Part shown: positions 1-64,000 of the stretch, piece by piece
Position numbering within the stretch: position 1 is the first letter of the stretch
How the letters are laid out: each line of letters begins with the position of its first letter
IMG/VR virus record: IMGVR_UViG_3300022555_000004
Reading direction: 5' to 3' (one strand)
Source: a virus
Lineage: Duplodnaviria; Caudoviricetes
DNA: 64,000 nucleotides
Notes under the pieces: generated by a model
What the model saw: the letters and a program-made list of their open reading frames with translations, nothing else
What the model was told of the DNA's origin: nothing
The model's database searches: none
Program-made: the position numbers and the translations under genes

Positions 1-2
1 AT

Positions 3-80
3 GAAACAGAAAAACTAAGATATGACTTTTTATTAGAACAAAATTTAAGAAATCATGAAAACCAGACTATGCCTACATAA
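3..80 (+). CDS. 3' end of a gene running in from the left edge (partial)
   Basis: Open frame ETEKLRYDFLLEQNLRNHENQTMPT* from the window edge. Confidence 0.5.
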   Translation, partial: ETEKLRYDFLLEQNLRNHENQTMPT

Positions 81-220
81 GAATGTATCATGTCCATATC
101 AGGGACATGATATAAAAACGTGTCCAAATTATATCAAAATATGGACACGATAATAAAGCTTGACTTTTATTGAAAAAGGGTATATACTATAAGGGTATTT
201 TGGGAGGGTGGGATCAGCAA

Positions 221-434
221 AACACATTTTCGTGATGCTATGCCACCGGAGCAAAAAGCGAACACATTTTCGTGATGCTATGCCACCGGGCGCAAAAAGC
301 GAACACATTTTCGTGATGCTATGCCACCGGGCGCAAAAAGCGAACACATTTTCGTGATGCTATGCCACCGGGCGCAAAAAGCGAACACATTTTCGTGATG
401 CTATGCCACCGGGCGCAAAAAGCGAACACATTTT
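221..434. repeat. Tandem repeat, 5 copies plus a partial copy of a 41-bp unit
   Basis: AACACATTTTCGTGATGCTATGCCACCGGGCGCAAAAAGCG at 261, 302, 343, 384; 40-bp variant at 221; partial at 425; no spacers. Confidence 0.97.
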
Positions 435-464
435 TTAGCCGAACATATATGCGGACAAAATGTC

Positions 465-1062
465 CTATATCTTGATATTATTGAAATTGATGATTTCACC
501 ATTACTGATGATGCACTCAATATATCGTCTGGCGGTTTCCTCGCCTCTATCTCTCAATAGGCGAGATACGTGTAATGGTAATTCTATCATATAGCCAGAC
601 CCACAATTAGTCATATTCACCGAATGTTCTTTGAAGATTTTATCAACCAAATCGTATGCTTCTTTTGATGGATATGAATACCCACTATGTTCTCTCAATA
701 TGCGTTTATTACAGATTTTACACTTACTGACCGTGTATTGTGATCCACTAAATTCATCTGTTTCGACCTTATAGGTTATGGTTGGTTCAAAGACATGAAT
801 ACAATCAATATGCTTACACTTTTTACAATATCTAATGCCACCGTAGCCGGTGCCCCCATTCAGGGTTGAAATGTTCTTGTGCCGGTGATTCAAAATCAAT
901 CGAATAGAACGACCCTTTTTCATTACACTTACTTGTCCAACATAATGACGCATTGATGTAATCATGCTTGAAGCAAAATTTTCTATCATTGATGTTCATT
1001 AGCAATGCTTTCGATTTTTCATCATAGTAGTTTTTGATACTATCGGTTATTTTGATTTCCAT
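465..1062 (-). pseudogene. Cys-rich hypothetical protein split by a 1-nt frameshift (probably one gene)
   Basis: ORFs 832-1062 and 465-989 join (EWGTGYGGIRYCKKC) if one G is removed from the G5 run at 853-857. Confidence 0.6.
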
Positions 1063-1127
1063 AAATTCTCCAATTTTTAGATTTTGATGCTCGCCGCCCG
1101 GAGCTCAAATGTCACTTTTATAAAATT

Positions 1128-1672
1128 TCAGTTGGTAAGGATTCCTTACATACTGACCAAGACGCAATAGCCATAGGGTGCCTAGGCGGGTTATGTAAAA
1201 GAGGGTATTACAGAGGGGATCGAGACCCTCATTTCCCCACAAATATGATGAGCAGGGATCTTCTATTAGATGATCCTGATATTCACATTCATTAGATATA
1301 AGAAAAAAGAGGAACGTATGTAAGGTCGCGGCCCGTGTATCCAACCTTCGGCTAATCTGGGCAGGGCTTACTTCATATCCCTCTTTTTGTATTTTCTACT
1401 TGTGTGAACACCCAAGGGCTCTAACACAAGTAATGTTTGGTTTGGTCAATGGAGTCGAACCATACCTTATACGTCACAGTATTCAAATCTTGCCCGATCG
1501 AGAGAAAATTTGATACCCTTGCAAGTTGTATAAGTCGCCGGATACCACATGTTTCATTATACGGTGGGTGTTTACACCACTTAGTGTTATTTCTTAACAA
1601 ACCGTATTTCGTGTAGGTGATAAGGGGTATCAAATTTAACCACTTGATTTGTTGATGTTCCCCTCACTCATT
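1128..1672 (-). ncRNA. Candidate large structured ncRNA or cluster of small RNAs
   Basis: GC-richer non-coding stretch below a perfect sigma70 promoter; long stems 1506-1520/1622-1637, 1304-1388, 1398-1431; T-loop-like hairpin ATGG-TTCGACT-CCAT near 1450. Confidence 0.55.
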
Positions 1673-1678
1673 AAATAC

Positions 1679-1707
1679 ATTATACCTCATTTTATTCATT
1701 TTGTCAA
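1679..1707 (-). promoter_or_regulatory. Sigma70-type early promoter
   Basis: TTGACA-17-TATAAT exact consensus. Confidence 0.85.
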
Positions 1708-2019
1708 GAAGTATTTTACGCAATAAAAAAGAGTGCCTTCTGACCAGCACTCTTTTCTACTCAACGAATAAATTTATCTTTTATTTTGAAGATGGTCGGT
1801 GTATTAATTATACGACTATGGGGGTGCTATATGTATTGACGAGATACCATTCACCCACTTATAGGTTGGATTACGTCATTTACCAACAGCACCGACACCA
1901 CTTCATTTGAACGAAAGAAACAATGAGGATGTAACCCCATATTGTCGGCTTGTAGGCCGCAGTTTTCCATCTTAAACTACATTTCCTTCATCCGTATCCA
2001 AACTGTTTTGTATATTAAT

Positions 2020-2532
2020 CTATAGACCTAAATCAGCCAAAGCATGATTCAAACCAGCATTTTTGATATGTAGTAACAAAAATTCATTTATAGTAGGTAC
2101 TATAGGCTTATGTTTAGGAAACATTTTAGCTTCAGCACAAGACTTGTTATCCTTTTTGTTGTTACATGGGATACATGCCATCACGCAGTTATCGAAAGAT
2201 GACATACCACCTTTTGATCTGGGCACGATATGGTCAATAGAGCTATCTTGTTTGATTTCTTTACCACAATATTGACAGGTAAAGTTATCCCTTATAAGCA
2301 AGTTACGTTTACTGAACGGAACCTTCTTGCGCCATATAGAACGCACGTATTTCAGCAATCTAATAACTTCTGGAACAAACAATTCGATTGTTTGTTCAAA
2401 GTTACGGATAATTTGTTTAGTTGCCTTGATGACTTCGATTTTACCTTTTGACCATAATTTTAGGGCCTTATGTAATGTGATTAGACCTAATGGACTGTAA
2501 TCAGCATTTATTAATAACACTTGTGATTTCAT
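2020..2532 (-). CDS. HNH endonuclease (McrA-like)
   Basis: CQYCG...SIDHIVPRSKGG...NCVMACIPCNNKK motif. Confidence 0.9.
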   Translation of the reverse strand: MKSQVLLINADYSPLGLITLHKALKLWSKGKIEVIKATKQIIRNFEQTIELFVPEVIRLLKYVRSIWRKKVPFSKRNLLIRDNFTCQYCGKEIKQDSSIDHIVPRSKGGMSSFDNCVMACIPCNNKKDNKSCAEAKMFPKHKPIVPTINEFLLLHIKNAGLNHALADLGL

Positions 2533-2547
2533 ATATAAACCTCTTTT

Positions 2548-2823
2548 CTAGTAAATGACTTTTTCTGCTCCTCTGATTAATTTATCCCCTTTAACACCAT
2601 CTTTCAATAAGGAATTATCCTCTTTGATTTGTTTTAAGAAGATGTCATATTCCTTTAGTATATCGTTTTTTGATACTTGTTTTCCATCACCGTATTTCAG
2701 GATTTTGATATTGTCTATACAGAAGATACATAGGGAACCGTTTAATGGTTCATTTGTTTTAGGGTTCTCTGTATGAACGAATCCCGGCGGTAAGAATTTT
2801 CTACATTTTTGACACATTGGCAT
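2548..2823 (-). CDS. Hypothetical protein with two CxxC motifs
   Basis: CQKC and CIFC; RBS present; co-oriented with neighbours. Confidence 0.7.
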   Translation of the reverse strand: MPMCQKCRKFLPPGFVHTENPKTNEPLNGSLCIFCIDNIKILKYGDGKQVSKNDILKEYDIFLKQIKEDNSLLKDGVKGDKLIRGAEKVIY

Positions 2824-2878
2824 TTGAGTATTGCTCCTTACTTTTTATTTTATATTACATATATGGTTATAAGTCAAG

Positions 2879-4195
2879 TTATTTCTTTTTACTTACAGGA
2901 AGCGTTTTAATTTTAGACCAATCCCATACTATATCCGTTTCTTTTACATCTAACATGGCACACATTCGTAAAAATCCTTTTCGACCATGTTCTGTATCTA
3001 TGTCAGCATCAACTGCCTCTTTGTATATTTTTAGAGCATTCCATGATGACCATAGAGCTTTCCATTCTTTTTGTATATCATCATAACCCCATACATCATG
3101 ATCCCACATTTTCTCTGTCCATATTTCTGTCATACGGACAACAACTGTGAATAATTCGATTTTATTCATCAATCTGGCCATTTTATGTTCATATTCTTTT
3201 TTCTTATATGTCGGATCACATGCTAGTGATAAGTCGAATACATAGTGTGCCATAATGGATTTGATACGATCCCATTTTCTATGATAATTTTCAGCACCTA
3301 TATACCTAAACTCAATATATTCATTGGCAGAATTTAGGTGTTCTATGTTGATCGCCATATAGTGGTCAGCGGGATATTCTTTTTTCAATCCGGTCACATC
3401 AATCAATTTTGTGGCTAATTTTGGGGCATTTAATCTTATCAAGGAACGATTAACTGTATCATGTGCTGACCTAGCATATGTATTAAATTCTCTTGCTGCA
3501 AAAAAATTATAGATATACCCTTCATCCATGAATAGAGATAACTTAGTAATATCAATTGCTTCACCGAGATTAGGAACATTTTTCAATGACATACTGATAT
3601 GGAAGCCACATGCATCGTCTATCTCGGCAGCAGGGCCCATGTTGTTTATATACTCAAACACTTTTGGGCAAATTTCCAAAAATTCTTTTAGGGGCAGGAT
3701 AGGTGACACAATTTCCAGACCGTGCAATCCTAGTGACCCATCGGGTTTGATGACCCATTTTTTAGCCGACTTAACATTATGGTCATGTGTAATAATCATG
3801 TTTTTGAACGGTAGTGTTTCTAAGTTCAAAAAGTCTTTTATCAATTTTCTGAATAGTTGATCCTTGTCTATTTTGAGATTAGGATATACTTCATCAGGTG
3901 GTGGTATTTCATCACCTATTTCATATCCTGCTTCAACTGCCCATTCAGGTAAATTTGGTAAAGGTTCTGTATTATTATCTATTGATGTCCATGCTTCTAG
4001 TTTATCATCATATTCTTCTTGTTCGATTGCCATGTCCTGCATTTTATCAAACATATCAACTTGCTTTTCATACTTGTCTATGAACGGCGGCACTTTAAAT
4101 TCAAATTCAGCACCGACATATACGTTTGGATTAGTCAGGGCTTGACTTATATCTTGCTTAGATACTTTTTCTAATAGAAGTTCTCTTAATGTCAT
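2879..4195 (-). CDS. Putative amidoligase (COOH-NH2 ligase type 2 family)
   Basis: VGAEFEF, IKPDGSL, GLEIVSP, CGFHIS, HYMAIN and IEFR motifs. Confidence 0.8.
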   Translation of the reverse strand: MTLRELLLEKVSKQDISQALTNPNVYVGAEFEFKVPPFIDKYEKQVDMFDKMQDMAIEQEEYDDKLEAWTSIDNNTEPLPNLPEWAVEAGYEIGDEIPPPDEVYPNLKIDKDQLFRKLIKDFLNLETLPFKNMIITHDHNVKSAKKWVIKPDGSLGLHGLEIVSPILPLKEFLEICPKVFEYINNMGPAAEIDDACGFHISMSLKNVPNLGEAIDITKLSLFMDEGYIYNFFAAREFNTYARSAHDTVNRSLIRLNAPKLATKLIDVTGLKKEYPADHYMAINIEHLNSANEYIEFRYIGAENYHRKWDRIKSIMAHYVFDLSLACDPTYKKKEYEHKMARLMNKIELFTVVVRMTEIWTEKMWDHDVWGYDDIQKEWKALWSSWNALKIYKEAVDADIDTEHGRKGFLRMCAMLDVKETDIVWDWSKIKTLPVSKKK

Positions 4196-4265
4196 TTGTT
4201 ATACCTCTTGTTATTTTAATATTCTTATTTATGTCTTTACAATAGCTTTATGTTTTTCTAAATAA

Positions 4266-4342
4266 TAGAAGGTAATCCAGATGTGTGGACATACTGGAAA
4301 CAGCGGAGCGAACAGCTGCTGTCCCTTCTCATTCTATTTATA
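4266..4342 (-). ncRNA. Three-way-junction element A with TATAAATA late promoter (4335-4342), antisense to the adjacent GIY-YIG gene
   Basis: P1 AGAAGG/CCUUCU, P2 GACAGC/GCUGUU, P3 UCCAG/CUGGA; same fold as 9034-9113. Confidence 0.65.
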
Positions 4343-4356
4343 AGGAGCGACTGTCT

Positions 4357-5053
4357 ATGTCAAACAAAATTTTTGGTGTAATCTATAAAGCAACTAATCT
4401 TATTAATGGTAAATGTTATATTGGACAAACAATACGATTTAAAAAACGAAAATATGACCATATATTCTGGTCTATAAATGAACTAGATAATTTCTATTTT
4501 CATAATTCCATAAGAAAGCACGGCGTTGGTAATTTCAGTTGGGAAATTATTTATGAATGTGATGATAAATTGTTACTAAATGTAATGGAAACATTTAAAA
4601 TTATGACACATCATAGCCATGTTAGTGAAGGCAAAGGATATAATCTAACTTGGGGCGGTGATGTTATATATGGCAGACCTTGTTCAGAAGAAACTAAGGA
4701 AAAAATAAGGCAAACACAATTAGGTAAACATATTACTGATGAAACACGAATAAAAAATGTGTATTGCTCAACAAAACAGGCCCACAATATCAGAAGAAAC
4801 AAGAATAAAGAAGAAAACGTTTCGTCATTCAATTGACACTAAAACAAAAATGCGTGAAAATACAATAGGTTCTCTTAATGGGTTTTATGGTAAAAAACAC
4901 ACAGATGAAACTAAAGCAAAATGGAAAAATAGACCTGTTTGGAATAAGGGCATACCAAGATCAGAAGAAACAAAACAAAAAATACGTGAAACTAAGTTAC
5001 GAAACAAACGTTTTAACCTTCAATGTACTCTGGATGAACAAGTTGTTTTATAA
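4357..5053 (+). mobile_element. GIY-YIG homing endonuclease with NUMOD3 repeats, frameshifted at A6 run 4752-4757
   Basis: GVIY...CYIGQT, GYNLTWGGD, SEETK..I repeats; ORFs 4285-4836 and 4757-5053 join with one A removed; opposite strand to flanking genes. Confidence 0.85.
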
Positions 5054-5534
5054 TAGTATTGCAAAACAGATCCCATTCCGGTAATTTATGTCCAAGTCTT
5101 TGTTTGTATATGTTACGCAATGTCTTATAACTATAACAACAAATTCGTGTTTGTATAAAACTACTAGGCAACAATCTTCGTAGACCTATAAAATCTTTAC
5201 TTAATCTACATTTTTCCAGTTCATCTAATATAATATTAGGGATAGGAACTTCAAACATATCTTGTGATATTTGTTTTTTCATTAGAGTATGCATTGTTGA
5301 TGTTGATTGTTTAGTACCTATTCGATATGTATCTAATTGATTATACCAATATAGAGGCGCATCAATTTTTAACCATACCATTATGCTCTCCAAGAATTTA
5401 TTATGTCCACCATCTTTATTGTATAATGTTTGTGATACTTTTTGTAATTGGTCTTTATCGGTTATATTATAGGATAGGCCAAGACCTAATAGAGCTTCAT
5501 TATAACCAGATTCGTTTAAAATTGAAATTTTCAT
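5013..5534 (-). CDS. thyX: ThyX-like flavin-dependent thymidylate synthase (divergent)
   Basis: GHNKFLESI, PLYWYNQLDTYR..QSTSTMH, SYKTLRNIYKQR.GHKLPEW pattern; canonical RHR motif altered. Confidence 0.65.
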   Translation of the reverse strand: MKISILNESGYNEALLGLGLSYNITDKDQLQKVSQTLYNKDGGHNKFLESIMVWLKIDAPLYWYNQLDTYRIGTKQSTSTMHTLMKKQISQDMFEVPIPNIILDELEKCRLSKDFIGLRRLLPSSFIQTRICCYSYKTLRNIYKQRLGHKLPEWDLFCNTIIKQLVHPEYIEG

Positions 5535-5537
5535 AAA

Positions 5538-5756
5538 TTATCTAATCCTTTCTTTTAAATCATACACACTTTTATTATATACAAGGCCGCCTAACAGGAT
5601 AGCGTCATTCATTTGTGATTTTTGATACCAACTCATTAATGACCCACCTATAAAAATTCCTATCAGGATAATGAAAAAGAACCAAAATCCTGCTTTGTGA
5701 AACATGTTGACCGTCTTCGTATACACATCTTTGATATCTTGCTTAAAATCTTTCAT
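5538..5756 (-). CDS. Hypothetical membrane protein
   Basis: One hydrophobic segment; in operon context. Confidence 0.65.
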   Translation of the reverse strand: MKDFKQDIKDVYTKTVNMFHKAGFWFFFIILIGIFIGGSLMSWYQKSQMNDAILLGGLVYNKSVYDLKERIR

Positions 5757-5768
5757 TTTCTTATTCTC

Positions 5769-6281
5769 CTATACAACAGTTTTTAATTTATGGTATAATG
5801 CAAACACTTTTTTAACTTGATCTCGTCCTCGATCTGAATCTAGTGGATATCCTTTATATAACATCAATGCTTTTATCATATCACCTTTAGCATAATCAAT
5901 TTTTTCTCGTAGGATGCGTGTGCCAATAAGGATATTGGCATCTGATTGATATACAGCGTGTGGAATTTGCATCAGACCTTTATAACCAGCACTTGAAACA
6001 GCATTTTGTTTAAACTGTGATTCCGTCCACGTCAAGGCTATGATTAGGTCAACCGAGATATTGTTTTGTTCGGATGCAAAACCTATAGCGTTGATTAGTT
6101 TTGGGTTACTAGATACACCGATATGGTTCAATTTTCGTTTTATTGGACTTTCGGTTGCAATAGATGCAGTGATAGATACAGGAACAAACGATTTTGCTTC
6201 TGTATGGTATTGATAAAATATTGTAGCCACAAGACACAAAATAATCAATGATTGTGTAAATTTTTTGATTATTATATTCAT
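5769..6281 (-). CDS. Lytic transglycosylase (SLT domain) with N-terminal anchor
   Basis: TESQF, GLMQI, ANILIG..IL motifs; start taken at MNIIIK with RBS. Confidence 0.88.
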   Translation of the reverse strand: MNIIIKKFTQSLIILCLVATIFYQYHTEAKSFVPVSITASIATESPIKRKLNHIGVSSNPKLINAIGFASEQNNISVDLIIALTWTESQFKQNAVSSAGYKGLMQIPHAVYQSDANILIGTRILREKIDYAKGDMIKALMLYKGYPLDSDRGRDQVKKVFALYHKLKTVV

Positions 6282-6315
6282 GGTTATATACCTCCTATGT
6301 AGTGCGCATAGAAAA

Positions 6316-6522
6316 TTAACGCACCAAGCTAGTGAAGAAATATCCCTGATGTTTGCCAAAGGCTTTCGATAACGTCATTAGTTGCCTCACATCTGGAAAA
6401 AGAGCTCCTGTTTCAATATTATTGATAACTTCTTCACTTAGTCCCGATTTTTGAGATAACATAAGAACAGACAAATTAACCTTCATCCGTTCCTGTTTTA
6501 TTTGTTCCCCAAAATAATTCAC
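6316..6522 (-). CDS. XRE-family helix-turn-helix protein
   Basis: FGEQIKQER...LSQKSGLS...IETG pattern. Confidence 0.85.
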   Translation of the reverse strand: MNYFGEQIKQERMKVNLSVLMLSQKSGLSEEVINNIETGALFPDVRQLMTLSKAFGKHQGYFFTSLVR

Positions 6523-6544
6523 TTTTGTTTTTATATCCTCCTGA

Positions 6545-6730
6545 TTATTTTACTTTTTCATTGACATATTTCCATACATCATCGCCATATACAGCGCGTA
6601 TAACATCTTCAAATATATAATGTTCAGTATCTTCACTGACATATCCTTCTTCTACTTGATCCATATAATTTTCAACACTATCAATAATAATGGCCAAGTC
6701 AATATTTTCTTTAATTTTTGGTCTGTTCAT
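6545..6730 (-). CDS. Hypothetical protein
   Basis: RBS; co-oriented. Confidence 0.7.
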   Translation of the reverse strand: MNRPKIKENIDLAIIIDSVENYMDQVEEGYVSEDTEHYIFEDVIRAVYGDDVWKYVNEKVK

Positions 6731-6920
6731 TTTCAGTTCCTTTCTTTCCCCATGTTTTGTCTATATCTTTGATAGCTTCTTTGAGTTGTTTTAATACTTC
6801 ATTCCTGTCCCGCGTATCAATCATAACAATCTCAATGAATGAATCAGAATTATCATCATCCATTGTTATAGACCAATTAAACTTACCACTGCCACCGGAT
6901 CTCCCAAATGTTAGTCCCAT
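6711..6920 (-). CDS. Hypothetical protein
   Basis: Start taken at MGLTFG; overlaps next gene. Confidence 0.6.
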   Translation of the reverse strand: MGLTFGRSGGSGKFNWSITMDDDNSDSFIEIVMIDTRDRNEVLKQLKEAIKDIDKTWGKKGTENEQTKN

Positions 6921-7250
6921 ATTATATCCTATCCCAATTATCAATTGTGATTTTATTTCTTTTAGTGCGAATACGGTCTTTCAACGATTTATGGGTAACT
7001 CCCGCCGGCGCCATTGGTATCCTACGTTTAGCGGTGTTAGCATAAACCAAGACTTCTTTATTCCCAATCATTTCTTTCCTCAATAATTTCTTTTTCATCG
7101 CTCTTCATCTTTCCAAGATCTTTTATTTTCCATCTTTTAGCCCACCCCATCTTATGAGGTTTACACATGGCACAAGACCTCTTTTTTACTTTATATACTT
7201 TTCTCATTTTTATCCCTTATTATAACACAATTTTCATATATTGTCAATGT

Positions 7251-7532
7251 TTATAATTCAAACAATTCATCGTCTAGTGTAAAGCAATCAACTTCATACG
7301 GTATAACATGTGATTTATTGACCAACCATTTTTTTAGATTATCTGGATATAAGATACTATAATTAACTTCGGTTATCCTATAATCAATAATAAAATATGG
7401 AACATCAAATTTATTATTATATGCTTGTTCTCCACGGTCAAAACTAATACTAACCCAATGCCCTTTATGATAGTCAGGGTCATTTTTAAGTAGTTTTAAT
7501 ATTTCTGGTTTAAATTTTACTTTCTTATTCAT
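7251..7532 (-). CDS. LDDELFEL-tag family protein, subtype A
   Basis: KVKFKPE N-terminus; ends FTLDDELFEL*; paralog of 7764-8060. Confidence 0.8.
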   Translation of the reverse strand: MNKKVKFKPEILKLLKNDPDYHKGHWVSISFDRGEQAYNNKFDVPYFIIDYRITEVNYSILYPDNLKKWLVNKSHVIPYEVDCFTLDDELFEL

Positions 7533-7542
7533 TTATTCATCC

Positions 7543-7767
7543 TTATAATTCAAACAATCCATCATCTAATGTAATTTCATATTCCTGTATCTCAATCAAA
7601 TCGTTTACAAGTGAATATGAACACAAACTGATTTGTCCATTTTCATCTATCAGACGGCGGCGAGTATTGTTAGTTGGGTCAATATAAACATATGGTAGTG
7701 TACTAAAATGTACGCAATCTGGACATCCACAATATATTTCCTTTTTTAGTTTATATTTTTTCCTCAT
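7543..7767 (-). CDS. LDDELFEL-tag family protein, subtype B (CxCPxC)
   Basis: Ends EITLDDGLFEL*; paralog of 8064-8303. Confidence 0.8.
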   Translation of the reverse strand: MRKKYKLKKEIYCGCPDCVHFSTLPYVYIDPTNNTRRRLIDENGQISLCSYSLVNDLIEIQEYEITLDDGLFEL

Positions 7768-8060
7768 AATTCAAACAATTCATCGTCTAATGTAATTTCA
7801 TATTCGTTGTATGGCATAACATGTGCTTTGCTTATGGCATATGTTGATAATCCTCTTGGTTCTACAATTCTATAACTTGACTCTGAACTAAATCCGGTTA
7901 CTATAAAAAATGGAACATCAAATCTATGGTCATATGATTGATATCCATACGATATGTTTGAATCTTTTATCCTAACAAACGACCCACTTTTAAAGTCTGG
8001 ATTGCTTCTAAGTTGTTTCAATACTTCTGGTTTAAATTTTACTTTTAACGTCATACACAT
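7764..8060 (-). CDS. LDDELFEL-tag family protein, subtype A
   Basis: Ends EITLDDELFEL*. Confidence 0.8.
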   Translation of the reverse strand: MCMTLKVKFKPEVLKQLRSNPDFKSGSFVRIKDSNISYGYQSYDHRFDVPFFIVTGFSSESSYRIVEPRGLSTYAISKAHVMPYNEYEITLDDELFEL

Positions 8061-8063
8061 TCC

Positions 8064-8303
8064 TTATAATTCAAACAATTTATCATCTAATGATATCACA
8101 AAAGGAAAAACCTCTACGAATGGATTGTCATCTGGCTTATATGTTACCATACTTAGACGGCCTTTTGTGTCACTTATTTTTACCTGACCATAGCCAAATT
8201 TATCATCTTTTATTATTATAAAATATGTCAATGATTTGAAATATTGACACTCTGGACAATTACAATCCATACAATCTTCTTTAAATTTATAATATCGTTC
8301 CAT
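8064..8303 (-). CDS. LDDELFEL-tag family protein, subtype B (CxCPxC)
   Basis: Ends ISLDDKLFEL*. Confidence 0.8.
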   Translation of the reverse strand: MERYYKFKEDCMDCNCPECQYFKSLTYFIIIKDDKFGYGQVKISDTKGRLSMVTYKPDDNPFVEVFPFVISLDDKLFEL

Positions 8304-9019
8304 TATTTTATCATTTCCATCAATGTATCAAAGTCAATAATGGTTACGCGCGACCTTTTCATTGATTCACTTATTTTTCTTTTATGTTCATCTGACATAG
8401 GGCCTCTTTTCATTCCTGTTCTACTTTTACTCATTTTTTCCTTTGTTTCTTTGGTCATTGGATGTTTATTTTTTGCTGATATTGACATTTTTTCTCTGGT
8501 TGTCAACGAAAATGTTTTATTGATAGCCGATTTACTCATTTTCTTTTTTGTTTCATCTGATTTTTTTCTGCCTAAAAGTGATATACTTATTTTTTTTCTT
8601 ACGTCCGATGGTATAGTTTTTCCAAACATGTAACTCAATTCACCAGTATATTTTCCTATCATTGATAATGACCGTTTTTCAATAATTTCTTTTGAAAATT
8701 TATATCCTTTAGGTATGCCATCTCCACCCCATGTAAGATTATACCCACCTTCTGTCCAATGAGAATGGTTTACAATAATTTTCATGGTTTCCATGACACC
8801 TAAAACTAAGGCATCATCACATTCATATAATATTTCCCATTTGAAATTACCAAGACCATACTTTTTAATAGCACGATGAAAATATGTATTGCTTTTACTT
8901 TCAACACTATCTTTATGCCCTTGTCTTCTTTTATGTAATGATTGTGTTGTTTTGCCAACATAACATTTACCGTTGATTAAATTTGTTGATTTATAAATAA
9001 TACACAATTGTTCTGACAT
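8303..9019 (-). mobile_element. GIY-YIG homing endonuclease with NUMOD3 repeats
   Basis: CIIY...CYVGKT, GYNLTWGGDG, SDETKKKMS repeats; start MSEQL with RBS. Confidence 0.9.
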
Positions 9020-9033
9020 AAGATATACCTCAC

Positions 9034-9113
9034 TATAAATAAGATGTGGAAGGGACAGCAGCAAACCTCACGCTGTTTTCGGTGTGTTGACGCACCCGAA
9101 TTACCTTCTACAT
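9034..9113 (+). ncRNA. Three-way-junction element B with TATAAATA late promoter (9034-9041), antisense to the adjacent GIY-YIG gene
   Basis: P1 AUGUGGAAGG/CCUUCUACAU, P2 GACAGC/GCUGUU, P3 UUCGG/CCGAA; covaries with element A. Confidence 0.65.
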
Positions 9114-9124
9114 GTATTTAGAGA

Positions 9125-10900
9125 TTACCTCAACATTTCTATAAGATCTTGAAAACTTATTATAGTAATATTCATGGTTTGCGCCTTTTTGTTTTTGATA
9201 CTGCCGCTATCGGAATCATCCGTCACCAAATAATCGGTGGATTTAGAAATACCTTTTACATATCCACCCTTGCTTGTTATCAATTGTGTAACTGCATCAC
9301 GTTTCATGGGCATTTTGCCAGTCAATGTGAATGTCAGTCCACTTATACTCGTTTTCTCTTTCATAATAAATTTCAATCCTTTCTCTTTCATAAAATTGTA
9401 AAGTTCGGCAAACTTATTTATATTTTCTACAAGGTTGTTAGAAAGAATATCTCCAACACCTTCTATACCATAGATGCCGTCTACGTTGAATAAATCATCA
9501 AAATTATATTTTTCTAAAATTGGTGTCGCCAATGTTTTACCAATACCACTTATACCAAAGGCTGCCAATAACTTATCAGGTGTAACCGATAGTGTTTTCT
9601 GGATTTCATAATAGACCTGTTCGGCCTTTTTGATACCAAATCCCCCAAGGGCAGACATTTCCAATTCATCCAATTCATACATTTCTTCAATAGAATTGAC
9701 ACCAAGATTTCTGACCGTTGTTTCGGTAATGTATTCAGACCCTAATGTTTTGAAAAAATGGGCAATCTGTCTTACCTTAGAATCATAACAATCCTCATTT
9801 TTACATACAAGGTCAACACCGATATGTTGTACACTACCACCACATGAAGGACAAACCTCCGGTGCGAAAATATCGAGAACTCGCTCGAAGACCTCTGTGA
9901 TGTAGGGTATCACACCACCACTACGGACAATACCAATTACGGCGCCCGTTCCAATTCCATTATCAAAAATGAAATCATAATTAAATCCGGTTGCTTTAGA
10001 GATTGTAACACCATCTAATTCAATCGGTTCAATATAAACCAAAGGTGTAATTTTGCCTGTACGTCCCAAATTCCATTCGACCTTATCAACAACTACTTTG
10101 ACTGCTTCTGTATTAACCTTGTATGCCACCTTATTTTCCGGTAACATAACATCTTCCCGTTCAGAATCATTATTCGTTAGAACAAGGCCATCAACATCAT
10201 AAGGCATGTATTTTGCGTTCATCAAAATCGTATTTAAGGTATCCACAATATCACTATCTTTTGAGTATTTTAATGTAGTGAACGGCGGAACTTGAAGACC
10301 AAGATTGACCATTGTGGACAATCGACTAATTTCGGTTGTAGGGATGCCCGTTTCACATTCCAATATTTCATAAAACATTGGATGTAACATTTCAACATGA
10401 TGAGCAAGTGCACCATTGACGCCGTTTCTACGATTTTTATAACCTAATTTGATATGGTCATCATTAAACAATAACAATTCACCCCTCAAAGAGATTCGAC
10501 TATCAATAACAAATTTGGGCATAATCTTTTTGATTTTATCCGTAATGTCCTGCCCTTCTTGACCATCGCCCCTTGTGGACGCAAATACAACTTCACCATT
10601 TTCAACAGTAACCATGAAGGATACACCATCAAGTTTATGGCTGACAACGATTTCCTTACCTTTTACAAACTTTTCAACTGTATCGGATTTTACCTTATCT
10701 AAGGAACCCAACACAAAGGGTAATTTGACCTTTTCGCCATCAACACTGGCACCGACTGTTTTGAAATATTGGTCATTAGGAAATTCGGACTTGGCCTGTT
10801 CCTTCAATAAATCATATTCAGTGTCAGTCAATGTCGTGACATCTTCATTGTAATATTCCTTATCATATTGTTTTAATTGTTCTAATATATTTTTTGTCAT
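9125..10900 (-). CDS. ligA: NAD-dependent DNA ligase
   Basis: KLDG motif I, TRGDG, Cys-containing Zn-finger region, HhH repeats, C-terminal BRCT. Confidence 0.96.
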   Translation of the reverse strand: MTKNILEQLKQYDKEYYNEDVTTLTDTEYDLLKEQAKSEFPNDQYFKTVGASVDGEKVKLPFVLGSLDKVKSDTVEKFVKGKEIVVSHKLDGVSFMVTVENGEVVFASTRGDGQEGQDITDKIKKIMPKFVIDSRISLRGELLLFNDDHIKLGYKNRRNGVNGALAHHVEMLHPMFYEILECETGIPTTEISRLSTMVNLGLQVPPFTTLKYSKDSDIVDTLNTILMNAKYMPYDVDGLVLTNNDSEREDVMLPENKVAYKVNTEAVKVVVDKVEWNLGRTGKITPLVYIEPIELDGVTISKATGFNYDFIFDNGIGTGAVIGIVRSGGVIPYITEVFERVLDIFAPEVCPSCGGSVQHIGVDLVCKNEDCYDSKVRQIAHFFKTLGSEYITETTVRNLGVNSIEEMYELDELEMSALGGFGIKKAEQVYYEIQKTLSVTPDKLLAAFGISGIGKTLATPILEKYNFDDLFNVDGIYGIEGVGDILSNNLVENINKFAELYNFMKEKGLKFIMKEKTSISGLTFTLTGKMPMKRDAVTQLITSKGGYVKGISKSTDYLVTDDSDSGSIKNKKAQTMNITIISFQDLIEMLR

Positions 10901-10999
10901 CTTTATATATCCTTAGTTTTTTCTCTTATTATAACACAAAAAGGGAATAATGTCAACCATTATTCCCTTTTGTAAGTATTGTAAATAGATAGCTTTTTT

Positions 11000-11207
11000 T
11001 AGGTTGCCGCCCGTCATAATACGGATGCGCTGGCACTATCTTCTGATTCCTGCTCGATATTTACAATTTTATTTATTTTTCTGATAGGATTCCCCACCCT
11101 ATTCCATATTCCCACATTTGGTTACTACAAGGTTCAACTGTCAGGCAGCCTTTTCATGCCATATGCTTTGGAATATTTTATCACTACGACAACCTAGTGC
11201 TGACACA
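11000..11207 (-). ncRNA. Candidate ~200-nt structured RNA
   Basis: 5' UAGGUUGUCG pairs with 3' CGGCAACCUA (G-U favours minus strand); also GUGUCAG/CUGACA, GCACUA/UAGUGC, UAUUCCA/UGGAAUA. Confidence 0.5.
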
Positions 11208-11220
11208 CTACAGAAAAATT

Positions 11221-11445
11221 TTAATAAAACAACTTTACTTCATTTTCGTCCATAAACTGATAAAACTTATCATATACTGTTTCATAAATTTTACTTTGTT
11301 CAGGTGTAAGTGTAACATTGTATTTTATTTGACCCCTTAACCATCCATGAAAATCATCTAAGACATGATGAAATTTAGGCCCATTCACGGTCAAGTTATA
11401 ATCATATTCATCTTCTGGTAAATTAAATTCTAATACGTTTTTCAT
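11221..11445 (-). CDS. Hypothetical protein
   Basis: RBS; co-oriented. Confidence 0.7.
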   Translation of the reverse strand: MKNVLEFNLPEDEYDYNLTVNGPKFHHVLDDFHGWLRGQIKYNVTLTPEQSKIYETVYDKFYQFMDENEVKLFY

Positions 11446-11462
11446 TTTTATCTCCTAATAAC

Positions 11463-11501
11463 ACGGAACCCGCCGGCACGCCATATCCGGCTTGGTTCCG
11501 T
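11463..11501 (-). other. Conserved GC-rich hairpin, copy 1
   Basis: GGAACC-AA-GCCGG...CCGGC-G-GGTTCC; near-identical stem at 37313-37346. Confidence 0.6.
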
Positions 11502-11808
11502 TCATATTTTACTTTGCTTGAAAATTAGCACAATCCTTCCCCGATTTCCGAGGAACGAATACATTATTGATAACACACAACCGGATTAATCCGGTTTGCA
11601 CAATCTTTACATTTCTGTTCGTTCATTGTATTTTCCTTTCTTTTTTATTTCCTTTTTAATTGTTTTGCTCTTGTTCTATCATCTTCTTTTTCGGCATCGC
11701 GTAACATTTCTTTGTCTAAATCCTTTTTAGAAAATTTGGCCAATACTGGCGGCCAAGCCGGTTTACTTCCTTTTTGTTTTTTCATAATATATACCTCAAT
11801 CTATAAAT

Positions 11809-11908
11809 CAGGTGTAGTAGGATTTCATACCTACATGAAAACTTTAATTATCCTCTGAATATTATGTTTTCACCAGAGTCCCGCGTCTTTGTGTTCCGCC
11901 ATACACCT
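11809..11908 (-). ncRNA. tRNA-Leu-like RNA with anticodon arm replaced by an insertion
   Basis: Acceptor AGGUGUA/UACACCU, Leu-type D arm UGGCGGAA..AGACGC, T arm GUAGG/CCUAC; no normal anticodon stem-loop. Confidence 0.6.
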
Positions 11909-11916
11909 TTTTAATT

Positions 11917-12474
11917 TTAATCCATTCTGGATCCGGTGTAAACCGTAATTCCATTATCACTCAACACCTGAGCAAAAGCACTTGCGAATGCGATTTTCCG
12001 TTCCATACTCTGGCCACCTTGACCAACCCAATAAGAATATCCACCTTGATAGGATTTGCCCCAATCAGAACCCTTTTCGCCAACCATACCGGCTTTTTTC
12101 AAACCAGCAAGGAATTTACGATTAGGTGTAGTGTTGGCTTTGAATTGAACCCAAGCGAACCCACAGACCCCACCATCAACAACCCACGATTTAGCCACGG
12201 GCGAATTATCATCAATCATATTTGTGTGTTGTTCAACAATCATTGGAGTCGGTTTGGCCGTATTGAGCGCCTTTATACCTGCTTCCAGAGCTAATGCCAT
12301 AATCTTTACGGCGCCATTTTCTTTTACAACAATCGTTTTTTTCGTATAGTTAGGATCACCAAGCGTTTTAATCATATCAGATGCCTGGTCATATGTCAAA
12401 TTTTCGTTTCGATAATCTTTTTTGGTGATGCAAAATAAAGCCCAACCTTGTCGTTTCGTCATAAGTTTAGTCAT
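11917..12474 (-). CDS. Conserved phage hypothetical protein
   Basis: GVCGFAWV...GQSMERK.AFA.AFA.VL pattern recalled from large phages. Confidence 0.75.
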   Translation of the reverse strand: MTKLMTKRQGWALFCITKKDYRNENLTYDQASDMIKTLGDPNYTKKTIVVKENGAVKIMALALEAGIKALNTAKPTPMIVEQHTNMIDDNSPVAKSWVVDGGVCGFAWVQFKANTTPNRKFLAGLKKAGMVGEKGSDWGKSYQGGYSYWVGQGGQSMERKIAFASAFAQVLSDNGITVYTGSRMD

Positions 12475-12541
12475 CGTTTTACCACCTTTCTTTCACTGTT
12501 TTTTCTCTTATTATAACATAAAATGTTGGCCAAGGCAAGTC

Positions 12542-12979
12542 TTATTTTTGTTCAATATCAATAGTGTCTTTGTTCAACATATACCAATCGGGGTTATTCA
12601 ATGTATCCATCGTAAAGTTTAACGTGGCTGCATTCCACACCATTAGGCTGGCAATGTTCTTTGTTTTATCATAATTGTGAATAACATAGATATGTTTAAA
12701 AATACCATAGGCAAAACCAATCTCCCAAATCGTTCCAGAGTCATCATTCATACCATCTGTAACAACAGCAACTACGGCATTACAATTCTGAATGGCGGTT
12801 ATGTCTTCAAGAAAAACATTCTTTCCCCATTCTTTGTTAGTCAAATCCCAAGCGTTTGGAATGTCGTGTTCCATAGGAACATAGACCTCATGACCCTGTT
12901 TGCGAAGTTTATCGGCAAGGAACGAAATCGTTGCCCTGTCCTTTGTATTAAAAAATGCTCCTGCTAAATATATTTTCAT
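12542..12979 (-). CDS. Nucleoside 2-deoxyribosyltransferase family protein
   Basis: KIYLAG.FF and DDSGTIWEIGFAY motifs. Confidence 0.88.
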   Translation of the reverse strand: MKIYLAGAFFNTKDRATISFLADKLRKQGHEVYVPMEHDIPNAWDLTNKEWGKNVFLEDITAIQNCNAVVAVVTDGMNDDSGTIWEIGFAYGIFKHIYVIHNYDKTKNIASLMVWNAATLNFTMDTLNNPDWYMLNKDTIDIEQK

Positions 12980-13040
12980 AGTGTTATCTCACTTTTTTCT
13001 CTTATAATAACATAAAATCCTTTGTTTGTCAAGGCCTATG

Positions 13041-13241
13041 TTAGAACATTTTTCCGTCAAAATTCAATATGTTACGAATGGGTGCCAGTCTATTGAAGAT
13101 ATCTTGAACATTTACCATCTTATCGTTATGAAATTTTTCCAATTGTAAATACTTATATAATTCAACAATGACTTCATCTGCTTCCGTCATTTGTGTTTGT
13201 AAATTTTTTATATCTAATTCTAATTTATTGATATATCTCAT
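13041..13241 (-). CDS. Hypothetical protein
   Basis: RBS and own sigma70 promoter context. Confidence 0.65.
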   Translation of the reverse strand: MRYINKLELDIKNLQTQMTEADEVIVELYKYLQLEKFHNDKMVNVQDIFNRLAPIRNILNFDGKMF

Positions 13242-13564
13242 ATACTTCCTTTCTTTTATGTCAATTCTATATCATTTTTAACGAACATAATGTCAGCCGT
13301 TTGATACATGTTTTCCCCAAAGATATTCATTATTTGCACAACTGAATTTCAAGAACATCAGTATTATGATCGAAATGATATCTCATGGCGTTTAGGTCAT
13401 TTTTCGCTAATACATCAACACCCTTTTTGGTCAATGTAACCCTTACTATATCGTTAATGTTTATTATGTTTTTCATATTTTTATCTCACTTTTTTCCTTT
13501 TATTATAACACAAAATTCTTTGTTTGTCAATATAAAAAAAGGATGGTCAAAACCATCCTTTTTA

Positions 13565-13702
13565 TTATTTCTTACCTTTTTTTCCTTTTGGTGCACGGAT
13601 ACCTTTGTTCAAACAGGATTTACACATTTTCTTAGTCACCATTTCGGAAGCGCGTTTTGGGGAATTACAAGCCCCACATACTACCATTCCTTTTGCTGCC
13701 AT
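13565..13702 (-). CDS. 45-aa basic Zn-ribbon-like protein (below ORF-track cutoff)
   Basis: MAAKGMVVCGACNSPKRASEMVTKKMCKSCLNKGIRAPKGKKGKK*; GGGGG RBS; terminator follows. Confidence 0.7.
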   Translation of the reverse strand: MAAKGMVVCGACNSPKRASEMVTKKMCKSCLNKGIRAPKGKKGKK

Positions 13703-13947
13703 AATCGTATCCCCCTTTCATTTTATTTGATGTTGGATCCCTGTATGTAGTAGTGGGTGCAGTTACACTCTGTTTTAAACAGATATGCCACATTAGGACT
13801 AATACAGAATTCACTTCCCAAGAGCCATATAGTCGATTGTCACCAATCAAACATCACTCTTGCCTCCAACTAAAGTGCCCTCCAAGGCACACTCTTTGTT
13901 TCATTTATTAAAGAGAGTATAACAGATTTTTCTTTATTTGGCAAGGA

Positions 13948-14322
13948 TTATTTACTTTTTAAAACGCTCAAAATCTCATGTAATGCCCAGTATTCTGGAT
14001 TTACAAATGCTGTAACAGCACCGAATAAACCAATTATGGCAACCACAACCATCACACCAATGAATGTTGTTGGCAAAAACATTGCTGGCCCTAAATACTC
14101 TAATTTTTCATACCAATTACAACAAGCGCTGTTTGGATGTTTACCAGAGAATTTTTTGTGCAATTTATACAACACTGCAACACAAATTGATGTCAAAACA
14201 GCAAACATAATACTCAATATGCCATCAATAAATGCTTGCTTGACCAACACATCCCACAAATAACCAGATGTTACACCCAATTTTTCCGCTAATTTTTCTA
14301 ACACTGGAACCAATTCTTTCAT
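13948..14322 (-). CDS. Hypothetical membrane protein
   Basis: Two hydrophobic segments. Confidence 0.75.
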   Translation of the reverse strand: MKELVPVLEKLAEKLGVTSGYLWDVLVKQAFIDGILSIMFAVLTSICVAVLYKLHKKFSGKHPNSACCNWYEKLEYLGPAMFLPTTFIGVMVVVAIIGLFGAVTAFVNPEYWALHEILSVLKSK

Positions 14323-14331
14323 TTTATTCTC

Positions 14332-15339
14332 CTATTCTTTGTTCTTCAATAAAAAATCATTGTTGAGGCATTTAATACTCATTCTGCCATTCATTGCCCG
14401 TGAAACCATTTCTACGACTGGACGAATAACAATTCCTTCACGGAAATTATTAGTATCTTCATACACACCCTTTGCCATTTCTAACAATTCATCAACTGAA
14501 TTATTGAAATACCATATATCAATAATAGGCACCATTTCAAGTTGCAAATCTCGACAAACTTGTTTTAGTTCTTCAAAGTTTGCATATCGTTGTTCATCAA
14601 TAAACCATACATTGAATACAAACAATTTATGTCCTTTCAATTTCAGATGGTTCTTTTGTATTCCTTCGCCACACAACTCTGCCTGTATAGCAATATTCTT
14701 ACCATATTTCAAAAGTTTGTCTTGTAAGTCATACTTATACATCATTTTGATATAGATGTTGTCATCATTACCTTCTAATTTCAAGGCATTGTTGCGAGAA
14801 CAAACATTGATTTCATCGTTCAAACATCCAATCGTCCAACTTGTGCCATCACACTTTACGGTACTATAGACCTTCACGCCCCGTAACTCATTGATTACAT
14901 CAGGGTAGTTTTGTATCCTATCTTCATCTGTCTTAGGAATATAAGGCGGAAAATTACCTTTGATTAGCCCACGCATTTCAGGTGGTATTGGTTTTTCATA
15001 ATGAGTAACACCCAAAACATTAGAAATATCCAAATCTTCTTCAATAAGAAACGGAAATGGATAATCGGCCAAAATTGTAATTGGAAATACAATGCCTTGG
15101 GACAAAGCGCCACGTAATCTTTTGGTTTTGATACGGAATTTTTCTTTTCGTAAAAATTCAAAAATCATTGATTCACGTACAATAGAATCAAGGGCAATAT
15201 AAACACATAAATCACCAACTCTAAAGTCGCCACGCTTAGTCACAACCTGCCAACCCAAGACTTTTACTACATCTAAAAAGTCTGAATTTTCAACAGGCTG
15301 AACATCAATTATTCTTTGGATGGTTGCTTCTCTGGACAT
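14332..15339 (-). CDS. RNA ligase, Rnl2-like with N-terminal OB/tRNA-binding-like domain
   Basis: KCDGTS motif I, QAELCG.GIQKN, REGIVIR, KCLNNDFL. Confidence 0.9.
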   Translation of the reverse strand: MSREATIQRIIDVQPVENSDFLDVVKVLGWQVVTKRGDFRVGDLCVYIALDSIVRESMIFEFLRKEKFRIKTKRLRGALSQGIVFPITILADYPFPFLIEEDLDISNVLGVTHYEKPIPPEMRGLIKGNFPPYIPKTDEDRIQNYPDVINELRGVKVYSTVKCDGTSWTIGCLNDEINVCSRNNALKLEGNDDNIYIKMMYKYDLQDKLLKYGKNIAIQAELCGEGIQKNHLKLKGHKLFVFNVWFIDEQRYANFEELKQVCRDLQLEMVPIIDIWYFNNSVDELLEMAKGVYEDTNNFREGIVIRPVVEMVSRAMNGRMSIKCLNNDFLLKNKE

Positions 15340-15342
15340 TAC

Positions 15343-15510
15343 TTATTTCCTTTCCCTTTTAATTTTTAATTTTTCTAATTTTGCTCGTAAATCATCAATA
15401 GTTATAATATCACTACCTCTTGATAATTTTTTTATATCTTCCCACATAAAGGGGCTACCTTCTGTTTTCCAGAATGCCAATAATTCTTTTCTATTAGTAA
15501 TGTTGTTCAT
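15343..15510 (-). CDS. Small hypothetical protein
   Basis: Start MNNITN with GGGG RBS. Confidence 0.6.
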   Translation of the reverse strand: MNNITNRKELLAFWKTEGSPFMWEDIKKLSRGSDIITIDDLRAKLEKLKIKRERK

Positions 15511-15586
15511 AATAAAAACCCCTTTCATAGTATGTAAGTATAATACCATAAAAGGGGTGATTTGTCAAGGAAAATATATCCCTTAT

Positions 15587-15916
15587 TTAATCGTATTCAT
15601 AATCGTGTCCGTGTCTGCCTTTCCAGTTTTGTATCAACAAGTCTTTTGCTTTATCATTCAGATTATCCAAAGCACCAAAATCCGCATCCTCCTCACCAGA
15701 CACGCCTCGAGCATGTTGCCGTTCATGTTGTAAGATAATATCCTTTTCATTTTTAGTCAAAGACGGATCGTTACAGATAACAATAATAGTTTTAGATTTT
15801 GATGTTATAGTCAATGCGTATTGTTCGGTCGAATCAAAATCATCATTCACAGATAACAATGTTTTCTTGAACGTGTCGAAATCTGATTTAGATAAGTATC
15901 GTATTATAGTTTTCAT
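15587..15916 (-). CDS. Hypothetical protein with HExxH motif
   Basis: ILQHERQHA. Confidence 0.65.
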   Translation of the reverse strand: MKTIIRYLSKSDFDTFKKTLLSVNDDFDSTEQYALTITSKSKTIIVICNDPSLTKNEKDIILQHERQHARGVSGEEDADFGALDNLNDKAKDLLIQNWKGRHGHDYEYD

Positions 15917-16383
15917 TCTTTCCTCAAATAATCTATCAATTTACACATAGCATCGTAAACAGGTGTAAATACATCCAATTTGCTTTGTGCATTACCAGCA
16001 ATATTTATGATTTTGAAATCGTTTTCAATAATCCAATCGCCTACTTCTTTTATCATTGTGTATGTAATTGGATAACCAAGGTCTATATCTGTATGAGGTT
16101 TATCATATTCTTTGATGGCATTGAATGTGCATTTTTCGCCGGCGGAATTGAAGTTGAAGGCAAATCGTAATGTGCAATCAGAATTTTGAACATTCATATA
16201 TGTTCGTTTTTTGTAACCACCTTGAACTTCAACAAGGCCAAATTTATCACGGAGGGAAAAATCACTTCCATCTAATGTCATAAACTTAGAAGGAGCAAAC
16301 CCACCTGTTTCTATGCCTTTATAAAATGCTGCATAGAGTCCGGCTTGATCTGCCCCTGTTTGTCCGCCCGATATAATTTTCAT
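15913..16383 (-). CDS. SLOG-family (putative molybdenum-carrier-like) protein
   Basis: KIISGGQTGAD.AGL, RTYMNVQNSD.TL, INIAGN motifs. Confidence 0.85.
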   Translation of the reverse strand: MKIISGGQTGADQAGLYAAFYKGIETGGFAPSKFMTLDGSDFSLRDKFGLVEVQGGYKKRTYMNVQNSDCTLRFAFNFNSAGEKCTFNAIKEYDKPHTDIDLGYPITYTMIKEVGDWIIENDFKIINIAGNAQSKLDVFTPVYDAMCKLIDYLRKE

Positions 16384-16574
16384 AATTCAAACAATTCATC
16401 AGGTATTGTAATTTCATATACTGGAACACACATCGTATTACGGTTGGCCGCGCCACATGCTCCTAAATTACAATAGGTTGATAGGTCATGTTTAAATTGA
16501 TGTTCACAATCAGGTGTTGTCTTAAATTCATATCCACATATTTTATCTCTTATCAATTCACAAATTACATGCAT
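16380..16574 (-). CDS. Cys-rich LDDELFEL-tag family protein
   Basis: Ends YEITIPDELFEL*; DNA matches the 3' ends of the 7251-8303 genes. Confidence 0.75.
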   Translation of the reverse strand: MHVICELIRDKICGYEFKTTPDCEHQFKHDLSTYCNLGACGAANRNTMCVPVYEITIPDELFEL

Positions 16575-16816
16575 TATGTCAACAATCTTTCTTTTATTTC
16601 ACGAACCTTTTCAACTGTTACATTTTGTATAGTCCATGAAATATTTCGTCCTGTAATAAACCATGCTCCGACTCTATAGGCATAAAACAACATATCATCA
16701 ATTATTCGTACATCGCCTTGTTTTACGCCACGTTCATAACTTCTTATGATTGACCCTAGACCACCCATCCATTCATATTTTCTACCGTCAATTGTTACAA
16801 CGATTTTATCTGACAT
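16574..16816 (-). CDS. Hypothetical protein
   Basis: RBS; stop overlaps next start. Confidence 0.7.
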   Translation of the reverse strand: MSDKIVVTIDGRKYEWMGGLGSIIRSYERGVKQGDVRIIDDMLFYAYRVGAWFITGRNISWTIQNVTVEKVREIKERLLT

Positions 16817-16846
16817 TTTATTTTCCTTTCTAACAGATTTTTAAAT

Positions 16847-16923
16847 TGGCAGGCCTTGTAGGTTATGCTCCCACTACTTTTGTTTTGGAGACAAATGTGA
16901 TAATCTGATTTCACCAAAGACCC
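16847..16923 (-). tRNA. tRNA-Trp (CCA), non-canonical T loop AGCAUAA
   Basis: Cloverleaf, anticodon arm UUUGU-CU-CCA-AA-ACAAA, encoded CCA. Confidence 0.85.
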
Positions 16924-16932
16924 ATATTTTAT

Positions 16933-17005
16933 TGGAGCCCCTATTCGGATACGAGCCGAATCCTTCCATTTTACGAGAATGGTGCTCTCACTAAGCTATA
17001 GAGGC
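16933..17005 (-). tRNA. tRNA-Thr (CGT)
   Basis: CCAUU-CU-CGU-AA-AAUGG; T loop CUCGUAU; CCA. Confidence 0.85.
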
Positions 17006-17015
17006 AGTATATTTT

Positions 17016-17089
17016 TGGATCTTGTGGGTAACGATCCCACCGATTTCACATTGCAAGTGTGATGACCGCCCCGTGCAGTCCCAAGACCC
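17016..17089 (-). tRNA. tRNA-Ala (TGC)
   Basis: UCACA-CU-UGC-AA-UGUGA; T loop AUCGUUA; CCA. Confidence 0.85.
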
Positions 17090-17092
17090 TTA

Positions 17093-17284
17093 TTATTTTA
17101 CTATTTTTCTTATAAATCGTTCTGTTATTCTGTATGCAAAAGAACAAATAGCAACACCAACACATATCAAAACTATGATAACTGCAAAAATTCCTGTTAA
17201 ACAACCGATTAACAGGAATATACTTAGTAATACTATGTATATGAATGGATGTTCTAATAGTTTTATTTTATATTCCTTTTTCAT
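17093..17284 (-). CDS. Hypothetical membrane protein
   Basis: Long hydrophobic stretch. Confidence 0.6.
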   Translation of the reverse strand: MKKEYKIKLLEHPFIYIVLLSIFLLIGCLTGIFAVIIVLICVGVAICSFAYRITERFIRKIVK

Positions 17285-17994
17285 ACAATTTCCTTATACA
17301 TATTTTTTTTACTATTTTTTTTACTATTTTTTCTGCCTTTGAACCACCCTTGTTTCAAATAATAATCAAGGTCGCTTTTTATGATTTTTTTATTTTCAAT
17401 GATGTTATATATCCAACATGTTCCGAATTGTGAATTTTTTTGCCCTTCATGTAATCCTGTATGTTTTTCACTCATTTTTCTCTTAGTTTCTTCTGAATGA
17501 CGTTTGCCTTTAAAAACATTCCCTGCGATTTCACTTCTTTTTTGTTTTATATCAGGAGAACCATTATGCGCCCATGATTCTAATCGTTTGTCTATTCCCA
17601 ACATACTAATTATTGATTTATAATTTTCACCATATTTTTCTTTCAATTTTATATCAGCGGTTATTCTTCCTTTTTTACATCGTTCAATATGATCTTTTGA
17701 ACCATCGTTTAAATAATCCCAACCACCTTCGTCACCTCGTTTGAGATTATACGTATTACCGGACTTCAAATATTCGTCTGTAACCAATTCTGATTCTTTG
17801 TCATCCATGTCCTTTTTGTTATCAAACACATGAAGAACCGTTTTCTCAAAACAATCTTTGCCATACTTGTTTATGGCACGTTTCAAATATTTTCCTGAAC
17901 CTAAGTAATTATCATAGATATTGTCTGTTTGATGTTTACCTATATATATTTTACCGTTCGCCTTGTTTCTAACTTCATATACGATATAGTTCAT
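17281..17994 (-). mobile_element. Seg-like GIY-YIG homing endonuclease within the tRNA cluster
   Basis: YIVY...KIYIGKH, YLGSG, NUMOD3 HSEETKRKMS; sense TATAAATA at 18014-18021; paralog of 31942-32610. Confidence 0.9.
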
Positions 17995-18046
17995 AATTTT
18001 TATCTCCTATATCTATTTATATAAAATTAAAAATTTGTAAATGAAA

Positions 18047-18119
18047 TGAGCGGAAAATAGGATTTGAACCTATACAAACTGCCGGGTAGGCAGTCATGCT
18101 ACTTTTACATCATTTCCGC
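18047..18119 (-). tRNA. tRNA-Gly-type with atypical ACC anticodon
   Basis: Gly acceptor GCGGAAA/UUUCCGC-U; ACUGC-CU-ACC-CG-GCAGU. Confidence 0.7.
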
Positions 18120-18130
18120 TTATGTTTAGC

Positions 18131-18203
18131 GAGCGGGATAGGGGAATTGCACCCCTGATTTCCACGTTGGCGACGTAGTTCCATGCTACTTGGATAATCC
18201 CGC
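18131..18203 (-). tRNA. tRNA-Gly (GCC)
   Basis: CUACG-UC-GCC-AA-CGUGG; T loop UGCAAUU. Confidence 0.8.
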
Positions 18204-18211
18204 ATATGTTC

Positions 18212-18287
18212 TGGCAATAACGAGCAGATTTGAACTGCCATAATCTTGATTGACAATCAAGTGCACTTGCCATTGTGCTACGTTACC
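18212..18287 (-). tRNA. tRNA-Asp (GTC)
   Basis: CUUGA-UU-GUC-AA-UCAAG; CCA. Confidence 0.9.
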
Positions 18288-18293
18288 ATGTTT

Positions 18294-18419
18294 TGGCGGC
18301 GTGTTCGCTCTATCAGTAAGAGATCGATCGATTTTTTCACTCCATCATGTATTGTAAGTCTATCTTTATAAGCGCTATTTTGATTCCTCTGCTTTACACA
18401 ACTTCCCTGAAAACACACC
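18294..18419 (-). ncRNA. 126-nt tRNA-like RNA with 8-bp acceptor and GCCA end
   Basis: GGUGUGUU/AACACGCC-GCCA; T-arm-like CUCU-UACUGAU-AGAG; no clear anticodon arm; spaced like its tRNA neighbours. Confidence 0.55.
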
Positions 18420-18431
18420 ATATTATATTTT

Positions 18432-18506
18432 TGGAGCCCAATACCCGATTTGAACGGGTGTCTCAACTTTACAAGAGTCATATTCTGCCAACTAAACTAA
18501 TCGGGC
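18432..18506 (-). tRNA. tRNA-Thr (TGT)
   Basis: UGACU-CU-UGU-AA-AGUUG; CCA. Confidence 0.88.
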
Positions 18507-18565
18507 GTATAATTATTCCTTACTTCTGTTCTTATACTACACTATTTATAATAGTTTGTCAAGTA

Positions 18566-18880
18566 TTATTTTTTTGTTGTTGCTTTGGCTGCCTTTCTTG
18601 CCTTAGCTGCTTTCTTAGACGCCTTCAAAGGATTCAGTTTCTTTTCATCCTTCTGAACAATAACGATCTTGACGGTACATAATGGGCATCGACCATCAAT
18701 CCATTTTGCTTCCGGTTTCATATATGCCCTGCAATATGTAATGTTATCATAAACATCAACATTTTTACATCCTTCGCATTTATCAATAACCGGACTACAA
18801 AAACCGTCTGGAAAATTACATTTTCCATTTTGCATAAACGGACAACGAACGCCCTTTCTGATTGTATCACATTTTTTCAT
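18566..18880 (-). CDS. PxxKW-type cysteine-rich protein
   Basis: Eight Cys, PEAKW, C-terminal KLNPLKASK(K)AA; matches my recollection of a Desulfobacterota family. Confidence 0.75.
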   Translation of the reverse strand: MKKCDTIRKGVRCPFMQNGKCNFPDGFCSPVIDKCEGCKNVDVYDNITYCRAYMKPEAKWIDGRCPLCTVKIVIVQKDEKKLNPLKASKKAAKARKAAKATTKK

Positions 18881-18909
18881 TTCATATTTCTCCTAATGAA
18901 ACAGATGAC

Positions 18910-19368
18910 TTATTTATCAATTTTTTTATATAATTCATCTAAACCCTTACAAAAATCATCGTTCATTCTTGTAATATCTCTGTCTAATGTGTCATATGAA
19001 TCATCCATTTTATCGTTCAAATTATTCTCAACTAATTCAAGTTGACGATGTATTGCATCAGCATTATCATTGATTTGACGATTTAATATATCAACATTAT
19101 CATTGATTTTACGATTTAATATATCAATATCATCATTGATTTTACGATAAACTTTTTCATCATTCGACTCAATTTGAGTATACATGTCATAAATTCGTCT
19201 GCCAATATCGGTATTATCATTAGCAATATCAGTGCGCATTTGCTGTATCTGTTCTTTCAATTTGGTTATTTTATTGAATAGTTTATAGATACCAAGTATC
19301 GCAAACACAATAAACACCAACACAACCATTACAAAACCTAAACCTAACATAAATTCATACATTTTCAA
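18910..19368 (-). CDS. Membrane-anchored coiled-coil protein with 11-aa repeats
   Basis: N-terminal TM; RKINDDIDILN/RKINDNVDILN/RQINDNADAIH repeats (33-bp DNA repeats). Confidence 0.75.
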   Translation of the reverse strand: MKMYEFMLGLGFVMVVLVFIVFAILGIYKLFNKITKLKEQIQQMRTDIANDNTDIGRRIYDMYTQIESNDEKVYRKINDDIDILNRKINDNVDILNRQINDNADAIHRQLELVENNLNDKMDDSYDTLDRDITRMNDDFCKGLDELYKKIDK

Positions 19369-19391
19369 ATCCTCCTATACATTTTATTTTT

Positions 19392-19465
19392 TGGAGCAGA
19401 TAGCCGGACTCGCACCGGCCTCTTTGGCTTGGAAGGCCAAGGCACAACTTCTATACCATACCTGC
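19392..19465 (-). tRNA. tRNA-Gly (TCC)
   Basis: UUGGC-CU-UCC-AA-GCCAA; T loop UGCGAGU; CCA. Confidence 0.9.
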
Positions 19466-19472
19466 ATATTTC

Positions 19473-19547
19473 TGGTAGGACGTAGTGGAATCGAACCACT
19501 TCGTTATAGGGTGTAAACCTATCGCTTTCCCATTGAGCTAACATCCC
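19473..19547 (-). tRNA. tRNA-Val (TAC)
   Basis: AUAGG-UU-UAC-AC-CCUAU; CCA. Confidence 0.9.
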
Positions 19548-19556
19548 ATATATTTT

Positions 19557-19636
19557 TGGTACGCCTGGAGGGAGTTGAACTCTCATGTTTCCAGTTAACC
19601 TTTCAATTCGTTCGTAGCGAAAGGGTATACAGGCGC
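19557..19636 (-). tRNA. D-arm-less tRNA-Arg (ACG)-like RNA
   Basis: Acceptor GCGCCUG/CAGGCGU-ACCA and T arm intact; UUCG-CU-ACG-AA-CGAA follows the acceptor almost directly. Confidence 0.6.
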
Positions 19637-19753
19637 ATATTTATTATTTTAACCACATCCACCATTTGTTCATTTGATCTCGGTTCTCACTCAATCGAAA
19701 CCATAACAATAATTGTATTTTATATCAATCTACCACTGAAATATGGCGGAATA

Positions 19754-19981
19754 TTATTCGTCTTCATCCTCTGGATAACCGTCTTTCATAACTGATAATT
19801 CATCAATTCGATCTGTAACCATATCAAGTAATTGTTCAATATATTCAATTATTTCTGGTGTAATAATTTCTGTGTCAATATCTTTGAGAAATTTATCAAC
19901 ATCCTTTTCTGAATATAGGTCATACAAATTTTCTAAGATTGTATCCTCAACAACCCCTCTCACATTTTCAACAAAATCCAT
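19754..19981 (-). CDS. Acidic hypothetical protein
   Basis: GGAGGG RBS. Confidence 0.7.
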   Translation of the reverse strand: MDFVENVRGVVEDTILENLYDLYSEKDVDKFLKDIDTEIITPEIIEYIEQLLDMVTDRIDELSVMKDGYPEDEDE

Positions 19982-20010
19982 TATTATCCCTCCAACATTA
20001 TTTTATATTT

Positions 20011-20085
20011 TGGCAGCCGTGTTTTGAATCGAACAAAATTCTCTTGGGTCAAAGCCAAGCATAATAGCCATTATACGACACAGCC
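20011..20085 (-). tRNA. tRNA-Gln (TTG)
   Basis: CUUGG-CU-UUG-AC-CCAAG; CCA. Confidence 0.9.
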
Positions 20086-20091
20086 TTATTT

Positions 20092-20167
20092 TGGTGCTGC
20101 TTCAGGGAGTTGCACCCCATTCTCATGTTCTTCAAACATACGCTATCACTGGACTAGCTCAAGCAGC
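20092..20167 (-). tRNA. tRNA-Phe (GAA)
   Basis: UAUGU-UU-GAA-GA-ACAUG; T loop UGCAACU; CCA. Confidence 0.85.
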
Positions 20168-20176
20168 ATATATTTT

Positions 20177-20252
20177 TGGCACCCCTAGTAGGACTCGAAC
20201 CTACATATGAACTGTTTAGAAGACAGTTGCCTATCCATTAGGCTATAGGGGC
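20177..20252 (-). tRNA. tRNA-Arg (TCT)
   Basis: ACUGU-CU-UCU-AA-ACAGU; canonical; CCA. Confidence 0.93.
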
Positions 20253-20258
20253 ATATTT

Positions 20259-20492
20259 TTAAAATATAGAATCATCCAATTCAATTATGAAAACAGGCGA
20301 CACTGTAAACCCATATGCTCGTAACTGACTGACTTGTAACAATTCTAAATCTATTTTGACACTTTTATCTGATCGCATATTATCACATATATCTTTTGTT
20401 TCTCTAAGACCCCATCCTGTAACGGCCCGCATGTCTTTTATGGATTGAATAAAGATATGGTCAATATCATTTTTTGATATATTATATAACAT
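20259..20492 (-). CDS. Ribosomal bL12 C-terminal-domain-like protein
   Basis: IQSIKDMRAVTGWGLRETKDICD resembles IK.VR..TGLGLKEAKD; ends IIELDDSIF*. Confidence 0.6.
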   Translation of the reverse strand: MLYNISKNDIDHIFIQSIKDMRAVTGWGLRETKDICDNMRSDKSVKIDLELLQVSQLRAYGFTVSPVFIIELDDSIF

Positions 20493-20493
20493 A

Positions 20494-20817
20494 TTACTTT
20501 CCCATATATTTAGTTGATGTCCAAAATCTTTTAGCACTTTTCATTGCTTGTTCTATGTTTCTGCGACCAACCGGATTTGATGAATGAACATCCCAAGTCA
20601 TCGGTTCAATATCACCATCATGCGCCCATTTTTCAATGACACGAGCAATGTCATATCCTGTGTCCATACCATTGTTACTTTCAGAACCTAAATCATGGTC
20701 AAATGAAATATGGGTAATTTTTTCAGTGTTCAAAATAGTAATTGCATCATCATATGATTTAGCCCAAACATCATAATCATGAGGCATTTTCCTTATGTCA
20801 TCAATCCAAAGTTTCAC
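20494..20817 (-). CDS. Cyclic-phosphate-processing receiver-like domain protein
   Basis: KLWIDD.R, ISFDHDLG, TGYDIA, VHSSNPVG motifs. Confidence 0.8.
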   Translation of the reverse strand: MKLWIDDIRKMPHDYDVWAKSYDDAITILNTEKITHISFDHDLGSESNNGMDTGYDIARVIEKWAHDGDIEPMTWDVHSSNPVGRRNIEQAMKSAKRFWTSTKYMGK

Positions 20818-20849
20818 TTTTATCCTTTTTTATTTATACTATCATATTT

Positions 20850-21965
20850 TTAAGGAATAGTCAATACGTCTTTTATTTTATTTATAACCATTTCAGGTGT
20901 TATGTTCAATGAACATTCTGGAACATCAATCCAATTTGGCGCCCAATCAACTCTATGTTTTTTATCACAAGAACCACTTTCTTGTTTTTTCCAAGTGTAA
21001 CAACCGAAACACGTTCCTTCCGTGTGATTATATACAAAATGTAATGGAAAATCTGTATCCATCCATGTATTAGTTGAAATACATATTGTAGGTGTGTTTG
21101 TTGCTGTACCTACACATATTGCTGCCGTTGCGGCGCCGACCATACAATCGGCATATTTGATGTATCTAGCCATTTCAGAAATAGATAATCCGGTTCTATC
21201 AATAATACCATCACCGACAAGATTTGTCGGTTCATTGGAAATAGGTATAACCTTATACCCATTTTCCATAAGGAAATTGGCAACCGTTTGCCATCCCATT
21301 GGATACAACCAATTCTTTTCAAAATTTGACAAACCATATTCAGTCAGACAAACATATTTACCATCAACATCTGGCCGTGTATCATCATAATCAATTCTCA
21401 ATTGTTGTGGTTGATATTTCAATCCAAGACATTGCAACACTGCTTGTTGTGGTGTTGTATATCGTGGATATTTACCATCCCAAAATACAGAATCATATAT
21501 TTGTAATGAAGGTTCATAAACAGCATACACACCTTCATTTATAAGTTTTGCATATTCCGTTGTAAAAAATATGTTAGGATATGATTTACACACTGCATTT
21601 ATATATTCTATCCGTGAACACTGAACAATCAATCGACAGTTATGTTTTACTCTAAACATTTCAAAAACTGGCATCCAACATAGAAAATCGCCAAGTGTTG
21701 TATATGGATACGCAATAATAACACGTTGACCTGATAGGTCTAACGTATGTTGCCATAAAATAGAATTATCTAAAGTTGTTATCTTGATATACCATTTTAT
21801 AAACTGTTTTTGATCGGCAGAAGCCCATGTACTAGGAGTAAGAGTTGTTTCATATCGAACACCATTTGTATCCAAATCAATAAACTGAACCTTTACAGGT
21901 GGATCATCTTTAGTACCAATATATTCTAAACACGCTCCTAAATGAAAATTATACCTGAATTTCAC
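20850..21965 (-). CDS. TibC/Aah-like (GT9-related) glycosyltransferase
   Basis: LSGQRV..LGD.L.WMP, K.WLYP.GWQTV..FL, C-terminal CFGC...C...C cluster. Confidence 0.7.
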   Translation of the reverse strand: MKFRYNFHLGACLEYIGTKDDPPVKVQFIDLDTNGVRYETTLTPSTWASADQKQFIKWYIKITTLDNSILWQHTLDLSGQRVIIAYPYTTLGDFLCWMPVFEMFRVKHNCRLIVQCSRIEYINAVCKSYPNIFFTTEYAKLINEGVYAVYEPSLQIYDSVFWDGKYPRYTTPQQAVLQCLGLKYQPQQLRIDYDDTRPDVDGKYVCLTEYGLSNFEKNWLYPMGWQTVANFLMENGYKVIPISNEPTNLVGDGIIDRTGLSISEMARYIKYADCMVGAATAAICVGTATNTPTICISTNTWMDTDFPLHFVYNHTEGTCFGCYTWKKQESGSCDKKHRVDWAPNWIDVPECSLNITPEMVINKIKDVLTIP

Positions 21966-21975
21966 TACTTCACCG

Positions 21976-22239
21976 TTATTCGATACCCAAATATTTTAAT
22001 AATTGTTTTCCTAAAAATTTTCTTCGTGCTAATGTAACACGGTCATTGGTATGCCGTAATGCTTTATGTGATTCGACAAGCAATTCCAATAAAATTTCAT
22101 CGGGATATTTGTCATCACCGATACCTAACGACCTAATATATTTTCTAACCAATAACATTTTCATCATCCTTCCAATCATCGTTTTCATTACACATTTTAC
22201 ACATATCCCACAATAACGACATTTCAAATCCAATTTCAT
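21976..22239 (-). CDS. Hypothetical protein (start uncertain)
   Basis: ORF track; likely starts further downstream. Confidence 0.5.
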   Translation of the reverse strand: MKLDLKCRYCGICVKCVMKTMIGRMMKMLLVRKYIRSLGIGDDKYPDEILLELLVESHKALRHTNDRVTLARRKFLGKQLLKYLGIE

Positions 22240-22513
22240 CAGCTGTCATAGGAACATCATAATCAGGATGGTCTTTTGGATGCGTAAGAATATATGTATC
22301 TTCGTGATTTATTTCAATATCACCCTTACCTAGATACAAACAATAACCATAATTCTGATCATTGACTTCTTTATCATCAATTTCTTTTCTGTTTTTCCAA
22401 TATGGGCATTTACCAATTACTTCAAGGCGCCCGTTATCTTTCATTTTTAGTGATTCATAACAATACATTCCTTTTGGTATTAACGATTTATCCATACTGT
22501 TCCTTTCTATCAA
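22145..22513 (-). CDS. Cys-rich hypothetical protein
   Basis: IPKGMYCY...CPYW...YCLYL...LLWDMCKMC pattern. Confidence 0.7.
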   Translation of the reverse strand: MIERNSMDKSLIPKGMYCYESLKMKDNGRLEVIGKCPYWKNRKEIDDKEVNDQNYGYCLYLGKGDIEINHEDTYILTHPKDHPDYDVPMTADEIGFEMSLLWDMCKMCNENDDWKDDENVIG

Positions 22514-22514
22514 T

Positions 22515-23213
22515 TTAAAATAATTTAACTATACGACAAATAGTTGATTTTGCCACATTTAGTTGTTTTCTTATTTCATGTTGTTTCATACCATTGTCTA
22601 TCATTTGTTTTACGAGATTGATATCAACAGGTTTTGATGTTTTTCGTATTTCTTTAGTGTAAATCATATCCTTATTTTTTTCAAACTTTTCAATATCTAC
22701 ATGTTGTAATTGATGACAATTTGAACATAGAACCGAACATTTATTTAATTCATTTTTTATACTTTTTTCAATATCATCAATGGTATCCCATCGTTTTATA
22801 TTAGTTACATCGCCAATGTTAAATAATTTATCATCTTTATGATGAAATTCCAACGCCTTGTTGCATTTATTATATCCGCATATTTCGCATTTAAAAATAT
22901 CTTTAAATATCAGACAGATTATTTTATTTGTTCTGTCACGATTTTGTATTTCATAATTATAATGTTCTTCTATATGACAGTTTCCACATAATAATATACA
23001 TTTTTTGGCTTCTTTTTTTATGTTAGATAAACTCAAAGAAAATCTAATTCCGTGTGTGCCCATTTTGGTATCTTTGTCATTTTTATTGACATGATGAAAT
23101 TCTAATAGGTGAATATTTGTTTCACCACAAACGGTGCATTTTCCACCAAGTTCGTTAATTACTTCAATCCTTTTTACCCATCTATTAATATATTCATTTT
23201 CACGTTTTGTCAT
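22515..23213 (-). mobile_element. Tandem-HNH endonuclease with C-terminal HTH
   Basis: Two C..CG...LEFHH...KC..LC.NCH modules; free-standing next to tRNAs. Confidence 0.85.
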
Positions 23214-23290
23214 AAGTTCAAATCCTCTAATAATATTATTTATTAAAATGCTTGAACTTTGTATTCATTAGTTATGATAATATTATAAAA

Positions 23291-23380
23291 TGCGGAAGAA
23301 CGGGGAATCGAACCCCGACTGCTGTTTAGACAGTTTTGTTTAGCAAACAAACGTAACAAACCAATATTTACCTTTCTTCC
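23291..23380 (-). tRNA. tRNA-Ser (GCT)
   Basis: UUUGU-UU-GCU-AA-ACAAA; long variable arm. Confidence 0.9.
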
Positions 23381-23386
23381 ATATTT

Positions 23387-23475
23387 TGGCGGCAGGAACA
23401 GGTTTCGCACCTGCATCCGTGATTAGCGGCGACACTTTTCAAGAGTGCTTGGCCCTCTATACTGCCCATCCTGCC
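23387..23475 (-). tRNA. tRNA-Ser (TGA)
   Basis: GCACU-CU-UGA-AA-AGUGU; long variable arm; GCCA. Confidence 0.88.
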
Positions 23476-23740
23476 ATATATTTTATACTTCACGATAATT
23501 GAAAACTAATCCTTCCCCTCTAAGGAATTTGCTATATTGCCTTGCGGGGCCCAAATCAATGTGTGAAGTCGTTTTCTTTCCATGTTTGCTCTGTATCTTG
23601 TTAGGCAAACCGATTTTTGTATATTTGTCCATAAATTCAGCATTTCCTAATGCTCTCTCTCTTTCAACGTTACAACTTTTGCCTTAACTGCCTTAGCAGG
23701 TGCTTGGATAATTCTTTCCATTATTTATATTTCCTTTCAA

Positions 23741-23935
23741 TTATTCTGTCATGTGTTCAACAACTTTTGTGATAATACCCACAACCAATGCCACTGGAAG
23801 ATAAATCCAGAACAAAAACATCATCAATTCAGTAGCTTGTACCCTAACTAAAATTTGATAAAGTAAATAAAACCAAATAGGCATAGTTACTAAAAATCCT
23901 AAGATAGAGCTAACCACTTTCAATTTATTTTTCAT
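23741..23935 (-). CDS. Small two-TM membrane protein
   Basis: Hydrophobic; RBS. Confidence 0.7.
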   Translation of the reverse strand: MKNKLKVVSSILGFLVTMPIWFYLLYQILVRVQATELMMFLFWIYLPVALVVGIITKVVEHMTE

Positions 23936-23995
23936 ACGCTTCCTTTCATCTTTTTATAATATACCAGACTTTTCATATTTTGTCAAATAAAATAT

Positions 23996-24070
23996 TGGTA
24001 GGGATGGCCGGACTTGCACCGGCACTGTACACGGTTTAAGCGTGTTGACTCTGCATTGGCCTACATCCCC
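23996..24070 (-). tRNA. tRNA-Leu (TAA), short variable loop
   Basis: ACACG-CU-UAA-AC-CGUGU; CCA. Confidence 0.85.
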
Positions 24071-24078
24071 ATTTATTT

Positions 24079-24156
24079 TGGTAGCCGAAGAAGGATTTGC
24101 ACCTTCAAAAATCTTAATTTTGAGTTAAGAATGTCTGCTAGTTGCATCATTCGGCC
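24079..24156 (-). tRNA. tRNA-Leu (CAA), short variable loop
   Basis: CUUAA-CU-CAA-AA-UUAAG; CCA. Confidence 0.85.
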
Positions 24157-24304
24157 TTATATTCAATCAATTTCGGTTGTTCATTATACTCAGCATTACA
24201 AACCATTGATATTCTTTGTAATAATTTGTAATAATCGTCCGGTTTCAATTGTTTTTTCAACTCATGTATATGTAGTATAATTTTCTTAATTTGTAAATCA
24301 ATCA

Positions 24305-25036
24305 TTATACCTCGGAACCCGCCGGCAACGCTTTGTCAAACAGGGTATCTAAATCCAATTCAACCAATTCTGCCGTTCCATCCTCAATAGATTTCATTTG
24401 TTCGTTCATTTCGTTCATTTCTCTATCACGATCTTCTGGTGTGCCAACAAAGGAAAGTTCCCAAATAATACTACGAATAAAATCATATAAATTCAAATAG
24501 CCCTGTTCCATACCATTGTAAGTTTTTTCGTCAATAATTTTATATTTGTCAAATGTTGTAATTCTAGTCACATCTGGCTCAATGATTAGTGGAACATCAA
24601 GTAATTTGCCCAATGGTGTAAATTCAATAGCATACCGAACAACCCCTTTTTCATCAGAACCAACACCATCAAATTCAATGTAATTATCGTATTCAGTTAC
24701 TTTTCCGTTTGTATCTAATTCAATGTTATTTATTCGTCCTACACAAAGATGTGTCAGTCCACAAATACATTCATCTGTTTTTGTTTGATAATATTCATCA
24801 ATAAAAAATGGGAAAAAGTTATCAAGACGGATAAAGTCAGGATTATTTATAATCATAAGAAAATAATCTCTCAATTTATATCCAACTTCTAATTCAATAA
24901 TATTATACTGTAATGCGTGAAAAATATTATTGGTAACAATAGGGGCAATAACAATCACACCACTATCAGTTTTGTCATCATATACCCATTTTCTAGTATA
25001 TATTTTACCACCTTTTTTTAAAATTAATCCATCCAT
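24305..25036 (-). CDS. Hypothetical protein
   Basis: 243-aa ORF with RBS. Confidence 0.8.
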   Translation of the reverse strand: MDGLILKKGGKIYTRKWVYDDKTDSGVIVIAPIVTNNIFHALQYNIIELEVGYKLRDYFLMIINNPDFIRLDNFFPFFIDEYYQTKTDECICGLTHLCVGRINNIELDTNGKVTEYDNYIEFDGVGSDEKGVVRYAIEFTPLGKLLDVPLIIEPDVTRITTFDKYKIIDEKTYNGMEQGYLNLYDFIRSIIWELSFVGTPEDRDREMNEMNEQMKSIEDGTAELVELDLDTLFDKALPAGSEV

Positions 25037-25046
25037 ATTTTACCCC

Positions 25047-25430
25047 TTATTTTAGTATAATTCCTTTGTCTAATATCAAATTACATTCTTCCATAGCAGT
25101 CATAGAGTTCATATCCCATACGGCGACAGCACGATAGTAATCAAATCCTGATAGTCTATTTTTCAACCATACAAAACCACCTACACATGAATATAATTCT
25201 ATATCTTCTCTGGTGCTGACGACCCAATAAAGATCATCTTCATATTGGTCTGTCCATCCTAAAAGTTTTACAACTTTAAAGGGCGAATCATACACCAATT
25301 CGTTTCGATGTTTATTTACATCACGTTGAATTGTCTTGTCGTTATCCCATCCAAGGGCTTTATTTATATAGTGTTCCATTCTTCTCTTTGGCTGTTCAAT
25401 ACACTTCCAATAAAAATCTAATTTATCCAT
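25047..25430 (-). CDS. Hypothetical protein
   Basis: Stop-start overlap with upstream gene. Confidence 0.75.
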   Translation of the reverse strand: MDKLDFYWKCIEQPKRRMEHYINKALGWDNDKTIQRDVNKHRNELVYDSPFKVVKLLGWTDQYEDDLYWVVSTREDIELYSCVGGFVWLKNRLSGFDYYRAVAVWDMNSMTAMEECNLILDKGIILK

Positions 25431-26134
25431 TATACTTTACCTCTGAAAGATGTTTTCAAATCAAAGCCATGCCCCATGATTTTATACTTATCGTCAATCT
25501 TTATTTCAGGCATCATATCAGGTGATTCCTTCATTACATTACCCACGAAATAAGACAAGTGTTGATACATTTCATTTGCTGATATAAATGAAGCAACCCC
25601 GATTTCACCAAGTTTTGGTGTCATATCGTGTATTATGATACTGTTTCTATATGTATTGAACATGAATACAGGGGATCCAACTATTCGGCATAAAGCTATA
25701 AGTGTTTCATCTTTATGATTTATATAATCAGAATATTGTGGCCCTTTTCCCCACCAACTATATTTTGGTTCTTTGATGTCAGATTTTTTGACAAGTCTAT
25801 ATGGTTCATCTGATTTCATTTTTATTTGTGTGAAAAAAATATCACCAACAACTATACCTCTTACTTCTGGATTATAATCATTACGACCATCAAAATATGA
25901 ACCATAGAGGTCATAAGCATTTCCAACACTGTCACATCTTGTTTTCCATTGATCATCTAAAGTTGTATAGTATCGGTGTCCTTGTTGAGCATAACGTATA
26001 AATTCACGTCTAATATCAATTTGGTCAGCGATATTTTGTTTATAAGGTCTTACATAAACAATTTTTGGATCACCGCCACCGTATATATGGGCAATGTGGT
26101 CGTAATAATCGCGAAAGTTGCTTTTAATTATCAT
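25430..26134 (-). CDS. Hypothetical phage protein
   Basis: MII.SNFRDYYD N-terminus and DK.KI..HGFD.K.SFR C-terminus. Confidence 0.8.
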   Translation of the reverse strand: MIIKSNFRDYYDHIAHIYGGGDPKIVYVRPYKQNIADQIDIRREFIRYAQQGHRYYTTLDDQWKTRCDSVGNAYDLYGSYFDGRNDYNPEVRGIVVGDIFFTQIKMKSDEPYRLVKKSDIKEPKYSWWGKGPQYSDYINHKDETLIALCRIVGSPVFMFNTYRNSIIIHDMTPKLGEIGVASFISANEMYQHLSYFVGNVMKESPDMMPEIKIDDKYKIMGHGFDLKTSFRGKV

Positions 26135-26683
26135 GTTTGTTTCCCTTCTAAATATCGTTTTTTAGCATCACGCATTTTTTGTTTGGCTTCTTCTGTATGT
26201 TTTTTTCCTGTCATACCAACACGATTTTTACACATATTTTCTATATGTTTTTTTGATAAATGTCTGCCTTCTAAGCTTTTGCTTATATTATTTTTTTGCG
26301 CTGGTGTTCTTTTTTTCCCTGTTATTGCTTTTACTCTTTTTTCTACCCAACTATCGGTTTGTTTTTTGCCAATTTGTCTAATACTTTTCTTTTTATTTTG
26401 TTCATCAGAAAATTTATACCCATATGTTCCGTCACCACCCCATGTCAAGTTATACCCATTGCCTTCACTAACATGGCTATGATTTACAATAATTTTGAAT
26501 GTTTCCATCACATTCAAAACTAAAATATCATCACATTCATAAATAATTTCCCATTTAAAATTGTCGTGGCCATATTTGTTTAGAGCATTATAAAAATAGA
26601 TCGATATGCCCTCTTTATGTGTACAACATAGGTGTTGATTTTTTCTTTTCTTTAATGTTCCTGTAGTTAGTTTTTATAATCAT
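26131..26683 (-). pseudogene. 5'-truncated GIY-YIG/NUMOD3 endonuclease
   Basis: FKWEIIYECDD, GYNLTWGGDG and NUMOD3 present; GIY and YIG motifs missing; preceded by MIIKTNYR, a copy of the downstream gene start. Confidence 0.7.
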
Positions 26684-26875
26684 TTACATCATCGCTTTCT
26701 TGTTCGCTATTCCCGAATACCGAATATCTAATCGTTTTACGGTTTTTGTTTTTATATTTGTCCGGTTTTGGATGTTTACTAGCATTGTCCATGCCACCAT
26801 GCCATGGACAACGTGTACATTTACCTGTTTCATTACATACTTTTTCTTTGTAAATTCGTCTGAATGCTTTTGAAT

Positions 26876-27022
26876 TTACACATTCATCATCAAAACAAAA
26901 CCATAAACCATTGAGTGATCAACCAATGCACACCAATCTTTACTCTTATTGATTGCCATTTTATCTGTTTGACATAGAAAATCAGCAACCCAATGTATAA
27001 ACAAAATCCAATACATCAACAT
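26876..27022 (-). pseudogene. Truncated DUF3307-like membrane protein fragment
   Basis: IHWVADFLCQT..MA..K...L..H motif; only 48 aa. Confidence 0.5.
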
Positions 27023-27041
27023 GATATACTACCTTTCTATT

Positions 27042-27422
27042 TTAATTCATGTTCCGTTCAATCAAACCGAACAGGACTTTTTCAAATACCGTCAAGTCAG
27101 GCATATATTCAGATTTATAATCAACGTTGATTAATGCTTTATCACGAACATTTAGTTCATCAATAACAAGAACATCAAAACAAACCGTATTGATTGCCAA
27201 ATCATTAACTTTGTTAAAAATGGCCTTTAACGCCCGACCACGAGCGATATCCCTTCCCGTTTTCTTTACAGGCATGTCCTCATATGAACAAATCGAAATA
27301 CCACGAGCATATTCATCCCCTTTTCTAACAACACAAATCGTAACATACGGTACATTTTCACGATTCCTCAAATGATAGTAATAAATCTGGTCAACATTAT
27401 AGTTATTCGCTTTCTTCAACAT
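27042..27422 (-). CDS. Hypothetical phage protein
   Basis: RGISICS.ED...K.GR.IA.GRA pattern. Confidence 0.75.
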   Translation of the reverse strand: MLKKANNYNVDQIYYYHLRNRENVPYVTICVVRKGDEYARGISICSYEDMPVKKTGRDIARGRALKAIFNKVNDLAINTVCFDVLVIDELNVRDKALINVDYKSEYMPDLTVFEKVLFGLIERNMN

Positions 27423-27531
27423 TTTAATTTCCTTTCTTTTTTCTCTTTATTGTATCCTAAAATTGTGTAATTGTCAACATATATTTTGAATAAAGGAATG
27501 CCCTAGTTCAGACCAACTAGGGCATTCAATT

Positions 27532-27834
27532 TTATTTTTTAATGAAAAACATTTTATTCAGTCTTCGTTTGAACATTTTTCTAATAGACTTTGTTGTAGT
27601 CAAATATGTTCCAACACCACAACCAACCACATAACAAGCAAATCCAATATAGTCTTCATTCTTAATAATAAGCCAAGTTGAAGCCATACTAACCGTAGTC
27701 AACAGAATTGTATATACAGTTGCTTGTACATTTTTGAAAGCGTTTGTGGCCTGTATTTGTAAGCATAAAAGAATATCTATTACAAATCCAAATCCGAATA
27801 AACCCAAACACATCAATATTGTATTCTTTACCAT
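27532..27834 (-). CDS. Small multi-TM membrane protein
   Basis: Three hydrophobic segments; GAGGGG RBS. Confidence 0.75.
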   Translation of the reverse strand: MVKNTILMCLGLFGFGFVIDILLCLQIQATNAFKNVQATVYTILLTTVSMASTWLIIKNEDYIGFACYVVGCGVGTYLTTTKSIRKMFKRRLNKMFFIKK

Positions 27835-28002
27835 AAAAATTCCCCTCTCTATATATTACCCACACATTATCCTCACTGTGAGGTTACTTGTGGCTACATA
27901 GTTGGATTGGTGTATGCCTCCATTGACATATCTGCCGTTATCCTTGACTTTTTCTCTTATTATACAACACTTTTTGGAAAAAGTCAAGGATTATTATTTA
28001 CT

Positions 28003-28073
28003 TGGAACCCTTGTCGGGACTCGAACCCGCCGGCAAGACAGGCCCTCATTACTTCTTTTTCCAAGACCGTTCC
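28003..28073 (-). ncRNA. tRNA-like RNA with extended acceptor stem and T arm, no D or anticodon arm
   Basis: GGAAC(GG)UCUUG/CAAGG-GUUCC, CGGG-UUCGAGU-CCCG, ends UCCA. Confidence 0.5.
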
Positions 28074-28076
28074 TCT

Positions 28077-28310
28077 TTAACTCCGTTTTATTTCATATTT
28101 TTCACAAGCATCAATTGCCTCTTGTAGAGTATCAAAACCACTATACACAATTGAACCATTAATTCTTTTACCGTCATGATATGCCCAGTAACCATCTTTT
28201 TGTGTTTTTTCCCAGCCACCGCCATAAGTATAATGGAATAGATGGATACTATACAAACCGCTTTTCCATACCATGTAACAGGAATCACTATCAACTTTTT
28301 GAAATTTCAT
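28077..28310 (-). CDS. Hypothetical protein
   Basis: Overlaps upstream gene; F.TLQEAIDACE ending. Confidence 0.7.
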   Translation of the reverse strand: MKFQKVDSDSCYMVWKSGLYSIHLFHYTYGGGWEKTQKDGYWAYHDGKRINGSIVYSGFDTLQEAIDACEKYEIKRS

Positions 28311-28479
28311 TATTTTTTTCCTTTAGTAATTTATTCATACAGATTAAAGCATCCATATCTTGCTTCATACCACGCAATAATAATTCGGATACAAAATCAA
28401 CGCCTTCAAAACGTCCGAAAAACAATTGTTCACGGAACCGTTTTAACAACATTTTGTTATTCAATTCTTTTAAATCCAT
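28291..28479 (-). CDS. Hypothetical protein
   Basis: Own sigma70 promoter upstream. Confidence 0.65.
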   Translation of the reverse strand: MDLKELNNKMLLKRFREQLFFGRFEGVDFVSELLLRGMKQDMDALICMNKLLKEKNNEISKS

Positions 28480-28555
28480 ATCACTATCTCACTTTTTCCT
28501 TTGATTATAACACAAATCCTTGGATTTGTCAAGTGAAATTATTTACCTGTATGCT

Positions 28556-29704
28556 CTATTTTTTTATCAATCTAAATTTTGAATCCTTACCAAATGCTGT
28601 AGCATTTGATATAAATTCTTCTTCTGTTTGGCCAATCCATCGAAATATATTATGTGTTTTTGTTGTTGGCAAAAATCCGTGCATAAAGGTATACATCCTT
28701 GTTACACCTTTCACCAATTCATCCGTCCACTTATCACCGATATAAGAATTTCTTTTTAATGCAGTCAATGGTTCATATCTTTGTGGAAACAAAAAAATTG
28801 TTCTCCCAACATCATCTGTCATTTGTTGTGCTTTGATAATTCTTTTCCAAAAATCACTAGGACTATCCTTCCAATTAAATAACATATAACAAAAGAAACC
28901 TGCTTTTACTTTATATTTTTCGACATATTCTAACGCACGTCTGATATGCTTTTCGTATCCAATGAAATCAAAACTAAACCTCAAATATGCTGTTCCTTTT
29001 TCCTTTTGCGCCCCCCATTTCAATTCGCTAAATCTTTTTGCTTGATGTTCAGTAAATGACGATACATGAAGGCCATGTATGTCAACAGGTAAACCAAATT
29101 CAATCAGTTCATCTACTATATTATCAAAATATTCGTGTTCAGTGAAGTTATTATCATATAGAACAACACTTGTAGCATCAGGAATTTCCAATATGCCTTT
29201 TTGTAAAATGTTCTTTATAGATTTAAATGATTTCATACATCCTTCTAATGTAGGAACGGCACAATAACCACATTTATTTACACATCCTCTTGATGCATAT
29301 AAAACAATTTTTTTCGAGTCTGGACATACTGAATATTTTGGTGTCAAATTTTCTATTTCTTCACACATCCCACTAACAACCGTCACTTTACCTCTTGATA
29401 AAAATGGATTGGATGGAAATGTAGTATTGAACCACTCTGGATTTAAAGTAGGAAACGAACCACCTACAATTATTTCCGCCTGTGGATATTTTGTTCTATA
29501 AAAATTAATTGTATCCTTATATATTTCTGAATAAAACGAAAAAATGCACGAAATAAGTATCTTATCAGGTATAAACATTTCAGGGCTTTTACCGATAACA
29601 TACTTATATTCATGTTTATTTTGTTCGCACCATTCTGCCCATTTCATCAAGGCTATATTAGGTGCTATTGATTTAACCGATGGTTCAACTATAAGATATT
29701 TCAT
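28556..29704 (-). CDS. Radical SAM protein
   Basis: SRGCVNKCGYC (CxxxCxxC); YDNNF. Confidence 0.9.
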   Translation of the reverse strand: MKYLIVEPSVKSIAPNIALMKWAEWCEQNKHEYKYVIGKSPEMFIPDKILISCIFSFYSEIYKDTINFYRTKYPQAEIIVGGSFPTLNPEWFNTTFPSNPFLSRGKVTVVSGMCEEIENLTPKYSVCPDSKKIVLYASRGCVNKCGYCAVPTLEGCMKSFKSIKNILQKGILEIPDATSVVLYDNNFTEHEYFDNIVDELIEFGLPVDIHGLHVSSFTEHQAKRFSELKWGAQKEKGTAYLRFSFDFIGYEKHIRRALEYVEKYKVKAGFFCYMLFNWKDSPSDFWKRIIKAQQMTDDVGRTIFLFPQRYEPLTALKRNSYIGDKWTDELVKGVTRMYTFMHGFLPTTKTHNIFRWIGQTEEEFISNATAFGKDSKFRLIKK

Positions 29705-29705
29705 A

Positions 29706-30272
29706 TTATATCAATCTCTCCGTTCCCTCTGGCCATTCGCCATCATTTGTTTTTTTCCAATGAAAAAGGTCATTATGAATCATCCATTGTTCAGGCTTTG
29801 AACCATATAATTGTTGTAATTTCTCTCTTTTTGTTTTTCCACCAGCAATAATAACTTCATCCATATGGTTTATAATATACTTTGTAAAATCTTCTTTTGA
29901 AATGATAAAAACTTGTATATCATTTGGTTCTACCGTTAAAAAAGACAGATAATCATATTTTTGTTCTTGCCTAATTTGAAAGAATGTATATGTATTTGCT
30001 TTTAAACTAAGGCACGATCCTTTTAATTCAACTTTTGAACCATTAGTTAGGTTGTCTATGCGATAATCATAGTCGCTTTCTTTTTTATTTCTAATTTGAA
30101 GTTTCCATCCAGCATCAATAAGAAGCAACTTGACAAATTCTTCCATATCTGCTCCCTTTGTTTTTGGTGATTGTCTGAATATCCATTCGTTTCTGGAATC
30201 AATCCATGCACCAACCTTTTTCAATCTTTTTTCTTTTACTTTATCAACTATTGCCCATTGTCGTTTATTCAT
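29706..30272 (-). CDS. PD-(D/E)xK restriction-endonuclease-like protein
   Basis: DYDYRI...KVELKGS...FFQIR..Q.YD pattern. Confidence 0.5.
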   Translation of the reverse strand: MNKRQWAIVDKVKEKRLKKVGAWIDSRNEWIFRQSPKTKGADMEEFVKLLLIDAGWKLQIRNKKESDYDYRIDNLTNGSKVELKGSCLSLKANTYTFFQIRQEQKYDYLSFLTVEPNDIQVFIISKEDFTKYIINHMDEVIIAGGKTKREKLQQLYGSKPEQWMIHNDLFHWKKTNDGEWPEGTERLI

Positions 30273-30364
30273 ATATATCTCACTTTTTCCTTTGATTATA
30301 ACATAAATCCAAGGATTTGTCAACATAAAATAAAACCCCATGATATCATGGGGTTTCCTTATTT

Positions 30365-30438
30365 TGGTGCAACCGGCGGGAGTCGAACCCGCCTTTACTG
30401 GTTAAAGCCAGTTACTAAACCAGATCAGTTACGGCTGC
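30365..30438 (-). tRNA. tRNA-Lys (TTT)-like with 6-nt anticodon loop (possible 1-nt deletion error)
   Basis: ACUGG-CUUUAA-CCAGU; other arms canonical; CCA. Confidence 0.7.
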
Positions 30439-30443
30439 ATGTT

Positions 30444-30572
30444 TGGTAGGGTGTGCTTGGAATTGAACCAAGCGGCCACGTCATTATCAGTGAAGTAACT
30501 CTTATCTACACCACCGAATGGGGAACAAACGACAAAAGAAATTATCGTGCTCTAACACTGAGCTAACACCCT
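30444..30572 (-). tRNA. tRNA-Ile (GAT) interrupted by a 52-nt hairpin insertion (30494-30545)
   Basis: Removing the insert restores CGUCA-CU-GAU-AA-UGACG; acceptor, D and T arms intact; CCA. Confidence 0.75.
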
Positions 30573-30581
30573 ATATTGTTT

Positions 30582-30655
30582 TGGTCTGCGATCAAGGAGT
30601 TGAACCTTGTACATACGGGCCCAGGCCGTAGATGTCACCCATACACCAATCGCAG
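30582..30655 (-). tRNA. tRNA-Pro (TGG)
   Basis: C1 start; UACGG-CC-UGG-GC-CCGUA; CCA. Confidence 0.8.
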
Positions 30656-31178
30656 ATTATTTGAAATTTTTTCTAAATTTTTAATTACGTTTTTTGCTTT
30701 TATTCTATAAACACTATACCATACTTTTCTTTGCCTGTCAAGGAATTTTCTAATAAAAATGGGTTATAGAACACAAGTTTTAAATATCCTTATTTCCATT
30801 CTTTATCAGTAAACCACTGGATATTACTTATGATTTACTAACAAGGCGTTCTCTATAAGATTTCGTATAACTGGATGCCGAAGCATCATAACCCATTTTT
30901 GACAATAAAAAACGCCCAAACTTTTTAGGAGCATGGGCGGTTTTTGTGTACCTGTGTTGGAACTCGGCTAAAACACAAACCTCCACGCTTCCCTATAATA
31001 ATTTTTAGGTTCTTCTATGAGTATCGGTTTTGGCCCTAGTTCATTAAACATTTTTCTTCTTTCCTTTTCAATTAAAATTGCATAGAGGACTCATTTAATA
31101 TAATTTCTATGATTTGAGGCGGAGTCCTCTAGGTATGAATAATATTCTACCCTATTAATTTGCCTCACTGATTATTAT

Positions 31179-31772
31179 TTATAACATATTATTTTTCTTT
31201 GTCAACACTTTATTTTCTTTTATTCTATAATGTTTATTTATGAATGTTGTAATATTATTTGACCATAAAAGAGGCGCTTCCCCTTTGATTTTATTAGTAT
31301 CCTGTGGCCAATCCCACCAAGCAATATCTAATAATTTTTCAATAATATCCAGTTCAAATCTATACTTTACAACTCTTGCTGGATTACCAACTACTATAGA
31401 ATACGCAGGAATGTCTTTTGTGACCACAGAACCCGCCCCAACGACAGCCCCACTATGGATTGTGACGCCTGATAAAATTATAGATTTTGCTCCTATCCAA
31501 ACATCATTTTCAATTTGAATATTTCCTTTACATGCTGGATGACCTATATCCATATGCATTTTAGCAATTTCTGGTGTAACAGGCCCCCATAATTGAGAGG
31601 ACGTTGTAATCCAATCTGGCCTATGGTCTGCATGTAAAAAAAATGATGTTCCTCTACCTATGGAACAATATTTTCCAACTAATATTTTATATTGGTCAGA
31701 CCAACTTATGATTTCAATTTCTCTATCATAATATGACCCGATATTCATATGTAATAAATGTTCGTTTTCCAT
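31179..31772 (-). CDS. CatB/Vat-related hexapeptide-repeat O-acetyltransferase
   Basis: [44 protein letters not shown]. Confidence 0.9.
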
Positions 31773-31795
31773 ATTTCCTTATGCACAATAAAAAA

Positions 31796-31932
31796 ATGAC
31801 ATGTCCTGACGGGCGTGCCAGGTTCTATCGGTGTGTCATGTCACCGAGCAAATTTGTTTCCGAAGACCAATTCGGTTCCATATCGTCAGAGTTTGCTTAG
31901 CTCCTGATTAGCCAGAAGTCAACCGGCGTGTA
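31796..31932 (-). ncRNA. Candidate structured leader or small RNA upstream of the acetyltransferase
   Basis: GC-rich; stems GCCGG/CUGGC, GCAAA/UUUGC, UCGGUG/CACCGA, CUGACG/CGUCAG. Confidence 0.4.
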
Positions 31933-31941
31933 TCAAATATT

Positions 31942-32610
31942 CTATATTTTAATTTTTCGTCCTTTATGCCACCCTTTTTGTAAATATTCATCAATGTTGT
32001 TTTTATCAACTCTAGTACATTCCACATCATTATAAATCCAACATTTGCCGTACATAGGATTTTTAATACCAGACCTATTGATGTTTTTTTGCGTTTGTTT
32101 CATTTTTTCTTTTGTTTCATTTGTGTGGTGTTTGCCTTTAAATGTTTTACCGGAATTTTCTGATCTTCGTTTTTTAATTTCAGGATCATTACTTTTTACA
32201 TATGTCAAAAGTGTTTTTTCATAAGATTTTTTTCCATTTTCACTTCTTTCATTTTTTGTAAGAAGGGCAAGACCATTATCATATCCTTTTTTACCAACCT
32301 CTGTGGCTATTTTTGGATTTTTATATATATGATCCCAACCACCTTCACCGCCTCGTTTCAGATTATAAATCATTTTGTTTTTTACTTCATCATCTGTAAC
32401 CAATTCGGCTTCTTTGTCATCCATGTCTTTTTTGTTATCAAAGACATGAAGGACAATTTTCTCAAAACAATCTTTGCCATACTTGTTTATGGCATGTTTT
32501 AAAATCCTACCAGAACCAAGATATTCATCATAGATATTATCCGTTTGATGTTTACCTATATATGTTTTGCCATTCACCTTGTTTCTAACTTCATATATTG
32601 TGTAGTACAT
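31942..32610 (-). mobile_element. Seg-like GIY-YIG homing endonuclease
   Basis: YTIY...KTYIGKH, YLGSG, NUMOD3; sense TATAAATA at 32631-32638. Confidence 0.9.
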
Positions 32611-32671
32611 AATTTTTTTACCTCTACACCTATTTATAAAAAGTTCGATACTTAGTAAACAAATAATTAAA

Positions 32672-32744
32672 TGGGTGATCGGAGGAAATCGAATCCTCGT
32701 ACTTGGGGCCACGACCCAAGGTTCTTCCATTGAACTACGACCAC
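32672..32744 (-). tRNA. tRNA-His (GTG)
   Basis: UUGGG-UC-GUG-GC-CCCAA; C73. Confidence 0.85.
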
Positions 32745-32794
32745 ATCATGATTATTTGGAACACCCAAAGGCTCAACAAATAATGCTGTTCGTT

Positions 32795-32862
32795 GGGGGA
32801 ACATATCATTGAGTATCTTTCTGGCACAAAAGTTAAGTCAATGAGTGCCATATGTAACCCCC
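32795..32862 (-). ncRNA. Small pseudoknotted RNA between tRNAs
   Basis: GGGGG..ACAUAU/AUAUGU.CCCCC outer stem; GGCAC/GUGCC hairpin whose loop UCAUUGA pairs with UCAAUGA. Confidence 0.5.
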
Positions 32863-32867
32863 GATTT

Positions 32868-32940
32868 TGGTAGCCCATATGGTATCGATCCATAGTCGAA
32901 CGGTTATCATCCGTTTGCTCTTCCATTGAGCTACAGGGCC
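32868..32940 (-). tRNA. tRNA-Ile (GAT)
   Basis: AACGG-AU-GAU-AA-CCGUU; CCA. Confidence 0.88.
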
Positions 32941-32945
32941 ATGTT

Positions 32946-33020
32946 TGGCTGTGGGTAAAGGAATCGAACCTTCATTTTACACGTTAACAGCGTGCTGCAT
33001 TGCCGTTATGCTAACCCACA
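32946..33020 (-). tRNA. tRNA-Asn (GTT)
   Basis: GCACG-CU-GUU-AA-CGUGU; CCA. Confidence 0.92.
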
Positions 33021-33028
33021 ATATTTTT

Positions 33029-33092
33029 TGGTTGCGGACGGTAGTACCACCCTACCCGCTTTCCGGCGAGACACTTTTTCTCCATTTCCGCG
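33029..33092 (-). ncRNA. Anticodon-less tRNA-fMet mimic (64 nt)
   Basis: CGCGG...CCGCA-ACCA with C1:A72 mismatch; D arm shared with 33183-33259; anticodon arm replaced by CCG-GAAA-GCGG. Confidence 0.65.
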
Positions 33093-33104
33093 ATATTTGT
33101 TTTT

Positions 33105-33176
33105 TGGTAGCTAGTCAGGGTGTTGATCCCTATTGAAGAAGGATATGAGCCCTCTTTGATTACCGAATCCCTAGCC
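33105..33176 (-). tRNA. tRNA with CAT anticodon (Met or Ile2), shortened D arm
   Basis: GAGGG-CU-CAU-AU-CCUUC; T loop AUCAACA; CCA. Confidence 0.75.
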
Positions 33177-33182
33177 ATATTT

Positions 33183-33259
33183 TGGTAGCGGGCGCCATTA
33201 CTGCCATGGCTGATTTTCACCTTATGAGAGTGGTGAGACACTTTTTCTCCATGCCCGCA
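33183..33259 (-). tRNA. tRNA-Met (CAT), initiator-like body, degenerate T loop GGCAGUA
   Basis: CCACU-CU-CAU-AA-GGUGA; 1:72 mismatch; CCA. Confidence 0.7.
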
Positions 33260-33319
33260 TAATTTCCTTTATTTATAAAACATTGTAACATAAAATTGTC
33301 ATTTTGTCAAGTAATATTT

Positions 33320-33393
33320 TGGAGAGCCTATACGGAGTTGAACCGTAGTCTAATAGGTTGCAGCTATTCGTAATTCCGTTATACCATAGACTC
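33320..33393 (-). tRNA. tRNA-Cys (GCA)
   Basis: AAUAG-CU-GCA-AC-CUAUU; CCA. Confidence 0.9.
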
Positions 33394-33424
33394 AATATAT
33401 ATTTACCATACTTTTATCAATTTG

Positions 33425-33787
33425 TCAATCATCAATTCCTAATTCTTTTAGTGTAACATAACTTCCATCAGGATTAATCATCCCTGTTTCGCCTACACCG
33501 GGCCTTGGTTTACTGTTCATGCAATAATCATCAAATTCATATTGGTCATATAACAGTTCACAAAGTTCTAAGACATGTTCTTGTCCTTTATTTATAGTTC
33601 TAATAACGAATATCAATATTGCTGTAATTTCATCCAATGCCATTTCATCTGACATTTTCAATAATGTTACCAATTCTTTTAGAAGTTTGCCTACGGATTT
33701 TGTTGCTCCGCCCTGTACCGATCCGGCAGTTTCCCATTCAGCCACATGCTCTTCAATCGCTTTATACGTGCTAGTATCAAGTATCAT
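33425..33787 (-). CDS. Hypothetical protein
   Basis: ORF track; co-oriented. Confidence 0.75.
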   Translation of the reverse strand: MILDTSTYKAIEEHVAEWETAGSVQGGATKSVGKLLKELVTLLKMSDEMALDEITAILIFVIRTINKGQEHVLELCELLYDQYEFDDYCMNSKPRPGVGETGMINPDGSYVTLKELGIDD

Positions 33788-33796
33788 ATCACCATC

Positions 33797-33982
33797 CTAT
33801 ATTTGAATGTAATGTATTTTTTTACCTTTATCTATTGTAGTTGAAACATATTGAAATGTTCGTATAGAACCGTCTTTCATTTTTGCTGTTCCACTGTCTT
33901 TATTTTTTGCTATCAATTCTTCCATGAAATTAAAGAATTTTGAATTTTCTTCAACTGTTAGTATTTTTTTTGTATTTTCCAT
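33797..33982 (-). CDS. Hypothetical protein
   Basis: Start MENTKK with GAGGG RBS. Confidence 0.65.
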   Translation of the reverse strand: MENTKKILTVEENSKFFNFMEELIAKNKDSGTAKMKDGSIRTFQYVSTTIDKGKKIHYIQI

Positions 33983-34039
33983 ATAACGGCCCTCACTTTC
34001 CATAAATTAAATTTTATTAGGGCTGTTTTTTATATCTTA

Positions 34040-34213
34040 TTAGCTATTTATATCAACCAACATCGAATTAAATAGTAACATTAAAGGAAATCCTACCATA
34101 GTGAATGCCAGCCCTTGCCCCATCACTATTCCTAAACCAATTGCTAAAAAACCTCCGACTTGAATTACCCACGACATCAATACCATGAAAATAAACTCTA
34201 ATAGTTCTTTCAT
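34040..34213 (-). CDS. Small membrane protein
   Basis: Hydrophobic; start MKELL. Confidence 0.6.
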   Translation of the reverse strand: MKELLEFIFMVLMSWVIQVGGFLAIGLGIVMGQGLAFTMVGFPLMLLFNSMLVDINS

Positions 34214-34241
34214 ATAATACCTTTTTCCTTGTTTTATTTTA

Positions 34242-34475
34242 TTAACCCCTTCGTTCTTGCCATTCAGGGCACGTTCCATATGGATGAACATCAATAACAT
34301 CATCAAATAATTTACATTCTAGGTCGCCTAAACCCTTACCTTTGCCTGCAAATCCTTCTCTACTATTGATACACGATTGACATATTTTTGGTTGTATGAT
34401 TTTGAACCCTTTGATGCCTTCGCCATACCCTTTATTGTTGCTTGTTTCGCTCAAATATTTTTCTTCAATTTCCAT
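34242..34475 (-). CDS. Cys-rich hypothetical protein
   Basis: CQSC..C..C; MEIEEKYL.E start shared with 61902-62192. Confidence 0.7.
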   Translation of the reverse strand: MEIEEKYLSETSNNKGYGEGIKGFKIIQPKICQSCINSREGFAGKGKGLGDLECKLFDDVIDVHPYGTCPEWQERRG

Positions 34476-34525
34476 AATACCTCCTGTATACAACTTTCAA
34501 AATTGAAAACCGCTAAAGTTGTATT

Positions 34526-34975
34526 TTATTCATCGTCTTCGTCATCTTCATAATATCCATTAGGATCTTCTTCCATAAGATCCTCTTTATTTTCAATGGT
34601 ATCATTATTTATATATTCTTCCAACTTAACGATGTTAGAATACGGAAAAATATCATCAATTAAATATGGTTCAAACAATCGTCTTAATCCATTGAGGTAT
34701 TTCTTTGTCAGATAAACATTTGTGCTTTTTGCTGATTTAGAAACACCACTAAATTTCATATCAATCATAGTTGACAATGGTTCGTTTTGTTTGACTCGTT
34801 TCTTAACCTTCTTGACGCCTTTGCCGGCAGATACAGCAACAGAAGTCGTGGACATACCTGAAAACACTAGCCATTTGAACCCCTGTTTGTTTGCCGTGGA
34901 TTTTGAAAAACTTATTATATTTTTACTATCCAATTCTATATATGGAATGCCTGTTTCTGAATATTTTAATTCCAT
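34526..34975 (-). CDS. Hypothetical protein
   Basis: Start MELKY with RBS. Confidence 0.7.
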   Translation of the reverse strand: MELKYSETGIPYIELDSKNIISFSKSTANKQGFKWLVFSGMSTTSVAVSAGKGVKKVKKRVKQNEPLSTMIDMKFSGVSKSAKSTNVYLTKKYLNGLRRLFEPYLIDDIFPYSNIVKLEEYINNDTIENKEDLMEEDPNGYYEDDEDDE

Positions 34976-35213
34976 CAAAATTCCCTTTCCTTTTACTGTG
35001 TTAGAGCGATCAATGCAATGGTCGTCAGGTACATTGTAATAACCATCAAGGCCGTCTTGCAAAACTTATCAAATTCATAATCAAAAACTGTTTTTTTCAT
35101 CTTTTTCATATTAGTTCCTTTCTTTACTTGATACTGGATTATAACAGATAATCGCTAAAATGTCAAGGAATCATCCGACCCTTACTACCATTGGGCCGCC
35201 CGCGGGTTACAGA

Positions 35214-35274
35214 AAAGGGTTCTTTTTCTGTGTCCAGTTGAAACATTACTGATAGGAGAGAAAAAGAACCCTTT
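35214..35274. repeat. Perfect 16-bp inverted repeat
   Basis: AAAGGGTTCTTTTTCT ... AGAAAAAGAACCCTTT. Confidence 0.85.
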
Positions 35275-35279
35275 ATTTA

Positions 35280-35606
35280 TTATACAATCTTAACAAGGGA
35301 CATGGGAACATTCCAAGTCATGTCGTATCCAAAGCCATCCGAAACTTTAACCTGAACGCGTGTGCGATTGACTTTGACAATCGTGCCCTTTTGATACCCT
35401 TTACGTCCGTTCCATTCGACAATCATGCCAGCACTCAATACTCTTTTGAGGTCGTTTGCCTTTACGTTCCGAACCCATTTTAAACGGGCGATAATCCATT
35501 TGTTTAGCTCCAATAAATCCTGTTCATTAGCTCCATTGTTCAAAATCCCTGTTACCTGTTCAAAAACCTTTGTGTCCATCACGCCATAAGTAGTTTTTTT
35601 AATCAT
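35280..35606 (-). CDS. Hypothetical protein with KOW/SH3-like C-terminus
   Basis: GMIVEW...GTIVKVNRTRVQV...WNVP. Confidence 0.7.
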   Translation of the reverse strand: MIKKTTYGVMDTKVFEQVTGILNNGANEQDLLELNKWIIARLKWVRNVKANDLKRVLSAGMIVEWNGRKGYQKGTIVKVNRTRVQVKVSDGFGYDMTWNVPMSLVKIV

Positions 35607-35855
35607 ATTCTTACCACCTTTCTTTCAGTGTTTTTTCTCTTATTATACAACACTTTTCAGGTTTTGTCAAGCATTTCCTTCATTGTAACCTATTGGTTTT
35701 ATTGATGATATAAATAGAAAAAGAGTCAATGATAGTATCATCAACTCTTTATAAACTTGTTACCCAGCACCACCGTCCCATCTTTTATCGCCCCATCTAT
35801 CTTTTGCTGGTAATTCTTCCCTAGGCGTATCCGAAACAGATATTGTCTTGTTTAA

Positions 35856-35882
35856 AGTGAGGGCCGGATGAAGGCCCTCACT
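35856..35882 (-). terminator. GC-rich hairpin after the small ORF
   Basis: AGTGAGGGCC/GGCCCTCACT 10-bp stem. Confidence 0.6.
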
Positions 35883-35890
35883 CGTTCATC

Positions 35891-36061
35891 TTACAGGATC
35901 TCTTTGATGTCCTTGTAGGGCACATCCAGCACATCCTTGTCATCATTGGCCAGCTCAACCGTGGCATTATACACGTTCTTCTCAATAAGAACACCCTCGA
36001 ACAACTCACCGGCCTTGACAAACTCCACGTTCTGACCATTTTCCAATAGATTTTTCTTCAT
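35891..36061 (-). CDS. 56-aa small beta-barrel-like protein with GC-rich codon usage (missed by ORF track)
   Basis: MKKNLLENGQNVEFVKAGELFEGVLIEKNVYNATVELANDDKDVLDVPYKDIKEIL*; GGGAG RBS; own promoter. Confidence 0.75.
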   Translation of the reverse strand: MKKNLLENGQNVEFVKAGELFEGVLIEKNVYNATVELANDDKDVLDVPYKDIKEIL

Positions 36062-36161
36062 TTTTTTTCTCCCTTTTTAATTTAATTGTTATTTGTTTGT
36101 GTTTCCCTCACTCTTTATAAAACATACTACCTTATTTCTTTTGAAAAGTCAAGAAGTATTT

Positions 36162-36487
36162 TTAAATATGTTTACCGTCTTTAAGGGCTTGCCATACTTC
36201 ACTTGCCTTCATTGGCGTGAAAAACTTATCTCGTTCAATACCAATCATAAACGGGCCTTTGTATGCCTTCAATTCAGACAGACTAAAACTTCCAATTTTC
36301 GTTTCGTTTCCTTTTACAATACCCCACAAATAGTCGGTATCCTTTGGGTCTTGGTTCATTAAATACCAAGTCCAACTTCCACAAGGGTCAAAAAATTTGG
36401 CAACAATCATTTGTTCCATATCAGAACCCATTGGATATTGTTTCTGGGCCTTTTTTCGATAACCTTAGTCATTAATTTTAATTTCAT
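36162..36487 (-). CDS. DUF2958-like protein (frameshift at A6 run 36451-36456)
   Basis: AKFFDP.GSWTWY, E.GSFSL.EL, IERD..F.P; MKLKLMTK N-terminus restored by adding one A. Confidence 0.75.
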
Positions 36488-36506
36488 TGTCTTTACCCAC
36501 TTTCTA

Positions 36507-36815
36507 TTATATCTTTTTGTTAGCAATCTTTGCCAATTGTCCGGCATACTTAACGATGCGTTTTTTAGCAATAACCATTTGTTTTACAGATAAATGTCGG
36601 TCATTGCTCTTCAATAATTGTTTGGCAAAACTTGTCAAAATTTTAGCATCCGCTCCAGTGAAACCAACACCATTGTTTTGTGTGGTAGCTTCAACATTCT
36701 GTTCCATAGATGTTTGTTTATTGAATATAGCGATAACAGACCGTTCAATCCATGTTCTATCACCACTAAGTAATTTGTCCTTTATTTCGTCTTTTTTCCA
36801 AGTATATGTAGTCAT
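36507..36815 (-). CDS. Conserved phage hypothetical protein
   Basis: WIERSV.AIF..QT..EQ...T...NGVGF.G.DA pattern. Confidence 0.75.
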   Translation of the reverse strand: MTTYTWKKDEIKDKLLSGDRTWIERSVIAIFNKQTSMEQNVEATTQNNGVGFTGADAKILTSFAKQLLKSNDRHLSVKQMVIAKKRIVKYAGQLAKIANKKI

Positions 36816-36880
36816 GTTGTTTACGTCCTTTCTTATCGTTTATAAGACATAATACCACACTTCCTCGGTTTTGTCAAGGA

Positions 36881-37099
36881 TTATTCTTTGATACCAAACA
36901 GACGTTCTAATAGGATCTGATCCATCTTTTTATCTGGTTCCAATTTTAAACTAATGGATTTACCATATATATTAACCTTACCATCAACGATTTCTACAAA
37001 ACCGGCAGATGTTGGATGACCAATTTTAACCATATCAGCATGCACCAATGCTTCACTAAACACAACTGGATGATAGTTTCTAATAATTACGTATTTCAT
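36881..37099 (-). CDS. Hypothetical protein
   Basis: MKYVII...H....SAGF...YG.S.SL pattern. Confidence 0.65.
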   Translation of the reverse strand: MKYVIIRNYHPVVFSEALVHADMVKIGHPTSAGFVEIVDGKVNIYGKSISLKLEPDKKMDQILLERLFGIKE

Positions 37100-37100
37100 A

Positions 37101-37283
37101 TTATTTGATATCCTCAATACTTTCAATATATACATCAAATTTAGATGCGATATCAGTCATATGTATCAACATTTGAATATCACATTCATCCATCTGACAT
37201 TTGATTTTCAATTGACCAAGATCACCAACTATTTCACTCTGATATACTTCAAGACCTCTAACACTCAATGTTACACTTTTCAT
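37101..37283 (-). CDS. Hypothetical protein
   Basis: GGAGGG RBS. Confidence 0.6.
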   Translation of the reverse strand: MKSVTLSVRGLEVYQSEIVGDLGQLKIKCQMDECDIQMLIHMTDIASKFDVYIESIEDIK

Positions 37284-37312
37284 TTTTTACCCTCCTGATT
37301 TTCAACTAAACC

Positions 37313-37346
37313 GGAACCCGCCGGCACGACCTGCCCGGCTTGGTTC
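37313..37346 (-). other. Conserved GC-rich hairpin, copy 2
   Basis: GAACC-AA-GCCGG...CCGGC-G-GGTTCC; matches 11463-11501. Confidence 0.6.
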
Positions 37347-38546
37347 TTATTCAACCTCAACTAAATTACAACGATTTATAACCGTTTGTTTCAACCCTTT
37401 GTATTCAGTATGTTTTGTTACTGTGGCTTTTCCAGTATAATGTCCGTCCACTTCTAAATTTACACTTTTAGTAAACCAAACAGCCACATTATCATTAATT
37501 GTTTTAAACATATAACAATTGGATGTTCCATATTGACTATCAAAAACTCGTTTGCTAATCAAAACCATATCAACATCAATACGTTCACCGATGTTTCCAA
37601 AATGATTAGAAATAGTTTTATCTTCGACTTTCTTCTTATTCAAATTCATAAAATAAACACCTACAATAGAGGCCGCCGTTGTTGCTGTTTTATATGTGAT
37701 ATACTCACGAGCAATAAGGCCTTTGATGTTTCTGATATAATCGGAAGTATTTTCTAATCCATTGACCCATTCAATAACGTGTTTATACGTTTTATCAACA
37801 CCATCACTTGCGGCTGTGTTTAATTCATCTTGCCAATACTTTTTATTATATTCAATGCCCCATACAATATCACCAGTTGCTGATAAATAATTATGGTCAA
37901 CATTCTCTCTGTTTTCTTCGGCATCTTTTCTTACCATTTTAGCAGAAATATATCCGTGTTTCTGAACACAGGCAATGGTTCGTTTCAAAAACATTTCAAT
38001 GTTTTGAACTTCAACGCCTCGTTTATACATTTTTCCATGTTCTTTATCCATCATATCATTCAATGTGTTGAATAATGTAGCATGGGACAATAACAGACTG
38101 GCATCAAATCCAAGATATGCCGTCAAACAAGTGCTTCCCACCTGATGGATTTCTTTTGTATCTGCTCTATAAACCAAATATGTATATTTACGATACCTGT
38201 CTGTATTGCAATGTTCGCAATAGGTGTCACTGTTCCAATACTGTTCAGGTATTTCAACATCATATATTTTTTTCATTATAATATTACCGTTTTTTGAATG
38301 TTCGGTAATCGCTAAGAAAGACCATCCATTCAAGGATACAACCGGATTGATAACATCAATATCATTGACTTCAACCATTTTATGAACATCAACATCATCG
38401 TCATTTTTGAAAATAATATCCTTCTGATATGACGGTGAAATCATGTAATCAATACGAATACCATCCATGCCGAGAATACGATTGTTCAATTCCTCTAGCT
38501 TTTTGGTAATTGTCTTTAATTTATAAGTCGGTATTGTATATTTCAT
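37347..38546 (-). CDS. Conserved phage hypothetical protein (CEHC, QVGSTCL; C-terminal OB-like)
   Basis: 399-aa ORF with own sigma70 promoter. Confidence 0.8.
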   Translation of the reverse strand: MKYTIPTYKLKTITKKLEELNNRILGMDGIRIDYMISPSYQKDIIFKNDDDVDVHKMVEVNDIDVINPVVSLNGWSFLAITEHSKNGNIIMKKIYDVEIPEQYWNSDTYCEHCNTDRYRKYTYLVYRADTKEIHQVGSTCLTAYLGFDASLLLSHATLFNTLNDMMDKEHGKMYKRGVEVQNIEMFLKRTIACVQKHGYISAKMVRKDAEENRENVDHNYLSATGDIVWGIEYNKKYWQDELNTAASDGVDKTYKHVIEWVNGLENTSDYIRNIKGLIAREYITYKTATTAASIVGVYFMNLNKKKVEDKTISNHFGNIGERIDVDMVLISKRVFDSQYGTSNCYMFKTINDNVAVWFTKSVNLEVDGHYTGKATVTKHTEYKGLKQTVINRCNLVEVE

Positions 38547-38963
38547 AATTTTATTGCCTTTCTTATTCTTTATATAACCGATTATACACTAATATAAAGG
38601 AAAAGTCAAGGTATTTTTGTATGTCAGTGGTGGCAGGGGATTGCCGGCGGGTTCCAGAGGATTGAATTTTACGCAAGAAAAAGGTTCAAGAAGTCTTATT
38701 ACCATCATTCTATTTATCAACACTCTGGTTGCCCAATCTGTTGGGAAATAGTTTTAGGGTTTATCGCTTTTGAACCTTATCTTGTTACAATCTAATTAAG
38801 TATCATCCTATAATTTATCTAATATAATTTACTTCTAGTCACTTCATTTCATCACCTGTTCCTTTACGTCTAAAGTTAAAAGTTTAAAACAAAAAATGGT
38901 TCAATATGGTAAACCGAACAGGATAAGAGTCATGGCCAATGAACGAGATATCCTTTTGATGTT

Positions 38964-39395
38964 GGAATTATAACCATTTGAACCGCGTCAGCCCTGATAG
39001 GAATTATGACCTGTTTGACAGGAATTATAACCGTGGCCAACATTTTTTTTGATTGATATATTATGGAATGAAAGAACATGTGGTATATGGTATCATTCCA
39101 AATATCAACCAATCATATCGTTGATTGAAGTCGGTTCTTTGTACCACCAAAAAACGTCCCTTATCAACAGATAAGTAAAGTAGGACTTACACCCAGCTGC
39201 CAATGGACTTATGCGGAATTACTGCCTGGTAGGACTTACCACCCTACGCCAATGGTCTTATTGAAGTCTGATCGCTAAACGTTGAATGGTATTTTCCCCG
39301 TTCAGGCTTATTGCCTCACGCCTTGGACTTACAAAGGATTTATAGCCTCATAGGACTTATAACCCACCGCCATCAAGGACTTACGTGGGAGTTTA
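38964..39395. repeat. Array of about 13 direct GG(A/T)(C/A/T)TTA-type motifs in non-coding DNA
   Basis: GGACTTA at 39183, 39205, 39232, 39325, 39353, 39377; GGAATTA at 38964, 39000, 39021, 39215; variants at 39254, 39305, 39336. Confidence 0.85.
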
Positions 39396-39866
39396 TCGCC
39401 TAAGTTGGAAACCAATAAAGTTGTGGTTCATTGGAAGGATCATTTAGCCTACCAACCGTTCCGCGGATTTCATAGTTAGTATCAATTACATATTTTTTCC
39501 TGTAATTGTAGGGTATTCAGCTTATTTCCCCTAGAAGGAATTGACCTTCACTATATGTCCACATACTTTTTGTTTCCGAGATAGGATAACATGGGCAGTT
39601 ACGCCCAATAACACCTATCGTTTTGATTGATAATGGGAATCGAACCCATATAAACGATGTAGTATCGTTTGTTTGACCATATTAAACTACATCAATCAGT
39701 TTACTGATACTTGGGTGTTGCACCCGCAACGTATATCTACGCGTCACTGCGACTTATCAGTATTGTATGGTTGGGGTGCTGGATGTTTGCGATCCAGATC
39801 CTGACTGTTTTTTTGAGAGGAATTGCGCCTCTATTGTAGGATAACTATTAATTTTTCCCAACTCAT
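39145..39866 (-). ncRNA. Candidate ~720-nt structured ncRNA with serial T-loop hairpins
   Basis: TTGACA-17-TATACT promoter at 39872-39900; at least 5 T-loop-like hairpins; terminator-like CUUAUC-UGUU-GAUAAG...U6 near 39150; no ORF. Confidence 0.55.
39625..39696 (-). tRNA. Degenerate tRNA-like module with CUA at the anticodon position
   Basis: AUUGAUG/UAUCAAU acceptor, GUUU/AAAC D stem, AACGA-UACUACA-UCGUU, UUCGAUU T loop; A33, C37, no CCA. Confidence 0.5.
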
Positions 39867-39929
39867 AATTCAGTATAACAAACTTTGATATGTTTGTCAA
39901 CTATTTTAATTTTTTAAATCTAATTTTTA

Positions 39930-40117
39930 TTTGTGGTAGGGATCAACCCATTTTCGTGAATATTACCAAAATAATTGTTAGACTCAATTCCCTGAGGCTT
40001 TTGGAGAACCAATCTTTATAGGTAACTGACGTATCGTGTTGACTATCGTAACTGACCGTCTGATGTGGTTCCCTCACTCATTAAATACATTATAACACAC
40101 TAAAATCAATATGTCAA
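39930..40117 (-). ncRNA. Short non-coding transcript with sigma70 promoter (40089-40117)
   Basis: TTGACA-17-TATAAT; first 24 nt identical to 1661-1684; twin TCAGTTAC; ends GGGUUGAUCCC-UACCA. Confidence 0.45.
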
Positions 40118-40128
40118 TGATTATTTTT

Positions 40129-40335
40129 TTAATATTTTAAACTCTTGGATATATCATCGGGATTTTCTTTTCCTATGATATCCAATACATTTTTATATGC
40201 TTCAATACTTCTCACGGCATGAAATATAATAGCGGATACTTTAGCCCCGTCTTTACATGCCTGATAGAACAACGCACCTTCCCTTGTTGCTTCTCCGTAT
40301 TTTCTTTTTATCTCCATTTTCTTGATTGTTTCCAT
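40129..40335 (-). CDS. Hypothetical protein
   Basis: GGAG RBS. Confidence 0.65.
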   Translation of the reverse strand: METIKKMEIKRKYGEATREGALFYQACKDGAKVSAIIFHAVRSIEAYKNVLDIIGKENPDDISKSLKY

Positions 40336-40584
40336 TTAAATATCTCCATTGTTATCAATAAACAAATTAACTAATTCAAAGGCCGGTTTATGGTCACGAT
40401 AAAATGCTTCACCATAAACATTGGCGACTGTTACATTAACAATCTTTTTATCAGGTAAAATAAAACTGATAAAGGTCACAGTCCTATCACTAAAAGGGGA
40501 TCGTATTTCTTGTATCTTACACCCATACCCAATAGCCTTCAATGATTTTCGTAAACTTAATTTTTGCTTGTTTGTATATTTCAT
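40336..40584 (-). CDS. Hypothetical protein
   Basis: Co-oriented; RBS. Confidence 0.7.
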   Translation of the reverse strand: MKYTNKQKLSLRKSLKAIGYGCKIQEIRSPFSDRTVTFISFILPDKKIVNVTVANVYGEAFYRDHKPAFELVNLFIDNNGDI

Positions 40585-40585
40585 T

Positions 40586-41035
40586 TTATTTAATCCTCTT
40601 TATAATATTTCTCAATTGAACTCTTTTTTCAATTGTGCCATATCTGATTATAACACACTTCAATGTGGTTCGTAATACCTCATGCGTGCTAACACGGCTA
40701 CCAACTTTGATGCGAACATAGTAACCACGGCCAACATAGTTTTGGTTGGCCATAAATCCCATTTCCCACAATGATTTAGGAAATAATTTTTCCCATCTAT
40801 TAATGGTTGGTCTTGTAGTATTCTGCCACGAAAAAGTAGTGGATTGTGCCGTTCTATCAGTAGGTGTTGCCTTGATAAAACCCCAAGAAATCCCCAAACG
40901 TCTCAACGCATCTGGATTGCTTTTACAAGCATTCACTTGTTGCGCCTTGACCAAAGCATCCTTCATTTCAGGATGAATGTCTGGATGAACCAATCTAATT
41001 AAATCTCTGTATATTGTAGTAGGTGTAAAAGTCAT
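40586..41035 (-). CDS. J-domain-like N-terminus protein
   Basis: YRDLIRLVHPD motif. Confidence 0.65.
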   Translation of the reverse strand: MTFTPTTIYRDLIRLVHPDIHPEMKDALVKAQQVNACKSNPDALRRLGISWGFIKATPTDRTAQSTTFSWQNTTRPTINRWEKLFPKSLWEMGFMANQNYVGRGYYVRIKVGSRVSTHEVLRTTLKCVIIRYGTIEKRVQLRNIIKRIK

Positions 41036-41121
41036 TGTTTTAACCCTTTCTTTACTTTTTCCTTTGATTATAACATAAATTGTTCATCATGTCAAGGATT
41101 ATTAAACCCTTAACATTCATA

Positions 41122-41511
41122 TTATTCCTTATTGTTTTCCACCGGAATATCACGTTCTGATTCTAACTTGAATGTATAATGTGTCAAAAAAGATGCGATA
41201 GGTTTTGACCGTTGAATGTATAATACATTGTCTTTTGCGTTATAATATTTGGCAGCCGTTGATGAAATAAGAGATTCGCCAGTATCATAAACAACATATG
41301 TGCCGGCCCTAGCGATTTTTGACGGATCAACTTTGATATAATCATATTTCAATGTAACAGAAACACACAATAGAACACATAACCATACCCAAAAAAAAGC
41401 AAACATGCCCCCTACAAGGCCATCATCACTAATCATTGCCCATGCAATCAATATAGCAAAAACAACGACTAATACAATTGCTGTTACAATTCCACTAATT
41501 TCTACAAACAT
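41122..41511 (-). CDS. Hypothetical membrane protein
   Basis: Two N-terminal TM segments. Confidence 0.7.
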   Translation of the reverse strand: MFVEISGIVTAIVLVVVFAILIAWAMISDDGLVGGMFAFFWVWLCVLLCVSVTLKYDYIKVDPSKIARAGTYVVYDTGESLISSTAAKYYNAKDNVLYIQRSKPIASFLTHYTFKLESERDIPVENNKE

Positions 41512-41512
41512 T

Positions 41513-41770
41513 TTATTCCCCCTTTTCTTCTGGTATCAATTCTTTATATAGGGCGTCATCATCCCATACTCGTTCACACACGAATTTCTTTTTCTTGACT
41601 TCTGTGTTCAAATATTTCCCGATAGACTCTGCCAATAACAATTCATCATATACGGTTTCCGGTATATCAATATACTTATACAGTCCGCCGTTTTTAAATA
41701 ATACTATCAAAGTGTTATTCTCATATCCAACACTTTTTACATTTGAACTTTCAACATTTATTAATTTCAT
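41513..41770 (-). CDS. KTSC domain protein
   Basis: VESSNVKSVGY, LIVLFKNGGLYKY, AESIGKY. Confidence 0.9.
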   Translation of the reverse strand: MKLINVESSNVKSVGYENNTLIVLFKNGGLYKYIDIPETVYDELLLAESIGKYLNTEVKKKKFVCERVWDDDALYKELIPEEKGE

Positions 41771-41835
41771 TTTGTTCTCCTATAATTTAATATTTTATTA
41801 TTTTATTTTACCACAAAAAATTAAATTTGTCAATT

Positions 41836-42120
41836 TTAATATACGTCTTCACTGTAAAGTAGCCCACCACGATACCCACCAGAATATGATGGAATACCAG
41901 CATCAATTTGAAGTTTATATCCATCTGCCCTATTGACAAATCTGTTACAAGATGTCATAAACCCCTGATCGCTATTTTTGAAACATCTGTTTCGTTGATA
42001 AATTAAAAATATGCAATCCGAATGTCGGTGGCCACGCCAAATATATCCGGTGTCATCCTTAACGGCAGCACATATACAAATTTCTTTATTCATTTTGTTG
42101 TCCTCTGTTTCTTTATCCAT
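41836..42120 (-). CDS. Hypothetical phage protein
   Basis: ICAAV...G.RH...QGF.TS..RFV.R...LYSEDVY pattern. Confidence 0.75.
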   Translation of the reverse strand: MDKETEDNKMNKEICICAAVKDDTGYIWRGHRHSDCIFLIYQRNRCFKNSDQGFMTSCNRFVNRADGYKLQIDAGIPSYSGGYRGGLLYSEDVY

Positions 42121-42290
42121 CCATCAAACAAGTCTTTAACTTCACGTTCATTCATTCCCATTATTTCAAAGAAAGCCTTACGTTCAGCATCATTTTTATT
42201 AAACCCACGAATCATTAATTCATCTGTTCGTTCTGTCAAATACGTGTATGCGTATCGTAAAAACCAATCTGTTTTTCTTATCGCTTTCAT
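42090..42290 (-). CDS. Hypothetical protein
   Basis: GGAGG RBS. Confidence 0.65.
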   Translation of the reverse strand: MKAIRKTDWFLRYAYTYLTERTDELMIRGFNKNDAERKAFFEIMGMNEREVKDLFDGWIKKQRTTK

Positions 42291-42299
42291 AGTCGCCTC

Positions 42300-42779
42300 C
42301 TATATCGTATATCGTAAATCCGACCAATCAATCAAATATTCACATTCAAATTCTTTCATTTTGTTTTTTAGTGCCACAACGTCCTGACGAATTTTCATAT
42401 ATTCATCGAACCATTCATCGGTATGTTCCACGGCGTTACGATATTTCACATAGGTATCCAGTTGGGTGTAATATCGTTCATTTTGTTTCCTGACATAATC
42501 CATATTAAGTGTTTGCCTTTTTTGGCCATCACTCAATCGAAGCGTCAATGTTTTATTGCCCTTTGCCATAGTAAGCTCAAGACCATTCCATCCCTTCCTG
42601 ATGTATAAATTAAAATCACCTGAAATTGTCAATCGAAGACGGTCAATTAATCGTTTGGTAATTAATTTGCCATTCCAAGACGCCAATGCTGGGTCAAGGA
42701 TGTTGATCATATATGTCGTTGCTTCAATGTTATCCATATATTCTTTTAATTTGGTTTTCAATTCTTCTCTTTTAGTCAT
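42300..42779 (-). CDS. Hypothetical protein
   Basis: Start MTKREE with GAGG RBS and promoter. Confidence 0.7.
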   Translation of the reverse strand: MTKREELKTKLKEYMDNIEATTYMINILDPALASWNGKLITKRLIDRLRLTISGDFNLYIRKGWNGLELTMAKGNKTLTLRLSDGQKRQTLNMDYVRKQNERYYTQLDTYVKYRNAVEHTDEWFDEYMKIRQDVVALKNKMKEFECEYLIDWSDLRYTI

Positions 42780-42799
42780 ATATATTTCCTCGTTTTTAT

Positions 42800-42950
42800 T
42801 TGTATTATACACGAAAACATAGTGTTTGTCAAGGAAATTCTTCAACTGTTGGCTGTGCCGTTGGAACTCGCCACAAATTCAGACAGGCAATGGGTTTCCG
42901 AGGGTATAAAATACTTGACAAAAGGGCTCTTATAGTGTATGATGTTCATA
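42800..42950. promoter_or_regulatory. Divergent sigma70 promoters at the strand switch
   Basis: TTGACA-17-TATAAT on minus (~42803-42832); TTGACA-type promoter on plus (~42915-42945). Confidence 0.75.
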
Positions 42951-42976
42951 TAAAATAAAGAAAAGAGGATATAAAA

Positions 42977-43129
42977 ATGGATTGGTTAAATTATACTGAC
43001 TATGTGCCTAATACATTTCCAGATATTTTTAAATTGTTAGATTCGAGAGATTATCGTTCCCATAATTTTTATGAACGATATACAGGCAAAAGTAAGAAAT
43101 TCAAGAAGAACAAACGAAAAGGTAAATAA
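42977..43129 (+). CDS. 50-aa protein with basic C-terminus
   Basis: GAGG RBS, first gene after plus-strand promoter. Confidence 0.6.
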   Translation: MDWLNYTDYVPNTFPDIFKLLDSRDYRSHNFYERYTGKSKKFKKNKRKGK

Positions 43130-43185
43130 TCCTTGACTTATAAGGATTGTTGTGTTATTATGTAAAAAGAAATGAGGAAAAGACT

Positions 43186-43545
43186 ATGGCAAATTTTGAA
43201 GGTGTAACAGCAAGTAATTCTCCGGCAATTAAACCGGATAAAATAGATAAAATTAAGGAAATCGTTGATAGGTATTGTTTGAATGAATTGGCATGTGGTG
43301 TTCGTGATGGGTGCCTTGAATTATATGGATACGATTTTTTCTATGTATCTGCCAATGAACCGAATGATATGGATGATGAATACGACAAAACTGATAATTT
43401 CTTGAAAGAAATTGCTCCACTATTACTTGAAAAATTGGTTATTCAAAGTGTTGGGTCGGAGAAATGTCGGTTTCCACTGGCGGCACAGGAAATTGTAGTG
43501 TTGCCTAATGGTGATATTACATATAATGGATTTAAGGGAGAATAA
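43186..43545 (+). CDS. Hypothetical protein
   Basis: Start MANFEG with GAGG RBS. Confidence 0.75.
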   Translation: MANFEGVTASNSPAIKPDKIDKIKEIVDRYCLNELACGVRDGCLELYGYDFFYVSANEPNDMDDEYDKTDNFLKEIAPLLLEKLVIQSVGSEKCRFPLAAQEIVVLPNGDITYNGFKGE

Positions 43546-43548
43546 GAT

Positions 43549-43761
43549 ATGACAGCAATACAGGATATAGAAAACACAAAGAAACGGTTGATTGCCCGAG
43601 CGGCTAAAAGGGGTATATGGGAGAATTTTGGGCAAAAAGAACGCCGGAAATTACAAGATAAATATACACCAGAAATGTGTAAAAATGATGATTTTCATGA
43701 TGTTCATCGGGCAATTATGGAATTTGAACTATGGTGCATGAATTATGATGGAGGCAAATAA
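43549..43761 (+). CDS. Hypothetical protein
   Basis: GIWENFGQKE.RKL pattern. Confidence 0.7.
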   Translation: MTAIQDIENTKKRLIARAAKRGIWENFGQKERRKLQDKYTPEMCKNDDFHDVHRAIMEFELWCMNYDGGK

Positions 43762-43762
43762 C

Positions 43763-44134
43763 ATGAGAAATTCAATTAAATTATCGGAAAAACATGGTGT
43801 AAATCCAATGATACCAACATGTTTTTATTGTAATAAAGAGAAAAACGAAATAATACTATTTGGTAAATTACCTTATGATGAAAAGGCACCAATGACGGGT
43901 GTTATCAACATGGAACCTTGTGATGAATGTAAAGGATATATGGAAATGGGTATTATCCTTGTATCTGTAAGGAACGGCGAACCCCACGATAATCCATATC
44001 GCACTGGTGGTTGGGTGGTTATGAAAGAGGAAGCAGCAAAACAAATTTTCAATACTCTTGGAAAAAATCGTTTTGTTTTTGTTGAGGACGAAGCATGGGA
44101 TCAGTTGCAGTTGCCAAGGTCTTTAGATATTTAA
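43763..44134 (+). CDS. Hypothetical protein with CxxC pairs
   Basis: KHGVNP...CFYC...EPCDEC. Confidence 0.75.
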   Translation: MRNSIKLSEKHGVNPMIPTCFYCNKEKNEIILFGKLPYDEKAPMTGVINMEPCDECKGYMEMGIILVSVRNGEPHDNPYRTGGWVVMKEEAAKQIFNTLGKNRFVFVEDEAWDQLQLPRSLDI

Positions 44135-44229
44135 TAAAAAAGATGGTTTTTATTGAAAAAAATGGTTGACAAAACAAATTCTATGGTGTAAGATAAAACT
44201 ATAAAAAAAATAAATGGAGGATGTTAATT

Positions 44230-44574
44230 ATGAACAAAGCTACTTTGATTGATTTTGTGGCCGCAGAAACAAGCATGACAAAGAAAGACGCACGCAGTGC
44301 GATTGAGGCCGTTATTGAGGGTATCGTTGAAGGATTGTCGTCTGACAATAAGGTTGCCCTTGTTGGTTTCGGCACGTTCCTGTTAGTGGATAAGAAAGCC
44401 CGAACAGCTCGCAATCCGAAAACAGGTGAGGCCGTTGAAGTACCGGCAAAGGTTGTTCCGAAATTCCGCCCATCGGCTACTCTTAAAGAGTATTTTGAAG
44501 GGTATGATCTCGGTGAAGACAACGATGTAGAGGAACTGGAAGATGTCGCCTCTGCTGATGAAGTCATTGCCTAA
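44230..44574 (+). CDS. hup: HU-family DNA-binding protein with acidic C-terminal extension
   Basis: MNKATLI, LVGFGTF, RTARNPKTGE, PKFRPS. Confidence 0.93.
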   Translation: MNKATLIDFVAAETSMTKKDARSAIEAVIEGIVEGLSSDNKVALVGFGTFLLVDKKARTARNPKTGEAVEVPAKVVPKFRPSATLKEYFEGYDLGEDNDVEELEDVASADEVIA

Positions 44575-44588
44575 TCAGTAAAAGAATA

Positions 44589-44619
44589 AAAAGAGGGCGG
44601 GATTTCTCGCCCTCTTTTT
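44589..44619 (+). terminator. Intrinsic terminator
   Basis: GAGGGCG/CGCCCTC stem followed by T run. Confidence 0.85.
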
Positions 44620-44795
44620 TATTTACAATTTTATAAAATTAGGGTATAATTGATTAGAAAGGTAGAAAATATGAAGTGGCGGTATATTTTAATAGCGATA
44701 TGTCTTACATTGTTTTCAATGGCATTAAATAATGTCAATGAAATGACGTTGTGTATATTACTTGTTATGTGGCTACATCAGAAGGATGTGATGAA

Positions 44796-45695
44796 ATGAT
44801 AAATGATAAACAGGCAATTTGGGTGTTCAAACATGAACCTACTGAATTTGAAGATATGGTTCTCAATGAGGATGTTCGTGGTAAATTAGGAAAGGCATTA
44901 GTTGAAATTCCAAATCTAATGTTAGTTGGCCCTGCTGGTGTTGGTAAAGGAACCTTTACACATATATTTTTGAAAAAAACAGGTCTTGATAGTCTTTGGG
45001 TAAATTGTTCTGATGAAACATCTATTGATAATATCAGAACAAAAGTGAAATCGTTCGCAACATCTTTGGGTATTACACCTTTGAAGGTTGTTGTATTGAA
45101 CGAATGTGATTTTCTATCGGTGCCCGGCCAAGCCATGCTTAGAGATTTGATTGAACAAGTCCAAAAAATTACACGGTTTATTATCATGTGTAATTATGGT
45201 CATAAGATAATTCCCGAATTACAATCTCGATGTCAGATTGTTGAATTAGGCAACCCACCTTTGAAGGATGTTGCTAAATTTGTTATGGGAATACTCAAAA
45301 AAGAAAAAGTGGTCATTGATAAAATAGAAACAGTGGTTGATACAGTAAAAAAATTATATCCAGATATTAGGTCAACCATCAATACACTACAATTGAATAC
45401 AGTCAATGGCTGTATTACAAATGTCAAACTGGAAAATACAACTGGCGTTTATGATAAAATATTGAACCTAGCAATGTCTTCTGACTTAGACGGTATAAGG
45501 AAAGCATTGAGGTCGAATACAATAAATTATACCGATTTATATCAATACTTTTTTGATAATGTCGGTGGGTTTAAGTCGCCGGGGGATGCCATCATTGAAA
45601 TCGCCGAAGCAATGTATCGTGATAGTATTATCGCAATCAAAGAAATCAATTTCATTTCATGTGTTTTGAAATTGATTAAAAAGGGTTGTATATGA
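44796..45695 (+). CDS. gp44: Clamp loader small subunit (T4 gp44/RFC-like AAA+)
   Basis: KHEP.EFED, GPAGVGKGT, INCSDE, LNECD, ELQSRC. Confidence 0.92.
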   Translation: MINDKQAIWVFKHEPTEFEDMVLNEDVRGKLGKALVEIPNLMLVGPAGVGKGTFTHIFLKKTGLDSLWVNCSDETSIDNIRTKVKSFATSLGITPLKVVVLNECDFLSVPGQAMLRDLIEQVQKITRFIIMCNYGHKIIPELQSRCQIVELGNPPLKDVAKFVMGILKKEKVVIDKIETVVDTVKKLYPDIRSTINTLQLNTVNGCITNVKLENTTGVYDKILNLAMSSDLDGIRKALRSNTINYTDLYQYFFDNVGGFKSPGDAIIEIAEAMYRDSIIAIKEINFISCVLKLIKKGCI

Positions 45696-45934
45696 AATGC
45701 GATGGGCACATAAACATCAATTCCGGTGGCGCTCTTTGGAGGGCAACGTGTGACCTTGAAGAAGGACATGAAGGTTCTCATGTGTTTTATGGTGATAATT
45801 ATAAACTGACATGGCTTACACAGGCAAAGATGATTGAGAATTATAATCATGAAGTAGGTTTGTTATCGGACGAAGTAAAAGAAAATTGTAAAAGAAAACT
45901 AATGGTAGAAAATCTTGTAGAGAGTATATTTTAA
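45686..45934 (+). CDS. Hypothetical protein
   Basis: C...CDL..GH.GSH pattern. Confidence 0.6.
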   Translation: MYMKCDGHININSGGALWRATCDLEEGHEGSHVFYGDNYKLTWLTQAKMIENYNHEVGLLSDEVKENCKRKLMVENLVESIF

Positions 45935-46335
45935 TGGCTGAGAAAACCATATTCGATTATTTGAATAATATTTATTTGAAGGGCGATTTGAAGTACGATA
46001 AGAAATTAGCACCTGTTTATCTTATTTCATTATGGTTGTCCCATGATAAACAACTACTTGATATTGTTGACAAAATCAACGAGTTCCAGTTCTTTCTTCC
46101 AGACAATTTAATTTATGAATATTATTATCATAAGGTGCCTAAAGGAAAACGATATATAAAGTGGGTTAAAAAAGAAGAAGTTGATAAAAAGGAAAAGGAA
46201 AAATTTGATTCTATCCGCAAGGATATGATGTTATCAAAAAAGGAAATGTCTTATTTTCAATCGTTTACAAATCTATTGGAAAGTAATAAGATAAGTAAGA
46301 AAACAACAAAAAATGCATCATCAATATTTTTATAG
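45934..46335 (+). CDS. gp62: Clamp loader A subunit (T4 gp62-like)
   Basis: IFDYLN.I.L, YLISLWLS, R.YIKWVKK; position between gp44 and gp45. Confidence 0.8.
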   Translation: MAEKTIFDYLNNIYLKGDLKYDKKLAPVYLISLWLSHDKQLLDIVDKINEFQFFLPDNLIYEYYYHKVPKGKRYIKWVKKEEVDKKEKEKFDSIRKDMMLSKKEMSYFQSFTNLLESNKISKKTTKNASSIFL

Positions 46336-46347
46336 AAGGAGCAAAAA

Positions 46348-46605
46348 ATGATTATTAAACAGGATGTTAATGGAAATGTTTTGGAAATCCAATGTGATAT
46401 TTGCAAAGCACGGTTCGATGTTAAGGAAGAAATGGATGAATTTATCTGTTTCGATTATGTTATGGGTGAAGGCGCCCAGTATCCAGATAAACAAATTCAA
46501 GCGGATATTTGTCAGGATTGTTTTATTGAAGCATTCCCCACATTGTTTGAGGATGAAGAAGCAGAACCAGAAATGCCTATCACATTTAGCAATGAAGGAT
46601 ATTAA
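46348..46605 (+). CDS. Zn-ribbon hypothetical protein
   Basis: CDIC and CQDC. Confidence 0.7.
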   Translation: MIIKQDVNGNVLEIQCDICKARFDVKEEMDEFICFDYVMGEGAQYPDKQIQADICQDCFIEAFPTLFEDEEAEPEMPITFSNEGY

Positions 46606-46623
46606 TAAGGAAATGGTGGAATA

Positions 46624-47373
46624 ATGTTAATCAACACAAGTGAATTAAAAACGTTTTTAAAAAAGGCCACGATCAACTACTGTATTGATAGTGTTCAGAT
46701 AAATTTGACAAAAGCCCTCGTAACATCAAAGATGATTTCGGCGGCCTCTGATGTAATTTCATTACTCAAATTACCTAATGAAATACTACCTAGCATGAAG
46801 GCCACGGATACATTGGTTCTGAATTTTGCTGAACCAAATACAAACATCGTTCCATACCTCAATCTTATTGATGATGATGTAGAAACAACGATAGCTATTA
46901 AGGATGAAAAAATTACATTGATTCAGGGGAAACAAAAATCCAATATGTTTTTTTGCTCGCCCCAAATGGTAAATGTTTTTGAGGCGGATAGTCCACGAGC
47001 TGATATTGATTACTTCAAAGTGATGGATATTGATGATGATTTTATTGAATCCTTCAATAAAATTAAAAAGATTGGGTCAAAATTTAATAAGATTTATTTT
47101 GGTGTTTTGGATAATGTGTTATATATAGAAGCATCGGATAAACAAAATAGATTTTCAAATGGATTGAGAATTGATTTATGTGACGTGACATATGATAATA
47201 TGTCCATGTGTTTTGATTTCAAAAATGTGGTCAATGTAATGTCGGTATTAGACATGGTTGATTTTACATGTCATTTTGCCTATGTTCCAGAACAAGAATT
47301 AGGTATGATATATATCGGAAATGAAAATGAAAGTGAAAAATACTATTTAATGAGTAAAAACGATGGTGTATAA
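46624..47373 (+). CDS. gp45: Sliding clamp (T4 gp45-like)
   Basis: ~250 aa, acidic, clamp-like repeated pattern; adjacent to clamp loader. Confidence 0.75.
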   Translation: MLINTSELKTFLKKATINYCIDSVQINLTKALVTSKMISAASDVISLLKLPNEILPSMKATDTLVLNFAEPNTNIVPYLNLIDDDVETTIAIKDEKITLIQGKQKSNMFFCSPQMVNVFEADSPRADIDYFKVMDIDDDFIESFNKIKKIGSKFNKIYFGVLDNVLYIEASDKQNRFSNGLRIDLCDVTYDNMSMCFDFKNVVNVMSVLDMVDFTCHFAYVPEQELGMIYIGNENESEKYYLMSKNDGV

Positions 47374-47441
47374 TTTCCTTGACAATTCAATAAAAATGGT
47401 GTATAATAGGTTTATAATTGAATAAGAAAGGAAATGGAAAA

Positions 47442-47885
47442 ATGACGGATAACATTTTTAATGTGTTATTTCTTGATTTTGACGGTGTTCTCAATAGGTA
47501 TGGTCATTTAAAGAGTTGTGGGCTTTTATCGAAAAATTGTATTTCAAAATTAAATACGATTGTGGAGCAAACAGAAAAGTTAAGGATTGTAATTTCAAGT
47601 TGTTGGAGGATGGGTCGTTCAGTTGAAGTGTTACGACATATCTTGAAAAATGGTGGATTTAAGTATTCAAATTTTATTATTGATACTACGTTGTTTGGTG
47701 TTGAACTGAGCACAAGGGGTGATGAAATTAAGGAATGGCTTAGTCGAAATAATCGTGTAAATAAATTTGTTATTATTGATGATAATTCTGATATGGCACC
47801 TTATATGGATCGATTGGTTCAAACCAATGGTAAAATGGGAATTACAGATAATGATGTAAATGAAGTTGTAAATTTGTTCAAATAG
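47442..47885 (+). CDS. HAD phosphatase, Swiss-Army-knife RNA-repair-like family
   Basis: LFLDFDGVLN, IVISS.WR, RGDEI.EWL, FVIIDD. Confidence 0.85.
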   Translation: MTDNIFNVLFLDFDGVLNRYGHLKSCGLLSKNCISKLNTIVEQTEKLRIVISSCWRMGRSVEVLRHILKNGGFKYSNFIIDTTLFGVELSTRGDEIKEWLSRNNRVNKFVIIDDNSDMAPYMDRLVQTNGKMGITDNDVNEVVNLFK

Positions 47886-48079
47886 AAAGGATGACGTATG
47901 TGTAAAGGAAAGTTTTTTCATACTTGGGTAAATGGAGTGAGGCAAAAGCCGAACAATGGGTAAGAACGAATTATTTTCATGCCAGTGAACAATTTTTTTA
48001 TAAAATGTTCCAAAATAGGTATTGTGAACGATGTGGCAAATATACGAAAAGATATATTTTAGAAGATTAAAAAAATAAG

Positions 48080-48108
48080 TTGACAAACATGAATAAATAA
48101 GGTATAGT
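48080..48108 (+). promoter_or_regulatory. Sigma70 promoter of the Ubl gene (similar promoters at 48550-48578 and 49518-49546)
   Basis: TTGACA-17-TATAGT; TTGACA-17-TATTAT; TTGACA-17-TATAAT. Confidence 0.8.
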
Positions 48109-48139
48109 GTAGTTACAAAATTAAACAGGAGGTTATGTT

Positions 48140-48418
48140 ATGGAAAGAGAAGTTTGGGGTGGTGAAAATTTTCAGTATAATGAAGGCGCAATCCAAACTG
48201 GCATTATGGTAAACGGAACGACAATTCCGGTTGAACCAGGCGCTAGTTTTAGGGATACAATCAAAAACGTGTCGCTTGATGCGGGTTTTGGTAAGTATCG
48301 TGTGTTTCTGAACGGTGCTGAAATTCGTCCGTCTGAAGCGCCCGCTCTGTTCAACGCAGGCGATAAAGCCGAAGTGCGCGCATATGACGATGCCGGAGCT
48401 ATAATCCTTTGCCAGTAA
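48140..48418 (+). CDS. Ubiquitin-like beta-grasp protein, ends DAG-AIILCQ
   Basis: IMVNG.....PG.S...FLNG.EI....A...GD.AEVR.YD.AG pattern; upstream of E2/E1/JAB genes. Confidence 0.7.
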   Translation: MEREVWGGENFQYNEGAIQTGIMVNGTTIPVEPGASFRDTIKNVSLDAGFGKYRVFLNGAEIRPSEAPALFNAGDKAEVRAYDDAGAIILCQ

Positions 48419-48459
48419 GGATTTGGACGTTTAATTCATGGGTTTCGCGAAATCAGTGA

Positions 48460-48494
48460 AAAAAGGTTGTATATATTATGTATACAACCTTTTT
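48460..48494. repeat. Perfect 14-bp inverted repeat between the Ubl and E2-like genes
   Basis: AAAAAGGTTGTATA-7nt-TATACAACCTTTTT. Confidence 0.8.
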
Positions 48495-48608
48495 ACGTTG
48501 TATCCAATGGTATGCTGAACGATACGATATTGGTGGATAAAAATAAATGTTGACAAATGGAACAAAACGTGGTATTATAAGAGAAAAAAATGAAGAGAGG
48601 ATATAACA

Positions 48609-49475
48609 ATGGCTGATACCAGCAACATTAAAGATAAGCTTAAAGCATATCATGACAGTATGATTCAAACACTTGAAACGTTGAAAATTGACGATCTCAA
48701 AACAACGACTGTTACGATACGTCTAGGCAATAAAATATATGATTTGGTTGCTTCAAAAGAATCCGTGATTGTTGATGAAGATCAGATCAGGAAAGAATTT
48801 GAAGATAAACTAACAGAAAAACGTTTGAATATCAGGGATACAATTAAGGCTAAAATGTCCGAAGTTTCGGCATTAGTGTCGTCTATTCAAAGTGAATATG
48901 AACGAAAAGAAAAAATCCTAAAGGATACAATGTCGAAAGCGGCACCTATGCCAGAAGTAACATGGTCACATGCACAACGTGGGTTGTCCATTGTTAAGGG
49001 TGGTTCGCGTGGTGAAATTATTTGGATTGTCAAAAGAACGTATAATCCTAAATTCATGGATCATAAGAGTATTGAACCGTTATATGTCAAGAAATTAATG
49101 ACCCATATTTATATCAGAATTACAACTAGGGATAACGCTGTTATGGGTGTGTCTTCACACTATATGAATAATATGGATTATTTTGACCACTATCATCAAG
49201 CCCGTCCTGATTGTTGGGGAAATTGGAAATACCCTAAATCGTGGAATACCGCGGATGATATTATCAAAATCGCTGATGATGCCACATCTGTAATGGAAAA
49301 CATTAACACAATGTCCGTTGCACACAGGACGCCATCGTTGATGCCACGGTTGGAAACTTTACGCCGTCATTTAGCCAAAGATCCGATCGCTCCACCTGTT
49401 GTTAAGGTTGGTGTGTCTGATATGAGAGAAGGACTTGGTATGAACGCTCCAAATAGCGATATTTGGGGAAACTAA
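48609..49475 (+). CDS. Coiled-coil plus putative prokaryotic E2-like domain
   Basis: FDHYHQARPDCWGN resembles the HP(N/H)...C(W/L)G E2 active-site region; C202 is the only Cys; operon context. Confidence 0.55.
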   Translation: MADTSNIKDKLKAYHDSMIQTLETLKIDDLKTTTVTIRLGNKIYDLVASKESVIVDEDQIRKEFEDKLTEKRLNIRDTIKAKMSEVSALVSSIQSEYERKEKILKDTMSKAAPMPEVTWSHAQRGLSIVKGGSRGEIIWIVKRTYNPKFMDHKSIEPLYVKKLMTHIYIRITTRDNAVMGVSSHYMNNMDYFDHYHQARPDCWGNWKYPKSWNTADDIIKIADDATSVMENINTMSVAHRTPSLMPRLETLRRHLAKDPIAPPVVKVGVSDMREGLGMNAPNSDIWGN

Positions 49476-49577
49476 CAGGATGAACCGGAGGAAATTTTCC
49501 TCCGGTTCATTATTATGTTGACATAACAGGGGTTTTGTGTTATAATCAATTTATAATAAAGAAAGGAAATAAAAACT

Positions 49578-50159
49578 ATGAGCCGTTTATATGAACGACA
49601 AGAAAGTTTAAAATTGAATAAGGATATTAGCATCACCGTGATTGGTTGTGGTGGTGTTGGTTATTGGACGGCAAAATTTGCTGCAATGTCTGGAATTGAA
49701 AAGATTTATTTGTTTGATTTCGATGTTATTGAGGAACATAATTTGAATCGGTTGGATTTACCGATAAGTGCAATTGGTCAGAACAAAGCGGCCGTTACGA
49801 AATCGGTTATCAATTTTTTACGTCCTGAAACGACCGTGTTTGCACTGCCTTTCAAATTTAAAGAAGGTCTTTTCAAAATGACAGATTGGATTATTGATTG
49901 CACAGATCGTTCCAATGTTCAAGAGGAAAATCAAGCTATCGCAAAAGCCAATGGTGCAAAATATTTGAAGGTTGGGTATAACGGTGAACATATCACTTTA
50001 TCAAATGTTGTTGCCGAGTGGGGTGAGTCTACCGATGGGTACACGGTTATTCCATCGTGGGTTGTTCCTGCCACCGTTGTGGCCGCACTTGCCGTTGGAA
50101 AAATCATGAAATATTATGATAAAGAGATTTCTACCAATTTAAAAGATTTGTATAATTAA
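49578..50159 (+). CDS. ThiF/E1-family adenylyltransferase (minimal, no CxxC Zn sites)
   Basis: VIGCGGVG, DFDVIEEHNLNR, IGQNKA, IDCTD. Confidence 0.92.
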   Translation: MSRLYERQESLKLNKDISITVIGCGGVGYWTAKFAAMSGIEKIYLFDFDVIEEHNLNRLDLPISAIGQNKAAVTKSVINFLRPETTVFALPFKFKEGLFKMTDWIIDCTDRSNVQEENQAIAKANGAKYLKVGYNGEHITLSNVVAEWGESTDGYTVIPSWVVPATVVAALAVGKIMKYYDKEISTNLKDLYN

Positions 50160-50163
50160 GATT

Positions 50164-50979
50164 ATGGGAAAAAAGAAAAATAGGAGAAAAAAGAAAATGA
50201 ATAAAATATATAGAGCATATAATTTTCAATCAGTTGAAAATCAATTGGATGCACTTGAACCGATTGCGGCCGATGATGGGTGGGGTAACACCGCTGATGA
50301 TTTGAAGGTAGTTTCCACTTGTGGACGTAAACCAGAAGGAGCATTGACAATTTTATTCAGTCGGATTGCCAAAGCAAAGGTTGATATTCTAATGAAGAAA
50401 TATCAAAATCTGGAATGGTTAGCATATCTAATTGGCGATGCTAGTAACCGATTTGTACGAGATATTGTTTTACCTGAGCAAGAAGTAACGTCTGGAGCGG
50501 TTACTGTGACTGGCCCTCAGCCGAGTTCTGATGTAATGGGTGTCATTCATTCCCATCACAGCATGGGAGCGTTCTTTTCGGGGACAGATGATGCTTATAT
50601 CAATCAAAATTATGATATTTCGGTTGTCGTTGCCCACAATGGAATTAAAGCACAGGTACGATGGGTAACGCCTTGTGGATATAAGGTTGTGTCGGATGGT
50701 CAGGTTATTGTTGAAAGCGAAAATCTGTTTGATGAAAACGATTTTATCAGCCAAGTGGATACGGTGGTTACACCTAAAACCTTCAACCTGATTAAATCCG
50801 TATGTGGAACAGGAACAAAAATTCCTGTAAAACATCGAAAAGGTATAAGAGGATTGTCAGGATTGTCAGGATCGTATATGCCAAAAGTTGATATTGATGA
50901 AGAAACATCACCTGAACATCCAGATGAAGGTGAAAATTTGGCGGATATGCTCACACGGGATTTCTGTAACAGGTCATAA
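50164..50979 (+). CDS. JAB/MPN+ metalloprotease (deconjugase-like)
   Basis: EWLAYL...PEQEV and HSHHSMGAFFSGTD JAMM motif. Confidence 0.9.
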   Translation: MGKKKNRRKKKMNKIYRAYNFQSVENQLDALEPIAADDGWGNTADDLKVVSTCGRKPEGALTILFSRIAKAKVDILMKKYQNLEWLAYLIGDASNRFVRDIVLPEQEVTSGAVTVTGPQPSSDVMGVIHSHHSMGAFFSGTDDAYINQNYDISVVVAHNGIKAQVRWVTPCGYKVVSDGQVIVESENLFDENDFISQVDTVVTPKTFNLIKSVCGTGTKIPVKHRKGIRGLSGLSGSYMPKVDIDEETSPEHPDEGENLADMLTRDFCNRS

Positions 50980-51041
50980 TTTAAATTTAAAATAATAATT
51001 AAAAAACCCATAGGATATTTTTTACCTTATGGGTTTTTTAT

Positions 51042-51049
51042 TATAAATA
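51042..51049 (+). promoter_or_regulatory. T4-type late promoter TATAAATA (also 57975, 61398 on plus; 18014, 32631 on minus)
   Basis: Exact octamer in intergenic positions upstream of genes. Confidence 0.7.
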
Positions 51050-51211
51050 GTGTTGTAATAAAAATATGTATTATCGGAAATGTTTAGTATTCTTGAATTG
51101 TTTATGATTGAATATCAAATAACAACATTCAAACAAATATATCCGGCTGCCCTGTTGCTAATGCATATTTTACCACATAAAAAATACAATGTAAATAGAA
51201 GGTAAGAATAA

Positions 51212-51571
51212 ATGCGACTAACACTGACGACAACACAGTTTTGCCAATTAGTAATGTGTATGTTGTACGATTCCCTCGTCCGGCCGGACGAGATTGTTCC
51301 TATTTTGAATAATCAAGACTATAATGATCTTATGACGCTTTTGAAACAACGTGGATGTCGTACAATTTTTCAACAATACTACATGAGATTAGACCCTCAA
51401 ATGAGAATTAGGTATAGAATGATTGATGATGTGTTCAGGGATAACAATAAGAATATGGATATTTTTCTGGACATAAGGAAAGAACGTGTACCCGTTGAAA
51501 AGAAAGGCCTGATAAGACGCACAGGCGAGTTCTTGGCAAAGGTTGTAACACTAGGATTATATAAAAAATAG
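51212..51571 (+). CDS. Hypothetical protein
   Basis: ORF track; RBS. Confidence 0.75.
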   Translation: MRLTLTTTQFCQLVMCMLYDSLVRPDEIVPILNNQDYNDLMTLLKQRGCRTIFQQYYMRLDPQMRIRYRMIDDVFRDNNKNMDIFLDIRKERVPVEKKGLIRRTGEFLAKVVTLGLYKK

Positions 51572-51584
51572 GAGGAAGTAAAAA

Positions 51585-51902
51585 ATGGGTGGTGAATTTT
51601 TTGGAAGTGGTTTGACACACGATCAAACAAATCTTGCAGCGGAAACGAGTCCTGATACAGTTGACCCAGGCAAGATTGAAACAGATGTAAGTGGTGTATT
51701 TGCTGATGGGAAAAAAGATAGTTTTCCGATCTTCACGGTTAATAAGGAAGATTTTTATAATAACATGAAGGCTGACCGAAAACGAATGAGATTTTCAACT
51801 GAACCGGCGGCAAATTATCTAAGAGGAACACGATATAATAGACCGTTTTATATTCAATATAAAGGGGAACAGGGAGAGAATTTTTTGAGGAAGGTAAAGT
51901 AA
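51585..51902 (+). CDS. Hypothetical protein (T4-like phage type)
   Basis: FP.F.V..E.FY.NM.ADRKR.RF pattern. Confidence 0.75.
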   Translation: MGGEFFGSGLTHDQTNLAAETSPDTVDPGKIETDVSGVFADGKKDSFPIFTVNKEDFYNNMKADRKRMRFSTEPAANYLRGTRYNRPFYIQYKGEQGENFLRKVK

Positions 51903-51903
51903 A

Positions 51904-52113
51904 ATGATATTCAAACATTATATCAAGAATTACAAGAAGTTAAATGAAGGTGTATCTTTAGATGAAGGTGCTGTAGCATGGGATGATTTGACTGCTTTTT
52001 ATAAAAAAGCTGATAAAACAGAAATTGCTAAAATGGAACGTCTTGTTAAAAATGAAGATTGGGATGCATTTAAAACCCTTATTTATAAAGTTATTGGCGT
52101 AATGGTAAAATGA
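51904..52113 (+). CDS. Hypothetical protein
   Basis: Tight operon packing. Confidence 0.65.
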   Translation: MIFKHYIKNYKKLNEGVSLDEGAVAWDDLTAFYKKADKTEIAKMERLVKNEDWDAFKTLIYKVIGVMVK

Positions 52114-52370
52114 CAGAACAAGAATATGATTTTATCCGAACATTAGAAAATAATAATCTGAATATTATGCGCCGAATGTCGAATATAGAAACATTAAACA
52201 ATCAAAATGATATTATAAAATTACATGATGATATAACCAAAACCCTTGATATTATTTACAATTTACTTATGGCAAGAAATATAACTACTAAAGAAGGTGT
52301 ATATACCTTAGAACAAATGAAGATAGGATTTATTGAAATGCTAGCGTTACTGGACGAATTATTATCTTGA
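52110..52370 (+). CDS. Hypothetical protein
   Basis: 4-nt overlap with upstream gene. Confidence 0.65.
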   Translation: MTEQEYDFIRTLENNNLNIMRRMSNIETLNNQNDIIKLHDDITKTLDIIYNLLMARNITTKEGVYTLEQMKIGFIEMLALLDELLS

Positions 52371-52425
52371 CAAACCAATAATTTTGTGGTATTATATACT
52401 TAAATTAAGAAGGAAAATGTGAAGA

Positions 52426-53295
52426 ATGACAACCAGCCTGATAGACCTTAACAACCTCGCCGTTAGACATTATTGCTCAAAAGAAGTGGGTTATGATACA
52501 GATGAACCCAACATATCATTATGGAAACATAATGTAATTGACTCAATATATCAATCGTTATATAAAGAACCGTCCCTAAATGAGATTGTTCTTGCTGTTG
52601 ATGATAGGAAATCATGGCGAAAATTATATTGGGCTAGATACAAAGAATCACGAAAAGGAAAACGAGATAAATCCAAAATTAACTGGAATATTTTTCATAC
52701 AGAATATAGAAAATTTTGTGATGAAATTCAAGACAACCTACCATTCAAAGTATTACTTGTTGAAAATGCCGAAGCTGATGATATCATTGGCGTTCTTGCT
52801 TTAAAAGATAATAGGGAATATATTGTTATTTCTAATGATGAAGATTATTTACAATTAGTGTCAGATAGGGTAAAATTGTATAATCCTCAAAAAATGATGT
52901 TTATGGATTGTCCTGATACAGAGAAATTTATCGTAATGAAATGTCTTACTGGGCAAGCAAAGGATGATATATTCAATATTAAAACACCGTTAGATTGGCC
53001 GGCAGGCAAAAGAAAGCCGGGTTTTGGTGAAGTTTCGGCAAACGCTGTTCTTAGTTCTGGATACAAGGACTGGCTTATTAAAAATAACTTAGAAAAACGA
53101 TTTGATGTAAATCGTATTTTGATTGATTTTCATAGAATACCAACTACGATAAAGTCAAGAATAATAAATGCTTACAAGAATTATATATTAGCTCCACCAG
53201 ATAGAATGTATGGATTTTTTGCTGGAAATAAGTTTGGCGGTTTTATTGAAGATTTCAGTAGGGTTGAGAGCAAACTTTTACAATTATACAATTAA
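52426..53295 (+). CDS. rnh: T4-type RNase H / 5'-3' exonuclease
   Basis: LIDLNN, WRK.YW..YK.SRK, EADDIIG, ISNDED..QL, GQAKDDI.NI. Confidence 0.9.
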   Translation: MTTSLIDLNNLAVRHYCSKEVGYDTDEPNISLWKHNVIDSIYQSLYKEPSLNEIVLAVDDRKSWRKLYWARYKESRKGKRDKSKINWNIFHTEYRKFCDEIQDNLPFKVLLVENAEADDIIGVLALKDNREYIVISNDEDYLQLVSDRVKLYNPQKMMFMDCPDTEKFIVMKCLTGQAKDDIFNIKTPLDWPAGKRKPGFGEVSANAVLSSGYKDWLIKNNLEKRFDVNRILIDFHRIPTTIKSRIINAYKNYILAPPDRMYGFFAGNKFGGFIEDFSRVESKLLQLYN

Positions 53296-53310
53296 ACGAA
53301 AGGAACATCA

Positions 53311-53568
53311 ATGAAAACGTATTTTGTTGTCAATGAAAAAGAAAAAGACGAGTTTGAAAAGAAATATCAGGCACCATATGGTCTGCATACATGCCCTAAT
53401 TTTGATTTTGAAGAATCAGCCGTTGGTTTTGTAGAAACATCTCCATATAAAGGACGAAACGATCTTATCGTAGAACGATGGGAAAATGGTGAGTGTACAG
53501 TTGTATATCGTGGTATTTGGTATACGACAGAATTGGACATGATGGATGAAAATAGAATTTTAAACTAA
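53311..53568 (+). CDS. Hypothetical protein
   Basis: AGGA RBS. Confidence 0.7.
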   Translation: MKTYFVVNEKEKDEFEKKYQAPYGLHTCPNFDFEESAVGFVETSPYKGRNDLIVERWENGECTVVYRGIWYTTELDMMDENRILN

Positions 53569-53630
53569 TTAAGGAAAACGAGAGGTGTGGCATTTGTTTG
53601 CCACACCTTTTTCTGTTTTAGGTAAGACAT

Positions 53631-53921
53631 ATGGTAACATATCTTAAAAAAGAAGAAATATATCCATTTTTTGGATTAGCAAAAAATGGTCAAGTGTTTG
53701 TTCAAGAAGGATTACCAAAGAAGGTAAACGAATTTGTTATAGAACATGAACAATATCATATCACTGATATGATAGCAAAATGGTGGGTATGGCGTGAGAT
53801 TAAGGCTAATTGTTATGCTGGTATAAGGCATCCGGTTGGGTTCTTTCATACATTATACTTAACATTGAGTAGTTGGGATAGAATAAAATTATACATAAAA
53901 AGATCACAAGACGGAATATAG
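53631..53921 (+). CDS. Hypothetical protein with HExxH motif
   Basis: VIEHEQYH. Confidence 0.65.
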   Translation: MVTYLKKEEIYPFFGLAKNGQVFVQEGLPKKVNEFVIEHEQYHITDMIAKWWVWREIKANCYAGIRHPVGFFHTLYLTLSSWDRIKLYIKRSQDGI

Positions 53922-53955
53922 AAATAGGACGTTTTCGGAATTTGGAGGAAAATAG

Positions 53956-56900
53956 ATGAATAAAGGAATAGAAAATTCACAATTGAGTGAAATGGCAAAA
54001 AGAATATTTTTGGATTTGTATAGTTTCAGTGATGAAACTATTGACGATACATTCAAACGGGTTTCAAAAGAATTTGGTAACGATGATGATGCTAAATTAG
54101 CATATGACTTAATGAAGAAAAATATATGGCGTCCATCAACACCGATATTTTTTAATTCGGGGTCAACGAAAAAGATTTTTTCGGCATGTTGGGTGGTAAA
54201 CCTTGATGATAGTATGGATAGTATATATGATGTAGCAAATGTTGCAAGAAAAATCTTTCAGAGCGGTGCTGGCATTGGTATTCCTATTGGCAAGTTGCGT
54301 GAAAAGGAAGCTAATATATATGAAGGTCAGGAGAAAACTGATAATGTTCCCAGCGGACGTTCAAGCGGCCCAATATCATTTATGACATTATTTGATGCTG
54401 TTGGGGCAACAACAAAATCTGGTGGTAGAGCAAGACGAGCAGCTATTATGTGTGCTATGCCCATAAACCATCCTGATATTATGGAATTTATCGAATGTAA
54501 AAGTGTTGATGGTGTGTTGTCAAATATGAATATATCTGTATCTGTTACAGATGACTTTATGCAAGCATTCAAAGATAATATACCATATTCTTTGATATCA
54601 CCCGCCAATGGCCCTGTAAAGGAAATAAATGCTAGAGTTATTTGGGATAAGATTGTTGATATGGCACACAAGACTGCCGACCCTGGCGTTTTGTTTATTG
54701 ATACTATCAACAAATTCAATCCTCTGAAAAAAATATTGAAAATTGATTGCACAAATCCTTCGTTGAGGGCAGGAACAAAGGTTATTACTGATGGTGGTAT
54801 ATATCCGATAGAACAATTAGAAAACAAAAAATTTCTTGTTATAAATCAAAAGGGTGAATATTCACCAGCAAAATGCTTTTTATCAGGAAAAGAGAAAGAA
54901 TTGTTTGAAATAACATTAATGGGAGGTAAAAAGTATTATTCAACTGCCGAACATAAATGGCCAGTGTTGAATAACAACATATATGAAAAAAGACAGACAA
55001 CCGACCTCAAATCAGGCGATTACCTACCTATTGTAAGAATGAATTCTCTTGGATATGGTGTGAAGGGCAATTATGATGATGGTTTCGTTATTGGATGGAA
55101 TCTAGGAGATGGATGGATAACAGATAGAAAGGATAATGGTAAACGTCAGTATGGGTTTATATTTAGTAATGAAGATATTGAAAATGGAATATATGATAGG
55201 GTGATGAAAAAAATAACATCAATAACAAATAAAGTATATAATCCTTCAAAGATAGATGGTTGCATTGAATTTAATACAACAAATAATGATTTAGATACTT
55301 TCTTTAGGTCGTATGGTGTTGATAAAAAATCAACTGGGATGCCTTCTAGTGTATGGACAACAGCATCAGAGGAATTTAGAAAAGGGTTGATTGACGGTTT
55401 ATTTTCATCAGATGGTTATGTCGATAAATCTGGAAGCCGATGTGTTTTTTGCAGTAGTAATTATAAATTAGCATCAGATGTTTCAGAAATATTAGGATTT
55501 TATGGAATCAAAACAAGATTAACAGAGTCAACATCATCTAATATATCGTTTCCAAATGGAAAATTATATGGCAGAGCTTATACTAGATATTTCGTACAAT
55601 TGTTCACATCATCATTGATGCATTTTAGAGACATATTTACTCTTTCAAATAATAGGAAAAATGAGTTGATGTGGATGAAAAAATCATTAAATAAAGGTGG
55701 AATGGTATATGATAATATTAAAATAAAGAGTATAACCAAAACAGATATAAAAGAAGATGTGTGGGATATTAGTGTTTTTGATGATACACATACTTTTAAA
55801 CTTTCTCATGTGATCACAGGAAATTGCGGCGAACAGCCTTTGATTCCATATACATCTTGTAATTTGAGTTCAATCAATTTACATAGATTTTGTAGTAATG
55901 ATGGATATAATTTTGATGGACTATATAAAACAGCATACAATGTTACAAGATTGATGGATAATCTTATTGATAATATGGAATTTCCAGATGAACGGTTCAA
56001 AATTAATGTATTGAAGTATCGTCCAATAGGTGTTGGTATTATGGGGTTGGCGGACACTTTATATGAAATGGGTTTGCCATATGATGATAAAGAAGGACAG
56101 ATATTTGCTGAAAAATGTATGAAGATTGTTACTACAGCCAGCTTAGAGGCTAGTTCTGATATAGCAAAGGAAAAAGGAACATTTACTGATTATAAACTTG
56201 TAGAAGATGATGTTTTAGAAATTGTATCTTCTTTTATTGATGACCCATCAGTATTAGAAAAAATTAAAAAATATGGTTTGAGAAATTGTCAACACACAAC
56301 GGTGGCGCCAACCGGAAGTATTGCTTTATCATGTGATTGTTCATATGGTATGGAACCGAGTTTTGGTTTAGTATTTCAAAAAAGATTGGTTGAATCTGGT
56401 GATACATATATTTTAGTCAATCCAATATTCAAAAAGAAGTATGAAAACGAATCATGGTATACACCTGAAATGATTGAGAAAATCGTTCAAAACGGAGGGT
56501 CATTGAAGGGTATTAGAGGAATACCAAAAGAAGTACGTGAAGTATTTGTTGTTGCTCATGATATTAAAGCTAAGGATAGAATTGATATGCAGTCTGTATT
56601 ACAAAAACACGTATCGACTGCCATTAGTAGCACGACAAATTTACCATCCACAACAACAAGGGATGAAATATCTGAAATATATAGATATGCTTATCAAAAA
56701 GGACTGAAAGGTGTTACAATTTATAGGGATGGTTCTAAAAAATTGCAACCCATTTCTTTTTCAAATAAAGAGAAAGTAGAGGTTGTTCCTAATTTTAAAC
56801 GACCTACAAAATTATTAGCAGTTAGACATGAAGTTGAAACCGGCAATGGTAAAATGTATATCATCGTATCAACACATGATGGCAAACCTGTAGAAGTTTT

Positions 56901-57258
56901 TCTTTCAATGGGTAAATCTGGACAATTATTCAATAGTTTTTGTGAGGGTCTTGGAAGAACCGTATCCATTGCGTTACAACACGGAACGCCGGTAGCGGCA
57001 ATCATCAAAACCCTTGAAGGAATAAATTCAGACCGTCCTAATTGGTTCAGGTTTGAGGAAACAGATAAAAAGCCAACACAAATATTGTCGATTCCAGATG
57101 CTATAGCAAAATTATTGGAACGATATTACCTGAATGATAATAAAATCATCAATGTTGAATCAGAAGGTGAATTATGTCTAAAATGTGGTAGATATGCTGT
57201 TATACCTTTTGAAGGATGCCATATATGCACATCATGTAATGATAGTCGGTGCGGATAA
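53956..57258 (+). CDS. nrdJ: Class II (adenosylcobalamin) ribonucleotide reductase with intein and C-terminal TSCPD/Zn-ribbon
   Basis: SAC, GAG.G, RRAA, HPDI.EFI.CK, NISV, TNP/CGEQPL, APTG, KGVTIYRDGS. Confidence 0.93.
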   Translation: MNKGIENSQLSEMAKRIFLDLYSFSDETIDDTFKRVSKEFGNDDDAKLAYDLMKKNIWRPSTPIFFNSGSTKKIFSACWVVNLDDSMDSIYDVANVARKIFQSGAGIGIPIGKLREKEANIYEGQEKTDNVPSGRSSGPISFMTLFDAVGATTKSGGRARRAAIMCAMPINHPDIMEFIECKSVDGVLSNMNISVSVTDDFMQAFKDNIPYSLISPANGPVKEINARVIWDKIVDMAHKTADPGVLFIDTINKFNPLKKILKIDCTNPSLRAGTKVITDGGIYPIEQLENKKFLVINQKGEYSPAKCFLSGKEKELFEITLMGGKKYYSTAEHKWPVLNNNIYEKRQTTDLKSGDYLPIVRMNSLGYGVKGNYDDGFVIGWNLGDGWITDRKDNGKRQYGFIFSNEDIENGIYDRVMKKITSITNKVYNPSKIDGCIEFNTTNNDLDTFFRSYGVDKKSTGMPSSVWTTASEEFRKGLIDGLFSSDGYVDKSGSRCVFCSSNYKLASDVSEILGFYGIKTRLTESTSSNISFPNGKLYGRAYTRYFVQLFTSSLMHFRDIFTLSNNRKNELMWMKKSLNKGGMVYDNIKIKSITKTDIKEDVWDISVFDDTHTFKLSHVITGNCGEQPLIPYTSCNLSSINLHRFCSNDGYNFDGLYKTAYNVTRLMDNLIDNMEFPDERFKINVLKYRPIGVGIMGLADTLYEMGLPYDDKEGQIFAEKCMKIVTTASLEASSDIAKEKGTFTDYKLVEDDVLEIVSSFIDDPSVLEKIKKYGLRNCQHTTVAPTGSIALSCDCSYGMEPSFGLVFQKRLVESGDTYILVNPIFKKKYENESWYTPEMIEKIVQNGGSLKGIRGIPKEVREVFVVAHDIKAKDRIDMQSVLQKHVSTAISSTTNLPSTTTRDEISEIYRYAYQKGLKGVTIYRDGSKKLQPISFSNKEKVEVVPNFKRPTKLLAVRHEVETGNGKMYIIVSTHDGKPVEVFLSMGKSGQLFNSFCEGLGRTVSIALQHGTPVAAIIKTLEGINSDRPNWFRFEETDKKPTQILSIPDAIAKLLERYYLNDNKIINVESEGELCLKCGRYAVIPFEGCHICTSCNDSRCG
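54760..55824 (+). mobile_element. 355-aa intein with LAGLIDADG endonuclease
   Basis: Interrupts TNP|CGEQ; begins SLRAGTKV, has TAEHKW block B, GWNLGDG and GLFSSDG motifs; ends ITGN. Confidence 0.92.
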
Positions 57259-57277
57259 ATTAAGTGAGGTATTTGAT

Positions 57278-57544
57278 ATGTTTGATGATATTTTAGATGA
57301 TAAAAAAGATGATAAAAAGATGTGGGTTTTTTATGTTAAGAGTGTAAGTAAGGACAGTAATGGCATGCCACTTGTCAATATTAGCATTGACTCTGTAAGT
57401 TCAAAACTTGATAACGGATATGTATTAGAAGATGGTAGATTTATCAACAAAGAACAAGTGATAAATGAAATAACACCAACAAATAAAGAAAGTATAAATG
57501 ATGTAAACAATGCTGCAATATTTGTTGAGAATTTAAAAACTTGA
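57278..57544 (+). CDS. Hypothetical protein
   Basis: GAGG RBS before MFDDIL. Confidence 0.65.
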   Translation: MFDDILDDKKDDKKMWVFYVKSVSKDSNGMPLVNISIDSVSSKLDNGYVLEDGRFINKEQVINEITPTNKESINDVNNAAIFVENLKT

Positions 57545-57592
57545 CTTTAGTATAAAAAAATGTTAGGATAAAATAAAAAAGAGGAAAATGTT

Positions 57593-57865
57593 ATGTGGAA
57601 TAAAATTGTGGCATGGATTGTTATTGTTGTTATGTGTTTATCAATGGTTGCCTGTGGTAGTTCAAAGGTGATTGATGGTGTTACATATGAAACATATGGC
57701 TTATTCAACAAAAATGAAGAAAAAGACGATAATATCAAATATAAAACCATTATCGGCAATGTTGTATGGGGCATCATTTTGTTTGAAACCATTGTAGCTC
57801 CAGTGTATTTTTTCGGATTTTCACTTTATGAACCAATTGAAAAGAAAACAAAAACAGCCAAATAA
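57593..57865 (+). CDS. Putative lipoprotein or membrane protein
   Basis: Signal peptide with MVAC lipobox-like site and second TM segment. Confidence 0.75.
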   Translation: MWNKIVAWIVIVVMCLSMVACGSSKVIDGVTYETYGLFNKNEEKDDNIKYKTIIGNVVWGIILFETIVAPVYFFGFSLYEPIEKKTKTAK

Positions 57866-57888
57866 AATTGAAAGGTAGTTTATACTAC

Positions 57889-57966
57889 ATGAGTATAATG
57901 TTAAATGAGAACAGCGGCAGTAGAGTATGGTTTTCATCGGATTATCATTTTGATCATATTTTTTGA
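57889..57966 (+). pseudogene. Duplicated 5' fragment of the metallophosphoesterase gene
   Basis: MSIMLNENSGSRVWFSSDYHFDHIF*; synonymous-variant copy at 58621. Confidence 0.8.
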
Positions 57967-58012
57967 AATATTTTTATAAATAGTGTATATCAAATTAAAA
58001 GGGGAAATATAC

Positions 58013-58600
58013 ATGAATAATAAAAAATTCTTTGGAAAAGATAATTCAAATTATAAACACGGAAAAACGGTAAAAGGGTATAAAGATTTGTGTGTCTGTG
58101 GAAGAGAAAAAGATGTAAGAGCCAAACAATGTTCGTTATGCGCACATAGAGGGTATCCGAAAGAAAAAGAAAAATTTAGAGAAGAACAATTGAAATTGAT
58201 AATTGAAAATATTCAACACCACAACTCTTTTCTTGAATTATCTAAAGTAATCGGAGTTCCTAGAAAAACAATTAAAATCATAACCGACACATATAATATA
58301 GAAATAGGGCATTTCAAACCATGTGCTCAACGGCCAACATCATTTGAAGATATTTTTAAAAATGACGGCGGAGTTAGAAGCGGCAAAGTAAAAAATTATA
58401 TAATCAAACATAATATATTAGAATATAAATGTGATATATGTGGATTGAATGGCGAGAGGATGGGCAATAAATTGACATTACATTTAGATCATAAAGACGG
58501 TGTATGCGGTAATAATACAATTGAAAATTTAAGATTTTTATGCCCAAATTGTCATGAACAAACAGATACAAATAAAGGCAAAAACAAGAAATATCATTAA
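58013..58600 (+). mobile_element. HNH homing endonuclease
   Basis: C.ICG...LHLDHKDG...NN.IENLRFLCPNCH.QT; late promoter at 57975. Confidence 0.9.
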
Positions 58601-58620
58601 ATTTAACGAAAGGACGCATA

Positions 58621-59126
58621 ATGAGTATTATGTTGAATGAGAATAGTGGTAGTCGGGTATGGTTTTCATCCGACTATCACTGACCGATTTTGACCATTTT
58701 AATATTATTAGATATTGTGATAGACCTTTTGTAACGGTTGAAGAAATGAATGCAGAAATTATACGAAGACACAATGAGGTCGTAAAGAAAACGGATATTG
58801 TGTTTTGTTTAGGCGACATATCATTCAATCATTCTCTTGACCATCTTCATAAAATGAATGGAACGTTTATTACAGTTCGTGGTAATCACGATGATAGGCA
58901 TGTGAAGAAAATATCACCAGCAGACCTTGTTGTTGAATACTATAAGATACGTCTTTTATGCCTACATAAGCCCGACAATATATATGGTAATTTTAATTTG
59001 AATGTATGTGGCCATGTTCATCAACATTGGATTTATCGAAAAGATATAAATGCTTTGAATGTTGGTGTTGATGTTCATGATTTTTATCCGGTGTCATTAG
59101 ACCAAGTATTAAAGTATTGTAAATAA
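58621..59126 (+). CDS. Calcineurin-like metallophosphoesterase (8-nt insertion near 58681 breaks the frame)
   Basis: WFSSDYH, LGD, RGNHD, GHVH, NVGVD motifs. Confidence 0.8.
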
Positions 59127-59134
59127 AGGAAATT

Positions 59135-59470
59135 ATGAGAAAAGAATTAGGAAAAATAGAAAAGATAGAATTTGGGGTAGGCGGATATCAAGACGCTTGT
59201 ATTGGATTACATATTACTTTATCCGGTGAAGGATGGGGGGTAGGTGCATCAAAAGAAGCATGGGATGCAAATATGATTGTGTGGTCAGAATATTGTAAAT
59301 GGACGGAAGAAGATAGGTCAAAACAGTATGATGAAATTGTTCGATATATTTCAGACCTTCTTCATGAAGCAAAAGTATCAAATATAACACAATTGAAGGG
59401 TAAACCAGTCGAAGCTACATTTGATGGTCTTATGTTGGTATCTTGGCGTATATTGACGGAGGTTTTATAA
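59135..59470 (+). CDS. Hypothetical protein
   Basis: ORF track; RBS. Confidence 0.75.
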   Translation: MRKELGKIEKIEFGVGGYQDACIGLHITLSGEGWGVGASKEAWDANMIVWSEYCKWTEEDRSKQYDEIVRYISDLLHEAKVSNITQLKGKPVEATFDGLMLVSWRILTEVL

Positions 59471-59473
59471 AAT

Positions 59474-59746
59474 ATGAAAATATTTGGATTGAAATTTTTT
59501 GAAAAAGATGATATAAAGAGTTGTGGATGTGGATGTGGTTGTTCTATTGATGGCGGCCCAAATATTGGCGAAATATGGAATTATGTATCAGCGGATCCAT
59601 TTTTTGCGCCAGCAGAAGTTGTGATAGTTGATAAAATTGCCGGATATGTTAGATATAATCTATTGACAGGCACCACACCAATGAGTATGAGCATCAAATC
59701 GTTTATAACAGTGTATAAAAAGGGGAGATTGAATGGAAATGGTTAG
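59474..59746 (+). CDS. Hypothetical protein
   Basis: GGAGG RBS. Confidence 0.65.
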   Translation: MKIFGLKFFEKDDIKSCGCGCGCSIDGGPNIGEIWNYVSADPFFAPAEVVIVDKIAGYVRYNLLTGTTPMSMSIKSFITVYKKGRLNGNG

Positions 59747-60038
59747 ACAACTGAATGGGTCGGAAATTGCAGATGAATTGGGTATTACACGACAGGCCGT
59801 ATCAAATATTTTAAAACGAGCAATGAGGAAATTTTATATACAAGCAAGGAAGTTGGATGCCGAGTGGGGGCCGTTTGAATGTTCATGTGCTATGATGCGA
59901 ATGTTAAAAGTTGATAATAATGCAGAGGAAATTAAAAAGTTTTATATGTTGTTTCCACCTGATATTAGGGATGAAATTGAACAGGATGCTTTAGACAATC
60001 ATGTATCAAAAAAAACAAGAGAGGAATATTCACAATGA
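59733..60038 (+). CDS. Sigma70 region 4-like HTH protein
   Basis: SEIADELGITRQAVSNILKRAMRK. Confidence 0.75.
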   Translation: MEMVRQLNGSEIADELGITRQAVSNILKRAMRKFYIQARKLDAEWGPFECSCAMMRMLKVDNNAEEIKKFYMLFPPDIRDEIEQDALDNHVSKKTREEYSQ

Positions 60039-60223
60039 ATCCCTGTCTAACACGTTGTATTGATTGTGCTTTTTCAGAAGAAATACCAAAAAGATTAAAA
60101 TGTAATCATGGATTTTTCAATGTAAAAATTACCGATGGTATTTTATTAGTTCCAATGGATTCAGATTGTGTTTTATATGAACCTAAAAATATAACATCGG
60201 AGAAAAAATATGAAAAAGAATAA
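60035..60223 (+). CDS. Small Cys-rich protein
   Basis: CIDC..C..C. Confidence 0.6.
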   Translation: MNPCLTRCIDCAFSEEIPKRLKCNHGFFNVKITDGILLVPMDSDCVLYEPKNITSEKKYEKE

Positions 60224-60346
60224 AGAGAAAAAAATTGAAAAAGAAGTAAAAAAAGAAGTAAAAAACATTCCACTAACAACCAGCCTTCTATCACCAGAAA
60301 AAGCACAAGAAATCATTATAAAAATATTAAATCGTTGGGAAATAAA

Positions 60347-61327
60347 ATGATATTACACCAAACAATTACAGATTTTCTTTCACAATATGGCACGATATAT
60401 GTGAAAGGAAATTCTATTGGATCTCGTTGTCCTCTTTGTGGTGATAGTAAGAAATCAAAACTCAAACGAAGATTTAGTGTAACATATGATAATGGTTGTG
60501 CATTTTATAACTGTTTCAATTGCGGTCGAACAGGAACCTTTGCTGAGCTAGTATCAGAATTAAAAGGCATTCCCATAGGTGAGGCAATACGTGAAGTCGA
60601 AACAATTGAATTTGATGATATAAAAAAAACATTGACCAAAGCCGTTTCCGCCGTAAAAGTAATACCGGAAGAACAAAATCTTACTTCTATTTTAGATGAT
60701 TGTATATCAGTAGATTCCAATGTTTCTAGTTATTTTGATAAACAATATCAAAAAATTTTAGTATCATTTTTGGATTCCAGAAAAATCCCATTAGACTATA
60801 AAATTTTTATTGCCAATAAAGGGGAATACAAAGGACGATATATAATTCCTGTATATCATGGTAATGAAATTGTATATTTTCAAGGTCGGGCAATGGATGA
60901 TACAGTTGAACCAAGATTTAAAAATCCGTTGATTGAAAAAACCGGCATTATAATGAATATTGATTATTTCAAACGAGATAAATTTATTATTGTTACAGAA
61001 GGTGTTATAGATGCTATGATGGTTGAAGATCATCAAGGAACATGTGTATTAGGCGGCAGTATATCAGATGATTTTCTTATAGAACTATACAAATACACAG
61101 ACAAAGGTATCATTATTGCTGTTGATACTGATGAACGTGGCGAAAAGGAAAGAAATAAACTTATTGAGTCAAGTAAATATGGCAAATTACTCAAATATTT
61201 TATTCCACCAGATGAAATTAAGGATTTGAATGAGTTCAAGAAAAAACGGAATATACCAAACATGTATGATTATGTAACTAATAAATGTATAGATTACTGG
61301 ACATTATCAGTTCATAAGTCAATATAA
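60347..61327 (+). CDS. gp61: DNA primase (T4 gp61-like)
   Basis: RCPLCGDS...CFNC Zn finger; IIPVY...YFQGRA; TEG..DA; DxD Toprim; KDLNE. Confidence 0.92.
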   Translation: MILHQTITDFLSQYGTIYVKGNSIGSRCPLCGDSKKSKLKRRFSVTYDNGCAFYNCFNCGRTGTFAELVSELKGIPIGEAIREVETIEFDDIKKTLTKAVSAVKVIPEEQNLTSILDDCISVDSNVSSYFDKQYQKILVSFLDSRKIPLDYKIFIANKGEYKGRYIIPVYHGNEIVYFQGRAMDDTVEPRFKNPLIEKTGIIMNIDYFKRDKFIIVTEGVIDAMMVEDHQGTCVLGGSISDDFLIELYKYTDKGIIIAVDTDERGEKERNKLIESSKYGKLLKYFIPPDEIKDLNEFKKKRNIPNMYDYVTNKCIDYWTLSVHKSI

Positions 61328-61437
61328 AGATTCGATGACCATCAGTTTAATTGCTGATGGTTTTTTTGCATATATTGAAAAAATTCTTTACAAAGTGTAT
61401 AAATAACCATATGAAAACTATGTTGGAGGAATCTCAT

Positions 61438-61905
61438 ATGAAATTGACACTTATAGGCGATGATTTTGTTGTTATAAATGAACAAAATATAGAAGAATTA
61501 TCTAAAAAATTAGATAGAAAAATACATCTTATCAAACTTAATTTTACGGAACCTACCAGAGATAGGATACTTTTTGTTATAAATACCTTTGTAAAAACAA
61601 ACAGATATGTTATTTCTAATAATATACGATTTTATAATGATGTATTGAAGACAACAGGAAAAAAATATTATATTGAGAATGAAGTCGGGGCAAATCTTAT
61701 ATCATACCTTAGAAAAAATAACAAAATTTTAGTGAATTTCAATAATTTGAGAAAAAACGAATCGGATGTGATGTTAGATGAAAAAATATTATTAGATTTA
61801 TTGCGAAATGTCGAAGTGATACAGATTTCAAAAGAAGTGTATTGTAAATATGTAAATATATTCAATACATGGGATGGAAACATAGTAATGGAGAAAACAA
61901 CATGA
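61438..61905 (+). CDS. Hypothetical protein
   Basis: GGAGG RBS; late promoter at 61398. Confidence 0.7.
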   Translation: MKLTLIGDDFVVINEQNIEELSKKLDRKIHLIKLNFTEPTRDRILFVINTFVKTNRYVISNNIRFYNDVLKTTGKKYYIENEVGANLISYLRKNNKILVNFNNLRKNESDVMLDEKILLDLLRNVEVIQISKEVYCKYVNIFNTWDGNIVMEKTT

Positions 61906-62192
61906 ATGTAGAAGAAAAATATTTGAATGAGGATTTTTATAGAAAAAGACCTACTGATAGTCGAAAAACAGATGATGTAATCAAAAGCAGAGAAGTTATA
62001 ATGCAGGATTCCACTGAAAGTAAAAAAATTGGTTATGAATATAGTAAATTCTGTGGCAATTGTAAACATTCAAAACAAAGCGGCCCAGATGTTATTTGTA
62101 AAAATCGTGTTGTTATGGATTTGATATTTCCACAGCAAGAAGATATTTGGGTAGAAAAATTATGCGTTTGTAAATATCATAAAAGGTATTAA
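61902..62192 (+). CDS. Cys-containing hypothetical protein
   Basis: MNVEEKYLNE start; CGNC..C..C; similar layout to 34242-34475. Confidence 0.7.
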   Translation: MNVEEKYLNEDFYRKRPTDSRKTDDVIKSREVIMQDSTESKKIGYEYSKFCGNCKHSKQSGPDVICKNRVVMDLIFPQQEDIWVEKLCVCKYHKRY

Positions 62193-62195
62193 AAA

Positions 62196-62531
62196 ATGAA
62201 ACTAAACGAACATTTCAAATTTCATGATATGGTAAAAGAACTTAGTGAAAAGGTCGGTCTTTTTGATTCTGATATTGATTATATTATAAAAGACGATAAA
62301 TTGAAAAATAGTTACGTAGTTACCTCATGGACGACAGGTAAGGCACCCAAAAACGTTTATACTGTAAGTAAAGCCGGTAATAAATGGTCATGTAATTGCC
62401 CGACAAAAACATCGTATTGCAAACATATTGATATGGTAAAAGAATGGATAAAAGATGGTAAACCAAATCCATTGATTGATAAAGATACAGATAATGACTT
62501 TGCAAAATTGTTGAAGAAAATAAGAAGCTAA
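62196..62531 (+). CDS. SWIM Zn-finger protein
   Basis: YTV...WSCNCP....CKHI. Confidence 0.75.
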   Translation: MKLNEHFKFHDMVKELSEKVGLFDSDIDYIIKDDKLKNSYVVTSWTTGKAPKNVYTVSKAGNKWSCNCPTKTSYCKHIDMVKEWIKDGKPNPLIDKDTDNDFAKLLKKIRS

Positions 62532-62554
62532 TGTTTGATAGGAAAATGTGATAT

Positions 62555-63346
62555 ATGAAAATAAATAATGTTCTTATAGGGCCATTTCTTGGCGATTTTA
62601 GATCCGAAATCATAGATTTCCGTCCTTATACCCGATGGGTTTATGAGGTATTGAAACCAGCAAAAATGTTTGTAGCGACCCATTCAAATAGAAGTTTTCT
62701 ATATGATTGGGCTACAGTGTTGCCGGTGTTTGAAGATTTTTCAAGGGATGAACTAAATCAAAACGGGTTCATGCATAATTTCGTATCACAAAAGGATTTG
62801 AACATTGTTATCAAAAAGATAAAATCGGATATGGTAAAACAAACATTACCTGAAAAGGATTTTGTTCATTTGACTACCTTATATTCTAAAAATGTTCATT
62901 GGTTTCCATTATATAAAAAAATCTATTCACAAGTTGATATGGGCAAAAAGAAAAACAATACAATATTGTTCATACCAAATATTGGTGAAAAATATGCTGT
63001 AGTAAAGGATATATACGATTTTTTATGTGAAAAATATGGTGATACTGTTGTTGTTGCTGGTGATATGAAAATACATTTACATGAAAATAATATTATGCTC
63101 AAAAATCCTACCTATTTTACTGATGTTTATTATGATGTAATCAAATTGATATCAGAATCAAAAGTTGTAATAACACCAAATTCACATTGGACTGTGTTAG
63201 CCTTAGTACAAAAAACGCCGGTATTTTCTTGGGGTTTGATGGCGAAGTATTTTAGTAATGATACTAATCATATGTTGTTACATGAAAATGTTCCAACGGA
63301 TTATTTGAAAAAAATGATGGAAGTTTTTATAAATAATATAAAGTAA
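62555..63346 (+). CDS. Glycosyltransferase-like hypothetical protein
   Basis: GPFLGDF.SE N-terminus; VITPNSHW..LA...TPVF.W C-terminus. Confidence 0.55.
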   Translation: MKINNVLIGPFLGDFRSEIIDFRPYTRWVYEVLKPAKMFVATHSNRSFLYDWATVLPVFEDFSRDELNQNGFMHNFVSQKDLNIVIKKIKSDMVKQTLPEKDFVHLTTLYSKNVHWFPLYKKIYSQVDMGKKKNNTILFIPNIGEKYAVVKDIYDFLCEKYGDTVVVAGDMKIHLHENNIMLKNPTYFTDVYYDVIKLISESKVVITPNSHWTVLALVQKTPVFSWGLMAKYFSNDTNHMLLHENVPTDYLKKMMEVFINNIK

Positions 63347-63364
63347 TCTTCCAAGAGGATAATA

Positions 63365-64000
63365 ATGACAAGTAGTGTATCTAAAATCAGTGGTAATTCA
63401 GGTGTATCCGTACAAGGGGCGTATGGTATTGAACTATATATAAAAGGCGGCACGGATTATTACCGTCTAATGTGTGTATATAAACCAAAAGACTCTGATT
63501 ATGATGTAACAAGGATATATTCATCAGATTTCGTTGAAAATCAAAATCTATTCATATTTACCCTGACACCAAAAGCCGGTGAAATAGGGGCAACATACAT
63601 CCCATCCGAATTATCATTTGATGATCTTTTTACAAACGACCCTGTAACAGATTTTTCTGGATCAGAAATTTACATAAAAAACAACTCACCTATTCATAGA
63701 TACATCAACAATAACGGACATTCATCTTATATAAACACTAGAAAACCATATCTATATTTTGGAAAACTTTATCCTAAAGATCCAGAAACGAATACAATTA
63801 GTGTCGAAACATATTTTATGAAAGACTATGCCTTGGATTCTTTGCCTGAACATCAGAGAACGGATAATTTACGAGAATTTTTTGGTGTTGCGTTTGATGA
63901 ACTATATTCACAGGTATATTATAAAATAAGAAACATTCTATCTTTGTCCGATCCATATGAAACAAGTGACGAATATTTGCAATATCTATTAGAAACATAT
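63365..64000 (+). CDS. Probable structural (baseplate/tail-like) gene, partial at right edge
   Basis: Open to window end; SLPEHQR...F..FD...L.DP...EYL.YL pattern. Confidence 0.55.
   Translation, partial: MTSSVSKISGNSGVSVQGAYGIELYIKGGTDYYRLMCVYKPKDSDYDVTRIYSSDFVENQNLFIFTLTPKAGEIGATYIPSELSFDDLFTNDPVTDFSGSEIYIKNNSPIHRYINNNGHSSYINTRKPYLYFGKLYPKDPETNTISVETYFMKDYALDSLPEHQRTDNLREFFGVAFDELYSQVYYKIRNILSLSDPYETSDEYLQYLLETY

Follow-up and report, generated by a model that had tools for sequence, protein, structure and literature searches.

The window (the whole 64,000-nucleotide stretch of DNA that was analysed) comes from an uncultured T4-like freshwater phage and includes 22 tRNA genes and the genes of a clamp loader and of an RNR with an intein; the DNA runs containing the stretch are lake and freshwater metagenomes. 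Up to ~42.8 kb, the genes and all tRNA genes are on the minus strand, and it is there that both transcription and GC skew switch. Inside this block lies a 1.58-kb gap (38547-40128) without credible open reading frames, bordered on one side by small early genes and on the other by the gene for a 399-aa protein. The gap holds promoter-like sites, a tRNA gene, two sub-arrays of a short repeat and a U-tailed 3' module (Table 1).

Table 1. Features of the gene-free gap and the adjoining gene, in window coordinates.
Feature	Position	Strand	Details
Promoter-like site P1, first of two upstream of the RNA region	40089..40117	-	TTGACA-17-TATAAT, TG extension, 12/12 consensus matches
Promoter-like site P2	39872..39900	-	TTGACA-17-TATACT, TG extension, 11/12 matches
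tRNA, anticodon CUA (amber suppressor type)	39624..39697	-	ARAGORN; Rfam tRNA 41.5 bits, E 5.7e-7
Central element GACAUAUAGUGAAGG ... CCUUCCAAUGAAC	39426..39559	-	Both ends common to relatives that are otherwise unalignable
Sub-array A	39183..39400	-	11 copies of GGYNRUAAKUCC or close variants, short hairpins between
Two-helix element hpB	39363..39389	-	CCCAC GUAAGU CC-loop-GG CG GUGGG
Candidate weak internal terminator	39149..39186	-	Interrupted stem GUCC...GGAC, then U6
Long imperfect hairpin between sub-arrays A and B	39038..39123		Inverted repeat I3, 22-nt arms, 73% complementary
Sub-array B	38964..39036	-	Three copies: GGUUAUAAUUCC, GGUCAUAAUUCC, GGUUAUAAUUCC
AT-rich spacer with box GAUGAUACUUAAUUAGA	38790..38900	-	Box common to L014 and L010; GC ~0.33
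3' module and terminator	38676..38778	-	9-bp stem AAGGUUCAA/UUGAACCUU, inner hairpin, then U-run
Separate promoter of the downstream gene	38581..38609	-	11/12 consensus matches; conserved in relatives
399-aa gene (phrog_2319)	37347..38546	-	Synteny anchor; C-terminal OB fold, conserved Cys/His

Several of these features recur in related phages. P1 and its first ~20 transcribed bases are 74-90% identical in the related contigs L003, L007, L009 and L010. The CUA tRNA lies between P2 and the array, upstream of the array on the same strand, and no minus-strand promoter site of at least 10/12 matches was found between P2 and the array; judged from these sequence features, P2 is the likely start of a transcript that comprises both the tRNA and the array. 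The end motifs of the central element can also be read in L003, L004 and L014, and in the L004 group the two ends are predicted to form a long-range helix with compensatory changes. Downstream of sub-array A, the interrupted stem followed by U6 is a terminator candidate only, given that its fold is no more stable than that of shuffled sequences (z -0.06). The I3 hairpin appears in both MFE folds, and the first two copies of sub-array B flank a 5-bp hairpin (CCUGU/ACAGG). In the 3' module, the 9-bp stem closes a 98-nt structure (38778-38681) that encloses two motif-like copies (38757-38767 and 38693-38703), and its MFE is -34 kcal/mol versus -17.8 +/- 3.1 for shuffles (z -5.2).

The initial annotation of this DNA described an array of about 13 GGA(C/A)UUA motifs on the plus strand. 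Counting GGAMTTA, we find 10 exact plus-strand copies in 38964-39383 (420 nt) versus 13 on both strands of the rest of the 64-kb window, and all 6 window copies of the GGACTTA form fall in 39183-39383. At the rest-of-window rate, 0.044 copies are expected per 432 nt; the excess is far above chance (P of at least 10 copies, ~7e-21) and the array is therefore real. Adding three degenerate copies (39254 GGTCTTA, 39305 GGCTTAT and 39336 GGATTTA) gives ~13, as first counted. The copies are spaced at 24, 17, 11, 21, 50, 22, 17, 10, 22, 162, 21 and 36 nt, which confirms the description of irregular direct repeats 10-50 nt apart; TRF finds no tandem period in the array. The array also lacks a reading frame, as had been stated: no ORF of at least 40 aa crosses 39183-39395 on either strand. 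In composition the array has a GC content of 0.38-0.42 with a skew of ~0, compared with a GC content of 0.33 and a skew of -0.2 to -0.3 in its flanks. The repeat unit itself had to be redrawn. Although copies of GGA(C/A)UUA are present, the conserved unit is longer and is read on the minus strand, as the 12-mer GGYNRUAAKUCC (profile of 81 copies from the window and the family of its relatives). The window RNA contains ~13-16 copies of this 12-mer.

The profile of the 12-mer shows which positions matter across the family. Within its 8-base linker, UAA is invariant; outside it, the two G are kept in 56/81 and 67/81 copies and the second C in 63/81, none of these three positions being part of the search pattern. 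The first loop position is C in 42/81 copies and U in 31/81. The minus-strand U opposite the A of the plus-strand GGA is retained in just 51/81 family copies (63%). Conservation in the family is focused on UAA with GG/CC on either side rather than on GGA.

Sequence signals for transcription favour the same strand as the 12-mer. The minus strand carries three near-consensus sigma-70 promoters, at 40117, 39900 and 38609; on the plus strand no promoter-like site scores above 9/12 and there is no terminator within the array. All U-tailed terminator stems are on the minus strand. Consensus folding of five close relatives with Alifold shows a slight preference for the gene strand, with -140.5 and favourable covariation there and -136.6 and unfavourable covariation on the opposite strand. 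G-U versus A-C counts in stems (6 versus 2) weakly favour the minus strand and are too few to decide, and as a whole, the region is only marginally more stable in its fold than shuffles (minus strand, z -1.7; plus strand, z -1.1). We conclude that the repeats most likely belong to a minus-strand non-coding RNA gene in an early, tRNA-rich region. A minus-strand transcript had been listed at the outset as one of the alternatives, and it is the one that survives: promoters, U-tailed stems and the block of tRNA and protein genes all point to the minus strand.

We find that the segments between the copies, rather than the copies themselves, form hairpins. Arms flanking the inter-copy segments make 2.85 mean pairs with their true partners, versus 2.14 +/- 0.13 when partners are permuted, a value reached in 0 of 5000 permutations. 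The flanks of a single copy pair no better than permuted flanks, 307 of 5000 permutations reaching the observed value. Since the inter-copy arms beat permutation and the copies' own flanks do not, the 12-mer links hairpins, its GG and CC forming the helix ends. In alignment A2 (24 units), 80% of cells are paired, which 4 of 500 shuffles reach and slid controls do not (at most 62%). A best-hairpin search downstream of the copies and a permissive two-helix descriptor had proved non-discriminating, and they were replaced by the permutation test and a strict descriptor. These results alter the picture of motifs held in short hairpin loops. The loops originally drawn can form for 3-4 copies; the claim fails for the remaining copies, with the plus-strand GG of GGA predicted to be paired and the loop closed by a copy's own flanks matched by the permutations just described. 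In the plus-strand partition function, the mean probability of being unpaired is 0.07 and 0.09 for the two G of GGA (10 copies). On the minus strand, by the modelled structures, GG and CC of the 12-mer close the flanking hairpins and YNRUAAKU is a single-stranded linker.

The hairpin-linker design can be read in the relatives. In L017, for example, the array runs hairpin, 8-nt linker, hairpin, 8-nt linker, with stems such as CCUC-loop-GAGG and CCACC-loop-GGUGG. Between close relatives, stems show compensatory changes (CUU/AAG to CUC/GAG; GUGGG/CCCAC to GCGGG/CCCGC). In L019, mini-hairpins alternate with the hpB element, which is composed of an outer stem, a 5' internal loop containing GUAA, an inner hairpin and a 2-nt 3' loop. 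The sequences of both its stems vary within L019, the outer ones among CCUCU/GGGGG, CCACC/GGUGG and CCCU/GGGG and the inner ones among CCAUU/AAUGG, CCUCU/AGAGG and CCAAU/GUUGG. The strict hpB descriptor has a single match on both strands of the 64-kb window, at 39389-39363; hpB occurs three times in L017 and five times in L018/L019, with differing stem sequences. Most inter-copy stems in the window are 2-3 bp, so the window's copy of the design looks looser.

To place the array in a family, we used the 399-aa gene as an anchor. Homologues of its product occur at 56-68% identity in metagenome assemblies, and a 0.7-1.4-kb gene-free gap lies upstream of the gene in contigs L001-L019, except L011. 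Where the 399-aa gene is 59-68% identical, in uncultured T4-like phages from freshwater, the motif occurs in the same gap and on the gene strand, with a copy number that ranges from ~5 to 20. Over the 1.5 kb upstream of the gene, the loose motif matches 20 times in L017, 14-15 times in L018/L019 and 13 times in L010. Counts restricted to the array region give 13 copies for the window, 5-7 for the groups L003/L009/L016, L004/L012/L015 and L001, and 4 for L014, which is truncated. L007 showed no array, and around homologues with at most 40% identity there is no enrichment of the loose motif. A copy number that varies in this way would also suit functions other than that of a binding platform. 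The gaps share an ending as well. Terminal stems of 9-11 bp, different in sequence, each enclosing two copies and each followed by a U-run on the gene strand, close the arrays of the window (38778-38681), L017 (2820-2902), L019 (2825-2897) and L001 (4637-4691), and the gaps of other relatives end in classical stem-plus-U terminators on the gene strand. By nucleotide alignment the gaps have little in common: a blastn search of the window against the relatives' gaps aligns only the promoters and the 3' module, MAFFT across whole gaps was uninformative, and none of 50,697 phage records matched the gap in a blastn search.

An independent detection of the window array was obtained with a covariance model. 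This model, R1, describes linker-hairpin-linker units (alignment A4), was built from other phages only and was run over the window with filters off. It finds three minus-strand matches in the array, at 39336-39364 (E 1.7e-5), 39215-39243 (E 3.3e-5) and 39000-39032 (E 1.7e-4), and four weaker ones there, including 39377-39400, 39304-39334 and 39183-39212; no further match below E 0.1 occurs on either strand of the 64 kb. Over 36 loci, all 27 R1 matches are on the gene strand and at array-bearing loci only, with none in L007, L011 or the contexts of distant homologues.

Database comparisons identify no known relative of this RNA. An Rfam scan of the whole window at gathering thresholds returns tRNAs only, and cmscan over both strands of 38500-40200 at E<=10 returns the tRNA and three chance-level matches to unrelated families; the Csr/Rsm models proposed as a check are not among the matches. 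Rfam has no family that matches this RNA, and nothing describing it turned up in literature searches on phage repeat RNAs or sponges. A pattern scan of IMG/VR (78 loci) yielded coding tandem repeats and no arrays of this kind. In GTDB, scanned with one genome per prokaryote species, there was no bacterial counterpart among the matches listed, at the stringency used; those matches are repeats in coding sequence and a 22-nt hairpin repeat of PVC-group bacteria that is unrelated to the array. The GGYNRUAAKUCC linker-hairpin arrays upstream of the phrog_2319 gene are thus a new phage RNA family that is absent from Rfam and has so far been found in a single clade of uncultured T4-like freshwater phages.

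The gene next to the array offers a candidate partner. Its 399-aa product belongs to phrog_2319 and has a confidently predicted fold (pLDDT 87.6), in which the C-terminal domain is an OB fold resembling SSB/RPA domains, with conserved Cys/His. Contigs of up to 229 kb encode an identical protein. Searches of the neighbouring proteins against Pfam, PHROGs and PDB sequences gave no functional hint beyond this OB fold, and PADLOC found no match among nine neighbouring proteins. The OB-fold protein is the only nearby candidate for a single-strand-binding partner, and it is so by position only. Given that the gene occurs without an array in L007, L011 and L020-L049 and that its translation start region is not enriched in the motif (p 0.21), the link between array and protein is positional only. 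The same lack of enrichment led us to reject autoregulation of the 399-aa gene through the motif. The RegA idea was likewise set aside: among genes near the clamp loader, none has a Pfam match to a translational repressor.

Based on these data, we tentatively propose that the array is an early phage non-coding RNA of a new family, co-transcribed with the CUA suppressor tRNA, and that it probably serves as a multivalent platform for protein binding. Transcription would start at the sigma-70-type promoters at 40117 and 39900, pass the CUA tRNA (39697-39624) and run through the array, to end either at the weak hairpin with U6 near 39150 or at the strong U-tailed stem 38778-38681. In this transcript, the GG of each 12-mer would form the last two pairs of the preceding hairpin and the CC the first two pairs of the next, leaving the 8 bases between them single-stranded. 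Because the GG and CC of every 12-mer would end adjacent hairpins, the RNA would be a chain of short C-G-closed hairpins joined by identical linkers, and the chain would finish in a terminator hairpin that carries two copies face to face. Such an RNA could sponge up, decoy or scaffold an RNA-binding protein, of the host or of the phage itself, that recognises RUAAKU where it adjoins the end of a helix. We commit to the multivalent platform, with moderate confidence, on three grounds: the identical exposed sites, the fast-varying copy number and the strong early promoters. The idea of a protein-sponge RNA raised by the initial annotation is retained in its general form, many copies of one short site, and abandoned as regards the strand and CsrA as the partner.

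The main rival to the multivalent platform, which we regard as unlikely, is a self-folding ornate structural RNA in which the 12-mer recurs as a junction or tertiary module, with, for example, two UAA linkers opposed across a symmetric internal loop. Such an RNA would act through its own architecture and not by titration, a mode of action that has been proposed for phage RNAs of the ROOL/GOLLD type. Two copies face each other in the 3' modules of the window, L017, L019 and L001, and again at L003 4340-4382, L004 4740-4768 and A3 columns 361-403, where the closing helix of the L004 and A3 elements shows a compensatory change. Like GOLLD and ROOL in many cases (PMC12286853, PMC5737381), the array adjoins phage tRNA genes, and sub-lineages with ~88% identity elsewhere share a 5' domain at 100%. 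However, that domain belongs to the L003 and L004 groups and the window lacks it, no GOLLD, ROOL or other Rfam match was found, and the number and arrangement of copies, ~5-20 and serial in L017/L019 or nested elsewhere, fit a fixed three-dimensional architecture poorly.

A more specific version of titration is a decoy, which we consider distinctly unlikely: the array would be an early RNA whose numerous copies of a helix end with RUAAKU mimic the natural target of a host RNA-binding defence or regulatory protein and soak that protein up. Candidates for this protein would include a toxin endoribonuclease and a CRISPR processing or backbone protein that recognises repeats, and an arms race would drive copy number up and down. 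Repeat RNAs that decoy a host RNA-binding defence protein are known from ToxI antitoxin arrays and phage pseudo-ToxI; ToxI arrays are exact 34-36-nt tandem repeats with a ToxN/AbiQ-type toxin gene adjacent. Unlike them, the window array has no TRF period and no adjacent toxin or defence gene (PADLOC, nine proteins). Phage-encoded repeat RNAs also act as decoys for a host RNA-binding defence protein in the case of the Racr RNA anti-CRISPRs (PMC10651486).

An action at the DNA level, with the 12-bp direct repeats as iterons that bind a phage protein at a replication origin or another DNA site, appears improbable. Origin iterons beside the AT-rich tract had been suggested from the outset, and several features fit: the direct repeats are ~12 bp long, share one orientation and lie beside an AT-rich stretch (38790-38900), copy spacings in L017 group at 21-25 nt, and the adjacent gene encodes a predicted OB-fold nucleic-acid-binding protein. 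[quoted passage not shown] The suggestion nevertheless finds little support. There is no helical phasing at a 10.5-bp period in the window (Rayleigh p 0.43) or in L019 (p 0.60), L017 being borderline (p 0.058), and no tandem period; cumulative GC skew reaches its minimum at ~42.8 kb, where the coding strand switches, and shows no switch at the array. A duplex-DNA site would need neither the partner-specific hairpins nor the copies placed in U-tailed terminator stems. As for the T4 precedent, the locus resembles oriE in being a cluster of ~12-nt repeats in a T4-type phage with an early sigma-70-type promoter and small early genes downstream, whereas the window repeats are non-coding, irregular, unphased and interleaved with partner-specific hairpins. 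According to the T4 record, the oriE mark falls within the coding sequence of gene 5, on its antisense strand, so oriE is not a comparable non-coding array.

Two further readings of the transcript are very improbable. In the first, the RNA is a precursor that a host or phage endoribonuclease cuts at the linkers into many small hairpin RNAs, alongside tRNA processing. The predicted co-transcription with a tRNA that itself needs processing is in keeping with this, and AU-rich single-stranded linkers between stable hairpins would be typical endonuclease substrates. However, the hairpins that the linkers separate show no sequence conservation, and the products would thus share no function. In the second, slightly less probable still, each 12-mer is a GG/CC-closed hairpin with a T-loop-like 8-nt loop, and the array is a multivalent mimic of the tRNA elbow. 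GG-N8-CC is superficially like the tRNA T-arm GG-UUCGAAU-CC, the array is in a tRNA-rich transcription unit, and the flanks of some copies could extend the closing stem to as many as 5 bp. Against this mimicry, pairing of a copy's own flanks does not exceed that of permuted flanks, the loop would have 8 nt and not 7, and the Rfam tRNA model matches only the true tRNA in the region. A T-loop needs a reverse-Hoogsteen pair between U at loop position 1 and A at position 5, and the first loop position of the 12-mer is most often C.

Finally, the plus-strand CsrB/RsmY/RsmZ-type sponge for host CsrA/RsmA favoured by the initial annotation is refuted as far as sequence can tell and keeps almost no probability: 10-13 GGA-containing repeats in ~430 nt, with 3-4 copies that could sit in small loops, are outweighed by the lack of a Csr/Rsm model match at E<=10, the predicted pairing of the GG in every GGA on the plus strand, plus-strand promoter scores of at most 9/12 with no plus-strand terminator in the array, the position of the region inside a minus-strand transcription block, and family conservation on UAA and GG/CC instead of GGA.

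Comparison with other known RNAs helps to place the family. The CsrB/RsmY/RsmZ RNAs (RF00018, RF00195, RF00166) remain a plausible analogy for how the array RNA may work, for they too are non-coding RNAs of many short hairpins with one repeated motif and a copy number that differs between relatives. The array RNA is not a member of that group: instead of GGA in loops it repeats RUAAKU, on the opposite strand and in single-stranded linkers, and it is phage-encoded and fused to a tRNA transcription unit. With GOLLD and ROOL it shares being a large (~0.7-1.2 kb) phage non-coding RNA beside tRNA genes in lake metagenomes (PMC5737381, PMC12286853). Their Rfam models, however, have no match in the window region (E<=10) or in six related loci (E<=1), and the array RNA consists of a variable number of one small module, not a fixed ornate fold. 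The stable RNAs species 1 and 2 of T4 (rnaC and rnaD) are single RNAs of ~120-140 nt without a repeat array. Compared by description only, they are similar in being non-coding RNAs co-transcribed with phage tRNAs in a T4-type phage.

To our knowledge, a function is known for very few non-coding RNAs of phages, nearly all of them from cultured phages. The locus described here is a conserved RNA gene with strong predicted promoters in uncultured freshwater T4-like phages, and its identical exposed sites and fast-changing copy number suggest that it titrates or scaffolds a protein. Further members can be sought with the 12-mer motif and the covariance model. Finding the partner protein could reveal a new RNA-based way of taking over or disarming the host. 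That the array shares a predicted transcription unit with a suppressor tRNA strengthens the evidence, found elsewhere in the genome, that this phage manipulates translation. If the decoy reading were true, the array would represent a new class of phage RNA counter-defence, larger and more repetitive than the single-repeat Racr RNAs.

The stretch holding the first promoter upstream of the proposed minus-strand RNA and the transcript start (AAUGAGUGRGGGAAC...) is 74-90% identical to that of four relatives carrying homologues of the neighbouring 399-aa gene (L003, L007, L009 and L010), and elsewhere the gene-free gaps of these five phages cannot be aligned. In L010 the AAUGAGUG box is present in several copies, beside tRNA-like pieces. 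A GC-rich box, GGAACCCGCCGG(C)AA...CCC, follows the RNA terminator and precedes the promoter of the 399-aa gene; it is kept in three otherwise diverged phages and could be the binding site of a regulator.

The product of the neighbouring gene (phrog_2319) has counterparts in large phages: 440 records contain a homologue, and Ackermannviridae-, KVP40- and phiCbK-like phages as well as jumbo phages are among them. One record labels this protein RecT-like and it is otherwise without annotation; the modelled fold has a predicted OB domain at the C-terminus, and Cys/His are conserved.

Positions of the features discussed
Feature	Sequence	Position	Strand
399-aa protein gene	window	37347-38546	minus
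First promoter and transcript start	window	40067-40142	minus
GC-rich box	window	38630-38655	minus
GC-rich box	L010	3645-3672	
GC-rich box	L007	4795-4822	
RNA 5' domain	L004; same stretch in L005, L012, L013, L015	4334-4510 (L004); alignment A3 columns 10-183	
24-nt tandem repeat	L106	7750-7961	minus orientation
22-nt repeats (genome-contig scan, among matches listed)	L132, L136, L150, L151, L157, L159, L160, L163, L173 and others		
tRNA	window	30365-30438	minus
Ribonucleotide reductase large subunit with intein	window	53956-57258	plus
HAD-domain protein	window	47418-47885	plus

Among the matches listed are MAGs of Kiritimatiellae, Lentisphaeraceae and 'Spyradenecus' in which many contigs, often close to the contig end, hold a 22-nt repeat, TAAGTCC-NNN-ACTTATCGGNNA, in four to five copies. 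Every copy is a small hairpin, and the repeat resembles either the end of a multi-copy mobile element or a REP-like element; apart from the searched motif, it has no relation to the phage RNA. The 12-mer of the array also lies inside a perfect 24-nt tandem DNA repeat, GGCGATAATTCCCACCGGTGCCGC, of an IMG/VR contig, where the repeat begins directly after a terminator-like hairpin.

Elsewhere in the window, ARAGORN reports a tRNA (Rfam tRNA score 50.3 bits) with a two-base anticodon, 'tt' (undetermined), and an intein with a LAGLIDADG domain interrupts the ribonucleotide reductase large subunit. A further protein matches PF18143 (E 8e-26), the HAD domain found in RNA-repair proteins of the 'Swiss Army Knife' type; the phage encoding it is rich in tRNAs and has a suppressor tRNA.

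A 5' domain of the RNA, which the window lacks, is shared by the L004 subgroup of relatives. It differs by one base only between the lineages of this subgroup, the 3' half of which is only ~88% identical. The domain is under unusually strong constraint for ~175 nt of non-coding sequence.

What the first reader, a model, noticed from the sequence alone, without database searches (positions are those of the whole stretch)
39520..39866. Chain of T-loop hairpin modules including a CUA-anticodon tRNA-like unit
Seen: from one promoter, successive hairpins AGAGG-CGCAAUU-CCUCU, CUGGA/UCCAG, GGG-UGCAACA-CCC, AUGGG-UUCGAUU-CCCAU, UGGGC-GUAACU-GCCCA and GAAGG-UCAAUU-CCUUC, most inside closing helices. 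One unit is a near-complete cloverleaf. With the repeat array the transcript is ~720 nt. Known: GOLLD-class giant phage RNAs can embed tRNA-like parts. Inference: a multivalent tRNA-elbow mimic or giant ncRNA.
Basis: partly seen in the sequence, partly recalled or inferred. Interest (0 to 1): 0.68.

Follow-up and report, generated by a model that had tools for sequence, protein, structure and literature searches.

The report
tRNA-shaped unit inside phage noncoding RNA
An uncultured T4-like lake phage reads, from one strong early promoter, a gene-free RNA made of separately folding hairpin modules, one of which is a complete tRNA shape carrying the stop-codon-reading triplet CUA in an abnormal loop; it most likely serves at least as a cutting mark for the host's tRNA-trimming enzymes, and whether it also reads stop codons is open.

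Summary
All six hairpins are at the stated places on the minus strand. That many perfect hairpins never arose in 2000 shuffles, and the fold is strand-specific (z -3.4 against -1.6).

One unit (39625-39696) is a true tRNA fold: Rfam 41.5 bits, and 36.8 bits with a model built from this phage's other tRNAs. Its loop, UACUACA, puts A at position 33 and C at 37, and TAG is an ordinary stop in this window. The other hairpins are not tRNA-like; three resemble this phage's own UGCAAnU T-loops only weakly (E 0.09-1.7). GOLLD, ROOL and every other Rfam family fail to match.

Relatives at 60-68% identity of the neighbouring protein keep the same 1-1.4 kb gene-free gap and promoters. Four of seven locus types carry tRNA-like cloverleaves there, all with 5-6-nt loops that cannot decode. 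One of these, L086, shares flanking sequence with the window's unit.

Best reading: a modular, tRNA-punctuated early noncoding RNA precursor. No expression data could be obtained.

The scan had already described the 3' half of this RNA in this genome, and anticodon-less tRNA-like modules in other phages. This is a new variant of a known kind.

The parts
39872..39900 (-). Promoter P2 (TTGACA-17-TATACT with TG extension). The transcript should start near 39866.
   Evidence: 11 of 12 matches. It is one of 34 near-consensus sites whose strand follows gene orientation. Relatives have promoters at matching places.
39767..39866 (-). Domain 1. An outer helix (AUG.AGUUGGG / CCCAAC.CAU) encloses hairpin 1 (39832-39816, loop CGCAAUU, inside a second helix and followed by an A-run) and hairpin 2 (39797-39779, loop CGCAAAC).
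   Evidence: Fold. Hairpin 1 gets a local T-arm hit of 8.6 bits, E 0.09. The preQ1 look-alike scores 17.1 bits against a cut-off of 39 and was rejected.
39702..39762 (-). Domain 2, a 61-nt four-way junction ('mini-cloverleaf'). It has an 8-bp closing helix UACUGAUA/UAUCAGUA, a 3-bp hairpin, a 5-bp hairpin with GNRA loop GAUA, and hairpin 3 (39725-39713, GGG-UGCAACA-CCC). It is not a tRNA.
   Evidence: Folds. Only a 4.5-bit local T-arm hit. The closing helix resembles the tRNA's acceptor stem (5 of 8 pairs the same, two changed on both sides). The motifs UGAUA..AAG and AAGUAU..CA recur around a larger closed domain in L086. Both similarities are suggestive only.
39625..39697 (-). tRNA-fold unit. 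It has a 7-bp acceptor stem (plus a possible G-1:C73 pair), a 4-bp D stem with GG in the loop, a 5-bp anticodon stem with loop UACUACA (CUA at 34-36, A33, C37), a 3-nt variable region and a T arm AUGGG-UUCGAUU-CCCAU. CCA is not encoded.
   Evidence: ARAGORN. Rfam 41.5 bits. Own model R1, 36.8 bits. The alternative fold is a 7-bp stem with pentaloop ACUAC. Peer tRNA loops are listed.
39580..39619 (-). Domain 4. Helix GAUAGG/CCUAUC encloses a two-fold symmetric internal loop (UGUUAU on each side) and hairpin 5 (39607-39592, loop GUAACU).
   Evidence: Folds. Its start, GGUGUUAUUG, recurs at the same distance after the tRNA-like unit of L086.
39425..39558 (-). Conserved module that contains hairpin 6 (39549-39534). 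Its ends, GACAUAUAGUGAAGG and CCUUCCAAUGAAC, match GACRUAAAGUGAAG...CUUCCAAYGARC in relatives, where the two ends pair with each other.
   Evidence: Direct comparison of the sequences printed. The pairing choice in the window is not resolved.
39155..39400 (-). Array of RUAAGUCC-type hairpin repeats. This is the 3' half of the same noncoding region and the subject of earlier findings.
   Evidence: Repeats. Earlier notes e1-5379252 and e1-5389136. Not re-analysed here.
38676..38780 (-). Terminator-like end of the gene-free region. A long helix AAGGUUCAA/UUGAACCUU is followed by UUUUUC, just before promoter P3 (38609-38581) of the 399-aa gene.
   Evidence: Sequence. Relatives have clear hairpin-plus-U-run terminators at the matching place.
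39905..40117 (-). Upstream unit. Promoter P1 (40117-40089, 12 of 12 matches) drives a small RNA of about 180 nt with two GUCAGUUAC motifs inside a closing helix.
   Evidence: Matching motifs in L005, L083, L084 and L086.

Best explanation
The stretch is the 5' half of a gene-free early transcription unit of a T4-like lake phage. Host RNA polymerase starts at a near-consensus sigma-70 promoter (39900-39872). It makes a precursor of roughly 0.7-1.2 kb built from modules that each close on their own helix:
- domain 1 (two hairpins)
- domain 2 (a 61-nt four-way junction)
- a complete tRNA fold
- domain 4 (a hairpin with a symmetric internal loop)
- a conserved module
- the known hairpin-repeat array

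The tRNA fold is the only unit the host's tRNA machinery should recognise. Inferred step: RNase P cuts at its 5' end, and 3' enzymes plus the CCA-adding enzyme finish its 3' end. That frees three products: a 5' RNA of about 165 nt, a tRNA-sized RNA, and the long 3' hairpin-array RNA. The tRNA shape would thus act as built-in punctuation, as in polycistronic tRNA precursors, plant-mitochondrial t-elements and MALAT1/mascRNA.

The role this locus family shares is not decoding, because the equivalent cloverleaves of relatives have 5-6-nt loops. The window's copy keeps a 7-nt loop with CUA but has A33 and C37. At best it is a weak or specialised amber suppressor. The other hairpins are structural or protein-binding modules of the noncoding RNAs, not tRNA mimics.

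Shown here: the structures, the promoter consensus, tRNA-model membership, the abnormal loop, lineage specificity, and tRNA-like modules in relatives. Inferred: transcription, cleavage, and any function of the released RNAs.
For: 1. tRNA fold. Rfam scores 41.5 bits against a cut-off of 29. Model R1, built from 19 other tRNAs of this window, scores 36.8 bits. All four stems are fully paired, and U8, A14, G18-G19 and UUCGA are present.

2. Abnormal loop. The loop UACUACA gives A33 and C37. The variable region has 3 nt and CCA is not encoded. The minimum-free-energy fold makes a 7-bp stem with a 5-nt loop.

3. TAG is an ordinary stop here. 16 of 92 crude ORFs end in TAG, and Pfam domains end before it.

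4. Relatives. They keep the same gap and promoters but have no tRNA call. R1 finds cloverleaves in the gap of L008/L087 (26.5 bits, 6-nt loop), L011/L083 (13 bits, 6-nt loop) and L086 (20.5 and 16.9 bits, 5- and 6-nt loops).

5. Covariation in relatives. The L008/L011/L083 cloverleaf has 7 pairs changed on both sides. None of 500 shuffles reached that, and slid controls gave at most 2.

6. Shared flanks. L086's first unit shares AUUGAUGU, UCAAU and the downstream 10-mer GGUGUUAUUG with the window's unit.

7. Spacing. The linkers between the tRNA and its closed neighbours are 4-5 nt, as in the phage's tRNA clusters.

8. Modules. Strand-specific fold z-scores and the hairpin excess support real modules.

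9. Precedent. [quoted passage not shown]
Against: - No RNA evidence.
- The 39520-39866 sequence has no alignable relative except identical copies (L001-L004) and short blocks in L086. Its own structure therefore has no covariation support.
- Abnormal loops do not prove non-decoding in this phage. His, Pro and Gly-GCC tRNAs have C33 and Gly-ACC has C37. Phage tRNAs are also proposed to carry loop changes that evade host nucleases (PMC10264068).
- An earlier, unchecked note says the genome has a UAG-gated leader and another CUA tRNA, so CUA here may be no accident.
- The tRNA-like modules of relatives are of at least two kinds and sit in different contexts. 'Equivalent' rests on locus position, not on proven orthology, except for L086.
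Confidence: 0.5

Rival explanations
1. It is first of all an amber-suppressor tRNA gene. The unit is charged and reads UAG, and its odd loop is either an adaptation against host anticodon nucleases or a way to keep suppression weak. The surrounding hairpins are only leader and trailer structures that guide processing or protect the ends.
For: - The cloverleaf is perfect, all tertiary positions are present, and the scores pass threshold.
- CUA sits exactly at positions 34-36 of a 7-nt loop.
- Three clearly genuine tRNAs of the same phage have C33 and one has C37.
- Anticodon-loop changes in phage tRNAs are proposed to give nuclease resistance (PMC10264068).
- Earlier notes, not checked here, report a UAG-gated leader and a second CUA tRNA elsewhere in this genome.
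- The tRNA has a strong early promoter.
Against: - A33 together with a pyrimidine at 37 next to A36 is the worst case for reading a U-starting codon (established knowledge of U33 and purine-37 conservation). No peer tRNA has A33.
- TAG ends 16 of 92 ORFs in the window, and no reading frame is improved by reading TAG as sense.
- The only relative that shares its flanks (L086) has a 5-nt loop and a 3-bp T stem.
- This is the lowest-scoring tRNA of the window in Rfam.
- No related tRNA with this loop was found in IMG/VR or JGI contigs.
Confidence: 0.27
2. One reading: the whole transcript works uncut as one giant structured RNA. It would be of the GOLLD/ROOL class, or a scaffold that shows several tRNA elbows to a partner.
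For: - There are many closed modules and several GNRA-type loops (GCAA three times, GUAA, GAUA).
- The whole 737-nt fold scores z -2.5.
- GOLLD RNAs can carry tRNAs in their linker.
- The locus is conserved in relatives as a long gene-free unit.
Against: - No Rfam match at E <= 10.
- The flanking hairpins score only 4.5-8.6 bits as local T arms. Two have 6-nt loops, so there is one elbow, not several.
- The 5' half is not conserved even among relatives whose neighbouring protein is 60-68% identical. That does not fit a single co-folded architecture.
- The modules fold locally: minimum-free-energy fold equals centroid, and no long-range helices link the domains.
Confidence: 0.12
3. The stretch is evolutionary debris. 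A former tRNA array in an intergenic gap is decaying, and only T-arm-like stubs and one not-yet-broken pseudo-tRNA remain, with no function of their own.
For: - The 5' half is lineage-specific.
- L086 shows a graded series: a degenerate cloverleaf, a stub that looks like acceptor stem plus D arm only, and a cloverleaf without an acceptor helix.
- The window has other odd tRNA-like genes, including a 6-nt loop at 30365-30438 and an anticodon-less mimic near 33029.
Against: - The unit has no mismatch in any of its 21 stem pairs, while only the loop is odd. Random decay should hit stems too.
- The hairpin excess is strong (0 of 2000 shuffles) and the fold z-scores are strand-specific.
- A near-consensus promoter is kept directly upstream.
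- The cloverleaves of relatives show compensatory changes, which indicates selection for the fold.
Confidence: 0.08

Closest known systems
Polycistronic phage tRNA precursors, such as the T4 tRNA cluster with its co-transcribed small stable RNAs of unknown function (own knowledge; the T4 genome review could not be opened)
   Same: - T4-like phage.
- Early promoter.
- tRNA fold a few nucleotides from neighbouring structured RNAs.
- CCA not encoded.
- RNase P-type processing expected.
   Different: - Only one tRNA fold, with an abnormal anticodon loop.
- The companions are a 5' RNA of about 165 nt and a long hairpin-repeat RNA, not other tRNAs.
- The locus lies 6 kb from the phage's tRNA clusters.
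tRNA-like processing signals: plant-mitochondrial t-elements (PMC1920247) and MALAT1/mascRNA (own knowledge)
   Same: A tRNA shape inside a longer non-tRNA transcript, where cleavage by tRNA enzymes would define the ends of the neighbouring RNAs. The versions in relatives lack a decodable loop.
   Different: - Bacterial virus rather than organelle or nucleus.
- The window's copy still passes every tRNA test except positions 33 and 37.
- Cleavage has not been shown.
YrlA / bacterial Y RNAs with a tRNA-like domain (PMC4201824)
   Same: A noncoding RNA that joins a tRNA-like domain to helices with internal loops. Examples occur in phages. M. smegmatis YrlA is cut by RNase P and receives CCA. Yrn1 has a 6-nt 'anticodon' loop, as the relatives here do.
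   Different: - No Rfam Y-RNA match.
- No Ro60/TROVE protein among the ten neighbouring proteins scanned.
- In YrlA the domain order is circularly permuted. Here the tRNA fold has normal 5'-to-3' order.
GOLLD and ROOL giant phage RNAs
   Same: - Phage-borne.
- Long, many-hairpin noncoding RNA.
- GOLLD sometimes holds a tRNA in its linker.
   Different: - No covariance-model match.
- No conserved 3' core.
- Modules are local and turn over quickly.
- No evidence of oligomers.
Amber-suppressor tRNAs of stop-codon-recoded phages (own knowledge)
   Same: A phage-encoded tRNA fold with CUA at positions 34-36.
   Different: TAG is an ordinary stop in this window. The loop has A33 and C37 instead of the usual U33 and A37.

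Membership tests
tRNA (Rfam RF00005) | Covariance-model score at or above the gathering cut-off | tested here: met
   41.5 bits against a cut-off of 29. 36.8 bits with model R1, which was built without this sequence.
tRNA (Rfam RF00005) | Cloverleaf with 7/4/5/5-bp stems and the tertiary set U8, A14, G18-G19, U54-U55-C56 and A58 | tested here: met
   All 21 pairs are standard (one G-U). The tertiary positions were read directly from the alignment.
tRNA (Rfam RF00005) | 7-nt anticodon loop with U33 and a purine at 37 | tested here: not met
   The loop UACUACA gives A33 and C37. Among 19 peer tRNAs none has A33, three have C33 and one has C37.
tRNA (Rfam RF00005) | Aminoacylation and decoding | not testable with these tools
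   Needs acid-urea Northern blots and a reporter assay.
Amber-suppressor tRNA of a recoded phage | In-frame TAG codons, or TAG avoided as a stop, in phage genes | tested here: not met
   16 of 92 crude ORFs end in TAG. Reading TAG as Gln adds no domain to any of 8 extended frames. This covers the window only; the rest of the genome is not held.
tRNA-Pyl (the ARAGORN label) | Small D loop without G18-G19, one base between the acceptor and D stems, discriminator G73, non-canonical T loop | tested here: not met
   The D loop has 9 nt with GG, U8-A9 are present, the discriminator is C, and the T loop is UUCGAUU. Only the 3-nt variable region fits. The feature list comes from own knowledge.
GOLLD / ROOL | Match to the family covariance model | tested here: not met
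   No hit at the gathering threshold across the window, nor at E <= 10 in 38800-40300 or in 8 relatives' loci at E <= 5.
T-loop motif (5-nt U-(G/U)-N-R-A within a 7-nt hairpin loop; own knowledge) | Each of the six hairpin loops fits the motif | tested here: inconclusive
   - UUCGAUU fits.
- UGCAACA fits, and resembles the UGCAAnU T-loops of 5-6 of the phage's own tRNAs.
- CGCAAUU and CGCAAAC have C at position 1. That is seen in this phage's Thr-CGT T-loop but is off-consensus.
- GUAACU and UCAAUU have 6 nt and do not fit.
- Local model hits are only 4.5-8.6 bits.
tRNA-like processing element (t-element / mascRNA type) | Stacked acceptor plus T-arm helix able to serve RNase P or RNase Z | tested here: met
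   The 7-bp (or 8-bp) acceptor stem runs straight into a 5-bp T stem in the 39625-39697 unit. Domain 2 has 3 nt between these helices and does not meet this.
tRNA-like processing element (t-element / mascRNA type) | Cleavage at the predicted ends in vivo or in vitro | not testable with these tools
YrlA / Y RNA | Ro60 (TROVE) gene nearby and a Y-RNA model match | tested here: not met
   No Rfam hit. No TROVE domain in the 10 neighbouring proteins scanned. The rest of the genome was not scanned.
preQ1-I riboswitch | Model score, and a loop long enough to form the ligand pocket and second helix | tested here: not met
   17.1 bits against a cut-off of 39, E 1.9. The loop has 7 nt where the model has 12, and the tail has no complement to the loop.

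The most novel reading that the evidence does not exclude
tRNA-shaped domains with non-decoding loops may be working parts of a so far uncatalogued family of modular early noncoding RNAs in T4-like lake phages. They could act as decoys or sponges for host tRNA-targeting defence nucleases, or for tRNA-binding factors. The window's copy would then be a hybrid that shows a CUA loop; the run UACAU formed by the last four loop bases and the first stem base also matches a known MazF-type cleavage word (own knowledge). The neighbouring helix-closed modules and hairpin array would bind a phage protein, such as the conserved OB-fold protein encoded next door.
Probability: 0.15. Interest if true: 0.75.

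Novelty: new variant of a known kind. Interest (0 to 1): 0.45.

Why it matters
It adds a clear case to a pattern this scan keeps meeting: large phages build tRNA shapes into longer noncoding RNAs. The literature holds only scattered examples, namely GOLLD linker tRNAs, YrlA and organelle t-elements.

This locus family shows the range side by side. It goes from a unit that passes every tRNA test except two loop positions to cloverleaves with 5-6-nt loops. That makes it a good place to ask what a tRNA shape is kept for when decoding is lost: processing, stability, or acting as a decoy.

It is also a warning for annotation. The 'tRNA-Pyl/suppressor' call here should not be taken as evidence of stop-codon recoding.

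Tried and rejected
**Searches that gave nothing**
- The whole genome is not held.
- blastn of 39100-40130 against 50,697 phage records gave no match.
- An exact 23-mer of domain 4 is absent from IMG/VR.
- Loop-plus-T-arm pattern in IMG/VR: 65 hits, all chance matches in coding sequence or in variable arms.
- D-arm-plus-T-arm pattern in JGI metagenome contigs: 2 hits, both AT-rich tRNA-Trp genes beside membrane-protein genes (probably organellar), not relatives.
- Flank pattern ATTGATGT...TCAAT...GGTGTTATTG in IMG/VR: one chance hit inside a clamp-loader region.
- The search for related loci with the 399-aa protein found nothing. With a 25-sequence alignment it found only relatives at 26-38% identity, and these lack the gene-free locus.

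**Readings considered and dropped**
- preQ1 riboswitch reading of hairpin 1 plus the A-run.
- tRNA-Pyl.
- Recent duplication from a tRNA of the window: best identity is 65%, the background level among the peer tRNAs.
- A histidine identity inferred from the possible G-1:C73 pair. The phage's own tRNA-His has no encoded G-1, so no identity can be assigned.
- Protein coding: only a 47-aa TTG frame, and it overlaps the promoter.
- Other copies of the modules in the window: none beyond 11-14-nt chance words.

**Inconclusive or untested**
- A global alignment of the 5' half with L086 is unreliable outside the short blocks named.
- L086's region has a weak fold z-score of -1.4.
- The 399-aa neighbour gives only weak OB-fold (SSB/RPA-like) matches, E about 0.01. 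It is a lead, not a partner assignment.
- A T4-style R-loop replication origin (promoter without a gene) was considered but not tested. It would not explain the strand-specific RNA folds or the tRNA.

Full report
**Setting**

The window is part of a large uncultured T4-like phage. It holds 22 tRNA calls, an NAD-dependent DNA ligase, a ribonucleotide reductase and clamp-loader genes. It has 34 near-consensus sigma-70 promoters whose strand follows gene orientation.

Between the 68-aa gene ending at 40129 and the 399-aa gene starting at 38546 lie 1.58 kb without a credible reading frame. The minus strand there carries three strong promoters: P1 at 40117-40089 (12 of 12 matches), P2 at 39900-39872 (11 of 12) and P3 at 38609-38581 (11 of 12). 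The finding (39520-39866) is the first 350 nt behind P2.

**Observation**

All six hairpins are present as written. Perfect hairpins with at least 5 bp and a 6-7-nt loop number 6 in this stretch. The shuffle mean is 0.75 +/- 0.87, and none of 2000 dinucleotide shuffles reached 6.

The RNA of 39866-39698 folds into two closed domains, with the minimum-free-energy fold equal to the centroid. It scores z -3.43 (0 of 200 shuffles), while the opposite strand gives z -1.57. The stretch 39623-39415 gives z -3.0.

The anatomy is as follows:
- Domain 1, 39866-39767. An outer helix encloses hairpins 1 and 2.
- Domain 2, 39762-39702. A 61-nt four-way junction with a GNRA-capped arm and hairpin 3.
- The tRNA fold, 39697-39625.
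- Domain 4, 39619-39580. Hairpin 5 sits inside a helix with a symmetric UGUUAU/UGUUAU internal loop.
- Hairpin 6, 39549-39534.

**The tRNA unit**

ARAGORN calls it. Rfam scores it 41.5 bits against a cut-off of 29. A model I built from 19 other tRNAs of the window, without this sequence, scores it 36.8 bits. All 21 stem pairs are standard, and the D-loop GG and the T-loop UUCGAUU are canonical.

Several features are abnormal. The anticodon loop is UACUACA, so CUA sits at positions 34-36 but position 33 is A and position 37 is C. The variable region has 3 nt, and CCA is not encoded. The lowest-energy fold closes the arm into 7 bp with a 5-nt loop. This is the lowest-scoring tRNA of the window in Rfam. 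It is no closer to any peer tRNA (65% at best) than the peers are to each other.

This phage's tRNAs are unusual in general. His, Pro and Gly-GCC have C33 and Gly-ACC has C37. An odd loop alone therefore does not prove loss of decoding, and loop changes in phage tRNAs have been proposed to evade host nucleases (PMC10264068).

TAG is an ordinary stop in this window. 16 of 92 crude ORFs end in it, and reading it as sense adds no domain to eight extended frames.

**The other hairpins**

The loops CGCAAUU, CGCAAAC and UGCAACA resemble the UGCAAnU T-loops used by five or six of this phage's own tRNAs, and Thr-CGT even has C at the first T-loop position.

With filters off, the phage-specific tRNA model gives only short local T-arm hits:
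- hairpin 1: 8.6 bits, E 0.09
- hairpin 3: 4.5 bits, E 1.7
- around hairpin 6: a poor 7.5-bit alignment

No second cloverleaf was found. Rfam at E <= 10 finds nothing but the tRNA and a 17-bit preQ1 look-alike, which I reject because its loop is 7 nt where the model has 12. Hairpins 5 and 6 have 6-nt loops. So there is one tRNA elbow here, not a chain of them.

Some internal likeness exists:
- Hairpins 1 and 6 share CAAUUCCU, with two stem pairs changed on both sides.
- The motif CCUACAAU / CAUACAAU precedes three modules.
- Domain 2's closing helix resembles the tRNA acceptor stem.

With two copies each, these similarities are suggestive only.

**Relatives**

The 399-aa neighbour has 120 homologues. 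Contigs of the same phage are 100% identical over the region (L001-L004). The next relatives are only 60-68% identical in that protein.

They keep the layout: a gene-free gap of 0.7-1.45 kb, two or three matching promoters, RUAAGUCC-type hairpins and a terminator before the gene. L015 lacks the gap.

None has a tRNA call there. blastn finds no likeness to 39520-39866 beyond the promoter. The 5' half is therefore lineage-specific, except for hairpin 6. Its context, GACAUAUAGUGAAGG ... CCUUCCAAUGAAC, matches a conserved module of L008, L011 and L083.

The phage-specific tRNA model does find cloverleaves inside the gaps of four of seven locus types:
- L008/L087: 26.5 bits
- L011/L083: 13 bits
- L086: 20.5 and 16.9 bits

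All have 5-6-nt 'anticodon' loops. Rfam gives L086's first unit 21.8 bits, below its cut-off.

The L008/L011/L083 cloverleaf has 90% paired cells and 7 pairs changed on both sides. None of 500 shuffles reached that, and slid controls gave at most 2.

L086's first unit shares three blocks with the window's unit: AUUGAUGU at the acceptor start, UCAAU at its end, and the 10-mer GGUGUUAUUG at the same distance downstream. It is preceded by a helix-closed domain with the same UGAUA..AAG / AAGUAU..CA ends as domain 2.

The layout [closed domain]-[tRNA fold]-[hairpin] is therefore older than this phage, and in the sister lineage the tRNA fold cannot decode.

**Reading**

The simplest account is a modular early noncoding precursor in which a tRNA fold serves as punctuation. 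RNase P and the 3' tRNA enzymes would release a 5' RNA of about 165 nt, a tRNA-sized RNA and the long hairpin-array RNA.

A precedent exists for a tRNA-like domain in a noncoding RNA being cut by RNase P and given CCA when its acceptor stem has 7 bp (YrlA, PMC4201824). Organelle t-elements are the classic case (PMC1920247).

Whether the window's copy also suppresses UAG is open. I put that at about one in four as its main role.

The giant-RNA or multivalent-mimic idea is weakly placed, for three reasons: no family match, one elbow only, and rapid turnover of the 5' modules. Pure decay is unlikely given the flawless stems, the hairpin excess and the retained promoter.

**Limits**

- There are no expression data.
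- There is no whole genome.
- There is no covariation for the window's own modules.
- The other CUA tRNA and the UAG-gated leader reported by earlier notes lie outside the window and could not be checked.

**Relation to earlier work of this scan**

The 3' half of this RNA was already described in this genome (e1-5379252, e1-5389136). Anticodon-less tRNA-shaped modules in phage noncoding loci have been reported on other genomes.

This report adds five points:
- This locus's tRNA fold has an abnormal loop.
- It has an undecodable counterpart in a sister lineage.
- Other relatives carry covarying cloverleaves in the same gap.
- The flanking 'T-loop' hairpins are not tRNA mimics.
- TAG remains a stop in this window.

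Noticed in passing
window 39905-40117 (minus strand): A second gene-free unit sits behind a perfect 12-of-12 promoter. It is an RNA of about 180 nt with two GUCAGUUAC motifs 26 nt apart inside a closing helix. Similar paired motifs (GGUYWGUWAC) recur in L005, L083, L084 and L086. CAGUUAC is complementary to the loop GUAACUG of domain 4 (39601-39595).
   Followed up: partly
window 16847-33393 (tRNA clusters): - tRNA-His, tRNA-Pro and tRNA-Gly(GCC) have C33.
- tRNA-Gly(ACC) has A34 and C37.
- 30365-30438 has a 6-nt anticodon loop.
- Five or six tRNAs use T-loops UGCAAnU or UGCGAnn (G at position 55).
- Trp, Ala and Ile have A54, and Thr-CGT has C54.
- 20095-20167 is a tRNA-Phe(GAA) that ARAGORN missed.
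   Followed up: partly
window 37347-38546 (minus strand): The 399-aa protein that follows the noncoding locus in all relatives has no Pfam family. The AlphaFold2 model is confident (pLDDT 87.6), with beta-barrel domains at both ends. Foldseek matches these weakly to OB-fold single-strand-binding proteins (SSB, RPA, PrgE; E about 0.01). It also has invariant Cys/His residues (C110, H112, C113, C140). It may bind nucleic acid and could be a partner of the RNA.
   Followed up: partly
L008:3384-3454, L011:3177-3245, L083:612-680: A conserved tRNA-like cloverleaf with D loop AACGA, a 9-nt T loop UAUCGUAUC and a 6-nt 'anticodon' loop. It is inserted between the conserved words GGUAACUACA and GCUAGCAC of the small RNA. 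L005 and L084 have a plain hairpin at that place.
   Followed up: yes
L086:2632-2836: Three tRNA-related units stand in a row: a degenerate cloverleaf with a 5-nt loop, a stub of about 40 nt that looks like acceptor stem plus D arm only (2732-2770), and a cloverleaf with canonical D and T arms but no acceptor helix.
   Followed up: partly
window 39842-39833, 39771-39762, 39514-39505 (minus strand): The word AYCCUACAAU / ACCAUACAAU comes directly before three separate modules. Related words (ACUACAAU, ACGACAAAU) occur at the head of the RNAs of relatives. It may be a cleavage or binding site.
   Followed up: no
window 13948-15339 (minus strand): An RNA ligase with an N-terminal OB domain (Pfam PF09414 and PF21189) is encoded in the same early region. 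It may be relevant to tRNA repair.
   Followed up: no
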